From: Bdellovibrionales bacterium
GTDB lineage: Bacteria; Bdellovibrionota; Bdellovibrionia; Bdellovibrionales; JAUICD01
DNA length: 64,000 nucleotides
Direction of reading: 5' to 3'
Assembly (NCBI GenBank): GCA_965197425.1
Contig: CBDANC010000015.1
Location: forward strand, 202,704 to 266,703
Under the pieces are notes generated by a model that did no database searches, was not told where the DNA came from, and worked only from the letters and a program-made list of their open reading frames with translations. A program made the translations under genes and the position numbers. Of the stretch, positions 1-64,000 are shown piece by piece; positions within the stretch are counted from its first letter, which is position 1, and every line of letters begins with the position of its first letter.

Positions 1-63
1 GCGGTGCAATGATTTTAGAAGGGCTTTAGATAGGACAGGAATTTCTTGTTGTAAGGGAGAACA

Positions 64-2076
64 ATGACTTTTAGTTTAGAAAAAATAGACAACATTGCGT
101 TGGTAAGTATTGATGCAAAAGATGAAAAAGTAAATAAGCTTACAAAAAATGCAATGTTAGAACTAGAAGAACTTATAAAAGATGTTGATGCTGAAGCCCT
201 GGTATTTATATCTAAAAAATCAGGATTTATTGCAGGAGCTGACATATCAGAGATTCAAAACTTAGATACGGAGCATAAGGCTAAGGAGCTTTCTAGTGAG
301 GGGCAGAGAATTTTTAATATATTAGAGGATCTTAAAATACCTAGTATAGCTGCAATCAATGGGGCTTGTCTTGGCGGTGGATGTGAATTTGCGTTAGCTT
401 GTGATTATAGAATTGCAACTAAATCATCTATCATTGGGCTTCCTGAAACTAAACTGGGTGTAGTTCCTGGTTTGGGAGGTACATTTAGATTACCAAGACT
501 TGTGGGTATAAAAAATGCCTTAGATATTATTTTGCCAGGTAAAAGCCTTCCAGGTAAAAAAGCACTAAAAATAGGATTAATAGATGAGCTTGTGCCAGAT
601 ACAATTTTAAAAAGTCGTGCCATAGAAGTAACAAAAAAAATTAAAAAAAGAGACTATATCCTGGATCTGAAAGACAGATTACAAATGGTTTTAAAGCCAA
701 TTATCTTAAGTATTGCAAAAACAAGGGTTTTGAAAAAAGCAGGGGGCCACTACCCAGCACCACTAAAGGCACTGGAATTAGTTGGTAAAGCAAAAATATC
801 AGATAGAACAAAGTCTCTAGAGCGAGAAGCGGTGGCGTTTTCCAAGCTTGCAACGGATGAGGTTGCTAAAAATTTAATAGAACTTTATTTCCAATCTAAC
901 AGGGCTAAAAAACTATTATCTAGTGATGCTAAACCAAAAGAAGTTAAAAGCATTGCTGTTATAGGTTCAGGAGTAATGGGAGGGGGTATAGCTTCTTTGG
1001 CAGCAGAAAAAAATATTGAAGCCATAATGAAGGATATAAATCTAAAAGCTTTGGCAGTGGGGTTTAAAGCTGCAAGTAGAATCTGGAAAAAAAAGAAGAA
1101 AAACAAATATCAATATCAAGGCTACATGGACAAACTCACTGGAAGCTTAGACTACTGTGGGTTCGATAGAGTAGATGTTGTTATAGAAGCTGTAGTTGAA
1201 GATATGGAAATCAAAAAGAAAGTATTAAATGAACTAAGAGAACATTGCGACGAGAACTGTATTATAGCCACAAACACTTCATCTCTTAGTGTACATGAAA
1301 TGGGAGGTGGTGATAAAAATTTTGTTGGTATGCACTTTTTTAACCCAGTTCATAGAATGCCTTTAGTAGAAGTGGTTAAAACTGAAGAAACTTCCAGTGA
1401 AGCAGTCGCTATAATTTTTGCATTGGCAAAAAGAATGGGTAAAATTCCTATTATAGTAAAAGATAGTCCTGGGTTTTTAGTTAATAGACTTCTACTTCCT
1501 TACTTGAATGAAGCACTTTACTTGTTAGAAGATGGTTATTCCATAAGAACAATTGATAAATCTTTTATAAAGTTTGGTCTTCCCATGGGGCCGCTAAGAC
1601 TTTTAGATGAAGTGGGGATTGATGTAGCTTCTAAAGTGGCTCATATGTTTCATAAAGCTTTTGGTGACAGAGCAAAACCATCTGAAATTATGGAAAAGAT
1701 GGTTTCACTAGAAAGATTCGGTAAAAAATCAAAAAAAGGATTTTATGTACATAGTGGAAACAAAGCGCATCCTGATAATGAACTATATGAAAAGCTAGGT
1801 TTAAAACTCAAAAATTCAAGCAAATCCTCTGCTGAAGAAGAAATAACAAGCAGAGGATTGTGCGTAATGATCAATGAAGCTAGAAAAGCTTTAGAAGAAA
1901 AAGTTGTAGATGACGAATGGATACTAGATTTAGCTATGGTGATGGGCATAGGTTTTCCTCCTTTCAGGGGAGGGCTTATGAAGTATGCTAACTTACAAGG
2001 ATCCGCAATCATGGAGTTTCTAGATCATTGGTTTGAAAAAACAGGGCATTCTAGATTTAAACGAACCTCAAACTAA
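64..2076 (+). CDS. fadB: Bifunctional fatty-acid oxidation protein (enoyl-CoA hydratase/isomerase + 3-hydroxyacyl-CoA dehydrogenase, FadB/FadJ type)
   Basis: 670-aa ORF with crotonase-fold block AAINGACLGGGCEFALACDYRIA, Rossmann motif IAVIGSGVMGGGIA and 3-hydroxyacyl-CoA dehydrogenase block HFFNPVHRMPLVEVV. A purine-rich RBS (aagggaga) precedes the ATG. Confidence 0.9.
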   Translation: MTFSLEKIDNIALVSIDAKDEKVNKLTKNAMLELEELIKDVDAEALVFISKKSGFIAGADISEIQNLDTEHKAKELSSEGQRIFNILEDLKIPSIAAINGACLGGGCEFALACDYRIATKSSIIGLPETKLGVVPGLGGTFRLPRLVGIKNALDIILPGKSLPGKKALKIGLIDELVPDTILKSRAIEVTKKIKKRDYILDLKDRLQMVLKPIILSIAKTRVLKKAGGHYPAPLKALELVGKAKISDRTKSLEREAVAFSKLATDEVAKNLIELYFQSNRAKKLLSSDAKPKEVKSIAVIGSGVMGGGIASLAAEKNIEAIMKDINLKALAVGFKAASRIWKKKKKNKYQYQGYMDKLTGSLDYCGFDRVDVVIEAVVEDMEIKKKVLNELREHCDENCIIATNTSSLSVHEMGGGDKNFVGMHFFNPVHRMPLVEVVKTEETSSEAVAIIFALAKRMGKIPIIVKDSPGFLVNRLLLPYLNEALYLLEDGYSIRTIDKSFIKFGLPMGPLRLLDEVGIDVASKVAHMFHKAFGDRAKPSEIMEKMVSLERFGKKSKKGFYVHSGNKAHPDNELYEKLGLKLKNSSKSSAEEEITSRGLCVMINEARKALEEKVVDDEWILDLAMVMGIGFPPFRGGLMKYANLQGSAIMEFLDHWFEKTGHSRFKRTSN

Positions 2077-2105
2077 CCTGTCCTTGCTTGATTGCCCTAC
2101 CACTT

Positions 2106-2118
2106 GACTACCTGATCA
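2106..2118 (-). repeat. Second copy of the 13-mer TGATCAGG(T/C)AGTC, whose TGA is the stop codon of the four-helix-bundle gene
   Basis: gactacctgatca (2106-2118) matches gactgcctgatca (2498-2510) at 12 of 13 positions in the same orientation. The two copies flank the four-helix-bundle gene. Confidence 0.55.
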
Positions 2119-2430
2119 AGCATTCTTACACAATTTGTATAAATATCCCCCTAGAGTATTTGCTTCATTTATTAGTTTTTGGTGGTTAATGAGATTTAGT
2201 ATAGCCTGTACTTCTCTAAGTGAGCCTAAGCTTATTCTATAAAACTTTCGCCTTTCTTTATTGCTGAACTTTGCACTGCCCTCTGCAAGATTTAGTACAA
2301 TGCTCAGTATAGCTCTTTGGAATTGGTTTTTAAGCGGTTCTTTTAGATATAAATTCTTAGAATTATTGTAAAATTGAACAGCTAGTTGATATGTTTTAAA
2401 TTTTCTCATAAAAAATTTCCTCCTTACCAT
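2116..2430 (-). CDS. Four-helix-bundle protein (23S rRNA intervening-sequence protein family)
   Basis: The block NLAEGSAKFSNKERRKFYRISLGSLREVQ matches the family hallmark (NIAEG ... GS..E). The more likely start is the second ATG at 2409 (MRKFKTYQLAV), which follows a perfect AAGGAGG. Confidence 0.8.
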   Translation of the reverse strand: MVRRKFFMRKFKTYQLAVQFYNNSKNLYLKEPLKNQFQRAILSIVLNLAEGSAKFSNKERRKFYRISLGSLREVQAILNLINHQKLINEANTLGGYLYKLCKNA

Positions 2431-2452
2431 CTTTGATGGGAGGAAATTTTTT
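2410..2452 (-). terminator. Perfect 14-bp inverted repeat (AAAAAATTTCCTCC / GGAGGAAATTTTTT, 15-nt loop), a bidirectional terminator-like hairpin
   Basis: Read directly from the sequence. On the minus strand it lies 56 nt downstream of the bamA-like stop and ends in a T run. Its 3' arm contains the GGAGG Shine-Dalgarno of the ATG at 2409. Confidence 0.65.
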
Positions 2453-2460
2453 TAGAAAAT

Positions 2461-2510
2461 TTAATTAATCATCGGATCCCTGATTTCCTGAGTGCCGGAC
2501 TGCCTGATCA
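2461..2510 (-). repeat. Dispersed repeat module TGATCAGGCAGTC... whose TGA is the stop codon of the bamA-like gene
   Basis: Minus-strand TGATCAGGCAGTCCGGCACTCAGGAAATCAGGGATCC resembles 18651-18682 (TGATCAGGCAATCAGAGCCAGGAATCCAG). The 13-mer recurs at 2106-2118. Confidence 0.6.
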
Positions 2511-4823
2511 GAACATGCCTATTGAAAAGTGAACTCTACTTCCATCTGTAGAAAGTCCATCAGCCCAACTCAGTCTCCATCCATACTCTAAACTAACAGG
2601 ACCGACTGGTGTGGAAAATCTTAACCCCAAACCTACAGAGTCTCGATATGATTTTTCAAAATCAATTCCATCGATTAGTACACTACCACCATCATAGAAA
2701 AAGACACCACCAAATAACCCAGAAATAGGAAACCTTAACTCAGTTTTTATTAAATAGAAAATACTTGTGTCATGAATGGGTAAGACACCTAAAGAGTCAC
2801 TGGGAAACTCAGATCGATCTGGGATTGAATTTAACTCAAACCCTCTAATAGTAGATCTTCCACCTAAAAAGAATCCTTTAGATTCTGGTATTACTAATGA
2901 AGAATCACTTACATTTGCAAGGTAACCACCTGATAAAACTTGTGCAAATACAACTTTTCCCACGGGTACATAATAGTTAAAACTTCCAGTTAAACGATAA
3001 TACTTATAATCTGCATTGTTTAGATTAAGACCTAGAAAAGGAGAAGAATACTCAAAAGAAGATTGATAATACCAGCCTCTAGTAGGATCAAAAGGATGGT
3101 CTCTAAAGTCGAGTTCTATAGAAGGGCCTGTTGATCCTGTAATTGTAGATTCACTTTCTTCCGTGTCATTAACATATCTAAATAAAGTAGAGTTCTCAAA
3201 ATTCCATAGGCCATAGGAAAAGCTAGATCTTTCATGAAACTTAAGCTCTAAGCCTGTATTAAAAGCAATTTTATCTTCTACTACTATTCCATCAGATTCT
3301 TGTCTGTTTACAGAGATAATATTTTTTTCTTTTGTTACACCAACTCTACTTCCAACTTTCCAGTCAAAGATATATGGTTCACGATACCCTAAACCAATCT
3401 CATGTTCCAAAACACCTGCTTCATCCTGAGTTAGAGCTTTTTGTAGCTCAAAGTGACCACTAACTCTTCTGGCAGTCCCAAAGATGTTGTCATAATATAT
3501 ATTACTAAAACCTCTTAAGGTTAAGTTGTACTCATCACTTATACCCACACCAAGATTAAATACACCAGGATCCTTTTCTGTCACCTCTATTCGTACATCC
3601 ACTTTGCCGGGCTCATTGGTTTCTACAGTTGTGATATCTGCTCTGGTAAACAAGCCAGTTCTTAAAAGTATTTGTCTATTTTGATCTATTTTTTTTGGAC
3701 TTAGAGATCCACCTTTCTTAAAATTTATTTCATTTAAGATGACATGATTTTTTGTTTTTGAGTTACCCTCAATAATAATATCATTTACGCTGACTTCATA
3801 GCCTTCGTTAATATCAATTGTGATTGTAGCTAATCTTTGGCTACGATTATATTGTACAACTTGATCAATGTTGTTAAATTCCATGTTTAGGAAAGATCTA
3901 TCAGTGTAATACTGTTTTACATCTGCAAGTGACTGTTCAAGCTTAGATATATTTAACTTATCCTGAGGTTTTATGTCTAAAAGTTCTTCTAATACTTTTT
4001 TCTCAAACTTTTGGTTTCCAACTATATTGATCTTCTCCACATATGTTGCAAATCCTTCATCTATTACTATCTGTACATTTACAACTTCCTGTGATTTGGC
4101 AAACTCTTCTGATATTGATCTAAGCTCTGCGTACAAATATCCTTTGTATACAAGGTCTAGTAATAAAGCCTCTACTCCTTCATTTATATTCCCTCTGTAA
4201 TACCCACCAAAACTTTTTTGCAAGCTAGAATTATGTTGTTCTATAAAAGCAGCAAAAGTTTTGGCGTTATCAGGATTGTTACTTATAACGGTAAGCCTGC
4301 CCAGCCTTGAGAATACTCCGGGCTTAATGTTGAAAACCAAGTTGGTGTTAAAATCGGATATCTTTATTTTGTATGTTGCTTGAACGTTGCTGTAGCCATA
4401 CTCCCTATATAGTTTGATTACTTTTTCTTTTGTATATGTGGCAGGGTCGGATAACTGCTCATTATAGTTTGTCCAATCCAAAGCTTCTCTGATCCTACCA
4501 ACTCCTACTATATCTGAATCTTCATTTTCTATGTTAAAATAAGCCTTTAGTCTATATGGGTTTTTAATAGTAAATTTTAAATTGTTTAGAACTGTTTTAT
4601 CTAACACTACAGAAGAGGAAAAATATTCATTATCTTGCAAATAAGTTTTTATTTTATCCGAGATCTCTTGGTCCATACCATCAGAGTAAGTTTGTGTACT
4701 ATACGTACTGGTTAGTTTTATCAGTTCAGAATATAGTTTTGGATTCTCTGTTTCTATTTGTACGTTGACTGAGGCATTTGCATGAACTGCCTGTGTAATT
4801 AGTATAAATATTATATTTATCAC
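2508..4823 (-). CDS. bamA: Omp85-family outer-membrane protein assembly factor (BamA-sized, POTRA repeats + beta-barrel)
   Basis: 771 aa with a short signal peptide (MINIIFILITQAVHA) and a long soluble N-terminal region. The C-terminal half is rich in G/Y/F beta-strands and ends in ...VHFSIGMF, a terminal aromatic typical of OMPs. Its start overlaps the upstream TamB-like stop. Confidence 0.75.
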   Translation of the reverse strand: MINIIFILITQAVHANASVNVQIETENPKLYSELIKLTSTYSTQTYSDGMDQEISDKIKTYLQDNEYFSSSVVLDKTVLNNLKFTIKNPYRLKAYFNIENEDSDIVGVGRIREALDWTNYNEQLSDPATYTKEKVIKLYREYGYSNVQATYKIKISDFNTNLVFNIKPGVFSRLGRLTVISNNPDNAKTFAAFIEQHNSSLQKSFGGYYRGNINEGVEALLLDLVYKGYLYAELRSISEEFAKSQEVVNVQIVIDEGFATYVEKINIVGNQKFEKKVLEELLDIKPQDKLNISKLEQSLADVKQYYTDRSFLNMEFNNIDQVVQYNRSQRLATITIDINEGYEVSVNDIIIEGNSKTKNHVILNEINFKKGGSLSPKKIDQNRQILLRTGLFTRADITTVETNEPGKVDVRIEVTEKDPGVFNLGVGISDEYNLTLRGFSNIYYDNIFGTARRVSGHFELQKALTQDEAGVLEHEIGLGYREPYIFDWKVGSRVGVTKEKNIISVNRQESDGIVVEDKIAFNTGLELKFHERSSFSYGLWNFENSTLFRYVNDTEESESTITGSTGPSIELDFRDHPFDPTRGWYYQSSFEYSSPFLGLNLNNADYKYYRLTGSFNYYVPVGKVVFAQVLSGGYLANVSDSSLVIPESKGFFLGGRSTIRGFELNSIPDRSEFPSDSLGVLPIHDTSIFYLIKTELRFPISGLFGGVFFYDGGSVLIDGIDFEKSYRDSVGLGLRFSTPVGPVSLEYGWRLSWADGLSTDGSRVHFSIGMF

Positions 4824-7800
4824 TTAAAATAAACCTGGTATTTAAGATCCAACCCTAATACATTATTGTCTCTTTCATCTTGACTAATCAAGTTTGTGTC
4901 GCCTTCTTCTGGCTCTAATTCTTCATAGTTTCCTGTGATTGACAAATTATTGCTAAGTTTATATTCAACTCTCATATCTGATGTTTGGGAGTTTCCAAGT
5001 CTTCTGCTAAGTATTGTGCTTATTTTATCATTCCACTGTTTTTTTAGTACTATTTTTGGTGTTGATTCAATTACATTTTCTTCACCTGTCTCTTCCATTT
5101 CAGTTGATAGTTTGACATCCACTCCAGTTTTTTCTTTAAGTACCTTATTTAATACATTTTGACTTAGAATACTTGTAGATACATTAAGTGCCTGACTTTG
5201 TATTTTAGTTTCAATGTCAATATTGTCGGTTTCATCAGTTACATCACCAACAGCTAATAAGTTTACTATATCGAAATGGCCCAAATTAGTGTTACTAGTG
5301 AATGATATGTCGGGTTCATCCACATTACCGCGTACATACATTGTTATTGTATGTTCCTTGAATGTGGTAGTAGCTTCTAAATATATGTCGGGGTTTATTT
5401 CGTATCCACCTTTAAAGTCTAGTCTTGCTACATTGACTAAAAACTCATTGTTATTAATTTTTATTATACTATCTCTTTTAAGGTCTACTCTTCCTAGTAA
5501 TTTTGGATAAGCAGGTTGTCCTTTTATATACAGTCTTCCAGTGAAATCTCCCTCTACCATAGAGTTGTTGATAATTGCATCATCATCAAACTCAGATATA
5601 ATATTCATTTGTATAGGCCCTACTAATCTTTCTCTATAAGATGTGGGTAAAAATACATTGCTAGAGTAAAGTTCATTTGTTTCTGACTCATCAAACTCTG
5701 CTACAAATCTAACACTACTGGTATCATAAGTTCCTTCAAATAAAAATGGAAACCATGAACCAGATATTTTGACATTAGCATCTCCTTTGGTCTCCACCCC
5801 CTCTGGTATATTTAGGTTTACATTTTTTAATTGGAGATCAATTTGTGTTGGAAGATTTTTAAGTCCAAGCAATGCAATATTTCCTTTAGCGTGAGCTGTA
5901 CCCGAAGCAAAGTCTGCTGTTGCTTTGTCTATATTAATTTGGTTTTTAGAAAAACTAATCTGACCAAATAAGTTTTCAACAGAGTGAGGAATATCTTTGA
6001 CATCTAAAAATCCATTTCTAATGGATCCATGTCCATTAAGACGAACATCGCCTCTTTTTCCTCTGAAGCTACAAGCTATATCAAGCATTCCTCTGATATT
6101 GTCTAAAAATGGGGTTAAAAATGAAAATAAATCAGGATCAATGCTCCCAGCTAGTGACATATTTAGAAAATTCTTTCTAGAATTATTGGAGCGAAAGATT
6201 AGTCTTTGCCCACTATCATTGCCATTTAACGCTATAACTCCATTGGTCATGCCGTTATCGAAAACAATTTTAGCATTTTTAGCTACAAGTTCTTTTGAGT
6301 TTTTACTAATGTTCATGTCGAATATATCTATTTTTCCGTCTGCATTCCATAGCCAGTCAGATTTTGATTCAACATCTATATCTGTGGTTAGAAAGGAACT
6401 ATGTTGACTGATGTCAGCCCCAAAAACAGAAAGGTAGGGTGTAAAATCCCATCTATTAGCCTGTAAACTTAGTTCAAATGGAAAATCACTAGAATATGGT
6501 ATGTTGGAATATATCTTGAGTGAATTGTCACTTGTGTCCAATGACAAAAATAAATTGTTACTGGTTATTTGCATACCGTAGTCTATGCCAGGCATTGCTT
6601 TATTATAAGATCTTATGTCGTCTATTTTGCCATCTAGTCTTGTTGTGGGGCTTAAAACATGACCTTTCATTGTTAGTCTGGATGTATTTTTTCCCGACAA
6701 ATTTAAGCCTGTCTTTTTTAGAATTTGACTATCCTCTAACATAAAATTGTTGGCAATAGCCACCAAGTCTATAGTTCCATCAGGGCTACCAGTTCCATCT
6801 AACTTTACTAATCCGTTTCTTTTTTTCAATTCAACTTGTTCTGTTTCTACATTTCCTTCAATTGCTTTAATGTTAAAAACTAATTCATCAAAATATTCTC
6901 CGGCTATAACTCCATTTTTTATATTGCTTGTAAGAGTATAGTTTAGGCGATTGAATTGAAGTGGTCCATCTAAATTTATTTTGGCCTGACCTCTTCCAAA
7001 TGCATCAAATGGTAGCTTCACGATTCTGTCAAAAACATTAATAAGCTCTGAAGTTTCAAACTCCAAAACTTCTCCTTCCAATGAGATTGTTTTATCCTCA
7101 AGATCAACCCTAACATCAGCATTGTACTTTGATATATCTATTGACCCATTTATGTTATTAAAAAATAGAGTTCTGTTTGTATAAGAAAAATCCAATTCAG
7201 CATCATTTAACAAATAATCATCCAACCAAAAATCTTTTACTCCCAGATCTATATCAAATGATGCAGTTTTTGAATTTCCTTCAATAGCACCTGATCCTGC
7301 TATAACTCCCTCTAGTTTTAATCCGGCAACATTATTTTTTATAGCATTTAAGTTAAATTCTTCTGCTGCATAGGAAAAGTTAAAACCACTGTCAAAATTT
7401 ATAATGCCATCTGCATCTAGTCTGTTTCCATCGATATCTAATTTGCCGTTTATTTCAATTTTTTCTTTATCTATAGATAAACTGCCAAGCACTTGAGTGT
7501 TTCTTAATGCCACAATAGTTTTCTTTTTGTTATTTACAATAAAATCTGTTAGCACTAATGATCCATCGTTACATATGGTTATAAAGTTGTCGTACCTCAT
7601 CTCACAATCTAGATTGCCCACCACAGAACCTCTTATTGGTGCATTAACTTTCAAGCTCTTCAGAAATGGGTTTAGGCTTAAAGAATGTATATCTAAATTA
7701 AATCTAAGGGTGTCTTTTTGATTGGCATCTATAAAAGTAGTTCTTAGATCTGAGCCTCTATTTTGTAATCTAGCTCTTCGTATGTTCAATTGGTCGTTTA

Positions 7801-8758
7801 TCCTAGTACCAGCAATATTTAATTTTCCTAAATCTCTCCCATCTATTTTTAAATCTTCAAAATCATTGTTAAATGACCAGTAAGTACCCTCGACATCACT
7901 GCCGAAGTTAATGTTTGATTGTATATGTCCATCTAGTGTAGGAAGTTTTGCTATACGATTTGTTTTTAATAAAATATCTCTTATAATTTCCAGATTTGAG
8001 TCTAATTCTAATTCTAGATTTGACTCTAGGATTTTACTTTCATTAGCATTATTTACTTCACCAAAAATATTAGCATGTATTATATTATCTTTTGATGTAG
8101 AGAAATTTTCTATGTACAGCCTATCCTTAAAAATGCTAAATGTAGATAACAAATTTATTTTATCTAAATTTAAATTCAATTTTTGAATATTGAGATCGAA
8201 TCTGGAACTTATATCAAAATCTATCGATCTAAATCTATGTTGAGCTTTCAAAAATATATCTGCTGTAAATTTGTCTTTTCCTCTTGTTACTTCAACTTTA
8301 CTTTTTTCAAGAGTGATAGAGGCAATAGGAGTGACAGCTAAATATTTTGATAGCTTTGCTGAGTACAGTTCCAATTGCTTTTTTCTGGGTTTTAGCGAAC
8401 TTCTTTTACTTGTTCTTTTAGTTTTTGGTAGTTCTATTGGAATCACAGCATCTGACGCTATAATTTTTATTAATCTTAAGTTCGATTTTCTAAATTGAAA
8501 ATTAGGTATCAGAGATATCTGTTCTATGTAAGTATTTTTTGGCTGATCTTTTATATTAAGCTCAACTTGTTTTAGGTGTATACCTAATGGAAGTATGTTG
8601 ATCTTTATGTCTTTTGGTATTATGTGAACATTGTGATCAGATGTTCTGCTGGCTATTTTTTTTGCAAGATAATATTCTAGATTTGGTTTCAGTCCTAAGA
8701 AGAATAGGCTAATTAACCATACTAAAACTAAAACACCAAAGATCTTTTTTTTGGTCAA
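4820..8758 (-). CDS. tamB: TamB-like translocation and assembly module protein (AsmA-like, giant beta-rich periplasm-spanning protein)
   Basis: 1312 aa with an N-terminal signal anchor (KKKIFGVLVLVWLISLFFLGL) and N/D/S/G-rich beta-strand repeats throughout. It is translationally coupled to the Omp85 gene downstream. The start codon is TTG and overlaps the stop of the TPR ORF. Confidence 0.65.
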   Translation of the reverse strand: MTKKKIFGVLVLVWLISLFFLGLKPNLEYYLAKKIASRTSDHNVHIIPKDIKINILPLGIHLKQVELNIKDQPKNTYIEQISLIPNFQFRKSNLRLIKIIASDAVIPIELPKTKRTSKRSSLKPRKKQLELYSAKLSKYLAVTPIASITLEKSKVEVTRGKDKFTADIFLKAQHRFRSIDFDISSRFDLNIQKLNLNLDKINLLSTFSIFKDRLYIENFSTSKDNIIHANIFGEVNNANESKILESNLELELDSNLEIIRDILLKTNRIAKLPTLDGHIQSNINFGSDVEGTYWSFNNDFEDLKIDGRDLGKLNIAGTRINDQLNIRRARLQNRGSDLRTTFIDANQKDTLRFNLDIHSLSLNPFLKSLKVNAPIRGSVVGNLDCEMRYDNFITICNDGSLVLTDFIVNNKKKTIVALRNTQVLGSLSIDKEKIEINGKLDIDGNRLDADGIINFDSGFNFSYAAEEFNLNAIKNNVAGLKLEGVIAGSGAIEGNSKTASFDIDLGVKDFWLDDYLLNDAELDFSYTNRTLFFNNINGSIDISKYNADVRVDLEDKTISLEGEVLEFETSELINVFDRIVKLPFDAFGRGQAKINLDGPLQFNRLNYTLTSNIKNGVIAGEYFDELVFNIKAIEGNVETEQVELKKRNGLVKLDGTGSPDGTIDLVAIANNFMLEDSQILKKTGLNLSGKNTSRLTMKGHVLSPTTRLDGKIDDIRSYNKAMPGIDYGMQITSNNLFLSLDTSDNSLKIYSNIPYSSDFPFELSLQANRWDFTPYLSVFGADISQHSSFLTTDIDVESKSDWLWNADGKIDIFDMNISKNSKELVAKNAKIVFDNGMTNGVIALNGNDSGQRLIFRSNNSRKNFLNMSLAGSIDPDLFSFLTPFLDNIRGMLDIACSFRGKRGDVRLNGHGSIRNGFLDVKDIPHSVENLFGQISFSKNQINIDKATADFASGTAHAKGNIALLGLKNLPTQIDLQLKNVNLNIPEGVETKGDANVKISGSWFPFLFEGTYDTSSVRFVAEFDESETNELYSSNVFLPTSYRERLVGPIQMNIISEFDDDAIINNSMVEGDFTGRLYIKGQPAYPKLLGRVDLKRDSIIKINNNEFLVNVARLDFKGGYEINPDIYLEATTTFKEHTITMYVRGNVDEPDISFTSNTNLGHFDIVNLLAVGDVTDETDNIDIETKIQSQALNVSTSILSQNVLNKVLKEKTGVDVKLSTEMEETGEENVIESTPKIVLKKQWNDKISTILSRRLGNSQTSDMRVEYKLSNNLSITGNYEELEPEEGDTNLISQDERDNNVLGLDLKYQVYFK

Positions 8759-9213
8759 CTTTCCACCTTCTTATTCCATCTGAATAGTAGGGACTGAGCG
8801 TCTCTGAAATCAGGATTTTGGGATATTATCTCTGACATTAAACTTCTTGCCTTACGTTTTTTCCCTAATCCCCAAAGACATTTGGCCCTTGTGTATATTA
8901 CAGTTAGTATTGCCTCTGAGTCTACGGCATATTTTTCTAAAAGCACATCTGTGTGAGACAATGCATCGATGTATTGACCGTCTTCATAATAAGCTTCCAA
9001 TTTTAAAAAATGTGAGGCCTTGCTATCCAATGTGTTAAGTATACTAAGAGACTCTTTGTATGCATCCATTGTGTAAAGACAGATAGCCAGATCATATGCT
9101 GAGTTTGGATATTTTTTGACTGCACTTAAAATAGCTAGAGACAAGGCTCCATCGGACCCTTCGGGCTGCTCAGAGTTTGATTCAACTTTTAAAACTTGAG
9201 ATTTCATAAACAT
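8755..9213 (-). CDS. Small TPR-like protein, first gene of the tamB-bamA operon
   Basis: 152-aa helical-repeat sequence (AYDLAICLYTMDAYKESLSIL ... YYEDGQYIDALSHTDVLLEKY ... KARSLMSEIISQNPDF). Its stop overlaps the TamB start (TTGA). Confidence 0.5.
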   Translation of the reverse strand: MFMKSQVLKVESNSEQPEGSDGALSLAILSAVKKYPNSAYDLAICLYTMDAYKESLSILNTLDSKASHFLKLEAYYEDGQYIDALSHTDVLLEKYAVDSEAILTVIYTRAKCLWGLGKKRKARSLMSEIISQNPDFRDAQSLLFRWNKKVES

Positions 9214-9284
9214 TTAATTACACAAAGACAATGGAACTTATCGGAAAAAATCATTGAGATTATGAGCATTTATACTACGAATTT

Positions 9285-9593
9285 TTAATTAAAGGTCTTC
9301 CGAACGAGGTCAATAAAGTGAACTTGTTTACTTTTTGACCTAGTGGTTGCCCAGCACTGGAACAAGATGCCGATTCCGTCACGCAAGGTCTTCCCCAATA
9401 CTGATTGAACCTGGCAACAAGTTGGCTATGCCGACTTTTGCCAGGGGAATTACGTTTCGACACAGTCACTTAAGAACCTGCCAAGGCTTCACCTACTTCT
9501 TTTTGCCGAGTGGTTCCTTCCTGGTGGATCTCACAGCTAACCCTGCTACTTACCTGGTTGCCCAGCTATACACGTGTACATCAAACTCATCTC
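9285..9593 (+). repeat. Three tandem, diverged copies of dispersed repeat AAGGTCTTCC...GGTTGCCCAGC
   Basis: Units start near 9291, 9385 and 9482. GGTTGCCCAGC occurs at about 9345 and 9556, and a variant GGTTCCTTCC at about 9511. The sub-block ggctatgccgacttttgcc matches ggctatgcctacttttttttgcc at 29.05 kb. Confidence 0.7.
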
Positions 9594-10157
9594 TTACTGT
9601 CTGCCCATGTACTTTCCGGTTCGGGTATCTACCCTTACGGTGTCTCCTTCGTTGATGTGAAGTGGGACGTTCATCACCAGCCCTGTGTTCATTGTGGCTG
9701 GCTTTAGGGTTCTACCAGTAGCAGAATTGCCTTTAACCCCCGGATCTGATTTTTCAACTACTAGATTAACTTGGTTTGGTACCTCTATATCAACTACTCT
9801 TTGATTGAAAATTACCGCACTAACCTCCAGGTTTTCAGTCAAATAGCCTTTGGCCTCACCAACTTGATCCTCTGTCAAAGTATGTTGGTCAAAGTCAGTT
9901 TGGTTCATAAAAACATACTGGTTGCCAGAATCCTTATATAGGAACAACATATCCTTTGATACTACATCTGGAATTCCAAACTTTTCTCCAGATTTAAATG
10001 TTCTATCTAGATTGGCATTGGTAATCATATTTTTTAGTTTGGTTCTGATGAATGCTCCCCCCTTTCCAGGCTTTACATGTTGAAAATCCAACACAATATG
10101 AGGATCATCATTAAAAAGTATCCTTAGTCCTTTTTTAAAGTCACTTGTTTCGTACAT
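9594..10157 (-). CDS. efp: Translation elongation factor P
   Basis: 187 aa with the hallmark loop VKPGKGGAFIRTKLKN (conserved modified Lys) and the three-domain length typical of EF-P. Confidence 0.95.
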   Translation of the reverse strand: MYETSDFKKGLRILFNDDPHIVLDFQHVKPGKGGAFIRTKLKNMITNANLDRTFKSGEKFGIPDVVSKDMLFLYKDSGNQYVFMNQTDFDQHTLTEDQVGEAKGYLTENLEVSAVIFNQRVVDIEVPNQVNLVVEKSDPGVKGNSATGRTLKPATMNTGLVMNVPLHINEGDTVRVDTRTGKYMGRQ

Positions 10158-10160
10158 ATT

Positions 10161-10922
10161 TTAATCTCTTGAATTTGTGTAAACTCTTTCTAGTACATTT
10201 TGCAATATTTCAATTTTTCTTTCGTTGCTGAGAGTATCACTGGAATCTTCATTGTAAAGGTTGTTTCTGGATGAAAGCATGGCACATCTTCTGGTCAGCT
10301 CACTGTGTTTTCCTAATTCTATCTCAGCCTCATGCAATGTATCTAGAGCCTTTGAGGTATTGCTTCTCAAAATGTATGCGTCTGCCAATGATAGGTATCG
10401 CTCCATTATATTGCATGGTTTCTTGTTACGGGTTTGTTTAATTTTTATCTTTTCTTTTGTGTTGAGGCTTTCTGGTTTTTTCATTTTAAATTGGTCTTGG
10501 TCATTGGAAAGAAGTTTTTTGATTCTGGAAGCCTGTGTTTTGGCTCTAGCATCATATGGGCTTATAAATAAAACACGCTCAAACAAGGCTAGAGCACTTT
10601 TCATATCCGCTTGTTTTAGGTAGAGTTCAGCAAGCATTTTATGTGCAACCAAACTGTCTGGAGCTATCTCGGTTACTCTACAAAGAGCGTCAATGGCACT
10701 TGGTATATCCTGTAAATCTATATAAACCTTAGCCAAACTCAAAAATCCACCAGCAAATTTTGGGTTTGTCTGTGTCCCAATTTTTAGGATCCTTAGGGCT
10801 TTTTCTAAAAAACCAGATTTTCTGTATATCTCAGCTAGGCTGGCAAATACTCTGTTAGTTTTGTCAGACTCATATATCTGCTCATACTTTTTAAACAAGA
10901 AGTCATCTATTTGCAGTTTCAT
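10161..10922 (-). CDS. TPR-repeat protein
   Basis: 253 aa with several 34-aa TPR-like units (LAEIYRKSGFLEKALRILKIGTQTNP, LAKVYIDLQDIPSAIDALCRVTEIAP, LAELYLKQADMKSALALFERVLFISP). It lies 3 nt upstream of efp. Confidence 0.7.
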   Translation of the reverse strand: MKLQIDDFLFKKYEQIYESDKTNRVFASLAEIYRKSGFLEKALRILKIGTQTNPKFAGGFLSLAKVYIDLQDIPSAIDALCRVTEIAPDSLVAHKMLAELYLKQADMKSALALFERVLFISPYDARAKTQASRIKKLLSNDQDQFKMKKPESLNTKEKIKIKQTRNKKPCNIMERYLSLADAYILRSNTSKALDTLHEAEIELGKHSELTRRCAMLSSRNNLYNEDSSDTLSNERKIEILQNVLERVYTNSRD

Positions 10923-10971
10923 AATTGGGTTTGTATTCTATTAGATAAGACTTTAGTTTGTAAAGGGCATT

Positions 10972-11673
10972 ATGTCGGGACATAGTAAATGGGCAACAAT
11001 TAAAAGAGCAAAAGGCGCTCAAGACGCAAAAAGAGGAAAACTTTTTAACAAAGTTGCCAGAGAGATAGCAACCGCAGTCAGAATTGGAGGGAACAATCCA
11101 GAAACAAACCCAAGACTAAAAAAAGCAATAAGGCTTGCTAAGTCAGTCTCCATGCCAAAAGATAACATTTCAAAAATTTTAAATAAGAAAGACCATGATC
11201 AGTATTGTGAAATCACCTATGAGGGATACGCTCCTGGGGGAATAGCGCTAATGATAGAATGTATTACTGATAATAAAACCAGAACTGTTTCTGAGGTAAG
11301 GCATATTTTTAGCAAAATGGGAGGAAGTTTAGGTGAGTCGGGTTGTGTTAAATACCTTTTTGATAAAAAAGGGGAAATTGTGGTTCAGACCAGCAGTGAC
11401 AAATTCAAAGAATTGGCAATAGAATTAGGTGCAAACGATATCATCGAAGAAGAAGATTTCACTATAGTGCTTACCGAATCAGAAGATCACGATGCAATAT
11501 CACAACAAATGACCGAGCAGAATTATGAACCGGTAAGTTCCAAAGTTATAGAAGTTGCTAATACCAATGTAGACATAGCAGGAGAAGCTCGTCAAAAAGT
11601 AGTAAAAGTAATAGAGAAATTAGAAGATCTAGACTGTGTTCAAAATGTATATCACAATATGAATGATGAATGA
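10972..11673 (+). CDS. yebC: YebC/PmpR-family transcriptional regulator
   Basis: The N-terminus MSGHSKWATIKRAKGAQDAKRGKLF is the family signature. It sits upstream of ruvC as in many bacteria. Confidence 0.92.
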   Translation: MSGHSKWATIKRAKGAQDAKRGKLFNKVAREIATAVRIGGNNPETNPRLKKAIRLAKSVSMPKDNISKILNKKDHDQYCEITYEGYAPGGIALMIECITDNKTRTVSEVRHIFSKMGGSLGESGCVKYLFDKKGEIVVQTSSDKFKELAIELGANDIIEEEDFTIVLTESEDHDAISQQMTEQNYEPVSSKVIEVANTNVDIAGEARQKVVKVIEKLEDLDCVQNVYHNMNDE

Positions 11674-12178
11674 CTTAAAAACAAAAGATAAAGTCCCTTT
11701 AAGAATTTTAGGATTAGATCCAGGAACATATCATTCTGGCTACGCAATCATAGATTGTTTGGATAATAAGAGCCAGCACTTAACTCATGGCTCAATTAAT
11801 CCAGACAAAAAACTACCCATAGATAGTAGAATAAAATATATGGCAGATAATTTAGATAAACTACTAACAGAATATGAGCCTAATGTTGCAGCAATAGAAC
11901 AGCCATTTCTAGGGCTCAATGCTAAAAACCTTATTAAGCTTTCTTTGATTCAAGGTGCTTTTATCTATGTTTTAAAGAGTCATAATGTGTCAATACAGGA
12001 AATATCTCCCAAATCTGTCAAGTTGAGTGTTACTGGTAATGGTGCTGCTACAAAGGAACAGGTGAGACTGTTAACAATTGCAAGTTTGGGTATAGACTCT
12101 AATGAAGGTTTAGATGCTACAGATGCTTTGGCTGTGGCCTTGAGTGCGACCCAACATTATAGTACAAGGCATTTATGA
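11663..12178 (+). CDS. ruvC: Holliday junction resolvase RuvC
   Basis: 171 aa with RILGLDPGTYHSGYAIID (catalytic Asp block) and the C-terminal DATDALAVAL motif. It lies in the operon with ruvA and ruvB. Confidence 0.9.
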   Translation: MMNDLKTKDKVPLRILGLDPGTYHSGYAIIDCLDNKSQHLTHGSINPDKKLPIDSRIKYMADNLDKLLTEYEPNVAAIEQPFLGLNAKNLIKLSLIQGAFIYVLKSHNVSIQEISPKSVKLSVTGNGAATKEQVRLLTIASLGIDSNEGLDATDALAVALSATQHYSTRHL

Positions 12179-12744
12179 TAGCGTTCTTAGAGGGCAAAGT
12201 TTTAAACGCTACCCCAGAAAGGCTTTTGTTATTAACCGAAGCTGGGGTTGGATATCAAGTTTTTATAACCAAATTTTCATACAAAGTTATACACAACAAG
12301 CCCAAATGCTCTGTTTGGATTCATACCTCTGTCAGGGAAGATTCCATAACTTTCTACGGCTTTACAAACTTGCAAGAAAAAGCGGTATTTGAGGCTCTAA
12401 TATCAGTAGATAGACTGGGGCCTAAATTGGCGATTAAATTGTTATCGGCAGCACCATTTGATGTAATTTTTGGTATGATAAAAAACTCCGATGTAAAAGG
12501 TCTGTCGAAATTGCCAGGTATAGGTTCAAAAAAAGCAGAACAAATAGTGTTAAAGTTGAAAGGAAGTGTGATTGATGTTGAAGTTGAGTCTTCCAAGTTA
12601 AAGCATAAAGATACTGTGGTAAGTGCTTTGGTTAATTTAGGATTTAGGCAAACTGATGTGGAAAACGTTGTATCTAACTTTAAAAATGATGTGCCGGTGA
12701 AAGAAGCTATAAAAAAGGGCCTTTCAATTTTGTCGGGCTATTAG
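12175..12744 (+). CDS. ruvA: Holliday junction branch-migration protein RuvA
   Basis: The sequence has MIAFLEGKV...GVGYQVFI and the HhH region LPGIGSKKAEQIVLKLK. It overlaps the ruvC stop by 4 nt. Confidence 0.9.
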   Translation: MIAFLEGKVLNATPERLLLLTEAGVGYQVFITKFSYKVIHNKPKCSVWIHTSVREDSITFYGFTNLQEKAVFEALISVDRLGPKLAIKLLSAAPFDVIFGMIKNSDVKGLSKLPGIGSKKAEQIVLKLKGSVIDVEVESSKLKHKDTVVSALVNLGFRQTDVENVVSNFKNDVPVKEAIKKGLSILSGY

Positions 12745-12755
12745 GAGTATAAAAA

Positions 12756-13742
12756 GTGGTTGATGATAGATTGCTTGGTGGTAAAAAACTTGAGCTAGAC
12801 TCTGGAGAAAATAATCTTAGACCTAGAAGCTTTGATGAATTCCCAGGGCAAGACAAGGTCAAGGAGAGACTTAAAGTTATGGTTAAGGCAGCCAAGGGTA
12901 GAAATGATCCCCTGGATCATGTTCTCTTTTGTGGCCCTCCAGGATTAGGAAAGACAACTTTGGGTCACATTATAGCTTCTGAGATGGGCGTTGAACTAAA
13001 AGTAACTTCAGGGCCTGCTATTGAAAAAAAAGGAGATCTAGCAGCTATACTGACAAGTTTACCCCCTTCTGCTGTGTTATTTATTGATGAGATACACAGA
13101 ATAAATCGCACAATTGAAGAGTATTTGTATTCTGCAATGGAGGATTTTTATATTGATATAATTACAGGTGATGGTTTGGGTGCGAAGGCTATGCAATTTA
13201 AGCTTGAACCATTTACTCTTGCGGGAGCAACTACCAGATCAGGACTTTTGAATGCTCCTTTTAGAGAGAGATTTGGAATAACAGAGAGATTAGATTTTTA
13301 TTTGCCAAAAGATTTGACCACTATAGTACTTAGATCAGCAAAAATACTTAACATAAAAATAGATGAGGATGGAGCATTTGAAATAGCATCACGATGCCGT
13401 GGAACACCTAGAGTTTCAAACAGACTACTAAAGAGAATACGGGATTATGCTCAAATTAAATTTGATGATCGTATCGATAAGTTTGTTGCTAGAGAGGTGC
13501 TCATAGAGCTTGAAGTTGATAAGCTTGGTTTAGATTACATGGATAGAAAAATTTTGAAAGCCATAGTTGACAAGTTTGAAGGTGGACCTGTTGGAATAGA
13601 TACTATCAGTTCGGCTATGAGTGAGCAAAAGGATACAATCGAGGAAGTCTATGAACCATATTTGATCAAAGAAGGTTTTCTTATCAAAACTCCAAGAGGT
13701 AGAATCGCCACAAAAAGGACCTTAGATCACTTGAAGGAATAG
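12756..13742 (+). CDS. ruvB: Holliday junction ATP-dependent DNA helicase RuvB
   Basis: Walker A is GPPGLGKTTLGHIIA, Walker B is LFIDEIHR and sensor 2 is RGTPRVSNRLLKR. The start codon is GTG. Confidence 0.95.
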   Translation: MVDDRLLGGKKLELDSGENNLRPRSFDEFPGQDKVKERLKVMVKAAKGRNDPLDHVLFCGPPGLGKTTLGHIIASEMGVELKVTSGPAIEKKGDLAAILTSLPPSAVLFIDEIHRINRTIEEYLYSAMEDFYIDIITGDGLGAKAMQFKLEPFTLAGATTRSGLLNAPFRERFGITERLDFYLPKDLTTIVLRSAKILNIKIDEDGAFEIASRCRGTPRVSNRLLKRIRDYAQIKFDDRIDKFVAREVLIELEVDKLGLDYMDRKILKAIVDKFEGGPVGIDTISSAMSEQKDTIEEVYEPYLIKEGFLIKTPRGRIATKRTLDHLKE

Positions 13743-13858
13743 CAACACAATCTTTCGTATTTAGTTGGTCCCTTATTACATAGGCAGTTTACTGCTTTAT
13801 TGGAAATTTGCATTTTTTGGTCGTCACAAAATTAACAATTTATCCTGTGAATTTGTGA

Positions 13859-14515
13859 TTAATGATTTTGAAGCTCATTTATTTTTTCCTCAATTAAGTT
13901 GATTATATTTGTGTTTTCAAGTTGGAGAGCAATTTCTAGAGCGGTTTTACCATAGAAATCTGTTTTCTTTATGTTTATGTCTGGGTGATCAAGTAATGTT
14001 GGAATTATTTCTTCATGTCCATGTAGTACCGCAAAATGTAGAGTATATCTTCCTTTAAACATTATTCTTAAATTAATATCAGGGTGAGCTACTAGAATTT
14101 TTGCAGTCTCAGTGTCTTTATTTTTAATCGCAGTCATCAGAGGTGGTGACTCTACCGCGCGCTTTCTGTAGTTTACATTGATATCGTCTCGTTTAAGAAG
14201 GTGAGAGACTACTTCGTGTTTTTCTAGTTTAGTTGCTAGTGTTAATGCATGGTCTATTGCTTCACTACAAAGGAATCTGGAGATAAAGTTTAAATCCTTG
14301 GGAGCTTCTATTAATTGAAGTGTCTTTGTAACATCTCCATCTTGTATTGCTGTATTCAACTCTGAATACAACCCCTCACATCTAGTTTCAGAATCTGAAG
14401 ATATATCTCTAACTTTATTTTGTTTAGTATCTACACTTGTGCAGGAAACAATAATCGGGGCTAAAAAAACAAATGTTAAAGAAACTTTATTCAACACTTT
14501 CACCATACCTATCAT
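13859..14515 (-). CDS. Ankyrin-repeat lipoprotein
   Basis: It has a signal peptide with a lipobox (FLAPIIVSC) and ANK units such as YTLHFAVLHGHEEIIPTLLDHPDINIKKTDFYGKTALEIA. Confidence 0.8.
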   Translation of the reverse strand: MIGMVKVLNKVSLTFVFLAPIIVSCTSVDTKQNKVRDISSDSETRCEGLYSELNTAIQDGDVTKTLQLIEAPKDLNFISRFLCSEAIDHALTLATKLEKHEVVSHLLKRDDINVNYRKRAVESPPLMTAIKNKDTETAKILVAHPDINLRIMFKGRYTLHFAVLHGHEEIIPTLLDHPDINIKKTDFYGKTALEIALQLENTNIINLIEEKINELQNH

Positions 14516-14594
14516 TTATCACACATAACTTAATATTTGGTAGTATAAGTATATGGAATACACACCATAGTCTACTGTCAATGCTTATTTCTTT

Positions 14595-14870
14595 AATAGA
14601 AGGTGAGGTTAATGAAGCAAAAATAAGCCGACTTGTTAAATAAAGGTGAGGCTAGTGAACAGCAAACAAATCTGGCTTCGCCAGTTTTTTGCTGTGAACA
14701 CCTGTTTCGCTTTTTTGCTGAGTGCCTGTTTCTATTAAAGGTGATCCCACTATGATCCGGCAAATCGGCAATTGATTTAATTTTTTCTTAAAGGTCCATT
14801 AGCGAAGCGATTGTTTCCCGGTGTAATGTGTAATACAAACCAAATTCCTAAAGGTCCATCAGGCTCTTTA
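14595..14870 (+). repeat. Cluster of at least five short dispersed-repeat modules in the 530-bp region upstream of the giant ankyrin gene
   Basis: The modules are AAGGTGAGGTTAATGAAGCAAAAATAAGCCGAC (about 14599), TAAAGGTGAGGC (14641), TAAAGGTGATCC + TGATCCGGCAAATCGG (14736-14770), TAAAGGTCCATTAGCG (14789) and TAAAGGTCCATCAGG (14849). Each has relatives at 18.63, 28.3, 29.0 and 63.6 kb. Confidence 0.7.
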
Positions 14871-15052
14871 ATGGGGCTTTAGGTAAAAATTTCATAATTG
14901 AAATATCTGTGTAATGTGATTTTTTCTAAAACATTCCAAATCAAACAGTGGGCATAAAAATACTGTTATAATGGAAGGGTCTATATTTGCATTATTTGGA
15001 CTCATAAAAGTTAAAGCATAAAATTTTTCTTAAATAAGGAATAACCTAACTA

Positions 15053-18000
15053 ATGAACTATAAGATCATAATAGTATTTTTATTTGTTTTTATATCTCAT
15101 GGGTTTGCTTTTGGAAGCCCTGCTTGTGTTGATGTCCTGACGGGCAGAGATCCTGAAATACAATCTTGGTTAGATCAAGAACTACTAGAAGCAGTCAAAA
15201 CTGGTGATCTGCAAGATGTCACCTATCTTATAAGTGAAGGTGCTGATTTAAATGTAACAAACAGATATTTAAGTACGCCTTTACATGTGGCTATACGGGA
15301 AGGGCATTATGATGTTGTGGAGTTATTACTTGAAAAAGGAGCAGGTGTAAATGCAAAGAATGTATATGGAAATACACCTTTACATGTAGCTGTAAGTGCA
15401 AAGCAAACTACTATGATAGAGCTTTTTTTAAGAAAGAAAGCTGCAGGTTTGCATATAGGTTTTGATATAAAAAATAATGGTGATGAAGATAATCCTGACG
15501 GATATACCCCAATTGAGCTAGCTGAAAAACAAAACCCAATTACAATTGCAAAACTCCTTAGTGGTGAATTTACTCCGAGGAAAAGGCCACCCACAGAATT
15601 GGATGTAGAACTACTAGAAGCAGTTAAAACTGGTGATCTAAAAAGAGTACATAAGCTTATAGAAGAGGATCCTGATGTTGTACATGCAAGAACCCAAGAT
15701 TGGGGTACACCTTTACATGTGGCTATACAAGCGGGGCATTATGATATTGTGGAGTTATTAATTGAAAAAGGAGCGGATGTAAACGCAAAGAATGTGCATG
15801 GAAATACACCTTTACATACAGCTGTAAGTGCAAGGCAAACTACTATGATAGAGCTTTTTTTAAGAAAGAAAGTAGAAGGTTTGAATGTAGATCTTGATAT
15901 AAAAAATAATGGTGATGAAGATAATCCTGACGGATATACCCCAATTGAGCTAGCTGAAAAACAACACCCAATTACAATTGCAAAACTCCTTAGTGGTGAA
16001 TTTACTCCGAGGAAAAGGCCACCCACAGAATTGGATGTAGAACTACTAGAAGCAGTTAAAACTGGTGATCTAAAAAGAGTACATGAGCTTATAGAAGAAG
16101 ATCCTGATGTTGTACATGCAAAAAACCAATATTGGGGTACACCTTTACATGTGGCTATACAAGCGGGGCATTATGATATTGTGGAGTTATTAATTGAAAA
16201 AGGAGCGGATGTAAACGCAAAGAATGTGCATGGAAATACACCTTTACATACAGCTGTAAGTGCAAGGCAAACTACTATGATAGAGCTTTTTTTAAGAAAG
16301 AAAGCTGCAGGTTTGCATATAGGTTTTGATATAAAAAATAATGGTGATGAAGATAATCCTGACGGATATACCCCAATTGAGCTAGCTGAAAAACGGAATG
16401 CAACTATAATTACAAAACTTCTTAGTGGTGAATTTGCACCTAGGAAAAGGCCACTAGCAGATAATGATATAAGGATACTAGAGGCTAGCGAAAATGGCAA
16501 CCTAGAAGAAGTACATAAGCTTATAGAAAAAGATCCTGATGTTGTACACGCAAGAAATCAACACTGGAGTACACCTTTACACGTAGCTATACAAGTGGGG
16601 CATTATGATGTTGTGGAGTTATTAATTGAAAAAGGTGCGGATGTAAATGCAAAGAATGTGCATGGAAATACGCCTTTACACATAGTTGTAATTGTTGGGG
16701 AGACTGTTTTTGTAAAGTTGTTAATAAGAAATAACGCTAAAGTGGATATAAAAAATGGTAATGAGAAAACTCCTATTGAAATTGCTAAAGAGAGAGGACG
16801 TGGTAGAATTAGGACGTTTCTTGAAGATGGTGGTGAACTCAGAACAAATGAAGTATCACTAACTTGGTTGGACAAAGAATTAATAAAAGCAGTTGAAATG
16901 GGCAATCTAGGAGAAATAAGAGAGCTTATAGAAAATCAAGATGCCAATATAGATGTAAGAAATCCTAAAGGAAAATCAACACTATTACACTTAGCTGCAA
17001 AAATAGGATCCTATGATGTTGTGGAGTTGTTAATTGAAAAAGCTCCTGATTTATTAAATGCAAAAACTGTACATTTAAACACACCTTTACACGTGGCTAT
17101 ACAAGAAGGACAATATGATATTGTGGAATTATTAATTGAAAAAGGTGCGGATGTAAACGCAAAGAATGTGCATGGAAATACACCCTTACATGTAGCTGTA
17201 ATGCACGGACAAATTACTATTATAGAGTTTTTTTTACGAAAGAAAGCAGAAGGTTTGAATGTAGATCTTGATATAAAAAATAATAAGAAAGAGACTCCAA
17301 TTGAACTAGCTGAAAAACGGAACTCAATCATAATTACAAAACTTCTTAGTGGTGAATTTGCATCTAGGAAAAAGCCACCAACAGAATTGGATGTAGAACT
17401 ACTAGAAGCAGTTAAAACTGGCAATCTAGAAGAAGTACATAAGCTTATAGAAGAAGATCCTGATGTTGTGCATGCAAGAACCAGGGAGTGGAGTACACCT
17501 TTACATGTAGCTATACAAGCAGGGCATTATGATATTGTGGAATTATTAATTGAAAAAGGTGCGGATATAAATGCAAAGAATATAAATGGAAATACACCTT
17601 TACACACAGCTGTAAGTCAAGAACAAACTACTATGATAGAGCTTTTTTTAAGAAAGAAAGCTGCAGGTTTGGATATAGGTTTTGATATAAAAAATAATGG
17701 TGATGAAGATAATCCTGACGGATATACCCCAATTGAGCTAGCTGAAAAACAAAACTCAATCATAATTGCAAAGCTACTTAGTGGTGAGTTTGCACCTAGG
17801 AAAAGGCCACCCACAGAATTGGATGTAGAACTACTAGAAGCAGTTAAAACTGGTGATCTAAAAAGAGTACATAAGATTATAGAAGAGGATCCTGATGTTG
17901 TACACGCAAGAACTCAAAATTGGGGTACACCTTTACATGTGGCTATACAATACAGGCATTATGATATTGTGGAGTTATTAATTGACAAAGGTGCGGATGT

Positions 18001-18682
18001 AAACGCAAGGAATGTGCGTGGAAATACACCCTTACACATAGCTGTAAATGACAAACAAATTACTACTGTAGAGCTTTTTTTAAGAAAGAAAGTAGAAGGT
18101 TTGAATGTAGATCTTGATATAAAAAATAATGGTGATGAAGATAATCCTGATGGACATACTCCATTTGAACTAGCTGAAAAACGAAACTTTACTATAATTA
18201 AAAAACTTCTTAGTGGTGAATTTACTCCGAGGAAAAGTCTACCCACAGAATTGGATGTAGAACTACTAGAAGCAGTAAAAACTGGCAAACTAGAAGAAGT
18301 ACGTAAGCTTATAGAAGAGGATTCTGATGTTGTACACGCAAGAAATGAACATTGGGGTACACCTTTACATGTGGCTACACAATACAGGCACAATGATATT
18401 GTGGAGTTATTAATTGAAAAAGGAGCAGATGTAAACGCAAGGAATGTGCGTGGAAATACACCCTTACACACAGCTGTCCGAATTAGTTTTTATGAAGCTA
18501 TAGATATATTGTTAACCATAGAGGAGCTAATTGTAGATGAGGTTAATGATAAAGGTGAAACGGCTTTAGATTTAGCTGCACAAACAGAGAATGAAGTTAT
18601 TTTTGATTTGTTAGTTGATAAATTTTTTCCTAAAGGTCCATTAGCGTCTGTGATCAGGCAATCAGAGCCAGGAATCCAGTAG
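15053..18682 (+). CDS. Giant secreted ankyrin-repeat protein (about 30 ANK units)
   Basis: 1209 aa with a Sec-type signal peptide (MNYKIIIVFLFVFISHGFAFG). The canonical ANK consensus GNTPLHVAV...G..D.VELLIEKGADVNAKN repeats throughout. Confidence 0.92.
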   Translation: MNYKIIIVFLFVFISHGFAFGSPACVDVLTGRDPEIQSWLDQELLEAVKTGDLQDVTYLISEGADLNVTNRYLSTPLHVAIREGHYDVVELLLEKGAGVNAKNVYGNTPLHVAVSAKQTTMIELFLRKKAAGLHIGFDIKNNGDEDNPDGYTPIELAEKQNPITIAKLLSGEFTPRKRPPTELDVELLEAVKTGDLKRVHKLIEEDPDVVHARTQDWGTPLHVAIQAGHYDIVELLIEKGADVNAKNVHGNTPLHTAVSARQTTMIELFLRKKVEGLNVDLDIKNNGDEDNPDGYTPIELAEKQHPITIAKLLSGEFTPRKRPPTELDVELLEAVKTGDLKRVHELIEEDPDVVHAKNQYWGTPLHVAIQAGHYDIVELLIEKGADVNAKNVHGNTPLHTAVSARQTTMIELFLRKKAAGLHIGFDIKNNGDEDNPDGYTPIELAEKRNATIITKLLSGEFAPRKRPLADNDIRILEASENGNLEEVHKLIEKDPDVVHARNQHWSTPLHVAIQVGHYDVVELLIEKGADVNAKNVHGNTPLHIVVIVGETVFVKLLIRNNAKVDIKNGNEKTPIEIAKERGRGRIRTFLEDGGELRTNEVSLTWLDKELIKAVEMGNLGEIRELIENQDANIDVRNPKGKSTLLHLAAKIGSYDVVELLIEKAPDLLNAKTVHLNTPLHVAIQEGQYDIVELLIEKGADVNAKNVHGNTPLHVAVMHGQITIIEFFLRKKAEGLNVDLDIKNNKKETPIELAEKRNSIIITKLLSGEFASRKKPPTELDVELLEAVKTGNLEEVHKLIEEDPDVVHARTREWSTPLHVAIQAGHYDIVELLIEKGADINAKNINGNTPLHTAVSQEQTTMIELFLRKKAAGLDIGFDIKNNGDEDNPDGYTPIELAEKQNSIIIAKLLSGEFAPRKRPPTELDVELLEAVKTGDLKRVHKIIEEDPDVVHARTQNWGTPLHVAIQYRHYDIVELLIDKGADVNARNVRGNTPLHIAVNDKQITTVELFLRKKVEGLNVDLDIKNNGDEDNPDGHTPFELAEKRNFTIIKKLLSGEFTPRKSLPTELDVELLEAVKTGKLEEVRKLIEEDSDVVHARNEHWGTPLHVATQYRHNDIVELLIEKGADVNARNVRGNTPLHTAVRISFYEAIDILLTIEELIVDEVNDKGETALDLAAQTENEVIFDLLVDKFFPKGPLASVIRQSEPGIQ
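15155..18480 (+). repeat. In-frame tandem repeat of 432 bp (144 aa, four ANK units each), about 8 units
   Basis: The landmark CCACCCACAGAATTGGATGTAGAACTACTAGAAGC recurs at 15587, 16019 and 16451, and again at 17375, 17807 and 18239, each spaced exactly 432 bp. Two more diverged units lie between 16451 and 17375. Confidence 0.9.
18627..18682 (+). repeat. Dispersed-repeat modules (TTCCTAAAGGTCCATTAGCG + TGATCAGGCAATC...) forming the last ~19 codons and the stop of the ankyrin gene
   Basis: The segment closely matches intergenic 14786-14805 and resembles 2461-2510 on the minus strand. Its translation is ...FFPKGPLASVIRQSEPGIQ*. Confidence 0.65.
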
Positions 18683-18775
18683 CCCTAGAGGAAGTTAAAG
18701 TTGGTAAATTTTCTATAATCAAATAAATATCTTTATGTATTTACTGGTTAGGTGTAAACCGAATTAAGGAAATCT

Positions 18776-19582
18776 ATGCTTAAAGTTTTATTGTTTTTAT
18801 CTTTATACCAAATGGGTGCTTATGCTCAGGAGAATAATAACTCAGGGAAGCCTGAGGATGAGCAGGTGTGTATAACACAAGATTGTGGGTTTTATGCTGG
18901 TATTTCTCTTGGGCTATTACATTTGAAAGAATATAACTTGGAAATAGATTCTGAAAACTCCTACGAGCTTAATCTTAATACTGTAGGGTTAGATACGAAT
19001 TTATCCGGCGGTAATGGATTAATTCTGGGATATAAATCTGGAAATATTAGACTTGAAGGATTGTTTAATCTTTCTAACTACAGATCAAATATCCAATTTG
19101 AGACTGTAGAGCCAAAATTTTATCATGTATCTTACGAGAACATACTCAATGATTTAAGCTTTGATTTCGAATCTAGAACTATTACTGGTACTTTGAGTGT
19201 ATGGGCTGAACCTTCAGGCTACTGGATTGATAATGTTAAATTACTTAGATTGGTTAGACCTTATATTGGTGTTTCCACAGGTATAGCTTTTTTTGATTTT
19301 GATATTGGATTGGATAAAAAATCTTTAGAACTTCTTTCACACGAAATGACGGCTTCTGAGCTAGAAGATTTTCTCATTGATGATAACACTGTCAGTTCTA
19401 TATTCTTATTTGGTGGAGGAGTTAACTTAGTATCAATTGGTGGTTTTTTAAACCTTGGTGTTGGATATAGATATGTGACAACTGATCCTGTGTTGTTTAA
19501 ATCTATATCTGAGAATGAAATAGATTTGGGAAAACTTTCAAATCACAAGATTGAGTTCAGTACCACAATGAGCATTCCGTAG
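18776..19582 (+). CDS. Outer-membrane beta-barrel protein (OmpA-like/porin-family barrel)
   Basis: It has a signal peptide (MLKVLLFLSLYQMGAYAQ) and alternating amphipathic strands with G/Y (FYAGISLGLLHL, GLILGYKSGNIRLEGLFNLSNY, LNLGVGYRYV). Confidence 0.55.
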   Translation: MLKVLLFLSLYQMGAYAQENNNSGKPEDEQVCITQDCGFYAGISLGLLHLKEYNLEIDSENSYELNLNTVGLDTNLSGGNGLILGYKSGNIRLEGLFNLSNYRSNIQFETVEPKFYHVSYENILNDLSFDFESRTITGTLSVWAEPSGYWIDNVKLLRLVRPYIGVSTGIAFFDFDIGLDKKSLELLSHEMTASELEDFLIDDNTVSSIFLFGGGVNLVSIGGFLNLGVGYRYVTTDPVLFKSISENEIDLGKLSNHKIEFSTTMSIP

Positions 19583-19638
19583 ACTAGCTAAAAAAATCCT
19601 AATAAGTTAATTTTTGTTTTGATATACAAAATTGATCT

Positions 19639-20736
19639 TTAGGATCTTGTTATTTCACCCAGTAGTGTTTTGACACCACCTTTTTTCGTATCAACTGTAA
19701 CCTTAATGCCATAGAGTCTATACGCAGCTAGAAGAGCAATAGCCGCAGGTTCTATCATAGAGACGGGCCAACCAATATCTTCGCTTGTAATAACTTTGGA
19801 ATTTTTAAAACTTTCTTTTAGTCTTTTAAGTATATATTGATTTTTAGCACCACCTCCACATAGCACAATGGTCTCTGGTAATCTGGGCAGTTTTTTATAC
19901 GACCGTACGATTGAGCTAACAGTTAGCTCCGAAATCGTTGCAACCTTATCAGGTATTGAACGGTTTTGTAGTTTCAATATTACCTTTTTTAAAAATTCTT
20001 CTCCGAACTGTTCTCTTCCAAAATTATTTTTTTTAAAAACTTTTGATTTTAATATGCTATTTACTATTTGTTTTTGGGGAGTTCCACTCATAGCAAGCTT
20101 CCCATTAAGATCTAAATTTTTGTTTAAAGTTTTCATAAATCCATCGATAAGCATGTTACCAGGTCCGGTATCAAAGGCTATCATCTTGTTTTTTTCTAAA
20201 TAAGTAACATTACCTATACCGCCAATATTTTGAAAGGCTTTGCTCTTAGTTTTTATTCTATCGGATATGGCCTTATGAAAAAAGTTTGCAATAGGAGCTC
20301 CTAAACCTCCTACTGCAATGTGCATAGAGCGAAAATTAGATGCTACAGGTGTTTTTAGTTTGTGGGCTATAAAAGAAGGGTTACATATTTGAAGGCTAGA
20401 TATTCCTTCATTGTGATATGCAGTTTGACCATGTATCCCTATTAAATCTACGCGGGATTTTTTTTTGTATTTATCAATTGTGTTGGCATAGAATTTTCCT
20501 AATTCAAAATGTAAATTTGTAATCTCAGAGGTTTTAAGTTTATCCGTTGTTGCTAGTATCAGTTTGTCATAGAGCTTTTTTGGGTGCTTAACACTAAAAC
20601 TATCAATTAATTTGATGTCAGTTATCTTTTTATTTTTTAATGATATTTTACATAGAGCAAAGTCGATTGCATCCATGCTTGTACCGCTCATAGAACCCAA
20701 AACATTTATTGTTGATTTTACAGTAGCTTGTGCCAT
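19639..20736 (-). CDS. anmK: Anhydro-N-acetylmuramic acid kinase
   Basis: 365 aa with the N-terminal GSMSGTSMDAIDFAL block (family GxMSGTSxDGxD), DTGPGNMLID and LCGGGAKN. Confidence 0.88.
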   Translation of the reverse strand: MAQATVKSTINVLGSMSGTSMDAIDFALCKISLKNKKITDIKLIDSFSVKHPKKLYDKLILATTDKLKTSEITNLHFELGKFYANTIDKYKKKSRVDLIGIHGQTAYHNEGISSLQICNPSFIAHKLKTPVASNFRSMHIAVGGLGAPIANFFHKAISDRIKTKSKAFQNIGGIGNVTYLEKNKMIAFDTGPGNMLIDGFMKTLNKNLDLNGKLAMSGTPQKQIVNSILKSKVFKKNNFGREQFGEEFLKKVILKLQNRSIPDKVATISELTVSSIVRSYKKLPRLPETIVLCGGGAKNQYILKRLKESFKNSKVITSEDIGWPVSMIEPAAIALLAAYRLYGIKVTVDTKKGGVKTLLGEITRS

Positions 20737-20826
20737 GGTACCTACCTACTAACCTAGTCATTTGATTTTTTCAAAAAAATTTTAATTTAATGACATATGT
20801 AAGAACATAATATAAATGCTAGCTAT

Positions 20827-21609
20827 ATGTCTTCTGAAGTCAACATAATATCTTGGAATGTAAATGGTGTTAGAGCCTGTTATAGAAAAGGCCTACTTAA
20901 TTTTATAGAAAATAAAAAACCAGACATCATATGCCTTCAAGAGATAAAGGCTAATGTAGAGCAAGTTAGTGATGATATGGTTAACCCCTGTGGAATGCAT
21001 TCTTATTGGTCTAGTGCTGTTAGAAAGGGATATTCAGGAACAGCCACATTTTCAAAGTTAGAGGCATTAGAAGTTTCAAAAGGCATAGGGGTAGATGAAT
21101 TTGACCAGGAAGGAAGATTCACCATAACAACACACCCTGAGTTCAAGTTATATAATATATACTTTCCTAATGGTTCTCATAAAAAAGAACGGCAAATATA
21201 TAAAATGAAATTTAATAACACTTTGTTGTCTAAACTAAAAGATGAGATAGAAAAAGGACAAGAACTAATTGTCCTAGGTGATTATAATATTGCTCCTGAA
21301 GAAATAGATATATATGACCCAGCTAGATTTTCAAATGTAAGTGGTTTTTTGCCGGAAGAACGACAATGGTTTAAGGATTTTAAATCTTTGGGATTTGTAG
21401 ACTCTTTTAGAAAGTTACATCCAGATGATAAGGACATATATTCTTGGTGGAATATGATAAATAGAGATCGTTTATCAAACAGAGGGTGGAGAATAGACCT
21501 AATATGTGTTACTAAGGGTTTAGCAGATAGATTAACAAGCGCTACTATAATGGACACCCAAGAAGGTTCAGATCACTGCCCAGTGGCAATAGGATTAAGA
21601 TGCTCTTAA
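20827..21609 (+). CDS. xthA: Exodeoxyribonuclease III (AP endonuclease)
   Basis: The sequence has ISWNVNGVRA, DIICLQEIK, GDYNIAP and a C-terminal SDHCPV motif. Confidence 0.92.
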   Translation: MSSEVNIISWNVNGVRACYRKGLLNFIENKKPDIICLQEIKANVEQVSDDMVNPCGMHSYWSSAVRKGYSGTATFSKLEALEVSKGIGVDEFDQEGRFTITTHPEFKLYNIYFPNGSHKKERQIYKMKFNNTLLSKLKDEIEKGQELIVLGDYNIAPEEIDIYDPARFSNVSGFLPEERQWFKDFKSLGFVDSFRKLHPDDKDIYSWWNMINRDRLSNRGWRIDLICVTKGLADRLTSATIMDTQEGSDHCPVAIGLRCS

Positions 21610-22079
21610 TTTTATTTATATTTGTACCAATTATAGAAATTTACCTTTTGCTTAAGATAGGGGGTAAAATTGGTGGTGCTAGTACCCTTTTGATAATTAT
21701 ATTAACTGCTATGTTAGGAGCATATTTGCTAAAAAGAGAGGGTAAGAGTATCTTAGCAAAATTATCTCTTAGTCTTGCACAGGGTAAAGAACCATCTTGG
21801 ATCATATTACAGGGCTTAAGTATTTTTATTGGTGGCCTGTTGTTGTTGACACCTGGTTTTGTGACTGATCTTTTGGGATTTTGTTTTGTAATTCCATTTA
21901 CTAGAAAATTTTGTATCAATAGTTTAAAATCTTACTTTCTTAAACAAGGCCTTGTGAAATCCAGGTTTTATAGCATAAAAGCAGATGGTATGAGTACTAC
22001 GCCAGATAGTATGAATACCACACCAGATACAGATACATCTGTAGTTGATACCACGGGAATTAGGATTAAATCAGAGTAG
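21600..22079 (+). CDS. fxsA: FxsA-family inner-membrane protein
   Basis: The N-terminal TM pair and the block LLLLTPGFVTDLLGFCFVIPFTRK match the FxsA signature (LLPGFFTDxLG). Confidence 0.8.
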   Translation: MLLILFIFVPIIEIYLLLKIGGKIGGASTLLIIILTAMLGAYLLKREGKSILAKLSLSLAQGKEPSWIILQGLSIFIGGLLLLTPGFVTDLLGFCFVIPFTRKFCINSLKSYFLKQGLVKSRFYSIKADGMSTTPDSMNTTPDTDTSVVDTTGIRIKSE

Positions 22080-23067
22080 CTACATAAATTATATAAAGCA
22101 ATAGCATTCCAATTCCCACAGCTCTGGGTGTTTTTCCCTTTAAGAGATAGGTTGATGCAATCATTAATATTGTAACTATTGAAACCCAGACTAAGTCATA
22201 AGACAGGATGTTTTTACTCATCGCAATAGGCGTAACCAAAGCAGTTATACCAGTTATACCTATGGTGTTCATTATGTTTGAGCCAACAACATTTGCTAAG
22301 GCAATGTTATTATATCCCTTTCTCATGGCTACAATGGATGTTATTAGTTCGGGAATACTAGTACCAACGGATATAATGGTCAGACCTATAACCCTATCAC
22401 TTATACCAAAAAACTCACCAATTTTTACAGCACCGTCGATGGCAAATTTAGAACCTAAAACAATTCCTGTTATACCTAATATAACAAATATATATGGCTT
22501 GAGTTTGTCTGTGAAACTTAATGATTGATCGGCACTTGAATTGTCATTACCTAACCCTTCATTGCCAGGCGTATGAGTTTTAGAAAAAACATAAGTTATA
22601 ACAATGGTAACTGCTATCATTATAAGTGCATCAAGTGTATTAAACTTTAGATCTAAGCCAAGGATAGTAAAGATTGCCGTGCTAACTAAAAGCATAATCC
22701 ATGATATGGTTAAATTATCAGCTTCAGCTTTTCCAGGCTTTACTGTGTAAGTAAAACCAACTACAACCAACAAATTAAATAGATTTGATCCCATAATATT
22801 TCCTACAGAAATATTTGGATGACCTTCAATTGCAGATACAATACACGCAGCCAGTTCTGGAATAGAAGTGCCAAACGCAACTACCGTTATAGCTAAAAAA
22901 GTTGTACTAACTTTAAGGTGCTTAGATAAAACTAAAATACCTTTCAATAAATACTCTGCAGAGAAAAATAAAACTGCACACGAGCAACAAACTTGAAGTA
23001 TATGTACGGATATCAAAAACACATTAGACCTACTCGATAGTATTACAGATACAAAAACCCAATCCAA
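22066..23067 (-). CDS. Ca2+/cation antiporter (CaCA family, YrbG-like)
   Basis: It is a polytopic membrane protein with the two alpha-repeat motifs GTSIPEL (AFGTSIPELAA and SVGTSIPELIT). The true start may lie downstream of the listed ATG. Confidence 0.85.
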   Translation of the reverse strand: MDWVFVSVILSSRSNVFLISVHILQVCCSCAVLFFSAEYLLKGILVLSKHLKVSTTFLAITVVAFGTSIPELAACIVSAIEGHPNISVGNIMGSNLFNLLVVVGFTYTVKPGKAEADNLTISWIMLLVSTAIFTILGLDLKFNTLDALIMIAVTIVITYVFSKTHTPGNEGLGNDNSSADQSLSFTDKLKPYIFVILGITGIVLGSKFAIDGAVKIGEFFGISDRVIGLTIISVGTSIPELITSIVAMRKGYNNIALANVVGSNIMNTIGITGITALVTPIAMSKNILSYDLVWVSIVTILMIASTYLLKGKTPRAVGIGMLLLYIIYVATLI

Positions 23068-23426
23068 CGAGGTTAGGACTATGTATCAAATCAAGACAAC
23101 TTAACTATATTAAATGGAACGAAGCGTTAAAGGTTGTTGAGGTACGCTAGAAAGGGTCCAGACTTGACCCTTAAAGCTTATCAAAAGCAGTTTTACACAC
23201 AGTCAAAATATAAATAAATTTGTATAGTTATAAAAATACCATAAGAAATTCTAATTTTAAGTTAGTGTAAGAATCTCTAAAGTGTTCTATAAGAAATTTT
23301 TATATAAAAGGGATTTTATTGAGAAATTTTAATTAGTTAGAAGATAAAAATAGTTGATTTTAGTGTTCTGTATAATATAAATTTTTCCATTGTGTTTCTT
23401 GTTTTGTGGTTTTGATTCTTTAAGGG

Positions 23427-23798
23427 GTGTTTATGATAAAAGAAAATCTAATACATCAGTGTAAGGAGAAGTTGCTTCAGGCCAAGATGGATTTGTTAAA
23501 CCGGGTTCCTGATTGTAGAAATGATCTGGTTAATTCTGGGGGCCGTGGTGGTGATGAGGCAGACCAGACTGTGGCCCTTTTACAGGAAAATGGGGCATTA
23601 ATTTCTTATGAGAGGCTCAAATCACAGTTACTTGAAATAGAGAGTGCTTTATCTAGGATAGAGAATGGTAGTTATGGCATTTGTGAGGAAACAGAAGAGC
23701 TTATTGAACCTGACAGATTGTTGGCGATTCCTTGGACAAGACTTAGCATAGAAGGTGCTGAGCTACGCGAGGAATTAAACAAAAGATATGCTAGATAG
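23427..23798 (+). CDS. DksA/TraR-family protein with a degenerate zinc finger
   Basis: It has a coiled-coil N-terminus and a C-terminal block GSYGICEETEELIEPDRLLAIPWTRLSIEG. This aligns to the DksA motif YGxCxxCGxxIxxxRLxAxPxxxxCxxC, but only one of the four Cys is retained. Confidence 0.6.
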   Translation: MFMIKENLIHQCKEKLLQAKMDLLNRVPDCRNDLVNSGGRGGDEADQTVALLQENGALISYERLKSQLLEIESALSRIENGSYGICEETEELIEPDRLLAIPWTRLSIEGAELREELNKRYAR

Positions 23799-23991
23799 TA
23801 GTGCCACTTGTTACATTTGTTTTACTAGTTTTATTAACATCAAAAAATTCTGATCTTTTTTCAATTAAATATTTATAATAAGAGTTAGTCTTTGGTCTTG
23901 CTAGGTGACTGGACCTTAATAACTAATTGATGCTAGGTAGCTAAGTAATATAAATTGAAGTGTGGTTTTTACAAGTAGTGGGGCTTAGTTT

Positions 23992-25617
23992 ATGAAGAGT
24001 GTGGGTATAGATATTGGTTCTTACTCCATCAAGATAGCAGAGTTAGAATCAAAAAAAACTGGCAATTACAAGGTAAATGAGATCCTTGAAATACCAATAA
24101 AAGAAGAAAGTGATTCGGAACTAACTTTCCTGGAAAAATACATAAAAAGAATTGCGCACCACTATCAAGGGCAACCCATAAGGTACGTCATACCTGTAAA
24201 CCAAGAACACGTAAGTGTTCAGTACTGTTCATTTCCCATAAAAGAACGACATAAGATACTTAAAAGTCTTCCTTTCCAGCTAGCAGATGATGTGCCATTT
24301 AATTCAAACAATGTTGTATATGAAGCTAAATTCTTAGCATCAGTTGGAGGTAGCACAGAGCTGTTGGCTTTGATCGCTACTAAAAATCATGTAGCAGATG
24401 TTATTGAATTGGCTAGAGAATGTGGGGTTGAGCCAGATATTGTAACTTCACCAGCAATTGCACTTTCCAACATGATCTCTGATTGGTCTGGTGCTATACC
24501 AACACTCCATAAGCCCTTAATTTTGGATAGCAATTACCAAACTGTAGATGAACCTATACCAGCGAAGGTTCTAATTGATATTGGTCATACAACCACAAAT
24601 ATACTGATTTACATAAATAGCTCAGTTGTCCAAAGCAACACAATATTTTTTGGTGGATCAGATATCATTAAAGAAATATCCAAGTCATATGAGCTTTCAC
24701 CAAAAGAAGCTACATCTCATTTAGTAGAAAAAGGATTTGTACTTACTACCGAACAAAATGCATCTAAAAATCAAATATTCTTTTCTGATATCATTAAAAG
24801 AAGTATAAAAACAGGACTGGTAAAACCTTTAAGCCAAATCTTTCTATCATCCTCAAATCAAAAGCAAATCAAATTAGAAGCTATATATCTTTTAGGCGGA
24901 GTTAGTAGACTAACAAATTTAACAGATTTTTTAACTAAAGAACTTAACATCGATACATACTTAATGAACGATGCACAATCGAGTAGTTACAAATTTACCA
25001 GTGCTGTTTCGCTCGCCATCGAAGGGTTTAGAACTCCAAAAAACCCACCAGTTAATTTTATAAAAGGCGATCTCTCACCTAAAAGTGAGTTTTTCTATAA
25101 CCTTTGGAAGGCCTATGGCAACATGATAAAAGTAGGCACTGCATGTGTGGTGCTATTATTCATTCATGGAATTGTAAGAGGAAACTTTGCTGATAAACTT
25201 TCACAAACCGGTTATGATAAACTACAAAAACTAGCTAAATCGCCTGAAGTTAATATTAAAAAACCATCATCCGCTAGAATAGATAAGTTTATAAAAAGTA
25301 AAACTGAAGAAATAGATTCAGTAGAAGAATTATCTGAGTTAGTTAAAAGTAAGTCTGCCATGGATGTACTTGAAGAAATAAGTGCTAGTATACCAGGCAA
25401 AAAAAATATTACACTTGATGTGAAAAAAATAAATATTAGAAGTAATAGAGTTATCATAGAAGGAATTGTAGATAATCAAAATCAAAAACAAAGTCTCCTA
25501 ACTGCTTTACAAAATATTTCTAAGGACAAAAAAATAAATCAAACTCAACCTCAATTTACAAAAACTGATCCAACTAAAGTTGGATTTGCATATAGCTTTA
25601 CAGTAGATACAAAATAA
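23992..25617 (+). CDS. GspL/PilM-like assembly-platform protein (actin-like ATPase fold + TM + periplasmic domain)
   Basis: The N-terminus MKSVGIDIGSYSIKIAEL resembles the PilM phosphate-1 motif, and a late block reads IYLLGGVSRL. A single TM (VGTACVVLLFIHGIV) lies near residue 390 and is followed by a domain of about 150 aa. Confidence 0.6.
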   Translation: MKSVGIDIGSYSIKIAELESKKTGNYKVNEILEIPIKEESDSELTFLEKYIKRIAHHYQGQPIRYVIPVNQEHVSVQYCSFPIKERHKILKSLPFQLADDVPFNSNNVVYEAKFLASVGGSTELLALIATKNHVADVIELARECGVEPDIVTSPAIALSNMISDWSGAIPTLHKPLILDSNYQTVDEPIPAKVLIDIGHTTTNILIYINSSVVQSNTIFFGGSDIIKEISKSYELSPKEATSHLVEKGFVLTTEQNASKNQIFFSDIIKRSIKTGLVKPLSQIFLSSSNQKQIKLEAIYLLGGVSRLTNLTDFLTKELNIDTYLMNDAQSSSYKFTSAVSLAIEGFRTPKNPPVNFIKGDLSPKSEFFYNLWKAYGNMIKVGTACVVLLFIHGIVRGNFADKLSQTGYDKLQKLAKSPEVNIKKPSSARIDKFIKSKTEEIDSVEELSELVKSKSAMDVLEEISASIPGKKNITLDVKKINIRSNRVIIEGIVDNQNQKQSLLTALQNISKDKKINQTQPQFTKTDPTKVGFAYSFTVDTK

Positions 25618-25637
25618 TTATTAAATTAGGGTAGGTA

Positions 25638-26351
25638 ATGATAGAGAAACTAAAGAAAAAAATTGTTGCACAACTAACAGCATTTCAAGAGTCAAGTACA
25701 TACATAGCATTAGAAGAAAGATATGATAGATTGCAACCATCACAACAAACGATGGTAAAAGTAGGTTCAGGCCTGGCTATTTTCGTATTTATTTTTATGA
25801 TAATACAATCATTATTTTCAACTGCCTCAACTAAAATTGAAGATTTTAACAATAGCAGAACACTTATAAGTGAACTAAATAGTTTAAAATCAAAGTTAAG
25901 CAGTAGCCCGGTAATATCAACTCCGCCTAGTAGAGGTGAGTTGGTGCAGAGAGTAAGAGCATCTATACAAGGTACTAATATTACGTCATCACAAATAGAT
26001 AGCATTAGATCAACCAATGTGAAAGGAGATATTAAAAAAACATCCTTAAATACTGGAGGTGTTGAAGTAAGGCTTAAAACGTTAAATCTAAGTCAGATAA
26101 CAGATGTTGCCTCTAGAATTCAGCGCATCTCTCAATCTCTAAAGATTACATCAGTAGACATCACAGAAAGTACTGAAGAACCAAAATATTTTGATGTTAA
26201 TTACAAGATAGCTACTTTTTATCCTAAAATTGCTAAAGTAGAGCCAGAAGAAGATGAGGATAAAGGCAAAGAAAACAAAAGAAGAAAAAGAAGAATCAGA
26301 AAACCGCCAAAAGATGATGAAGAGAAAGACGAAGAAGAGAAAGACGAATGA
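25638..26351 (+). CDS. GspM/PilO-like bitopic membrane protein with a K/E/D-rich C-terminal tail
   Basis: It has a short cytoplasmic N-terminus, one TM (VGSGLAIFVFIFMIIQSLF) and a periplasmic domain. The tail reads EPEEDEDKGKENKRRKRRIRKPPKDDEEKDEEEKDE. The call rests on position between the L-like and N-like genes. Confidence 0.4.
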   Translation: MIEKLKKKIVAQLTAFQESSTYIALEERYDRLQPSQQTMVKVGSGLAIFVFIFMIIQSLFSTASTKIEDFNNSRTLISELNSLKSKLSSSPVISTPPSRGELVQRVRASIQGTNITSSQIDSIRSTNVKGDIKKTSLNTGGVEVRLKTLNLSQITDVASRIQRISQSLKITSVDITESTEEPKYFDVNYKIATFYPKIAKVEPEEDEDKGKENKRRKRRIRKPPKDDEEKDEEEKDE

Positions 26352-26418
26352 TATTTTATAGAAATAAAAATAACTACATATTCAAGATCTATCTTCATTA
26401 TAAAGGGAAAAATTCGGT

Positions 26419-27366
26419 ATGAAATTTATAAGACCCCTTATAAATTTATTTAAACTTCATAAAACAAAATTACTTTTCACTTTTGGAGCAACTTTTTTAT
26501 TTTTAGTTATATTTTTTCCACGAGAAGATTTATCAGCATTTATATCTAGTAGTATCAATAAACTTACTAACAATAGTGTTATAATAAACTTTGAAGATAT
26601 AAATTTTGATGTGATTCCATCGCCAAAAATAAAATTTCAAAAAGTTAGATTATCAACAGCATTAGTTCAAGGTTTAGAAACTGAAAGATTAACTGTTTCT
26701 CCAAGTATTATCTCATTGCTAAGCCTTAAACCTAGTGCTTCTGTATATTTGGATGGCTTTTTTAACGGTGATGCCAAAGTGCATTTTACATCTACCCTTC
26801 CAAGTGAGGATGGCCAGGAAGTTTTTTTAGATTTAGATTTAATCTCCATAGATATCGACAAATTAACCAGTATGGTTAATTTACCTGCAAGCTTTTCTGG
26901 TAAGTTGGATTTAAGTGTCAAAGGCAATGTGGACACAGCAATTGAAGAACAACCAAATTTTGCTATAGCTTTCAAACTTGATAGAGCAGGAATAACAAAT
27001 ATATCAATACCAACAGCTATAGGCCCACTTACTTTACCCAATATAACTTTGAACAGTGTTGTATCCCAGCTAAAACTAGACAAAGGAAAATTACAGATCA
27101 CATCCATGAAAGTTGATAATAGAAGTAGTATATATGGAGATGTGACAGGTACAGTTGAATTGGAACTTAAAAACACAAGAAGAGGGATTGCACCACAAAT
27201 TGGAGTATATGACTTAAAGTTTAATTTAGGGCTATCACCATCACTTGAACAAGAACTGAAAATTTATCTGAACACGCTTGGACTTGCAAAGTATAAACAA
27301 AATGGAATTTATAGGTTTACTGCGAATGGTACACCTTATGGAATGCCTAGCATTCGTGGTATGTAA
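26419..27366 (+). CDS. GspN-like type II secretion protein
   Basis: It has an N-terminal TM (LLFTFGATFLFLVIFF) followed by a beta-rich periplasmic domain. The call rests on architecture and on the gene order L-M-N. Confidence 0.4.
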   Translation: MKFIRPLINLFKLHKTKLLFTFGATFLFLVIFFPREDLSAFISSSINKLTNNSVIINFEDINFDVIPSPKIKFQKVRLSTALVQGLETERLTVSPSIISLLSLKPSASVYLDGFFNGDAKVHFTSTLPSEDGQEVFLDLDLISIDIDKLTSMVNLPASFSGKLDLSVKGNVDTAIEEQPNFAIAFKLDRAGITNISIPTAIGPLTLPNITLNSVVSQLKLDKGKLQITSMKVDNRSSIYGDVTGTVELELKNTRRGIAPQIGVYDLKFNLGLSPSLEQELKIYLNTLGLAKYKQNGIYRFTANGTPYGMPSIRGM

Positions 27367-28058
27367 GAGACAAGCACTACTGATATTTCATACAGTAAAA
27401 CCATAGGTGTCATGAAAAATAGCATGCTCACCACATCAGGTGGTGTAATAAAGGCTGATATGGTAGCAAGTATTACATAAGCATATCCACGGTACTTTTT
27501 GAGAAACTTTATATCTACAATACCTAATATATTTAAAACAACTAACACCAATGGGAGTTCAAATGCCAATCCAAACATTAAGGTAGTTGTTATAAAAAAT
27601 GAGAGGTATTTATTTATAGTTATCATTGGTATGTCTGTTCCATCACCAAAGTTTAATAAAAAATTGAATGCTAGTGGATATATGACAAAATAAACAAACA
27701 AAACTCCTAGGATAAAGAGAGAAGTACCAAAGCTAACAAAAAAAAGTGTGAGTTTCTTTTCAGTCTTATATAATCCAGGAGATACAAACTTCCAGACGTG
27801 ATATAGCCATAGAGGGCATGTAAATATTATTCCGCCCAGAAAGGCTATTTTCATGTGAGCCAAAAACTTGTCTGTTATACCAGTATATATTAAACCTTCC
27901 ACTGTTAAATAGTGTGATATAGGGTTTCTAACAAGAGTAAATAAAAGATCACTAAAATACCAACATACCAATGAACCTAAAAAAATAATTAAAAAAGATT
28001 TTATTAAAGCAACTCTTAGTTCGTACAAGTGATATATCAGTCCATCATTTTCAGACAT
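27336..28058 (-). CDS. tatC: Twin-arginine translocase subunit TatC
   Basis: 240 aa with six predicted TMs. It has the N-terminal LIYHLYELRVALIKS block and the C-terminal ITPPDVVSM motif typical of TatC. Confidence 0.9.
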   Translation of the reverse strand: MSENDGLIYHLYELRVALIKSFLIIFLGSLVCWYFSDLLFTLVRNPISHYLTVEGLIYTGITDKFLAHMKIAFLGGIIFTCPLWLYHVWKFVSPGLYKTEKKLTLFFVSFGTSLFILGVLFVYFVIYPLAFNFLLNFGDGTDIPMITINKYLSFFITTTLMFGLAFELPLVLVVLNILGIVDIKFLKKYRGYAYVILATISAFITPPDVVSMLFFMTPMVLLYEISVVLVSYIPRMLGIP

Positions 28059-28293
28059 TTTTTAGATCCTTTTTTGTTATATCTTCATCTATAGTACTAA
28101 CCTTCTTGTTTAGTGTTTTTTTGCTTTCAGTAATTCTAAAATTGAAGCTCTTGGAAACTTCGTCGGCTATGTTTTTAATTTCACCGATAAACCTAGCAAT
28201 AGTTTTGGATAAATCTAAGAGATCTTTAGGTCCGAGCAATAGTAATGCCACTACAAAAATGGCTACTAGCTCTACAATACCAACACTAAACAT
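28051..28293 (-). CDS. tatA: Twin-arginine translocase TatA/TatB-family subunit
   Basis: 80 aa beginning MFSVGIVELVAIFVVALLLLGPKDL, a TM followed by an amphipathic helix. It overlaps the tatC start. Confidence 0.88.
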   Translation of the reverse strand: MFSVGIVELVAIFVVALLLLGPKDLLDLSKTIARFIGEIKNIADEVSKSFNFRITESKKTLNKKVSTIDEDITKKDLKNV

Positions 28294-28324
28294 ACCCTGT
28301 ATTTACATATTAAAACCATATTTT

Positions 28325-28420
28325 CAAGTTCAAGGTCTTCCGAATGAGGCTAAAAATAAGCCGACCTCGCCTATTTTTTTCACTAAAGGTGAGCTGATTG
28401 CCAGTTTGCCCGACTCCAAT
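28325..28420 (+). repeat. Dispersed repeat copy (CAAGGTCTTCCGAATGAGGCTAAAAATAAGCCGAC...TAAAGGTGAGC...)
   Basis: It aligns with 29014-29110 and 9291-9360 and shares AAAAATAAGCCGAC with 14620. Confidence 0.7.
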
Positions 28421-28421
28421 T

Positions 28422-29018
28422 CTATTTTTCTGGTAAATTTAAACCTTCTTCAATGAGCTTGTTTTTTGCCAGGGTTGATCCTGTGATTAGATATTTTTCA
28501 TATAGTCTTAAAACATCTTCATCAGACTGTAAATTCACTTTTAGGCTTATATATGTTAGTAGTTCTACAAAATTCATAAACTTTTGGGCAAATTCCATAT
28601 ACAGCTCAGAAAAAGTTGATTCATTTATGCTATTTGCCAGTGTTCCATAGGCAGTCTCTCCCATATTGACATAGTAATCTATGTCCACTAGCTTCCTGTT
28701 TAAGGAATCTCCAAAAAAACCGCTTACATACAATGTAGTGTCACCTAATTTTTTTAATAATTTAATTTTGCACTTATCATAAGTTGCAGTTGCCTGCAAA
28801 AATGATTCTGCCAGAGTATTAGACTGTGAGCTTTGATCAATATCTTCCACTGAAGGAGTGGAACGCAAAAAACTTTCCATTAGGTCGACAAGATAGTAAC
28901 TAGCAGTTTCCGATGGTTGAAATTGTACCTTGACCTTACTCTCATTGATCAGGTCAAAGAAAAAACTCTTTGATGAAGTGCAGATATCATGCCTTGAAAA
29001 AGCCATATACCTCCTCAA
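28422..29018 (-). CDS. Hypothetical protein (no recognisable motifs)
   Basis: The ORF is 198 aa. The likely start is the ATG at 29006 (MAFSRHD...), preceded by GAGGAGG. Direct copies of the same repeat bracket the gene. Confidence 0.5.
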   Translation of the reverse strand: MRRYMAFSRHDICTSSKSFFFDLINESKVKVQFQPSETASYYLVDLMESFLRSTPSVEDIDQSSQSNTLAESFLQATATYDKCKIKLLKKLGDTTLYVSGFFGDSLNRKLVDIDYYVNMGETAYGTLANSINESTFSELYMEFAQKFMNFVELLTYISLKVNLQSDEDVLRLYEKYLITGSTLAKNKLIEEGLNLPEK

Positions 29019-29110
29019 GGTCTTCCTAACGAGGTAAAAAATAAGGAGGCTATGCCTACTTTTTTTTGCCGAGTGGTTGCCCAGCTCTCTATCATGATGC
29101 GGACCTCTCC
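29014..29110 (+). repeat. Dispersed repeat copy (CAAGGTCTTCCTAACGAGG...TTTTTGCCGAGTGGTTGCCCAGC)
   Basis: It lies in the same orientation as the copy at 28325, and the block TTTTTGCCGAGTGGTT recurs at 9501-9516. Confidence 0.7.
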
Positions 29111-29205
29111 TTTCGATATAATAAATAATATCATGAATAGTAAAATCATAAAACTTGGTGTAATTGTCCCATTACAGTAACTAGACCAAGGTTATATTTA
29201 TAATG

Positions 29206-31755
29206 TTATTTGCTATATACAACTAAAACTTCTTTTGAAGAAAAGATTCGAGATGCCAAGTATTTAACTTGTGTGGCTTTTACGGATTTAATTTTGTCTG
29301 GATATTCAAATAAATAGTTGTTATCAAATCCTAATATTTTATTGCTTAAAACCGTTGAGCTTATGGATGAATTTCTTTGTATCCCTATCTGGTAAGATCC
29401 TATTAAGTATTTTTTAGCTCCTTCTAATTTTTTTTCATCTACGTATTCAGTTAATTTTTTTAATTCAGACCTAATCATGGAAATAGCAGTTTCTTTTTTG
29501 GCAGGGTCACAAGCTATATAGACTGCAAAAAAACCGCCATTTAGACCTGAAAAAGTAACAGGGCATACTGTATAGGCTAGAGACTTTTTATCCCTCAGCT
29601 CTAAAAACAAACTTCCACCTTGTCCAGATAACAACGCTTCAAGCACCTTAAAAGTATAAATAGCATTATCCAATGCACTTATTGCTTGAAAACCTAAAAC
29701 TATGTGTGCTTGTGGTTTATCAATTTTTTTAAAAACTTCCTTAGAATCAGATAACTTTTCTACTGATTGTATTTCACTAATCTTGCTCTCTTGTGATTTT
29801 ATACTATCTGCAAAGCTTTGATAGGTTTTTATTTTTCCGTTACCTACAATGGAAACATATGGGTTGTTCATATAAACTTTCCAATAATCTAGGATATCTT
29901 TTTCTCTTATATTCTCTATAGAAGTCAAACTACCAATTGCATCTTTTCCATAAGGATGAAAAGCAAAAACATTTTTCACAAAGTCTAATACTGCAAGTCT
30001 AGATGGATTATCTTCTAAACTTTTTATATATTGTTTGATCTTCAGTTTTTCTCTTTTTAAAAAACTTGCATTAAATTTTGGTTGTGAAACTATTGATCTC
30101 AGTATTTTTAAAAAACCATCAACATTTGGGGTTAGAGTTGTGAGCTGAAGGCCAAAAGCATTTTTAGAACAAAAGGAAGAAAGAGATGATGCTTTGCTGT
30201 CAATAAATTCCTTAAGCTCGATTTCACTCATATCGTGGGTTTCACATATGGCCATTTTAGATGATATAAGGGACAATCCGTTTAACTTATCACTTTCGTA
30301 GGCAACACCTCCCTTAAAACCAACGGAGATACTAACAGTAGGTGTATCTGTGTTTGAATAAAATGAAGATCTAGAGTTTAAAAAACAAAATTTGGATTTT
30401 TTATGCGCTAGTTTAAATGAACTAACATTTATGTTTGAAGAAGTTTTTTTATTTGGTTTAAGGCTTCTTGCTAATTCAAACCCAAGTTTATACCCTCTAT
30501 GCCAGTCCTTTAATATAGTCTCCATATTTTTTTTATTGGTAATAGATGATATTGTAACTTTATCTGGGCTTAGATATGAACCTACATTTAGAATGTCGCT
30601 TGATGAAACCTTACTTGCATTAGTGACGTACTTATCAAAGTAATTTATATCTCCAGACATATTATAGTAAAATCCATATTTTCTAGAAAGCCCATCGACA
30701 GTTTCCATTGCATAAAATTCTTCACTTTCAATTAGCGATAGAGCTTTGGAAAGTTCCTCTTCACTTACAGGGCTTGAGAGTATTTCTATAAGTTCATCAC
30801 CTATTTTAGATATTGCATGTGCTGTGTTGTGTTCCACAAGTTTACATGACACTAAAAAAACTCCTTTATCTTTTAATAAGTAAATACCAGCACTAACAGA
30901 TGAGGCTAATGGTTTAGTCTGCAACATCAAGGACTTATGTAGCCTAGAACTGCTAGAACACCCTAATATCAAAGAGAGCATTTCGATAGCTGGTGTATCT
31001 GAGTGATTCAAAGTAGGAACATGCCATGCAAAGTTAATTCTAGTTTGTTTAAATTTGGTGTTGTTTACCTTTATTCTGGGTTTGGTTTGAGGATTTTCTA
31101 ATTTTCGTTTTACTTGTTTAATTTTGTTACTTTGTGTATCAAAACTTTCTACTTTGTTCTTCATTTTGCTAGACTCAAAGTCACCCGATATAACCAGGGT
31201 TATATTTGGTGCAGAGTAGTGATCTTTGTAGTAAGAAACTATTTTTTCTCTTGAAAATTTTTTGATATTTGAAGCCTTGCCTAAAATAGGTTTGGAGTAA
31301 GGGTGAGTTTTAAACATAGATGAAAAAATTAAATCGCTGGCTACGCTACTTGGACTGCCTGCGGCTCTTTTAATTTCCTCAATGACTACCTCTCGTTCCG
31401 CATCTATATCCTTTTGATTAAAACTTGGGTGTATAATCATTTCTCTTATTACATCCAAGGCAACATCTTGATACTCACTTGCAATTGTTACATAGTAGAC
31501 AGTGTGGTCAAAGGAGGTGTATGCATTCAGCTCACCTCCAGAACTCTCCACAATAGAAGCTATTTCTCCTAAGGAATATTTTTTTGTACCCTTAAATAAT
31601 AGATGTTCTATGAAATGAGTTATACCAGATTCTGATTTTGTTTCATCAGCACTGCCTGTACCTATCCATGCCTGTACGGAGACGACAGGAGATTTAGTGG
31701 AAGGAATAAGAATAACATCCATTTTGTTTTTTAGGCTGTATTTATGTATTTTCAA
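29206..31755 (-). CDS. M16-family (pitrilysin-like) zinc peptidase, two fused halves
   Basis: 849 aa with the inverted zincin motif HFIEH in GITHFIEHLLFKGT near the N-terminus. The second, similar-length half lacks the motif. Confidence 0.88.
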   Translation of the reverse strand: MKIHKYSLKNKMDVILIPSTKSPVVSVQAWIGTGSADETKSESGITHFIEHLLFKGTKKYSLGEIASIVESSGGELNAYTSFDHTVYYVTIASEYQDVALDVIREMIIHPSFNQKDIDAEREVVIEEIKRAAGSPSSVASDLIFSSMFKTHPYSKPILGKASNIKKFSREKIVSYYKDHYSAPNITLVISGDFESSKMKNKVESFDTQSNKIKQVKRKLENPQTKPRIKVNNTKFKQTRINFAWHVPTLNHSDTPAIEMLSLILGCSSSSRLHKSLMLQTKPLASSVSAGIYLLKDKGVFLVSCKLVEHNTAHAISKIGDELIEILSSPVSEEELSKALSLIESEEFYAMETVDGLSRKYGFYYNMSGDINYFDKYVTNASKVSSSDILNVGSYLSPDKVTISSITNKKNMETILKDWHRGYKLGFELARSLKPNKKTSSNINVSSFKLAHKKSKFCFLNSRSSFYSNTDTPTVSISVGFKGGVAYESDKLNGLSLISSKMAICETHDMSEIELKEFIDSKASSLSSFCSKNAFGLQLTTLTPNVDGFLKILRSIVSQPKFNASFLKREKLKIKQYIKSLEDNPSRLAVLDFVKNVFAFHPYGKDAIGSLTSIENIREKDILDYWKVYMNNPYVSIVGNGKIKTYQSFADSIKSQESKISEIQSVEKLSDSKEVFKKIDKPQAHIVLGFQAISALDNAIYTFKVLEALLSGQGGSLFLELRDKKSLAYTVCPVTFSGLNGGFFAVYIACDPAKKETAISMIRSELKKLTEYVDEKKLEGAKKYLIGSYQIGIQRNSSISSTVLSNKILGFDNNYLFEYPDKIKSVKATQVKYLASRIFSSKEVLVVYSK

Positions 31756-31831
31756 AAAAACCTCAAAAAATTACGTGTATCCTAACCAGCCTACTTGATT
31801 TTTTTTATGCTTTCTACATATATTTTATTAC

Positions 31832-32944
31832 ATGTCACAAGCTTTATATGTCCATATTCCTTATTGTAAACAACTCTGTCCTTACTGCAGTTTTTCAAAG
31901 TATAAAATTGGAAAAACTATATCGCCTCATGAGTATGTACAGCTGCTTTTTTTAGAAATTAAGCATATGTCACACCTGATCAAAAATCCTTACAGTATCT
32001 ATCTAGGAGGTGGTACCCCAAGCATGATCGGAGCAGAAAATATTAAACTTATATTAGAAAAACTAGATCCTTGTGATGAAATAACGGTGGAAATAGATCC
32101 AGGTACAGTAACCAAGGAAGATATAGATATTTTGATAGATGCAAAAGTAAGTCGTTTTAGCCTTGGTGTACAAAGTATGGATGATGTTTTTTTAAAAAAA
32201 ATGGGCAGAACTCATTCTGAAAAAGATACCTTGGAGTTGGTAGATATTTTAAATAAAAAAAATATAAACTTTTCTATGGATCTATTGTTTGCTCTGCCAG
32301 ATCAAACGGTGCACCACTTACAGACTGATATAAAAAAAATGCTAACTTGCAAGCCCAAACACATAAGCTCATATCTATTAGAAATACCTAGTAGACATAA
32401 ATTAGGCCATAATAGAGCTAGTGAAAAAGAACAAGTAGAAATGATAGAAACAATAAATCAAATGCTCTCAGAGGAAAATTTCAATAGATATGAAATATCA
32501 AACTATGCAAAAAGAGGTTTTGAAAGCAAACACAATCTATCATATTGGAATGATCTATCATATATAGGACTTGGACTATCCGCTCACTCATATATAAAAG
32601 AAATAGGATGGGGGGTGAGATTTTGGAATACCAAAAGCATGCAACAATACTCTAAACAAGTTAGAAAAGATTATATGTACAGAAAAACAGAAGTTTTAAC
32701 CAAAGCAGAGTCACTTACCGACTATTGCCACTTTAGCCTTAGAAAATTAGAAGGGCTTTCGTGCAATGCATTAAAGGACAAGTATGGTATTGAGACATAC
32801 AAAGTTTTTACGGATCGTGCTAATTTGCTCTGTGACAGAGGCTATATTACTATAGATAAGAAAATCTCATTATCCAAAAAAGGTTTATTGTTCTTTAATC
32901 GTGTATTAGAAAACCTTTTGTTTACAGATGAAGATTTAAGTTAG
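31832..32944 (+). CDS. hemW: Radical SAM heme chaperone HemW (oxygen-independent coproporphyrinogen oxidase-like)
   Basis: LYVHIPYCKQLCPYCSF carries the CxxxCxxC cluster. The call is also supported by the GGGTPS block, the 370-aa length and the position next to grpE. Confidence 0.85.
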   Translation: MSQALYVHIPYCKQLCPYCSFSKYKIGKTISPHEYVQLLFLEIKHMSHLIKNPYSIYLGGGTPSMIGAENIKLILEKLDPCDEITVEIDPGTVTKEDIDILIDAKVSRFSLGVQSMDDVFLKKMGRTHSEKDTLELVDILNKKNINFSMDLLFALPDQTVHHLQTDIKKMLTCKPKHISSYLLEIPSRHKLGHNRASEKEQVEMIETINQMLSEENFNRYEISNYAKRGFESKHNLSYWNDLSYIGLGLSAHSYIKEIGWGVRFWNTKSMQQYSKQVRKDYMYRKTEVLTKAESLTDYCHFSLRKLEGLSCNALKDKYGIETYKVFTDRANLLCDRGYITIDKKISLSKKGLLFFNRVLENLLFTDEDLS

Positions 32945-32955
32945 GAGAATGTTAT

Positions 32956-33687
32956 ATGAAATCTGGTGCTCGTGAGGATAAGAAAACTGATCTTAAAAAC
33001 AAGTCAGAAGAGCAACAATATTCAGAAAAACAAGAAGCAGATACACCAGATAATGGTAAAGGGTCTAACACCCTAGATGACGATAAGTCAGATGACAGCA
33101 ATAAATCTACTAGCACTTCTAGTAAAAAAGAAACCATTACTTTGGATAGGGAAGAATACGATAAATTAATAACTGATCTAGAAAAGCAAAAACAGGATTA
33201 TCTATATCTGTATGCAGAGATGGAAAACTTAAATAAACGAGTGATCAAGGAACGATCGGAGCTTTTAAAATATGGTTCTCAGAATATATTTACTGCTCTT
33301 TTAGAAATTGTAGACAATTTTGAAAGAGCACTATCTTTAGAAGTTAACAAAGATAACATCGAAGCTTTTACAGATGGTGTAAAGCTTATAAATAATTTAC
33401 TACTTGAGCTTTTAAGTAGCTTTTCTGTAAAAGAAGTACCTTCTTTGAGAAAACCGTTTGATCCTATAGTACATGAGGCTCTAGGAACAGAGCCTTCTAG
33501 TGATATAGAAGAAGGGTGTGTTTCGAAAGTATTAGTCAAACCTTATAAACTGCATGACAAGGTAATCAGAACGGGTCATGTTATTGTGGTTAATAACAGC
33601 AAAAGTAACAAGATGGATTCCAATATTGAAGACAAAAATGATAATGACCCTGAAGAACAAGAAATTCAAAATGAAGACCAAAATTAA
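32956..33687 (+). CDS. grpE: Nucleotide exchange factor GrpE with low-complexity N- and C-terminal extensions
   Basis: The core has YLYLYAEMENLNKRVIKE ... FDPIVHEALG ... VLVKPYKLHDKVIRTGHVIV. The flanks are rich in D/E/K/S/N. Confidence 0.88.
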   Translation: MKSGAREDKKTDLKNKSEEQQYSEKQEADTPDNGKGSNTLDDDKSDDSNKSTSTSSKKETITLDREEYDKLITDLEKQKQDYLYLYAEMENLNKRVIKERSELLKYGSQNIFTALLEIVDNFERALSLEVNKDNIEAFTDGVKLINNLLLELLSSFSVKEVPSLRKPFDPIVHEALGTEPSSDIEEGCVSKVLVKPYKLHDKVIRTGHVIVVNNSKSNKMDSNIEDKNDNDPEEQEIQNEDQN

Positions 33688-35629
33688 TAAGTTTTTTATT
33701 ATAATTTTATCCCTTGCCATTTCTTCTTGTACTCTTGTTTCAAGAAAGGATTTGGCTTCTCCTGAAAGATCGGAGTTTAATAGAGTTAAAAATGACAGAA
33801 AAAATTTCGGACATGAACAAAGACTTTTAGCTTTTGCCAAAAAACACCCTAGAACCAATGCAGCATCTGAGGCATATTTTGAACTAGGTAATATGGCTTT
33901 CAAAAAGAAGAGCTTTGAACTTGCAGTTAAGTATTACGATAAAGTCAGGTATATTAAGTCGTCTGATAAAGCTAATGTTTTGAAAGCTTATGCATTGATA
34001 AACTTAAAAAGACAAAATCAAGCATATCTAATAGCCGATAAACTCTCTAAAAAAAATCGGTTAGATGAAGAAGTTTTATATAATGCTTTGTCCATAAAAG
34101 CACTTTTGTCCGAAAATATTCAAACTTCAAAAGAAAGACTCATAACATACGACAAACTGTTATATGTGTCTGGCAAAGTTGGATCAAAATATAATTACTA
34201 TCCGGAGACAACCGGCAATTTAAATTTTACTTCAGATCCTTTGAAATATAGAATAAAGGCAATTCAAATAATCGATACTTTAGACGCTTCTGATTTGGAA
34301 AAGATAGCATTATCAAGTAACCCCTTAAATTCTTATTTATTTTTTAAATTAGGAAAATTTTATTTTGAGCAGTCAAGATTTGATCAGGCAAGGTTGTACT
34401 TAGAAAGGGTTACTCGTTTAGACAGAGGCAAATATAGGGAAGAATCAATGAGATTGATCTCTCAATTATTTGCCAAGTCAAAGGTTAACAGAAAAAAGAT
34501 TGGAGTGATACTACCAATCAGTGGCCTGCAAAATACTTACGGGCATAGAGCTCTTTTGGGCCTAAATGCAGCTTTCAAAACTTATGAATCTAATAATGAT
34601 AATGATTTTGAAATAGTTGTGATGGATAGCCAAAATAATGAATCGGTAGCTGAGAGAGCTGTCGAAACATTAGTAATAGATCATCATGTGGTTGCTATTT
34701 TAGGAGGATTGCTTAGCAAGACTGCCAAAGTTATTTCCACTAAGGCACAGGAATTAGGAGTGGTAAATATAACTTTATCTCAGAAAGACGGGATAACAGA
34801 TATAGGTGATTATATTTTTAGAAGTGCCATGACTTTGAGTGATCAAATAGATCTTTTAGTTAGAACTGCCATAAATAAGTACAAAATTAAAAACTTTGGT
34901 ATGCTTTATCCTAAAACAAAATATGGAGAAGATAGTGGACTTATATTTTGGCAAATAGTGCTAAAGCATGGTGGTAATGTTGTAGCTACCCAGTCTTATG
35001 AACATGATGAAACTGATTTTTCAGAACATATAAAAAAATTGGTGGGTACATACTATATTATAGATAGAAGAACAGAGTATAAATCTAAACTAGATGAATG
35101 GAAGTCTAAAAATCCACACATGAGTGGTAGAGTGAAGCCCCCTCAAAATTTATTACAACCCGTTGTTACCTTTGATGCTTTGTTTGTTCCAGATGATGTA
35201 AAAGCACTAGGTCAAATTGCTCCAATGCTTAATTATAATGATGTGAATGAAATAACTTTGCTTGGAACTAACCTTTGGAACACCCCTGCCTTACATAACA
35301 GAGTGCCTCACTATACTAGTTTAGTTTATGTTGATAGTTTCAGATCTGAAAAACCACCATTTACTACTTCTAGTTTTAGAAAAAGCTTTTTAAAAACATT
35401 TAATAGAGAACCTACTATTATAGAATTGCAATCATATGATGCTGGTATTTTTTTAAAACTAGCTTTACAAAAATTAAAAACTAACTCTAGACAAAAGCTA
35501 AAAGACATTATGTTAACTCAAAATAGAGTACCAGGAGCCTTAGGTTCTTTGGAAATACAAAGAGATACTGGTGTTATTAAACGGCCATTGGTTTTGTTAG
35601 AAAGAATCGTCCCCAAAGAATCTAACTAA
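33671..35629 (+). CDS. Lipoprotein with TPR-like N-domain and type-1 periplasmic-binding-fold C-domain (LpoA/LppC-like)
   Basis: The preferred start is MKTKINKFFIIILSLAISSC (lipobox) at 33671, whereas the ORF track begins at 33578. The block IGVILPISGLQNTYGHRALLGLNAAF is typical of Leu/Ile/Val-binding-like folds. Confidence 0.55.
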   Translation: MKTKINKFFIIILSLAISSCTLVSRKDLASPERSEFNRVKNDRKNFGHEQRLLAFAKKHPRTNAASEAYFELGNMAFKKKSFELAVKYYDKVRYIKSSDKANVLKAYALINLKRQNQAYLIADKLSKKNRLDEEVLYNALSIKALLSENIQTSKERLITYDKLLYVSGKVGSKYNYYPETTGNLNFTSDPLKYRIKAIQIIDTLDASDLEKIALSSNPLNSYLFFKLGKFYFEQSRFDQARLYLERVTRLDRGKYREESMRLISQLFAKSKVNRKKIGVILPISGLQNTYGHRALLGLNAAFKTYESNNDNDFEIVVMDSQNNESVAERAVETLVIDHHVVAILGGLLSKTAKVISTKAQELGVVNITLSQKDGITDIGDYIFRSAMTLSDQIDLLVRTAINKYKIKNFGMLYPKTKYGEDSGLIFWQIVLKHGGNVVATQSYEHDETDFSEHIKKLVGTYYIIDRRTEYKSKLDEWKSKNPHMSGRVKPPQNLLQPVVTFDALFVPDDVKALGQIAPMLNYNDVNEITLLGTNLWNTPALHNRVPHYTSLVYVDSFRSEKPPFTTSSFRKSFLKTFNREPTIIELQSYDAGIFLKLALQKLKTNSRQKLKDIMLTQNRVPGALGSLEIQRDTGVIKRPLVLLERIVPKESN

Positions 35630-35658
35630 TAGCTACATCCTAAAGCATATTAGTAAAA

Positions 35659-36969
35659 TTATTTTTTGCGAGTGAAAATTCTGATTGGTATACCTGATAA
35701 ATCCCATTTCTTTTTTATTTGGTTTACTAAAAATTTCTTAAACCTATCCTCTAAAGGTTTTGTGCTATTTGTAAACGCAATAAATGTTGGTGGAACCTGT
35801 TTAGTGTGAACAGCATAATATAATTTTGTTCTACCACTAAAAACTGGTGAATTTTTAGTCACAGTCGAAAAAAATGAATTTAATTCAGAAGTTGTTACCT
35901 TAAAATGCAATTTACTCCAAAGACTTTCAATAGTCTTGAATAAAACCCCTACACCACTACCTGTTTGTGCACTAATAAAAACTATAGGTATATCTTTAAA
36001 AAATGAAAATACATTTTTAATGTTATCTCTTATTGCTTTTCTAAAGTCTTGAATTTCTTGTTTTCCAATATCACTTTTGTTGATCACTAAAATTACAGGT
36101 TTGTGTATCTTAAGAGCATTGCTAACTAGCCTAGCTTCTTGATGGCCAACTCCTGCCGTGCAGTCAACTATAAGTAAGACTATGTCAGATTGTTCTATTG
36201 ATTTCTCTGATTGAATGCTAGATAGCATTTCAAGCCCAGAGCTTCTTTGTGCCTTTCTTCTAATACCAGCAGTATCTATAAGCTTATATTTTTTACCTTC
36301 AAACTCTACAATACTATCAACACTATCAGTTGTGGTTCCAGGAATGTTGGTTACAATCATGCGGTTGTAGCCATTTATAAAATTACAAAGTGTACTTTTT
36401 CCAGAGTTAGGTTTTCCAATTATTGTCAGGGTTTTAATTTGTTGATTTGTTTCTAAAGGGCTCTCGTCTTTTTTTGAGGTACAGACTTCATTTACTATCC
36501 AATCCAATATATCAGCTATGCCAATTTTGTTCTCAAAAGCAGCACAAAGCCAAGTGTGATGTAGTTCGTAGAACTCAGATTTTATTTTTGCTTCATTTTT
36601 GTAAGAATCAACTTTATTGATTACAAAAAATACTTTGTGTCCACATTTCTTGGCTAACCTTACAACATTTTTATCCTCTGGATGAATACCAGATTTGCCA
36701 TCTACTATTACTACTACAGCATCCACATTGGTTAATAATTCAAGAATTTTGTTTTCTATTTCTTTGCTAAAAAGATCATGAGATTTATTTAAACCTCCAG
36801 TATCAATAATTTTAAACTGTTGTTTGCGCCATGAAGCGTTTGATATTTTTATGTCCCTAGTTGTGCCAGGATCATTTTTTACAAGTGCTTTCCTTGTACC
36901 TACTATTTTGTTGAACAAGGTTGACTTGCCTACATTAGGCCTTCCTATTATAGCGATCTTTACTAGCAT
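35659..36969 (-). CDS. der: Ribosome-associated GTPase Der (EngA), double G-domain
   Basis: It has two P-loops, GRPNVGKSTLFN and GKPNSGKSTLCN. Two DTGG/DTAG and NKxD blocks and a C-terminal KH-like domain follow. Confidence 0.93.
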   Translation of the reverse strand: MLVKIAIIGRPNVGKSTLFNKIVGTRKALVKNDPGTTRDIKISNASWRKQQFKIIDTGGLNKSHDLFSKEIENKILELLTNVDAVVVIVDGKSGIHPEDKNVVRLAKKCGHKVFFVINKVDSYKNEAKIKSEFYELHHTWLCAAFENKIGIADILDWIVNEVCTSKKDESPLETNQQIKTLTIIGKPNSGKSTLCNFINGYNRMIVTNIPGTTTDSVDSIVEFEGKKYKLIDTAGIRRKAQRSSGLEMLSSIQSEKSIEQSDIVLLIVDCTAGVGHQEARLVSNALKIHKPVILVINKSDIGKQEIQDFRKAIRDNIKNVFSFFKDIPIVFISAQTGSGVGVLFKTIESLWSKLHFKVTTSELNSFFSTVTKNSPVFSGRTKLYYAVHTKQVPPTFIAFTNSTKPLEDRFKKFLVNQIKKKWDLSGIPIRIFTRKK

Positions 36970-37834
36970 TATTAAAACCTAAATTTTTGAGGATAAGTGA
37001 GTTTTGTCTCCATTTCTTCTTAACACTAACATGTAAACTTAGAGTAGTTTTTTTTGAAAAAAATCTCTTTAGGGTAATTTCTGCTCTCGTTCTTATTTCC
37101 TGTATGGTTCTCCCATCGCGGCCTATGACTATTTTTTTGTGATTTTCTTTTTCTATTATAATATCGGCGTATATTTTTAATTCTTTGTTATTATCATCAT
37201 ATGATCTCACCTGAACAGCCAGTCCATAAGGAATCTCTTCAAGGAGCAGGTTAAAACACTGTTCTCTTATTTTTTCTGCTGCTAGCTCTTTTGAGCTAAT
37301 AGTGCTAAGTTGCTCTGGATCAAATAAGAAGCTATCAGCCTTAGGAAGAAGGGGTTCTATCTTTTCTAATATCTCTGCTTTTGCTTGCTGTGGTTTACAT
37401 TTGGCGCTTACAGAACAAAATATTGCGTCTTTCATTTTATTTTCCAGGATAAAGCGTCTTCTGGGTTTAATATCTGTTTTAGTTATCACAAATATTACAT
37501 TTGGCCTACTTATATATTTATCAATCAGTTTAAATAATATGTTTGGATTATTAAGGTCCAGGGGTAATAAAACTAACAGAATGTCAGAAGTTTTAATAAT
37601 ATTATTATACTCAGATTCTAAAAAGTTATTAATGCCAATTTTATCCTTAACAAATCCAGGGCTATCGACAAATACTATTTGTGTATTTTCATAAGTTAGT
37701 ATGCCAGTAATCCTATTTCTGGTTGTTTGTGGTTTATCCGTAACAATGCTAAGTTTTTCTCCAACCAATGCATTCAATAAGGTGCTTTTGCCTGCATTAG
37801 CAAGTCCGACGATACCTACAAAACCTACTTTCAT
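36935..37834 (-). CDS. era: GTPase Era
   Basis: It has the P-loop GLANAGKSTLLNALVG, DSPG, TKTD and a C-terminal KH domain (IIIEKENHKKIVIGRDGRTIQEI). Confidence 0.93.
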   Translation of the reverse strand: MKVGFVGIVGLANAGKSTLLNALVGEKLSIVTDKPQTTRNRITGILTYENTQIVFVDSPGFVKDKIGINNFLESEYNNIIKTSDILLVLLPLDLNNPNILFKLIDKYISRPNVIFVITKTDIKPRRRFILENKMKDAIFCSVSAKCKPQQAKAEILEKIEPLLPKADSFLFDPEQLSTISSKELAAEKIREQCFNLLLEEIPYGLAVQVRSYDDNNKELKIYADIIIEKENHKKIVIGRDGRTIQEIRTRAEITLKRFFSKKTTLSLHVSVKKKWRQNSLILKNLGFNNASKDRYNRKA

Positions 37835-38496
37835 ATACTATCCTCTATTTTTTCAATAGCTTCCTTTGCGGCACATTGTTCTGCTAGTTTTTTATTTGAT
37901 CCTACTCCAGTTGCTAAGCATTTTTCATTTACAAGAACATTTATGAAGAATTTTTTATTATGATCAGGTCCTTCAGTTTTATTAACTCTGTATTCAGGGT
38001 TGGTGGAATACTCTTTATAAACTATTTGTTGAAGTTTATCCTTGTAATTTACTCTTTCATCTTCTGTTTTCACATTCAACAGCTCATCTTTAAATAGAGA
38101 GTAAATCACATCTTTTGTGGTTTCAAAATCCGAGTCTAAGTATATAGCTCCAATTATAGCCTCAAGAGCTGATGCTATTAGTCTCTTTTTATTTCTGCCG
38201 CCAGATAATTCTTCACCTTTTCCAAAGTATATTTTGTTTTGTATTTTTAAATTTTTTGCTACATAAAAAAGAATATTTTCGTTTACAAGCTTATCTCTTT
38301 TTATGGAAATTTCTCCTTCGTTGTCTTGTGGATAGATCTTAAATAATATATCTGTTATAGCTAAACTTAGTACAGAGTCTCCCAAAAGCTCGAGTCGTTC
38401 ATTGTTAATACAGCTTTTGTTTTCATTTGCAAAGCTAGAGTGCGTGAGTGCTTCCTTCAACAGTTTATCATCATTAAACTTGTAAAATTCTTTCAT
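37831..38496 (-). CDS. rnc: Ribonuclease III
   Basis: It has the signature NERLELLGDSVL and a C-terminal dsRBD (GPDHNKKF...GVGSNKKLAEQCAAKEA). Confidence 0.93.
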   Translation of the reverse strand: MKEFYKFNDDKLLKEALTHSSFANENKSCINNERLELLGDSVLSLAITDILFKIYPQDNEGEISIKRDKLVNENILFYVAKNLKIQNKIYFGKGEELSGGRNKKRLIASALEAIIGAIYLDSDFETTKDVIYSLFKDELLNVKTEDERVNYKDKLQQIVYKEYSTNPEYRVNKTEGPDHNKKFFINVLVNEKCLATGVGSNKKLAEQCAAKEAIEKIEDSI

Positions 38497-38551
38497 TGAG
38501 TTTTACATAACACTTTCAAAAGATGCTTTCAATATATATTAGTTTATGATT

Positions 38552-48682: not shown

Positions 48683-49500
48683 TTGAAAGGTACACTCATC
48701 TCAAATAGTACACCACACAATTTGTAATTTAAAGCACTAGATTCAAATTCTTTTACACAAGTCCATTCTACACATGTATTACCGCTTAAGACACGGATCT
48801 TACCAGAACTCTTTTTAATAAAATCAAGGGTTTCATATAACCCAATGCCTCTATATTTAATCTCTGATTTATTGTTGAGACTGCTTTCCAATTCATTGAA
48901 TGATTCCAATATAATTTGCTCCTCATTCCTTCCACGATCCTGGCCAGTTCTTTGATAAGATTTTAAGAATCCCACACCCACATCGGAAACTGCGACCTCA
49001 ACAATTCCCTTATCATCGTAAACTTGTGCGTGAGCGTATCCCCATCCTTGATTTCCCTTCGGGCCAGAGTGAAAATAAATATTGTTGGCAATCTCGCCAA
49101 ATATATCTGCTAATTCAGTCACCAATGAACCAGGAGCTAGAGGATTAAAAACAGCATGACATTTGTCTTCTAAAGTGCAGTCGCGGTCATCAACAATTTT
49201 AAGTAAAGGAAAAAATTTTGCAGAATCTTGTTTGTTGTGTGGATATGTGTATCCAGTACCATCAAATAACCCCATTCTCCCTCCATAGTTCTTAACATTC
49301 TCATTTGAGGGCGGAATTATAAAAACCTTCAACTTACAGTCAAATGCCAAATCAATTATACAACGCACTCTTACTAGAACAGCAGGCGTAAAAAATTGTA
49401 TATCTGATAGGTCAATTTTGATACTTGAGTATTTTCCAGAATGAATGTCATATGGCGACGGGCCTGTCTTTGTAATATCTGCATTAATAGTGAGGTTCAC
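48679..49500 (-). CDS. GHKL-superfamily ATPase (RsbW/SpoIIAB-like kinase fold) with a unique N-terminal domain
   Basis: The N-box is EIANNIYFH (ExxxNxxxH), the G1 box is VSDVGVGF (DxGxG) and the G2 box is YRGIGLYE. Confidence 0.65.
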   Translation of the reverse strand: MNLTINADITKTGPSPYDIHSGKYSSIKIDLSDIQFFTPAVLVRVRCIIDLAFDCKLKVFIIPPSNENVKNYGGRMGLFDGTGYTYPHNKQDSAKFFPLLKIVDDRDCTLEDKCHAVFNPLAPGSLVTELADIFGEIANNIYFHSGPKGNQGWGYAHAQVYDDKGIVEVAVSDVGVGFLKSYQRTGQDRGRNEEQIILESFNELESSLNNKSEIKYRGIGLYETLDFIKKSSGKIRVLSGNTCVEWTCVKEFESSALNYKLCGVLFEMSVPFK

Positions 49501-49654
49501 TAACTTATCTCCTGATCATTATTATTATATCAACAACAGTTCTATCCATCCTTCTAAGTATTAATATTCTCAGATACAACTGTTATATTTATCTCGAACC
49601 ATTCTACCAGGTTTTTATGTAAAGGACATATCTCTGTTTTGATCTAGGCTTAGA

Positions 49655-49809
49655 CCCAAAGAACCTTTAAAAAGGCCAGAGAAAATTACTTTTTCTATGT
49701 CTGGGATGAGTCACCAGATGAAGATGTGTACGAGGTAAGGTGGGTCACCACTTTTGATACAACTACCGAGGATGTTGAAAACTTTGTGGCTGCCCTAAGC
49801 CAACTTTAA
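49655..49809 (+). pseudogene. Displaced 3' fragment of ltaE
   Basis: It translates to ...ARENYFFYVWDESPDEDVYEVRWVTTFDTTTEDVENFVAALSQL*, compared with the intact ARENYFFYVWDESPDEDMYEVRWVTCFDTSEEDVKNFVASLKAL*. There is no upstream coding continuation. Confidence 0.85.
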
Positions 49810-49876
49810 ATAGATAAAGCTAAAAAAATATCATCATAAAAAACATCTTTGGTTTTGCAAAAATTTATTAGTTGGT

Positions 49877-49898
49877 GTAAGGCTAATGCTTATGTTGA
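49877..49898 (+). repeat. Left copy of the 22-bp direct repeat
   Basis: It is identical to 56807-56828. Confidence 0.9.
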
Positions 49899-50551
49899 AG
49901 TTCCTAGAACAAAACATAAAAAGAATCTGTTATAGTTTTGATGAGCCATTGGAGCATGTAGTGACAGTTGAATCTGGGTCAAATAGCGTGGAAGAGACCT
50001 TATCTAAGCTTAGGGATCTTATCAATTCAAGTACCCATAAAAGAAAAAAACTGATCGATGATAGAAAGAAGTGGCTAATTGTTTGTAGTGCTATGGATGT
50101 AATCGGTGATACTGAATTGGCAATTAAATCATACGAGGATACTAAAGAAAAAATTGATGATGGCAAAACTTACCTTTTTATTTACGGGTTACTGCAATCA
50201 ATGTATGTGCAACAAGATGCTGTAACTAACATTAGAAAAACGTTAAACGTACCTCCTTTCAATAAAGACGAGGAGGAGAAACTAAAATATATTAGAGAAA
50301 TTCGCAATGATATAATCGGACATCCAACTAAACGAGAGCGAGGAGATGTTAAGAGGTCAAATTTTATAACCAGACGTGGTTTAAGTTTGAAAAGCGTTAC
50401 TCTCATAAAAAGTCACTTCGACAAAGAGTCGGGTGATAAAATAGTTGAAATAAAACCTTTTGATCTAATCCAATGGCAGAGGGAGGTAATTACTAATTTT
50501 TTAAATTTTGTAATTTCTAGTTTAAAAGAACAAATAAGCAAACATAGATGA
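49886..50551 (+). CDS. HEPN-like protein (candidate abortive-infection RNase)
   Basis: 221 aa. The motif IREIRNDIIGH fits the HEPN Rx4-6H signature (R-N-x-x-x-x-H) and resembles the lRN..AH block of Abi-type HEPN proteins. The first four codons (MLML) derive from the duplicated hemJ start. Confidence 0.4.
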   Translation: MLMLKFLEQNIKRICYSFDEPLEHVVTVESGSNSVEETLSKLRDLINSSTHKRKKLIDDRKKWLIVCSAMDVIGDTELAIKSYEDTKEKIDDGKTYLFIYGLLQSMYVQQDAVTNIRKTLNVPPFNKDEEEKLKYIREIRNDIIGHPTKRERGDVKRSNFITRRGLSLKSVTLIKSHFDKESGDKIVEIKPFDLIQWQREVITNFLNFVISSLKEQISKHR

Positions 50552-50631
50552 TGACGGCCTAACAGCTGATTCTTTGTGATCTTTACTATCGAAATCATCT
50601 AAAACTAATAAAGGGGATATAATTTCAAGGT

Positions 50632-51321
50632 TTAAAATTCAACCTCCTCCACCTTTTGATAGAAATTTTCTAGTTCTTTTACATTTATACGAAACGCTGT
50701 TCCATGGTTTCTTGCCCTAGTTTCCTTGTCATGCAATCTTAGATCTAATAACAATTGTCCACTTTGAAATTGGTTTTTAAGGATAGATTGAGTTACTCCT
50801 CCAGATAATAACCTGGCTCTATTAAATAAAAAATATTCAACACCTTTTCTCTCTTCAACCTTTGCCTTAACTAACAAAATATTTTTAACTTTTTTTGTAA
50901 AACGTTTCTCAATTTCTTTCAACTCCCACTTAGCAATTACATTTCCATCTATACTTCTTACAGAGACAAAATCATCTTCAACTAATAAAAAAAGTCCGGT
51001 GCTGTTTGGCTTAAGGCCCATCGTATAATACAAGCCAAGTCTGCCACTATCATCTTTGCTTCCATACTTCCTAGCAGCATCCAAAGGTTTCATTATCCAT
51101 GCATTGCGATTGAAGGTGAACAAGGTTATCAGCCCTGTATGATTTTCCCTATATGCTTTCAACTCTATTTTATCCAAATCTGGAGAGCTTATATTATTTT
51201 CTTTAATTTCAAGTAGAGTTTCTAAAGTATATCCAATACCAGTTGGTCCCTTTCTAAGTGTCCTTAAATATCCCTTTTTTTTTACTTTAGTCAGTTTCTT
51301 TCTTATCTCCTCTAGATTCAT
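50632..51321 (-). CDS. Type II restriction endonuclease, MvaI/BcnI family
   Basis: 229 aa. The blocks KKKGYL...GPTGIGYTLETLLEIKENNISSPDLDKIELKAY...ITLFTF and the C-terminal LDLRLHDK...NHGTAFRI parallel my recollection of BcnI (KNKGYL...GQILERQFGVQENNITLGDLGEFELKG...LTLFHK...DLCIDQD...DRGPHLRI). Confidence 0.7.
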   Translation of the reverse strand: MNLEEIRKKLTKVKKKGYLRTLRKGPTGIGYTLETLLEIKENNISSPDLDKIELKAYRENHTGLITLFTFNRNAWIMKPLDAARKYGSKDDSGRLGLYYTMGLKPNSTGLFLLVEDDFVSVRSIDGNVIAKWELKEIEKRFTKKVKNILLVKAKVEERKGVEYFLFNRARLLSGGVTQSILKNQFQSGQLLLDLRLHDKETRARNHGTAFRINVKELENFYQKVEEVEF

Positions 51322-51328
51322 TTGTACT

Positions 51329-52576
51329 TCACTCTTTGTTGAAAACTACTACATACTCATTGGTCATAGTTTTTGATTTCACCCCAGCTCTATTAGTAGG
51401 GGAATTTTTTGAAGGCATTACTTTGTTATGAATATCTCTGACAAATATTCCTTCAAAATTAAGATCCATACTGTGGAAGAAAGATGCTGTTATTTGATCC
51501 ATAGGTATTTGAAATCCTTTTACTGTCCTATTCCCAACCACAAAACAAACCTTTCCTTTTTTGTTGAGGTTTTTGTCCACATTTCTTACTACATTGTAGT
51601 AGCCATTGAAAAAGTGCAAGACTTCCTCTGCTCTCTTGGGATCCACACTTTTAATGTTATCAACCGTATCCATTAAAATTTCATATTTGCTGAGTTCTCT
51701 ATTTAGTCTACCTTCTTTTCCTAAACCCTGTTTATCAATCTTGTAGCCACTAATATTATTAGCAATTAAGTCGTTTACCCAATCAGCTCCAAAGCTTGTA
51801 TATTGTCCATAAGCAACCGTTGTACTACTATCACCGTAGGGCGGAGAAGTGATAACCAAGTCGTATTTTAAAGGGATTTTATCTTCTGAGTTACCGAATA
51901 TAGGTCTGCTTAGTTTTTTAGGTACACTAGCGCTCAAAAATACTTTTACCATATCTTCAAGATGCAATAAGAATCTTGGAAAAACCTCATTTTTTGTTCT
52001 TGCTATTCTCTCTTTATCAATCCTATATCTTTTGAATTCACCGTTTCTTGTTAAAGATTGATTACGGCATATAAAAGCAAAAATTGTTGTAAAAAAATCC
52101 CTGTACTCGTAAGTTCTGTTTTTCAAAATCCATCTTATCCTGCCAAGATCATTGGCCACTTCCTCAGTATACCAGTAGTCTATATTTGTTATTTTAGGAA
52201 TATCAACTTGAGTATGATCAAAAAGATGATTTGCTCCCTCAATTAAAGTAGCTTTTAAATCCTTGTACTCTCTAAGCAATTTTTCTTTTTGATAGGCTGC
52301 TGTTTTTGCTCTTGCAATGAGAAGTGCCATAGGGTTTATATCAAAGCCTATAGATTCATACCCTTTTATTTTGGATTGGAGTAGGGTCACTCCACTCCCA
52401 CAAAATGGATCAAAAATCACGTTTCCTACTTTTGCATATTTCTCAATAAGAAAATTCACCAACAAAGGATGCAACATAGCAGGATAGGGATGTATTTTGT
52501 GTCTTTCCCTCAAAAGTTGTTCACCATAAAAAGAGAGGTCTTTTTTTTCGGTTCTCTTATAATTATATTCAAACAT
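51329..52576 (-). CDS. DNA methyltransferase, amino-MTase (probably N4-cytosine)
   Basis: Motif I is FDPFCGSGVTLLQ and motif IV is VITSPPYGD. SPPY is typical of N4-cytosine MTases. The gene ends 7 nt upstream of the endonuclease gene. Confidence 0.8.
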   Translation of the reverse strand: MFEYNYKRTEKKDLSFYGEQLLRERHKIHPYPAMLHPLLVNFLIEKYAKVGNVIFDPFCGSGVTLLQSKIKGYESIGFDINPMALLIARAKTAAYQKEKLLREYKDLKATLIEGANHLFDHTQVDIPKITNIDYWYTEEVANDLGRIRWILKNRTYEYRDFFTTIFAFICRNQSLTRNGEFKRYRIDKERIARTKNEVFPRFLLHLEDMVKVFLSASVPKKLSRPIFGNSEDKIPLKYDLVITSPPYGDSSTTVAYGQYTSFGADWVNDLIANNISGYKIDKQGLGKEGRLNRELSKYEILMDTVDNIKSVDPKRAEEVLHFFNGYYNVVRNVDKNLNKKGKVCFVVGNRTVKGFQIPMDQITASFFHSMDLNFEGIFVRDIHNKVMPSKNSPTNRAGVKSKTMTNEYVVVFNKE

Positions 52577-52820
52577 TTTAGTTTAACCAGTTCTCTATAA
52601 GCCAATTATTTTCATAGCATACTTTTTACAAGTATCGCTATTTAGTATGTGGAGTCAATTTTTTTGTAGTAGATACTAGGATAATTCAAACAAAATAGCT
52701 TTCGATGATTTTGATAAACCAAATCTAAAACTCTTTGCTGAGAATTTACTAAGAAATATAGGCAGCGGCTTGAAATATAGCGCAGGGTAAAAAGGATCTT
52801 ACACTATTAGCTTAGGTGCT

Positions 52821-53657
52821 GTGTTTGGCAACAACCTTCCTTTTTGCTTCTTAGAAACAAATCTCTCCTCAAATAAAATCTTGAAATTTATAAAGTTCTT
52901 AGATAGAACTGCTTTCAATATGTCTAATTCAAGCGGTATACTGAAGGATCATAAAAAGAAAGGAACAAAATTAATTCCTCCTTTTCCAGCTAGTTTCCCT
53001 GACATCCGTCAGGTTCCATATATTGACATTACTCTTCCTGAATTGATTTGGTTTGGGACTCTTAATATGAAGTTAGGAATTAGAGGTGCTGCAGATTTGA
53101 TAACAGAAACTGTCAAAGTTCTGCAGAAAAACAAGTGTGAAGTTGTGGTGTTTGCAAGTTCCTTCAGTGAACTAGAGGAATTTCAAAAAAATAAAATTAT
53201 AGAATCTTTAAGAAAAACTTCGATTTTAAATAACATACAAAACACTTTAAATGATTTTATATATTTTTATCCTGAATGCCCTTTGGCATTTTTATTAGAA
53301 GACAAGAAATTACAGTTAACTGATAAGAATTTTATTGAGAACTTTAAAAAGTATTTAAGCAAGCTATATAACAAAAGAAGTAGTGAAGGTATTTTTATGC
53401 AAGCATTAGCTGTATATAAGATGTTTTTGTCGGGAAAACTTAAAGCTGCATCTCATACATCACTTGCTAATTTTCCTGAAGTTGAACATTACCCTAATAC
53501 TCAAATATCCAAGGAAATTGCAGCTTCGATTTGTTGCGTTTTAAATTTATTTTGCGGAACTTGTGTTATTGATAAGGGTTTGCAGGACTGGTCTAAATAT
53601 TTTTGGAATAGATCTCGTCAGATAGAACCTATTGATTTAACTAAAATTGAGTGGTAA
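52821..53657 (+). CDS. Hypothetical protein (island gene, no recognisable motif)
   Basis: The ORF is 278 aa from a GTG start. The alternative ATG at 52920 (MSNSSGILKDH) is more plausible. The sequence looks predominantly helical. Confidence 0.45.
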   Translation: MFGNNLPFCFLETNLSSNKILKFIKFLDRTAFNMSNSSGILKDHKKKGTKLIPPFPASFPDIRQVPYIDITLPELIWFGTLNMKLGIRGAADLITETVKVLQKNKCEVVVFASSFSELEEFQKNKIIESLRKTSILNNIQNTLNDFIYFYPECPLAFLLEDKKLQLTDKNFIENFKKYLSKLYNKRSSEGIFMQALAVYKMFLSGKLKAASHTSLANFPEVEHYPNTQISKEIAASICCVLNLFCGTCVIDKGLQDWSKYFWNRSRQIEPIDLTKIEW

Positions 53658-54480
53658 TTTTAAAATGGAAGAGAGTATAGAACATAAGACGCTCACATCT
53701 TTATTAAATAATATTAAAGAATATAAAAAGATTGTTCGTAAAGAGTTTTCAGAGAGGATGAAATTATCTAGTGTAAATGTAGAGGAAGATGAAAAACGTG
53801 CAGTTGTTGGCGGACTTCTGGCAAGACAAGTTTCACTAGCAACTGAGTTTTGTAAATGCTCAAGTATTTGGACTCTACATATCGCCCCAATAATTCAGCG
53901 TTGTATGATTGATGTACATATAACGCTAGCTTGGATACTAGAAGACCCAGAAAAAAGATGTAAGGAATACATTGAGTATGGGTTAGGCCAAGTAAAGTTG
54001 ATGATCGAACATAGAAAGCTTCAATTGAAGTCAGATGGTGTGGAAGCAGATGACGATCCTGTTTTAAATGCGTATGAGGATTGGTTAAATAATCAGAAGC
54101 ATGAAGCGTTTGTAGAAGTAAATTTAGGAAGATGGTCAAATAAATCTGTAAGAAAAATGGCAGAAGAATCTGACAATTTAGATATATATAATTATATCTA
54201 TACACCATTTTCTGGTTGTGTCCATAGTATGTGGAATCACATTGAAAGGCTTAACTTGACCAGATCAACAAATCCTTTGCATAAAGGTTTACCAATCCCT
54301 GTTGCTTCAAAACTTCCAGTAAGTATGGAGGAGTTGTTTCTAGTAGCAAAATACTTACATAAAACTTTTTTATTATATGATGAAAAAACTGGTTGCAATG
54401 TACCGGCTCCAAGTGCGTATGACTTTTTAAACAAAGCTATTGATAAAACAGCGTCAGATTTAAAAAAATACAACAAATAG
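53647..54480 (+). CDS. Hypothetical protein (island gene, possibly DUF5677-like all-alpha protein)
   Basis: The ORF is 277 aa, and the likely start MEESIEHK at 53665 lies 7 nt after the upstream stop. The blocks LLARQVSLATEF...IIQRCMIDVHITLAWIL and YTPFSGCVHSMWNHIERL recall DUF5677 from memory only. Confidence 0.4.
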   Translation: MSGNFKMEESIEHKTLTSLLNNIKEYKKIVRKEFSERMKLSSVNVEEDEKRAVVGGLLARQVSLATEFCKCSSIWTLHIAPIIQRCMIDVHITLAWILEDPEKRCKEYIEYGLGQVKLMIEHRKLQLKSDGVEADDDPVLNAYEDWLNNQKHEAFVEVNLGRWSNKSVRKMAEESDNLDIYNYIYTPFSGCVHSMWNHIERLNLTRSTNPLHKGLPIPVASKLPVSMEELFLVAKYLHKTFLLYDEKTGCNVPAPSAYDFLNKAIDKTASDLKKYNK

Positions 54481-54694
54481 ACTTACATTTAAATGGTTGT
54501 TTAAAATTGTGCTGATTTAAACATAAAAAAGAAAGCAATCCTAAGGTTGCTCCGTACCTCTCAATCGAAACCCAACCGTAATTAGTTTCACTAATAACAT
54601 ATGGCAAAAAAGAGTTAAAAAATCGAATCAACCTTGCCATGACTAGTTCATCTTTAGGTGAGGCAAAAGAACTAGTAGACGTTGAACTTATTAA

Positions 54695-55255
54695 TCAGCG
54701 TTTCTTTAAAAATCTGCGGATTGCTGAATCACTCACCCTCTGAACCTTGCTCACCGTCATCGGATGTGAACCGAGGGTTTCGATATTATAAATGACTCCT
54801 TCATTTACAAGGTGTCTAATTGCAGGGTTAAGGCGGCGAGGCTTCCAACCATATTGCTCTGCTATTTCTTTTGGTTGAGCTGTAGATTCTTTGTCATTCA
54901 ACATATCTCGAGCAATTCGTTTAGCATCCTCCTTAGCATCCCATCCCATGAAGTACCGGTCAAATTCAATAAACAAAGACTCATCAGTAATAATCCTTTG
55001 GTCAGAGAAGGAGCCAAATGTTCTGTTTATCTTCAAGAAACCTTGTTCTTTAAGTCTGTTGACCGCATCTTCTGTGTCCTCTAAACTCAAACCCGTTTCT
55101 TCCGCAATATTTTTCGCAGCCAATAGTGGATCGTGATTAAACCCGTTTTTTGATTGTTTAAGAAGTAGTTTTATAACTTTTACTTCAGCTTCTGAGTATC
55201 CAGGTATATAATTGTTGTGTGCAACATCTTTATCTACTATAGTTTCCATTTCCAA
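54695..55255 (-). CDS. Hypothetical protein with winged-helix-like segments
   Basis: 186 aa. The segments AEETGLSLEDTEDAVNRLKEQGFLKI and AIRHLVNEGVIYNIE look like wHTH recognition helix and wing. No family was recognised. Confidence 0.35.
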   Translation of the reverse strand: MEMETIVDKDVAHNNYIPGYSEAEVKVIKLLLKQSKNGFNHDPLLAAKNIAEETGLSLEDTEDAVNRLKEQGFLKINRTFGSFSDQRIITDESLFIEFDRYFMGWDAKEDAKRIARDMLNDKESTAQPKEIAEQYGWKPRRLNPAIRHLVNEGVIYNIETLGSHPMTVSKVQRVSDSAIRRFLKKR

Positions 55256-55534
55256 ATAACCTCCCTTTTTGAAGTTTATATTTAAAAAAATAATTTATGT
55301 TTATACCAAGATTCTCTATACCTATACATCATCTACGCACATTCATGAAGGCTCAGAAGGTTGTTTGGCATTTCTCCATCTGCCTCGGTCTTTAAATATT
55401 CATTACCATACCTACTATTAGCTACGACCATTGACACTCTTTGTCCGTTCTGCATAACAAAAAAAGAATATCTATTCGCCTTAATACCACATATTGCTTC
55501 CTCTTGAGAAAGCTTCTAGTTTGTGCTATCACTA

Positions 55535-56557
55535 TTAACCTTCACTTCCAATAGTGGGATTCACATTATTTCTTATGATCTCTAACACTCTTTGAGATGA
55601 AGCTACATTATCCTGTTCGCCTTGAGTAAAGCCAGTATTCTGATGTGAGAAAATGCATTGTGCTGTCTGTAGTAATACAGCACTTTTTGTCGCTTTGTCC
55701 AGACTTGCATCTATAAATTCCTCAAATGTACCCAAGGCATTTTGCCTGTGCTGATTTACCACTAGATTGTGCGACTCAACTCTGTAAATTCTTGCCGACA
55801 AAACAAAGAAAAAAGAAAGCACACTAAACATCAACACTTTTGACAAACTAATTTGAACCAACTTAGAAGTGATGATAGCTTCATTCCAACCCATGGAGTG
55901 ACGTACATTCCAAATAAGAAAAGCAACCAGTACAGCACCAAAACTCCCCGTTACCCAGAGCCATATTTTTTTAGCTTTTTGATGCCTATCTACTTCTTTT
56001 TGGAAATGAAGGATATGTTGAGCCACACCCTCACCAGCAATTTTGTCTCTGGTTTTGCCAAGAATATTACTTAAGGCTGCTTCACTTTCTTCCGCCCTTT
56101 TCTTAAGTTTTTTAATCTCAGCAACATCCTTATCTGCCTGCTGTGTTGTACCTTCACTATTACAAAAGGCAATGATCGGAGCTATTTTCTTAAACCACTC
56201 ATTGTAAGCTCCGTCAATTCGATTAATTATATTATTTCTTTGCTCTAATGGATTACCTTGTTCAGCATTGAAATTCGAAATTTCGTTGAATAAATCCAAC
56301 GCACTCCTTGCATAACCATCAAATTCTACCGCACATGAACTAGTAATGAGGTCGAAATTTACATTTGAGAGTTTGTTAAATAGCTCTGAAATTTGTTCAA
56401 ATAATTTAGCTCCTTCTTGGAAACCTAGCTTTGTTCCAAGATCTTCGGTTCTAACAAGATCCTTTACTTTTATCTTGTCTAGCTCGTCCAAAGATCCCTT
56501 TAAGGAAGACAGAGATTCCTGATGTCTTTGTTTAATATCCTGCACAACACTCCTCAC
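55535..56557 (-). CDS. Coiled-coil protein with two C-terminal-half transmembrane helices (candidate membrane effector)
   Basis: 340 aa with a helical, charged N-terminal region of about 190 aa. TM1 is IWLWVTGSFGAVLVAFLIWNV and TM2 is VLMFSVLSFFFVLSARIY. A conserved-looking block HNLVVNQHRQNALGTFEEF follows. Confidence 0.45.
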   Translation of the reverse strand: MRSVVQDIKQRHQESLSSLKGSLDELDKIKVKDLVRTEDLGTKLGFQEGAKLFEQISELFNKLSNVNFDLITSSCAVEFDGYARSALDLFNEISNFNAEQGNPLEQRNNIINRIDGAYNEWFKKIAPIIAFCNSEGTTQQADKDVAEIKKLKKRAEESEAALSNILGKTRDKIAGEGVAQHILHFQKEVDRHQKAKKIWLWVTGSFGAVLVAFLIWNVRHSMGWNEAIITSKLVQISLSKVLMFSVLSFFFVLSARIYRVESHNLVVNQHRQNALGTFEEFIDASLDKATKSAVLLQTAQCIFSHQNTGFTQGEQDNVASSQRVLEIIRNNVNPTIGSEG

Positions 56558-56806
56558 TTAATTTCTTATCTAGCAGTTAACCAAGCTATTCCAATCGGTA
56601 CTCTGATTAGATATAACTCTCATTTCTTATATAACATTCTATTTAGGAAGGTTAAAAAGACCTGCCTTGTGTCTAACAAGATGCGAATATGTGTGTGATC
56701 CTTAATTAAGTCAACAGTAGTTTAAAAAAAATTGGTAAGTTGCCGTTCTGATCCGCCACGACTCCGATCCAAAAAATTTAGCCTTTGCCAGATCAATGAG
56801 ATTCAG

Positions 56807-56828
56807 GTAAGGCTAATGCTTATGTTGA
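56807..56828 (+). repeat. Right copy of the 22-bp direct repeat (contains the hemJ RBS and start)
   Basis: It is identical to 49877-49898. Confidence 0.9.
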
Positions 56829-57250
56829 TTTTTAAGGCCTTACACCTAATAACCATGGTTTGTTGGTTCGCTGGATTGTTTTATATGTTCAGGCTATTTG
56901 TATATCAAGCTAAGAACCAATCTAATAAAAGCAACTCAGATTTACTTAAGCAAATGGCTTTTAGGCTATACTACTACATAACTACACCATCCATGGTTTT
57001 AACTTTGCTATTTGGAATGTTGCTGCTAATGCATATACCTGTTTATTTGCATGTACCCTGGTTTCATGTGAAAATGCTGTTTATACTTATTCTACTGGTA
57101 TATCATTACTTTGTTGGATATACACTCCACAAGTTTATGAAGGATGAAATTTTTTTGTCAGTAAGGCTGTGTAGAATAATAAATGAGGTCCCAACATTGC
57201 TACTGATAATTATAATTGGACTTGCAGTTTTAAAACCAAATCTACTATGA
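56816..57250 (+). CDS. hemJ: Protoporphyrinogen IX oxidase HemJ (CopD-like UPF0093 membrane protein)
   Basis: MLMLIFKALHLITMVCWFAGLFYMFRLFVY matches the HemJ N-terminal signature (KalHiiavvaWfaGLfYLpRLFVY). The ORF-track start at 56732 is an upstream extension with no support. Confidence 0.75.
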   Translation: MLMLIFKALHLITMVCWFAGLFYMFRLFVYQAKNQSNKSNSDLLKQMAFRLYYYITTPSMVLTLLFGMLLLMHIPVYLHVPWFHVKMLFILILLVYHYFVGYTLHKFMKDEIFLSVRLCRIINEVPTLLLIIIIGLAVLKPNLL

Positions 57251-59973
57251 CACAAACTTACGAACCAAAAAAACTAGAAGCCCGAATATACAAAATGTGG
57301 GATGAGGGTGGTTATTTTAAGCCCAGCTTTGGTTCCGAAAAACCTACATTTTGTATAATGATTCCTCCTCCAAATGTTACAGGCTCTCTTCACCTGGGAC
57401 ATGCCTTAGACCATACAATACAAGATGTGCTAGTAAGGTGGCATAGAATGAAAGGGTTTAATACTCTATGGCAGTCAGGGACCGATCATGCAGGTATTGC
57501 TACACAGAGTGTGGTTGAAAGACATCTAGAAAAAAAAGATCTTAATAGAAAAACCTTAGGTAGAGAAAAATTTGTAAAAGAAGTGTGGAAGTGGAAAACA
57601 AAATACGAGAACCGTATCATATCACAAATGAAGAAACTGGGAGACTCTTGTGATTGGAGTAGGAATAGATTTACCATGGATGACGGCCTTTCAAAGGCGG
57701 TCAAAAAGGTTTTTGTAAATTTATATAATGAAGGGCTAATTTATAGAGGTAAAAGACTAATAAATTGGGATCCTAAACTTTCTAGCGCACTATCAGACCT
57801 TGAAGTAGAACACCAAGAAAAAGATGGCCATCTGTGGCATGTCAAATACCCTTTTTCTGATAGCGATAAATTTTTGGTGGTCGCAACAACCAGACCAGAA
57901 ACCATTCTGGGGGATACCGCTATTGCCGTTCATCCGGAAGATGAAAGATATAAAAAATATATAGGCAAAACAGTTATATTAGAATTCCTTAATAAGGAAA
58001 TAAAAGTTATAAGTGATGAATTTGTGGATCAGAGTTTTGGGTCAGGTGTGGTTAAAATTACACCAGCACACGACTTCAAAGATTATGAAGTTGGGTTAAG
58101 GCACAAGTTAGATTTTATTAACATTTTAAATCCAGATGGAACATTAAATAATAATGCCGGTAAATATGAAGGATTAAAAGTATTAGAAGCTAGAAAAATG
58201 ATCTTGAAAGATCTTAAAAAACACAATTTATTAGTTAAAAAAGAAAAGTATAAAGTTACCACTCCTATTAGTCAAAGAACTGGTGAAGCTGTAGAACCTT
58301 ATTTATCTGATCAATGGTTTGTTAGTACAAAGAGTATTGCTCCACCGGCAGAAAAAGTTGTTCAAGATGGAACTATTTCATTTGAACCAGAGCATTGGGC
58401 TAAGACTTACTTGCATTGGATGAGTAATATTCAAGATTGGTGTATTTCCAGACAACTTTGGTGGGGTCATAGAATACCAGCATGGCACTGCAATGAGTGT
58501 AAAGCTATTACTGTTAGTGAATCTACTCCGAGTAAATGTTGTAAATGTAAATCGGTTGATATTTATCAGGACAATGATGTATTGGATACCTGGTTTAGTT
58601 CAGCACTTTGGCCTTTTAGCACTTTAGGTTGGCCTGAACAAACAAAAGATCTAACAACTTTCTATCCTACAAATGTTTTGGTAACTGGACATGATATAAT
58701 ATTCTTCTGGGTTGCTAGAATGATAATGTCAGGCCTTCATCATGTTAAAGGCATTCCATTTAGAACAGTTTTTGTTCATGGGATAATAAGAGATGAAAAA
58801 GGCGAAAAAATGTCCAAATCTTTAGGAAACACATTAGATCCTTTAGATTTGATAGACAAATCAGGTGCAGATGCACTAAGAATTACACTTATGTCACAAG
58901 TATATGGTGGTAATGATATTAAGTTTTCAGAGAAAAGACTTGAGGGGTATAGAAATTTTTTAAATAAAATTTTTAATGCTACAAAGTTCTGTCTATCATT
59001 TCACAAAAATATAAAACATAAATTTAGAAAAGAAGATATGTCAATCTACGATAAGTGGATTATACAAAAATTGAGTGTTGCCTACCATGATATGGATGGT
59101 TATCTTAGTGACTTTAAGTTTGCAGAAGCTGTCTTAACAATTTATTCATTTGTATGGAACGATTTTTGTGACCGGTACTTAGAGCGAATTAAACCAATAC
59201 TTTATAAGGGTGAAGAAAAAAATAAGGCTACAACACTTAATGTTTTAACAAATGTTTTGGATAGAATTTGTAGGTTATCTCACCCTATAATTCCGTTCTT
59301 AACAGAAGACATTTATCAAAAACTACCTATAAAGAACAAGGCTTGTATCATAGATAGTTATCCTAACCATCACAACGATTCAGACTTTTTAAGCATGTAC
59401 GATCCAAACAAACCAGAAGATATAAATGATGCAGACAATATAATGGATATAATTACTTATGTAAGACAAATAAAAGGTGAAATTTTCCAAGAAGGAAAAC
59501 TTACATTAAGTATACGAACTGAGTCGCAAGATGATGAAGGTGAGGAGTATTTTAATCATTTAATTGAATCCCATAAAGATGATATAGAACAGTCGTCTGG
59601 CAGTAATATTTCTGTTGCAAATAAATCTGATATCGGACCTCCTAACATTCCTTTTACAGAAAAGCAAATTAGAGAAAAAGAAACAAACATGTATTTGGAT
59701 ATTAAAGATAAAACATATCGCATATTCAAAATTATAGAACTGCAAAAAACATCTATTAAATTTTGTATTCCATTACAAGTGTATATGTTGAATCTTGAAG
59801 AAATAACCAAAAAGGTAAAAAAGATAAAAAAAGAAATTGAGAGTTTAGAAAATAGACTTAAAAATAAAGCTTTTAGAGAAAAAGCACCACCAAAGGTAGT
59901 AGAGAAAGACGAAAAGCAATTAAAAACTTTAAAAATTGAACTTGCAACTAAAAGATGGCCAGAAGAAGACTAG
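57247..59973 (+). CDS. valS: Valine--tRNA ligase
   Basis: It has a class I HIGH motif (PPPNVTGSLHLGHA), KMSKS (KMSKSLGN), a CP1 editing-domain length consistent with ValRS and a C-terminal coiled coil. Confidence 0.95.
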   Translation: MTQTYEPKKLEARIYKMWDEGGYFKPSFGSEKPTFCIMIPPPNVTGSLHLGHALDHTIQDVLVRWHRMKGFNTLWQSGTDHAGIATQSVVERHLEKKDLNRKTLGREKFVKEVWKWKTKYENRIISQMKKLGDSCDWSRNRFTMDDGLSKAVKKVFVNLYNEGLIYRGKRLINWDPKLSSALSDLEVEHQEKDGHLWHVKYPFSDSDKFLVVATTRPETILGDTAIAVHPEDERYKKYIGKTVILEFLNKEIKVISDEFVDQSFGSGVVKITPAHDFKDYEVGLRHKLDFINILNPDGTLNNNAGKYEGLKVLEARKMILKDLKKHNLLVKKEKYKVTTPISQRTGEAVEPYLSDQWFVSTKSIAPPAEKVVQDGTISFEPEHWAKTYLHWMSNIQDWCISRQLWWGHRIPAWHCNECKAITVSESTPSKCCKCKSVDIYQDNDVLDTWFSSALWPFSTLGWPEQTKDLTTFYPTNVLVTGHDIIFFWVARMIMSGLHHVKGIPFRTVFVHGIIRDEKGEKMSKSLGNTLDPLDLIDKSGADALRITLMSQVYGGNDIKFSEKRLEGYRNFLNKIFNATKFCLSFHKNIKHKFRKEDMSIYDKWIIQKLSVAYHDMDGYLSDFKFAEAVLTIYSFVWNDFCDRYLERIKPILYKGEEKNKATTLNVLTNVLDRICRLSHPIIPFLTEDIYQKLPIKNKACIIDSYPNHHNDSDFLSMYDPNKPEDINDADNIMDIITYVRQIKGEIFQEGKLTLSIRTESQDDEGEEYFNHLIESHKDDIEQSSGSNISVANKSDIGPPNIPFTEKQIREKETNMYLDIKDKTYRIFKIIELQKTSIKFCIPLQVYMLNLEEITKKVKKIKKEIESLENRLKNKAFREKAPPKVVEKDEKQLKTLKIELATKRWPEED

Positions 59974-59983
59974 TACAATCCAA

Positions 59984-62005
59984 ATGAAAAAAGAAATTAA
60001 AGGCATCATTAAAAGACATCCAGATGGATACGGATTTTTCATAGCGAATTGTGAGCACCCAGATATTTTTATACCCAGAAGAGGTATGTTTGGAGTTATG
60101 ACAAATGACTCTGTATTAGTTCAGGTAGCTGGAAGAAAAGATGATAATAGGTTGTACGGTAAAATAACCCAAATAACAGAGCGTTCAGAAACCATTGTAG
60201 TGGGAAAATTTTTAAAATTATTAAGTGGTGGTTTAATAGAGGATTCTTCTAACAGATGGGGGAGTGATATTTATATATCAAAGGACGATACTTTAGGATC
60301 TGATGATGGAGATTTGGTAGAAGCAGAAATTATAAAATATCCATCAGTTAATAATAAAAAAATTGTTGCAAAGGTTGCTAAAATAATTGGTAGAGCAGGC
60401 AACCCACTTTTTGATGAAAAAAGAGTAATAGTAGAAAACAAAATACCAAATACTTTTAATAAAAAAGTTGAAAAAGAAGTCTCTGGTTTAACAGTAGAAA
60501 TAACCAATGGAGAAAGAAAGAGAAGGAAAACACTAGAACTACCATTTGTGACAATAGATGGATTAGATGCAAAAGATTTTGATGATGCTATTTATGTAAA
60601 ACGCAAAAGTTATGGGTTTAATGTAGTGGTAGCTATTGCAGATGTAAGTCATTATGTTAAGGCAGATACCGCTATTGATGATGAGGCGTATAGAAGAGGA
60701 TTTAGCTCATATTTCCCAAATAGTGTAATTCCTATGTTACCTGAAAAACTAAGCAATAATATTTGTTCTCTAAAACCTGATGTCGAAAGGTTGGCATTAG
60801 TGGCGGATATTCAAATGGATTTTAAAGGAGATGTAAAGTCATCAAACTTTTATGAAGCTATTATTGTTAACTCTAAAAGATTAACTTATGCAGAAGCACA
60901 AGACATTATAGATAACAATAAAGAGAGTTATGATCAGATCGAGGAATTGTTACAAACAGCAAAAGATGTAGCTAATATTTTGGTAAAAAAAAGGATGAAT
61001 GCTGGTTCTTTAGATCTAGATCTAGAAGAAACTAAGCTGATTATAGATAAGGCTGGAAATCCAATTGACTGTCAAAAATCAAAAAGACTATTTGCTCACA
61101 GAATAATCGAAGAATTAATGCTTTTAACTAATCAAACAGCTGCTAGATTTTTAAGAGTAAATGAAATACAGACTTTGAATAGAGTACATGAAGCACCTGA
61201 TAAAGAGGACTTGGAAAAAATTAGCAAATTTATGTTTAATCTTGGTCATCAACCTCTAATAAAAACTAGTTCATTACAACAACAAATAAATAAACTTTTG
61301 AAAAAAGTGAAAAACACACAATTTGATCAGATATTTAATATAATCATTCTCAGATCATTAAAGCAGGCCTGTTATTTATCAGAGGGCATAGGCCATTTTG
61401 GACTTAACTTTAAGGATTATTTGCATTTTACCTCTCCCATTAGGAGATATCCTGACTTAGTTGTTCATAGGCAACTTAAGAGTGTTTTATTTAAAACCAC
61501 CCAAGATAAATATGACTACAAAGGTATGGCAGAATATCTATCTTCATGTGAAAGAAGAGCTGTACAGGCAGAAAGACAACTTATGAGTATCAAAAAAGCA
61601 CGGTTAATGAAAGAAAAAATCTCCCAGGAATTTGATGGAATGATAAGTGGATTGACTAAATTTGGTATGTTTGTGTTGTTAAAAATTTTTGATGTAGATG
61701 GACTTGTTAGATTGGAAACATTAGATGGTTATTTTAATTATGATGAAGATACAATGTGTTTAAGGAGCAAAAACAAGATATACAAGATTGGGGATAAAGT
61801 AAAAATTATAGTAGTGCAAGCTGATACGGATAGTGGTAAAATAGACTTTGTATTAGCAGGAAGTAAAAATGGAAATTATAAAAACATCAAGACAGGTAGT
61901 AAAAAACATAAGAAACGTAAAACGTCTAAAACAAATAGTGGGCGTATTCGCAAAGCACGGATTTCAAGACGTAATAAGAAGGGTCAATCTAAAACTATCA
62001 CCTAA
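59984..62005 (+). CDS. rnr: Ribonuclease R
   Basis: It has a cold-shock-like N-terminus (GIIKRHPDGYGFF), the RNB motif DGLDAKDFDDAIYV, an S1 domain (FDGMISGLTKFGMFV) and a K/R-rich tail. The preferred start is the ATG at 59984, whereas the ORF track begins at 59936. Confidence 0.92.
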   Translation: MKKEIKGIIKRHPDGYGFFIANCEHPDIFIPRRGMFGVMTNDSVLVQVAGRKDDNRLYGKITQITERSETIVVGKFLKLLSGGLIEDSSNRWGSDIYISKDDTLGSDDGDLVEAEIIKYPSVNNKKIVAKVAKIIGRAGNPLFDEKRVIVENKIPNTFNKKVEKEVSGLTVEITNGERKRRKTLELPFVTIDGLDAKDFDDAIYVKRKSYGFNVVVAIADVSHYVKADTAIDDEAYRRGFSSYFPNSVIPMLPEKLSNNICSLKPDVERLALVADIQMDFKGDVKSSNFYEAIIVNSKRLTYAEAQDIIDNNKESYDQIEELLQTAKDVANILVKKRMNAGSLDLDLEETKLIIDKAGNPIDCQKSKRLFAHRIIEELMLLTNQTAARFLRVNEIQTLNRVHEAPDKEDLEKISKFMFNLGHQPLIKTSSLQQQINKLLKKVKNTQFDQIFNIIILRSLKQACYLSEGIGHFGLNFKDYLHFTSPIRRYPDLVVHRQLKSVLFKTTQDKYDYKGMAEYLSSCERRAVQAERQLMSIKKARLMKEKISQEFDGMISGLTKFGMFVLLKIFDVDGLVRLETLDGYFNYDEDTMCLRSKNKIYKIGDKVKIIVVQADTDSGKIDFVLAGSKNGNYKNIKTGSKKHKKRKTSKTNSGRIRKARISRRNKKGQSKTIT

Positions 62006-63533
62006 GTTTTTAAGATTTAAAACAGATAAAGGATCTTCTCTGCCAGTTGAAGTTAGGTTGAGAATGAGCTTTGAAGAACTTGGGCCTACTTTTGTAAAGC
62101 TGGGTCAACTGTTGGCAACAAGGCCTGATCTTATACCAATTGATTGGGTAGAAGAGTTCAAAAAACTGCATGATCAAGTGGAACCTGTAAAATATGAACA
62201 AATAGAATCAGATTTAAAAAATCATTTTAAAAAGTTTGATGAGATATTTTTGTCTTTTGATAAAGAGCCTAAAGCAGCTGCCAGCATAGCCCAGGTTCAT
62301 CATGCGGTGCTAAGAGATAATACACAGGTTGTTGTTAAGATAAGAAGGCCCAACATTGTTAAACTAATAAACGATGATTTAAATATTTTGTATTTTGTAG
62401 CAAATTTAGTTCACAAATATATACCTGAAACCAGAATTTATAATCCAATAGGTGTAGTAAATGAATTTACAAAAGCTCTAAACCTAGAGACTAATTTTAT
62501 TGTTGAAGCAAACAATATGCTGAAGTTTAAACAAAACTTTAAAAACAATGAACATATCAAGATACCTGATGTGTACATGGAGCTGTCAGGACCTAAAATA
62601 TTAGTTATGGAGAGAATTAAAGGCACTCCTATTAGTGAGCACTCTGAATTGAAAGGGTTTGATTCGGCTTTATTACTTAAGCGAGGTTTGAAAGCTTTTT
62701 TTCATATGGTGTTCCATGACCGATTTTTTCATGGAGACCTTCATTCTGGAAATATTTTTGTGCTTGAGGAAAATAAAATTGCATTATTGGACTTTGGGGT
62801 TGTTGGTAGACTAAGTGTTAAGTTAAGAGATTCTATAGCAGATATGTTCTTAGCACTTACTACTGAAGATTATGAGACATTGGCTTATGAATTTGTGGAT
62901 CTTGCACCTTATAATAAAACAATTAACTTAGAAAATTTTTCTAATGACCTTAGAGATTTAATTTCACCTCATTTTAATCTTAGTTTAAAAAATGTGAATC
63001 TTGGAAAAGTTTTAATGGAAGCAGTTGGGTGTGCTAGTAGGCATAATATTCAGCTTCCATCAGATTTGGTTATGTTTTTTAAATCTATTTTAACTTTAGA
63101 GGGTGTAGGAAGAGGTTTAATCAGTGACTTTGACTTGTTATCTGAAGCAACTGGCTTTGCCAGCCAAATTTTAAAGGCAAAATATGATCCTATACACATT
63201 TCAAAAAACTTAGGTTCTTTTGCAAAAGACTCTAGAAGGTTGGTAGCCAAACTTCCTAGGGAAGCAAATCAATTAATTAAAAAATTTAATAACCCAGATT
63301 ATAGGTTTAACTTAGAAATACATAACTTAGTTAAGTTTGGAAAAGTTTTTGAGAAATCTGCAACTCTGATATTTCTGGGTATTGTTATAGGTGGCCTTTT
63401 AATAGGAGCTTCCATTGCATTACACTATGATTTCAGGATTATGTTTTTGGGATTACCTTTGCCTAGTAGTATAGGTTTTTTGTCTGCGTTTTTGTTAAGC
63501 TTAGTGGCTTTTTATCAGTATATTAAACGATAG
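61869..63533 (+). CDS. ubiB: UbiB/ABC1-family atypical kinase
   Basis: The blocks LGPTFVKLGQLLATRPDLIP, AAASIAQVHHA, VVVKIRRP and FHGDLHSGNI are present, and there are C-terminal TM helices. The N-terminal KRLKQIVGVFAKHGFQDVI aligns with the conserved UbiB N-terminus, which supports the ATG at 61869. Confidence 0.88.
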   Translation: MEIIKTSRQVVKNIRNVKRLKQIVGVFAKHGFQDVIRRVNLKLSPKFLRFKTDKGSSLPVEVRLRMSFEELGPTFVKLGQLLATRPDLIPIDWVEEFKKLHDQVEPVKYEQIESDLKNHFKKFDEIFLSFDKEPKAAASIAQVHHAVLRDNTQVVVKIRRPNIVKLINDDLNILYFVANLVHKYIPETRIYNPIGVVNEFTKALNLETNFIVEANNMLKFKQNFKNNEHIKIPDVYMELSGPKILVMERIKGTPISEHSELKGFDSALLLKRGLKAFFHMVFHDRFFHGDLHSGNIFVLEENKIALLDFGVVGRLSVKLRDSIADMFLALTTEDYETLAYEFVDLAPYNKTINLENFSNDLRDLISPHFNLSLKNVNLGKVLMEAVGCASRHNIQLPSDLVMFFKSILTLEGVGRGLISDFDLLSEATGFASQILKAKYDPIHISKNLGSFAKDSRRLVAKLPREANQLIKKFNNPDYRFNLEIHNLVKFGKVFEKSATLIFLGIVIGGLLIGASIALHYDFRIMFLGLPLPSSIGFLSAFLLSLVAFYQYIKR

Positions 63534-63574
63534 CGAGTACGGCTAAAGAAAATTCCTTGTTGTAGTCACTAACC

Positions 63575-63642
63575 AGGAAACAGGCATTTGGCAAAAAAAG
63601 TGAACAAGTCCACTTATTTTTGTCTCATTAACCTCACCTTTA
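63575..63642 (-). repeat. Dispersed repeat copy (minus strand TAAAGGTGAGGTTAATGAGACAAAAATAAGTGGACTTGTTCACTTTTTTTGCC...)
   Basis: It matches 14599-14636 and the hairpin core of 9307-9335. Its leading TAA is the stop codon of the downstream-window permease gene. Confidence 0.65.
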
Positions 63643-64000
63643 TGCTTGCTTTGATCTAAGTCTTTGATAGAAGTAACAGGCAAAAAATAAGGTTACACCT
63701 ATAATTTGCCACACATGTCTGGAAGCTAATCCTAATAAATTAATATCAAACCTATCTCCCAGAAAATCTGGTCTGAACAAACATGACATTACCATTATTA
63801 AACAGATCCCTTCATACCACTTGTTTTTTATAAACATATGTCCTTGGGTAAAAGAAGCAAATGCAAACATAGCAACTAAGGCTGTTAAGAATACAACCAC
63901 TCCATAAGCATAGGATTCCACACCAATAAGCAATAGTTCGGTGTTAAAAATAAACATGAACGGTAAAATTGCAGTTCTCATATCATATCTAAATCCTTGA
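63640..64000 (-). CDS. C-terminal part of a polytopic membrane protein, possibly a TRAP-type fused permease (partial, continues beyond the window)
   Basis: The frame stays open to the window edge (..QGFRYDMRTAILPFMFIFNTELLLIG...). Several hydrophobic helices are present. The TRAP fused-permease resemblance comes from memory of the IVPFxFvxxPxLl block. Confidence 0.4.
   Translation of the reverse strand, partial: QGFRYDMRTAILPFMFIFNTELLLIGVESYAYGVVVFLTALVAMFAFASFTQGHMFIKNKWYEGICLIMVMSCLFRPDFLGDRFDINLLGLASRHVWQIIGVTLFFACYFYQRLRSKQA

Follow-up and report, generated by a model that had tools for sequence, protein, structure and literature searches.

The ltaE–hemJ intergenic region of the analysed window (the whole stretch of DNA under study, 64,000 nucleotides of a Bdellovibrionales genome) appears to have received an integrase-less defence island after this species and its sister species had diverged, through an integrase-independent process with duplication of a 22-bp target sequence. 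We assign this reading a probability of roughly 0.55. How small defence islands move without a recombinase of their own is poorly understood. The genome examined, G000, is a 15-contig draft with 99.4% completeness and 2.5% estimated contamination. The only genome of the same genus found in a genome scan, G001, is a single-contig metagenome-assembled genome of the Bdellovibrionales. Coordinates of the features are listed in Table 1.

Table 1. Features of the ltaE–hemJ–valS region (window positions).
Feature	Position	Strand	Remarks
ltaE-like threonine aldolase	47272..48342	+	PF01212, E=1e-40; last ~155 nt = copy A
Cassette 1, 1.3 kb	48343..49653	-	absent from G001
STAS-like DUF4325 gene, cassette 1	48401-48682	-	domain match
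273-aa gene, cassette 1	48679-49500	-	phrog_3364; weak PDC-M65A match
Copy B, displaced native ltaE 3' end	49654..49809	+	contiguous with native intergenic region
Native ltaE–hemJ intergenic region	49810..49876	+	now upstream of HEPN-like ORF
Left 22-bp repeat copy	49877..49898	+	native ltaE–hemJ intergenic DNA to the left, island DNA to the right; exact match
HEPN-like ORF, 221 aa	49886..50551	+	3'-truncated member of a ~310-aa family; in frame with duplicated hemJ ATGs
Island body, 6,908 bp	49899..56806	.	absent from sister species; no terminal inverted repeats, no recombinase gene
Type II restriction endonuclease, MvaI/BcnI family	50632..51321	-	Pfam PF15515, E=2e-36; PADLOC REase_II
N4/N6 DNA methyltransferase, endonuclease partner	51329..52576	-	Pfam N6_N4_Mtase; PADLOC MTase_II, E=3e-91
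278-aa protein	52821..53657	+	11-nt overlap with next gene
DUF5677 protein	53647..54480	+	PF18928, E=4e-23; PADLOC DitA, E=1e-13, resembles C-terminal half of DitA
186-aa winged-helix protein	54695..55255	-	weak HTH_24, MarR-like and TrmB-like matches
340-aa coiled-coil protein	55535..56557	-	putatively 2-TM, as read from sequence
TTGCCA-17 nt-TAAGGC, right junction	56785..56813	+	same register as native TTGCAA-17 nt-TAAGGC, 49855-49883
Right 22-bp repeat copy	56807..56828	+	holds TAAGG and hemJ start codon (second ATG, 56822); exact match
hemJ (UPF0093/HemJ family), intact	56822..57250	+	PF03653, E=2e-39; 86-87% aa identity to G001
valS	57247..59973	+	start overlaps hemJ stop; Pfam tRNA-synt_1, Anticodon_1, Val_tRNA-synt_C

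As the sequence-only reading had described, the island is bounded by a perfect 22-bp direct repeat, GTAAGGCTAATGCTTATGTTGA. A search of the window located its exact matches at 49877-49898 and 56807-56828, and these two are the only exact copies in the 1.6-Mb genome; the sequence is not part of a repeat dispersed over unrelated loci. The next-nearest matches in the whole genome have 3 and 4 mismatches and lie on the opposite strand. No further match with up to 3 mismatches was found in the window, and none of 100 shuffles gave one. The edges of the repeat are sharp, with no similarity past the 22 bp on either side. Chance does not account for such a length: when 500-nt windows of the same genome were paired at random 300 times, at a spacing of 1–9 kb, the longest shared word was 8–12 nt and, once, 19 nt.

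The genes ltaE, hemJ and valS are uninterrupted in G001. There, ltaE is followed by 44 nt, a single copy of the 22-mer counterpart (GTAAGGCTAGCTGTCATGTTGA, at 1553209) and, directly after it, hemJ–valS. Both window junctions align to this one site: the flank upstream of the left copy (49848-49876) aligns to the region upstream of hemJ in G001, and the sequence from 56807 onward to hemJ–valS. This supports the interpretation of the G001 locus as an empty site and of the segment absent from it as an insertion with target duplication. The earlier claim that the target was duplicated at the translation start of hemJ gains from the presence of one copy, and not two, in the island-free relative. The two window copies are identical, while the G001 copy differs from them at 4 of 22 positions, so the duplication is younger than the species split. 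Since there is one sister genome, and ltaE–hemJ synteny is missing in more distant relatives, the polarity of the insertion rests on scar structure and repeat identity. No identical protein was found for the first island ORF, and a metagenome scan with HemJ for closer relatives returned only proteins with 45–54% identity. Neither a donor nor a nearer relative was found; the best homologues of the island proteins are 44–64% identical.

The draft state and the estimated contamination of G000 would be compatible with an assembly artefact, in which the assembler would have placed a circular or strain-variant sequence containing the 22-mer in the path of the chromosome. We regard this as very improbable. 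Commonly used assemblers end with k-mers longer than 22 bp, no replication gene is encoded in the island, and its G+C content is equal to that of the genome. Moreover, the repeat lengths at the G000 scars described below (22, 36, 39, and 44) correspond to no single k-1 overlap, and a comparable scar is present in the single-contig chromosome of G001.

The island is predicted to carry anti-phage defence cargo. Its restriction-modification (R-M) pair matches that of a Ca. Azobacteroides plasmid (~68% at the nucleotide level); this distant match was the only one in plasmids, where the whole island was not found. A paralogue of the methyltransferase gene (75% at the nucleotide level) is located elsewhere in the genome. 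The genes for the 278-aa and DUF5677 proteins form a DUF5677/DitA-like pair. The 278-aa protein had no match in Pfam, NCBIfam, PADLOC, or PHROGs, and its single-sequence fold, computed as a check for a hidden recombinase, was unusable (pLDDT 36). On two independent contigs, homologues of the 340-aa protein (43–44% identity) are encoded in BREX operons, with brxC on one side and pglX on the other, and this protein is predicted to be defence-associated. No scars above chance were detected between the modules inside the island.

The HEPN-like ORF has 176 homologues, mostly of 305–325 aa. Alignment with these shows that ~95 C-terminal residues are missing and that homology begins at approximately residue 33. 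An in-frame GTG at 49961 is preceded by GGAG 6 nt upstream (49951-49954), and translation from this codon would give an N-terminus equal in length to that of the closest homologue. The late onset of homology, together with the GTG and its GGAG, makes it probable that the gene brought its own start; the hemJ ATG probably adds merely ~23–25 codons. The sequence-only reading had this gene borrowing the hemJ start and placed under the hemJ initiation region. The in-frame fusion is real, and the left copy keeps its native upstream DNA, including a promoter-like TTTAAA-18-TATCAT at 49805-49834 on the native side; the borrowing itself is made doubtful by the probable GTG start.

The right copy indeed provides TAAGG and the start of hemJ, but its coding contribution is shorter than the proposed MLML. 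In G001, HemJ starts with MLIFK and only the second ATG is present, which makes 56822, with TAAGG 9 nt upstream, the most likely start in the window and reduces the duplicated coding part to ML. As had been pointed out, hemJ–valS now lies downstream of an insert of ~7 kb. The last 2 kb of this insert are on the opposite strand. Cut from its former upstream DNA, this essential operon must be transcribed from the island edge. A promoter scan of 56558-56806 revealed no strong plus-strand sigma-70 match upstream of hemJ. The TTGCCA-17-TAAGGC motif at the right junction might, purely hypothetically, act as a hybrid promoter for hemJ–valS; its 17-nt spacer is identical to that of the native motif at 4 of 17 positions, and the two are not homologous. 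The idea that the right end of the island contains diverged hemJ upstream DNA was rejected (local alignment p=0.05–0.10; only a common -35-like hexamer is shared).

The survey for mobility enzymes with Pfam, NCBIfam, PADLOC, and PHROGs revealed no integrase, transposase, or phage genes in the island. The check for a cognate integrase elsewhere in the genome was also negative: tyrosine recombinases (PF00589) had no match in G000 or G001. Each of the other relatives searched (11 of 11) has 2–17 such matches. Domains rve and Ku were not found in G000. Its genome does encode one 239-aa resolvase-type serine recombinase, in a housekeeping context between dcd and an amino-acid dehydrogenase gene, and one DDE_Tnp_1 protein outside the island. 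Capture of the dif/Xer type (IMEX) was dismissed, as no Xer-type recombinase was found.

Beyond hemJ, four integrase-less cassettes were identified in the genus. Their repeats are unrelated, have perfect cores of 23–44 nt, and are located at gene starts or stops; for each of these scars, the other genus genome shows the empty site with one copy. In G000, the scar at the uvrA start/PBP stop (36 nt perfect, 55/57 overall) surrounds 2.3 kb, and that at the 3' end of an amidohydrolase gene (39 nt) surrounds 1.5 kb. The scar at the tpiA 3' end in G001 has a 23-nt core inside ~95 nt and surrounds 1.95 kb. The remaining one is that of cassette 1 at ltaE. Repeat copies are diverged at ltaE, amidohydrolase, and tpiA. 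Among the 38 other lineage-specific insertions, boundary matches are in the chance range (8–12 nt) in 37, and one is a nested composite interval.

The ltaE repeat comprises a 44-bp perfect core (49672-49715, equal to 48205-48248) inside a repeat of ~155 nt. Over the last 156 nt, the two copies are identical at 121 positions, with 10, 8, and 17 differences at first, second, and third codon positions, respectively. The displaced copy matches G001 ltaE at 116/156 positions vs 112/156 for the in-gene copy. Since the differences are most frequent at third positions and the displaced copy is no farther from G001 than the in-gene copy, it appears that the two evolved apart as coding sequences of different lineages and that cassette 1 thus arrived with the homologous gene end of a relative. 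Copy A probably came in with the cassette. A PDB search with the 273-aa cassette-1 protein gave no match.

The sequence-only reading had considered the 22-bp repeat more typical of an att core. The island would then be a decayed site-specific element with the 22-mer as attL/attR core and the hemJ 5' end as target, the integrase module having been deleted or acting in trans (CIME-like). A perfect, sharp-edged repeat of 22 bp is within the usual att-core range, and the mosaic structure with its truncated first gene indicates that internal deletions occurred. The closest homologue of this gene (64%) adjoins a RES toxin and a tyrosine integrase on an unrelated contig, and duplications that supply a replacement gene 3' end, as at ltaE, amidohydrolase, and tpiA, are also typical of integrase-borne islands. 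Still, we consider this origin unlikely: the island has no recombinase, neither genus genome has a tyrosine recombinase, and five scars of unrelated sequences and lengths would call for five different integrases, all lost. Besides, the hemJ-start duplication was seen in none of 12 metagenomic hemJ loci, all from the relatives with 45–54% identity, and the 22-mer had no match in a viral contig collection.

A DNA transposon was rejected as well. Target duplications of transposons are of fixed length, typically under 10–14 bp; those observed here measure 22 bp at hemJ and 23–57 bp or more elsewhere. No transposase is encoded in the island, and a search for inverted similarity between its ends was negative (local score 7, p=0.65). 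Restriction-site involvement was discarded too, with neither CCWGG nor CCSGG at the junctions; a comparison of G000 vs G001 revealed no clear avoidance of these sites. Some of these results also bear on a true target-site duplication, in which nicks 22 nt apart would produce a staggered break that captures a linear fragment and is filled in, driven by a transposase, a restriction break, or end joining. The identity of the 22-bp copies and the lack of homology outside them speak for such an event, and the uvrA scar (55/57) could reflect the same process plus two later mutations. Furuta et al. (2010; PMC2853133), while leaving the mechanism of long target duplication open, suggested that double-strand breakage common to R-M systems might be its basis, and IS1630 is reported to make duplications of 19–26 bp. 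Yet the missing transposase, terminal inverted repeats, Ku, and restriction motifs, together with the diverged copies at ltaE, amidohydrolase, and tpiA, make this explanation decidedly unlikely; the two-allele pattern of ltaE is not a fill-in product.

The absence of recombinases, combined with unrelated, variable repeats at the other cassettes, argues for an integrase-independent process. We infer that DNA was taken up from a related bacterium in which the cassette already stood beside the same housekeeping gene, and that it was joined through short perfect identity at the gene boundary. This could have proceeded through circularisation of the fragment and one crossover, or by homologous pairing at one end and an illegitimate join at the other; either route would leave the boundary sequence on both sides and both flanking genes whole. 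hemJ retains its start and ribosome-binding site and has lost the DNA formerly upstream of it; through the left copy, the truncated HEPN-like gene is fused in frame to what was the hemJ initiation region. Repeat-to-repeat recombination could remove the island exactly. Genes for RecA, DprA, and a ComEC-like protein are present; competence genes are, however, widespread in non-transformable bacteria, and their presence says little. Against the proposed origin, the hemJ event shows no diverged homology outside the 22 bp, and its repeat does not exceed the length commonly regarded as sufficient for a RecA-dependent crossover. Support for imported homologous DNA comes from ltaE and the other events, not from the hemJ event.

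Among known systems, the hemJ island matches 'insertion with long target duplication', though under its 30-bp cut-off. This term was introduced for R-M units that are inserted with long target duplications of variable length in the absence of any further mobile element (Nobusato et al., 2000, Gene 259:99; Furuta, Abe & Kobayashi, 2010, NAR 38:2428). As described in PMC2853133, it is common for the repeats to include a translation start or stop, and naturally competent species account for most cases; the criteria given are R and M homologues, a size of <20 kb, no other mobile genes, a single-copy empty site, and a duplication of >30 bp. The hemJ island has both R-M genes (50632-51321 endonuclease; 51329-52576 methyltransferase), comprises 6,908 bp without mobile genes, and has a single-copy empty site in G001 (1553209). 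Its repeat is 22 bp with no extension; the ltaE, uvrA, and amidohydrolase events exceed 30 bp (cores of 44, 36, and 39 nt). Further shared traits are a direct repeat that aligns to the empty site and spans a translation start, intact flanking genes, and repeat lengths that vary within a genome. In contrast, the hemJ insert is a seven-gene mosaic and not R and M alone, sister events in the genus contain no R-M genes, several of the repeats consist of diverged alleles, a sign of homologous donor DNA, and the search for tyrosine recombinases in the reduced Bdellovibrionales genome of the host was negative.

CIMEs are left by ICEs, for example at the fda 3' end of Streptococcus thermophilus, and retain att sites that can be assigned to a known ICE family; the species also has the integrase of that family. 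They resemble the hemJ island as integrase-less, att-flanked islands at a gene end, often with R-M cargo; in the genus studied here, by contrast, neither an ICE nor an integrase of this kind was found, and the repeats are unrelated between events. Elements of the SXT/R391 family integrate at the prfC 5' end by means of their own tyrosine integrase and a 17-bp core. In both cases, insertion at the 5' end of a gene in an essential operon displaces the upstream DNA, so that the element end must supply expression signals; at hemJ, no integrase was found and promoter provision by TTGCCA-17-TAAGGC is hypothetical. Homology-facilitated illegitimate recombination (HFIR) has been defined for natural transformation (PMC3240628). 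Like the route proposed here, HFIR captures foreign DNA independently of an integrase, with a homology anchor at one end and an illegitimate join at the other, and it would fit an island arriving beside a relative's hemJ or ltaE. The products of HFIR usually replace or delete recipient DNA, whereas the hemJ island duplicates its target.

With the hemJ locus, four sister events, and no tyrosine recombinase found in the genus, site-specific recombination is largely removed as an explanation, and at least some events appear to introduce the target gene end of a relative. More tentatively, and with less than even confidence, we suggest that this genus may gain accessory cassettes mainly by homology-primed, integrase-independent joining, at 20–45 nt of identity at gene starts or stops, with duplication of the boundary. 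If this is true, the process would apply to defence cargo in general without being driven by restriction enzymes, and the lineage would offer a natural system in which to work out how 'insertion with long target duplication' comes about.

The 22-mer GTAAGGCTAATGCTTATGTTGA is present at 49877-49898 and 56807-56828, on both sides of the island, and these are its only exact copies in the 1.6-Mb, 15-contig source genome (G000); the closest inexact ones differ at 3 and 4 positions. The repeat noticed in the sequence-only reading is therefore exact and unique. A search of the window at up to 3 mismatches revealed no further copies, and shuffled sequences gave no match either. Random pairs of 500-nt windows located 1-9 kb apart in G000 had common words of 8-12 nt, once of 19 nt, so a 22-nt repeat is far outside chance. 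No similarity extending past the 22-mer was detected on its left or right.

The sole other genome available for the genus, G001 (OZ241914.1, "MAG: Bdellovibrionales bacterium", one contig of 1.60 Mb), shares about 76% DNA identity with G000 around the hemJ locus. Here, the end of ltaE is followed by 44 nt, a single GTAAGGCTAGCTGTCATGTTGA and then directly by hemJ-valS. Window positions 49848-49898 and the sequence from 56807 onward both align to this one empty site and overlap by exactly 22 nt, which confirms the insertion with duplication of its target. Since the two window copies are identical and the G001 copy differs from them at 4 of 22 positions, the duplication is younger than the species split. 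In more distant relatives, hemJ is adjoined by neither ltaE nor valS; the polarity of the insertion accordingly rests on the scar and the identity of the repeats.

A second duplication lies immediately upstream. The last ~155 nt of ltaE are present twice, as copy A (ending at 48342) and copy B (ending at 49809), with a perfect 44-nt core (48205-48248 and 49672-49715). The two copies flank cassette 1 (48343-49653), a 1.3-kb segment that carries, on the other strand, genes for a STAS-like DUF4325 protein and a 273-aa protein. Copy B runs on into native intergenic DNA and, beyond it, the left 22-mer. Comparison of the final 156 nt of ltaE shows copies A and B identical at 121 positions, A and G001 at 112, and B and G001 at 116. 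The differences between A and B fall on first, second and third codon positions in 10, 8 and 17 cases, which indicates that the copies were coding sequences while they diverged in separate lineages. By these sequence comparisons, the displaced copy B is the presumed native end, and copy A would have come with cassette 1 from a fairly distant relative. Another DUF4325 STAS-like gene (74% nucleotide identity to that of the window) occurs in locus L017 (G000 contig C13:152000-166000). It belongs to a 7.6-kb block that also holds metallo-beta-lactamase-fold genes and an HTH/ImmA-like pair and lies between 73%-identical copies (6138-6377 and 13740-13976) of the 3' portion of a gene for a small membrane protein.

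When the G000 and G001 genomes were aligned over their full length, 43 usable insertions confined to one of the two lineages emerged (G000, 23; G001, 20), and their borders were tested for common words. Boundary repeats above chance were found for the ltaE-hemJ composite and three further insertions (uvrA, amidohydrolase and tpiA scars); all other insertions were at chance level. At each of these three, the other genome has a single-copy empty site, that of tpiA being located at G000 C13:~216380-216450. In the uvrA scar, the repeated sequence takes in the uvrA ribosome-binding site and start together with the overlapping stop of a penicillin-binding-protein (PBP) gene; a RhuM-family gene and a gene for an unknown 317-aa protein lie in the 2.3-kb insert. 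The amidohydrolase repeat has diverged, alternative tails and encloses 1.5 kb encoding two small secreted proteins (a DUF6782-like putative metallopeptidase and a 160-aa protein). The tpiA repeat covers the 3' end of the gene, upstream of secG, and the insert (1.95 kb) contains three unknown genes. The five scar repeats are mutually unrelated in sequence. Several dispersed repeat families of 50-120 nt are also distributed across G000 contigs (for example, ...AAAAACCGACCGCAGGGAGGTTATTTCAATTGGA... and ...GTTACTGTGTCAAAACGTAATTCACCTGGCAAAAGTC...).

Genes of the island and further insertion scars. Unprefixed coordinates are window positions; C15 is a contig of G000; L111 and L112 are extracted loci.
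Feature	Location	Strand	Remarks
HEPN-like ORF	49886-50551	+	176 homologues, mostly 305-325 aa
MvaI/BcnI-family endonuclease	50632-51321	-	
N4/N6 methyltransferase	51329-52576	-	partner of the MvaI/BcnI-family endonuclease
Protein without family assignment	52821-53657	+	
DUF5677 protein	53647-54480	+	resembles C-terminal half of PADLOC DitA
Winged-helix protein	54695-55255	-	
340-aa protein	55535-56557	-	2-TM by reading of the sequence
uvrA scar	G000 C15:321944/324241 (321944-324297; L111:1944-4297; outside the window)		36 nt perfect, 55/57 overall
Amidohydrolase scar	G000 C15:430696/432186 (430696-432224; L112:1696-3224; outside the window)		39 nt, gene 3' end
tpiA scar	G001 1342491/1344445 (1342451-1344540)		23-nt perfect core within ~95 nt at ~88% identity

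The 22-mer had been regarded as resembling an att core. A six-frame search with the tyrosine recombinase profile PF00589 gave no match in G000 (99.4% complete) or G001, so that no XerC/XerD-type enzyme is detectable there either; each of the 11 other family- or order-level relatives searched had 2-17 matches. With no candidate for a cognate integrase and five unrelated repeats, the att-core interpretation is not sustained. A single site-specific recombinase is ruled out by five unrelated cores of differing length, and five different integrases, all of them lost, would be unparsimonious in a genus without a detectable tyrosine recombinase. A transposon is excluded by the absence of inverted repeats and of a transposase and by the wrong repeat lengths; the island has neither terminal inverted repeats nor internal repeat scars. 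Elsewhere in G000, we identified one DDE_Tnp_1 on another contig and a lone 239-aa resolvase-type serine recombinase gene between dcd and an amino-acid dehydrogenase gene (contig C12:4670-5389). Searches of G000 for rve and Ku found neither; RecA, DprA and a ComEC-like gene are present.

We consider an integrase-independent insertion with target duplication the best explanation of the hemJ event, at somewhat better than an even bet (probability about 0.55). Repeats made of diverged alleles point to a mechanism in which DNA arrives from a relative already carrying the cassette beside the same gene. Such DNA would be joined via a short identical stretch, either as a circularised fragment by a single crossover, or with one end homologous and the other joined illegitimately. 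The latter corresponds to homology-facilitated illegitimate recombination, a defined process (PMC3240628). At hemJ, homology beyond 22 bp is not detectable, and for that reason a staggered break followed by fill-in stays a live rival explanation of this duplication.

The inserted segment is a mosaic defence island with the same G+C content as the genome (0.30-0.38). In alignment with its homologues, the HEPN-like ORF shows homology from about residue 33 and lacks ~95 C-terminal residues; the closest homologue (64% identity) comes from an unrelated contig, where a RES toxin and an integrase are encoded next to it. G000 has a second paralogue of this family at C13:190003-190389, which looks more complete and matches the missing C-terminal part (38% to the C-terminus of the compared protein P0002). 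At the DNA level, the restriction-modification (R-M) pair of the island is distantly matched by one on a Ca. Azobacteroides plasmid. The methyltransferase has a paralogue (75% identical) in a 5-kb G000-specific insertion (L016, C13:243000-258000; 3929-8925), which has no boundary repeat above chance and includes a ~570-nt tandem duplication (76% identity, rising to 81-82% in its best ungapped stretches of 300 and 109 nt). For the 340-aa protein, the closest homologues (43-44%) come from two independent metagenomic contigs (L115 and L116), in both cases from a BREX operon in which they are flanked by brxC and pglX. This placement suggests that its relatives form a family of BREX accessory genes not characterised so far, of which some members match PF19658.

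Of the two ATGs in the repeat, G001 has the second alone, and its HemJ begins with MLIFK; the HemJ N-termini of more distant relatives are likewise short. This makes 56822, with TAAGG 9 nt upstream, the most likely hemJ start in the window. On the left, the repeat copy still has the 66 nt of native intergenic DNA ahead of it, as well as TAAGG and both ATGs, and from these ATGs the reading frame runs through 62 nt of island DNA into the HEPN-like ORF. We estimate that ~7% of such junctions would have an equally long open in-frame run by chance. An in-frame GTG at 49961, preceded by GGAG 6 nt upstream, would yield an N-terminus of the same length as in the closest homologue. Of the suggestion that this gene borrows the hemJ start, the in-frame fusion is real; the GTG appears to be the gene's own start, and nothing points to selection.

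As the sequence-only reading stated, hemJ-valS is separated from its former upstream DNA by about 7 kb, much of it on the opposite strand; transcription of the last 2 kb before hemJ runs in the opposite direction. In the 249 nt of island DNA next to hemJ, there is no good sigma-70 match on the + strand. TTGCCA at 56785-56790 lies exactly 17 nt ahead of the repeat's TAAGGC, in register with the native TTGCAA-17-TAAGGC (49855-49883), although the two spacers are unrelated (4/17 identical). The chance of TTGCCA in that register is ~5e-4, judged post hoc; TTGCCA-17-TAAGGC could be a hybrid promoter for hemJ-valS.

Insertion with long target duplication has been described for R-M units (Nobusato et al., 2000; Furuta et al., 2010; PMC2853133). 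In that class, no other mobile element is involved, most cases come from naturally competent species, and the repeats often lie across translation starts or stops and leave the target genes intact (PMC2853133). At 22 bp, the hemJ repeat is below the operational cut-off of 30 bp used by Furuta et al., whereas three other G000 repeats exceed it; in the G001 repeat, the perfect core measures 23 nt out of ~95 nt. We accordingly regard the hemJ event as a variant with a short duplication and the same mode of action as the long-target-duplication class. The kind of event is already described and mechanistically unsolved, and the hemJ case is a variant of it. The main added value lies in the repeated occurrence of such events in a genus where no tyrosine recombinase was detected, and in the evidence for imported homologous gene ends.

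Follow-up and report, generated by a model that had tools for sequence, protein, structure and literature searches.

Two adjacent genes on the plus strand of the window, the stretch of 64,000 nucleotides analysed here, encode, as sequence comparison shows, a single DitA-like protein as two separate polypeptides. ORF1 and ORF2 are real conserved proteins rather than chance open reading frames, and their families are almost always found adjacent or fused. DitA belongs to the published Aditi defense system; what is unusual here is the split encoding, together with our finding no DitB. The pair is thus a likely variant of a defense system and not a wholly new one. The features on which the analysis rests are as follows.

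52920–53657, plus strand: ORF1, 245 aa from an ATG, with an alternative GTG start at 52821.
53665–54480, plus strand: ORF2, 271 aa from an ATG, with an alternative TTG start at 53647.
52577–52919, no strand assigned: divergent intergenic region of 343 bp between the methyltransferase gene (minus strand) and ORF1, defined from the sequence.

The first-pass annotation had described two head-to-tail ORFs on the plus strand, and both prove to be intact and conserved with their coordinates unchanged. Depending on the start codon chosen for ORF2, it allowed a 7-nt gap (ATG at 53665) or an 11-nt overlap (TTG at 53647); both values are correct, being set by the ORF1 stop at 53657. Alignments place the N-termini of homologues at the ATG codons at 52920 and 53665, which favors the ATG starts and therefore products of 245 and 271 aa. 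With ORF1 starting at the ATG at 52920, the divergent intergenic region becomes 52577–52919. The upstream region proposed to be shared with the methyltransferase gene is indeed divergent, but its extent had been given as 52577–52820 and is revised accordingly. The promoter of the pair presumably lies in this region. A consensus promoter scan returned 8 sites against a shuffled mean of 10.3, that is, below chance, and this same scan placed one candidate promoter at 52852–52879; a terminator scan did not rise above chance. The flanking genes are those recognized before, namely an MvaI/BcnI-type endonuclease, an N4/N6 methyltransferase and a protein with two transmembrane segments (2-TM).

The ORF1 family comprised 1552 cluster representatives at E ≤ 1e-3 in an exhaustive profile search, and ORF2 had 118 relatives at E ≤ 1e-38. 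Five close relatives of ORF1, at 34–41% identity, were recovered by a word-indexed search. In all three homologues whose surroundings were looked up (on four contigs), an overlapping gene directly follows the ORF1 homologue; this gene is annotated as DUF5677 on three of the four contigs and matches the ORF2 profile on every one. Scanning from the ORF2 side, with one genome per species, yielded 69 loci spanning more than a dozen phyla. Both family HMMs were then applied to every ORF in a set of 74 loci, the window among them, that carry an ORF2-like gene. An ORF1-family ORF lies directly upstream of the DUF5677 ORF at 47 of the 74 loci, mostly overlapping it by 4–17 nt. At a further 21 loci both profiles fall in a single ORF, which is full length (507–587 aa) in 19 cases and incomplete in two, one of them (L056) ending at the end of its contig and the other (L072) frameshifted. 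DUF5677 stands alone at only six loci, each truncated by the end of its contig or showing clear decay. With 47 adjacent and 21 fused loci, the earlier proposal that the pair is one conserved and tightly coupled module holds well, and its homologues are neither mostly single nor found in housekeeping settings. No third conserved gene emerged from all-against-all clustering of neighbors within 4 kb, in which the largest cluster covered five loci.

Comparison of split and fused forms indicates where the two genes part. Between the end of the ORF1 profile and the start of the ORF2 profile, fused proteins carry a linker of 7–20 mostly acidic residues. This linker matches the break in the window, so the split there falls between domains and no part of the protein is missing. 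Among the best 150 of the 1552 ORF1-family representatives, 144 are stand-alone proteins of ~235–340 aa and six are fused proteins of ~523–540 aa. Fused forms make up two clades in the ORF2 tree, which therefore requires two changes of state; the tree has no outgroup and gives no direction for them. Pairwise identities of the two domains are correlated (Spearman 0.63 over 56 loci and 1540 pairs), a value that is descriptive only because related loci are not independent. Over the same non-independent loci, identity is higher in ORF2 for 99% of the 1540 pairs, the means being 39% for ORF2 and 27% for ORF1. An origin of the two halves by internal duplication was also considered and rejected, as profile–profile comparison of the two families gave a probability of 0.2% and no relation.

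Several loci showed combinations of forms worth recording in their own right. A Ciceribacter contig (L017) carries both a split pair (724–2374) and a fused DitA-like gene (5062–6666) ~2.7 kb apart, and the tree places the two in separate clades. Metagenome-assembled genomes (MAGs) labeled Thermoanaerobaculia and Alphaproteobacteria share identical fused proteins (L020 and L022), and near-identical ones are shared between a MAG of Myxococcota and an isolate of Roseovarius (L051 and L054). The cause in these cases is a very recent transfer or else an error in binning.

Aditi, composed of DitA and DitB, is a validated anti-phage system in which neither protein has known domains (Millman et al. 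2022; 10.1101/2022.05.11.491447), and in a later survey it still could not be assigned to any known domain family. ORF2 matches the PADLOC model of DitA (PDLC03826) at E 1.1e-13, but over profile positions 246–443 of 486 only. Six fused relatives span the model from end to end, beginning at positions 2–6 and finishing at 440–475 of 486 (E 4.5e-18 to 4.7e-31), and the ORF1-family HMM matches the N-terminal half of fused proteins. Three ORF1 relatives scanned singly cover positions 3–235. The DitA model is matched by 34 of 39 ORF1-family members; window ORF1 is one of the five without a match and is linked to DitA through its family. By this sequence evidence ORF1 corresponds to a stand-alone N-terminal domain and ORF2 to the C-terminal, DUF5677-like domain of a DitA-like protein. 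The pair had been put forward as a candidate for an undescribed defense or abortive-infection pair. Its family is not undescribed, since by way of its fused relatives its full length is homologous to DitA. The homology is distant: matches to DitA reach only 47–106 bits, which places the family as a distant sister rather than as canonical DitA, and when the fused proteins were used in a profile search to reach canonical DitA, only the pair's own family came back. The pair and Aditi are further alike in their position in a defense island and in matching no known fold or catalytic motif. They differ in that DitA is one polypeptide of about 490 aa, whereas the pair is encoded by two ORFs with a stop codon and 7 nt between them, and in that no DitB was found for the pair.

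The likeness of ORF2 to DUF5677, previously suggested from its helical blocks, was correct. ORF2 belongs to this Pfam family (PF18928) with an E-value of 4e-23 and a score of 82.7 bits, the cut-off being 27.1, and covers positions 2–159 of the 166 in the profile. The Pfam model, however, spans residues 46–197 of ORF2 only, and the ORF2 subfamily adds conserved N- and C-terminal extensions. This subfamily also differs in having an obligatory ORF1-type partner, itself outside any Pfam family; the ORF1 sequence had no match in Pfam, PADLOC, NCBIfam or PHROGs.

DitB was sought with the PADLOC model PDLC03827 (361 positions), which matched nowhere and for which no positive control was detected, so that the outcome should be read as 'not found' and not as 'absent'. 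With this reservation, no DitB gene was found beside the pair, where Aditi has one, and no match at E ≤ 0.1 was obtained among nine proteins of the island. There was likewise none in the window's own genome (1.6 Mb, 99% complete), in five genomes with fused forms, in a sample of 401 genomes from the window's own phylum (its own genome included), or in 401 sampled genomes of the phylum to which the Rhizobium genome G002 belongs. DitB was also missing from the top 25 families listed for 64 same-strand immediate neighbors; each of these families has a single member apart from some that are unrelated to DitB. PADLOC and DefenseFinder rules require DitB, and pairs such as ORF1–ORF2 are consequently missed by both.

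AlphaFold2 models built from family alignments are confident and all-helical for both proteins, with pLDDT 90.3 and pTM 0.85 for ORF1 and pLDDT 91.5 and pTM 0.86 for ORF2. Foldseek returned nothing from the PDB at E ≤ 0.001 for either model, every TM-score being below 0.4, and the search of BFVD with the ORF1 model had the same outcome. HMM searches of PDB sequences gave a best E-value of 0.8 for ORF1, which is not meaningful, and nothing for ORF2. Neither the PDB sequence HMMs nor Foldseek thus revealed an activity-defining fold or motif in either protein. Across 62 sequences ORF2 has a dense set of near-invariant polar residues (R54, Q55, R79, D83, R98, H116, Q144, N153, R163, S183, H187, H192, N197, H206 and Y230), together with conserved tryptophans W90 and W157. 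In ORF1, conservation falls mainly on Pro, Trp and Leu, with H11, E41 and S197 in addition. The two window proteins are complete in length, and only two of the near-invariant residues are not preserved in them. From the invariant Arg/His/Asp/Asn set of ORF2 and the faster evolution of ORF1, we infer that ORF2 may form the core of the module and ORF1 its specificity, sensor or regulatory part. The first ~30 residues of ORF1 contain a conserved ILxDHKKxGxxxIPP motif and are modeled with low confidence. A peptide conserved yet poorly modeled suggests that this segment may become ordered only on a partner.

The family has some association with abortive-infection RNases of the HEPN type, such as HEPN_Cthe2314 and AbiV-like enzymes. 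One variant of the module, present on at least 24 contigs, has downstream of its ORF1-family gene a DUF5677 protein that carries HEPN_Cthe2314 at its C-terminus, and HEPN genes neighbor the module in a few loci. At L083 (5261–7584), and also at L084–L086, a 246-aa ORF1-family gene abuts a 527-aa DUF5677–HEPN protein. The HEPN_Cthe2314 domain of the variant has the motif RRNIVH, and the variant lies directly downstream of a type I restriction–modification (R-M) system with a YgjP-like gene. The window proteins differ in having neither a conserved Rx4–6H motif within a HEPN fold nor any sequence or fold match to these enzymes. For ORF2 itself the HEPN reading was rejected: its only R-x5-H (R79-x5-H85) has a variable His, and there was no HEPN family match in Pfam and no fold match.

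The module has been transferred horizontally and is placed among defense genes. In a maximum likelihood tree, two copies from Legionella form the sister group of window ORF2, with support of 100/95. The corresponding Legionella pairs (L005, 4500–9094; L009, 3324–9144) adjoin a gene with ArdC-N, zincin and Toprim domains. On the other side of the pair, L009 has a MobA/VirD2-type relaxase with an LPD7 domain, and L005 has only an LPD7-domain ORF. The ArdC-type gene and the relaxase beside these pairs point to their being cargo of a conjugative element. ORF2 had no match in 50,697 phage records, and ORF1 had one weak match in a plasmid collection, on a conjugative Rhizobium megaplasmid. Elsewhere, immediate neighbors differ from locus to locus and include type I–IV restriction enzymes, PbeA, SoFic, Mokosh, Hhe and bSEFIR as well as TIR, Schlafen-type and HEPN genes. 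A separate observation concerns a Methylomirabilota MAG (L013, 1672–2745), in which a 357-aa ORF2 homologue has at its end a domain resembling the HicB antitoxin (PF15919, E 9e-14); the protein may be a genuine fusion or the result of read-through.

In the window, the setting was originally interpreted as a defense island, and this proves right. Elsewhere, too, defense genes are often neighbors of the module. The island is delimited and subdivided by the following features.

49877–49898, no strand assigned: left copy of a perfect 22-bp direct repeat (GTAAGGCTAATGCTTATGTTGA), part of the context and not of the module.
56807–56828, no strand assigned: right copy of the same repeat, overlapping the start of hemJ.
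48679–49500: cassette gene matching phrog_3364 (E 9e-26).
48401–48682: cassette gene for a DUF4325 STAS-like protein.

The perfect 22-bp repeat bounds a unit of 6.93 kb that holds a 221-aa ORF, the MvaI/BcnI-type R-M pair, ORF1–ORF2, a winged-helix gene and the 2-TM gene. Next to this unit lies the two-gene cassette, bracketed by a 122-nt direct repeat of the 3' end of ltaE (48202–48323 and 49669–49790, 86% identity). In another genome of the same genus (G806), ltaE is followed directly by hemJ, and the whole of 48341–56806 (8.5 kb), cassette included, is missing; the pair is therefore strain-specific accessory DNA. The region of the 22-bp repeat aligns there as a single site (L081, 15181–15231), that is, an empty site. 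No integrase or other recognizable mobility gene was present among the island ORFs scanned. The 221-aa ORF (49886–50551) showed no similarity to the HEPN domain of the module variant. The 2-TM protein of the island (340 aa, 55535–56557, minus strand) did not match the PADLOC DitB model. It has a homologue in a Cyanobacteriota MAG (L066, 1821–2849; 28% identity over 230 aa, E 1.3e-22), situated 2.1 kb upstream of a DitA-like pair in a locus that also contains a second, tandem DUF5677 ORF. Such co-occurrence of a 2-TM homologue with a DitA-like pair was seen at one of 73 loci.

Our preferred reading, which we regard as probable, is that ORF1 and ORF2 are a split DitA-like protein whose products would associate as a heterodimer and act as an anti-phage module independent of DitB. 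The two genes are probably co-transcribed, and in relatives they are often translationally coupled. Their products would form a heterodimer equivalent to DitA, and this heterodimer may constitute a self-contained module able to work without DitB. ORF2, as the DUF5677 component, would supply a catalytic or ligand-binding core by means of its invariant Arg/His/Asp/Asn set. ORF1 would be the specificity or regulatory part, with its conserved N-terminal peptide probably docking onto the partner. Against this reading stands a study in Enterococcus faecalis (PMC12632615), where a lone DUF5677 ORF did not feature among those conferring protection against six phages. The distance of the match to the DitA model and the fact that window ORF1 is linked to it through its family also count against it.

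Other explanations of the pair were weighed against this one. The likeliest of them, although we judge it unlikely, is a toxin–antitoxin-like addiction module that stabilizes the island or a mobile element and has no primary anti-phage role. Such a role would suit a compact cassette whose two genes overlap or abut, closest relatives carried on a Legionella conjugative element, and one ORF2 homologue with a HicB-like antitoxin domain. Against this, about a quarter of the family consists of a single fused polypeptide, which is unexpected for a toxin–antitoxin pair; the two products, at 245 and 271 aa, are large; and no toxin–antitoxin family was matched in Pfam or PADLOC. Moreover, addiction is only partly a rival, as toxin–antitoxin and defense roles overlap.

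Slightly less probable still is that the pair serves a mobile element, contributing an anti-defense or establishment function with conjugative DNA rather than host immunity. This could explain why the Legionella pairs adjoin an ArdC-type anti-restriction/zincin/Toprim gene, with a relaxase gene as well in L009, and why the single plasmid match is to a conjugative Rhizobium megaplasmid. Most loci, however, are without conjugation genes, and their recurrent neighbors are restriction enzymes and other defense genes. The window pair itself lies on a small chromosomal island in which we found no recognizable mobility gene, and its homologue DitA is part of a system shown to defend.

We consider it very improbable that the pair is the decaying, non-functional remnant of a gene that was once fused. 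Fused forms do exist, and frameshifted or truncated copies occur at six loci (L010, L062, L065, L067, L070 and L073). The split form is nevertheless the majority state, has its own start codons and is common to the nearest relatives; stand-alone proteins predominate among the best ORF1-family representatives (144 of 150), and both window proteins retain their full length and all but two near-invariant residues. The idea that ORF1 and ORF2 serve the adjacent MvaI/BcnI-type R-M system as accessory or regulatory subunits, suggested by their divergence from the methyltransferase gene over a common 343-bp region, is largely refuted by the lack of co-occurrence, given that homologues of this R-M pair lie beside the module in none of 73 other loci and neighbors vary, and it is the least credible of all. 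Overall, it is the fused forms, the varied neighbors and the lack of R-M co-occurrence that make the addiction, mobile-element and R-M accessory explanations less likely.

A more far-reaching version of the split-DitA reading is offered tentatively, and we doubt it more than we favor it. Here the pair would be a self-sufficient immune module in which ORF2 is a new enzyme or ligand-binding core and ORF1 a phage sensor, with DitB and HEPN domains as optional add-on effectors. If this were true, the module would comprise two folds without a solved relative, ORF2 would work through its invariant His/Arg/Asp cluster, and the fast-evolving ORF1 would control the DUF5677 protein.

To our knowledge, Aditi is among the few validated defense systems for which no domains, structure or mechanism have been described. 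The family reported here shows DitA to be built of two separable domains, each of which can have its own gene. It also reveals a large lineage seemingly without DitB, which was not found; the N-terminal domain by itself accounts for 1552 representative clusters. The HEPN variant indicates that an RNase domain can be attached to a DitA-like module. We suggest that the N-terminal (ORF1) domain merits a family definition of its own, and the split pair provides a natural dissection of DitA for experiments.
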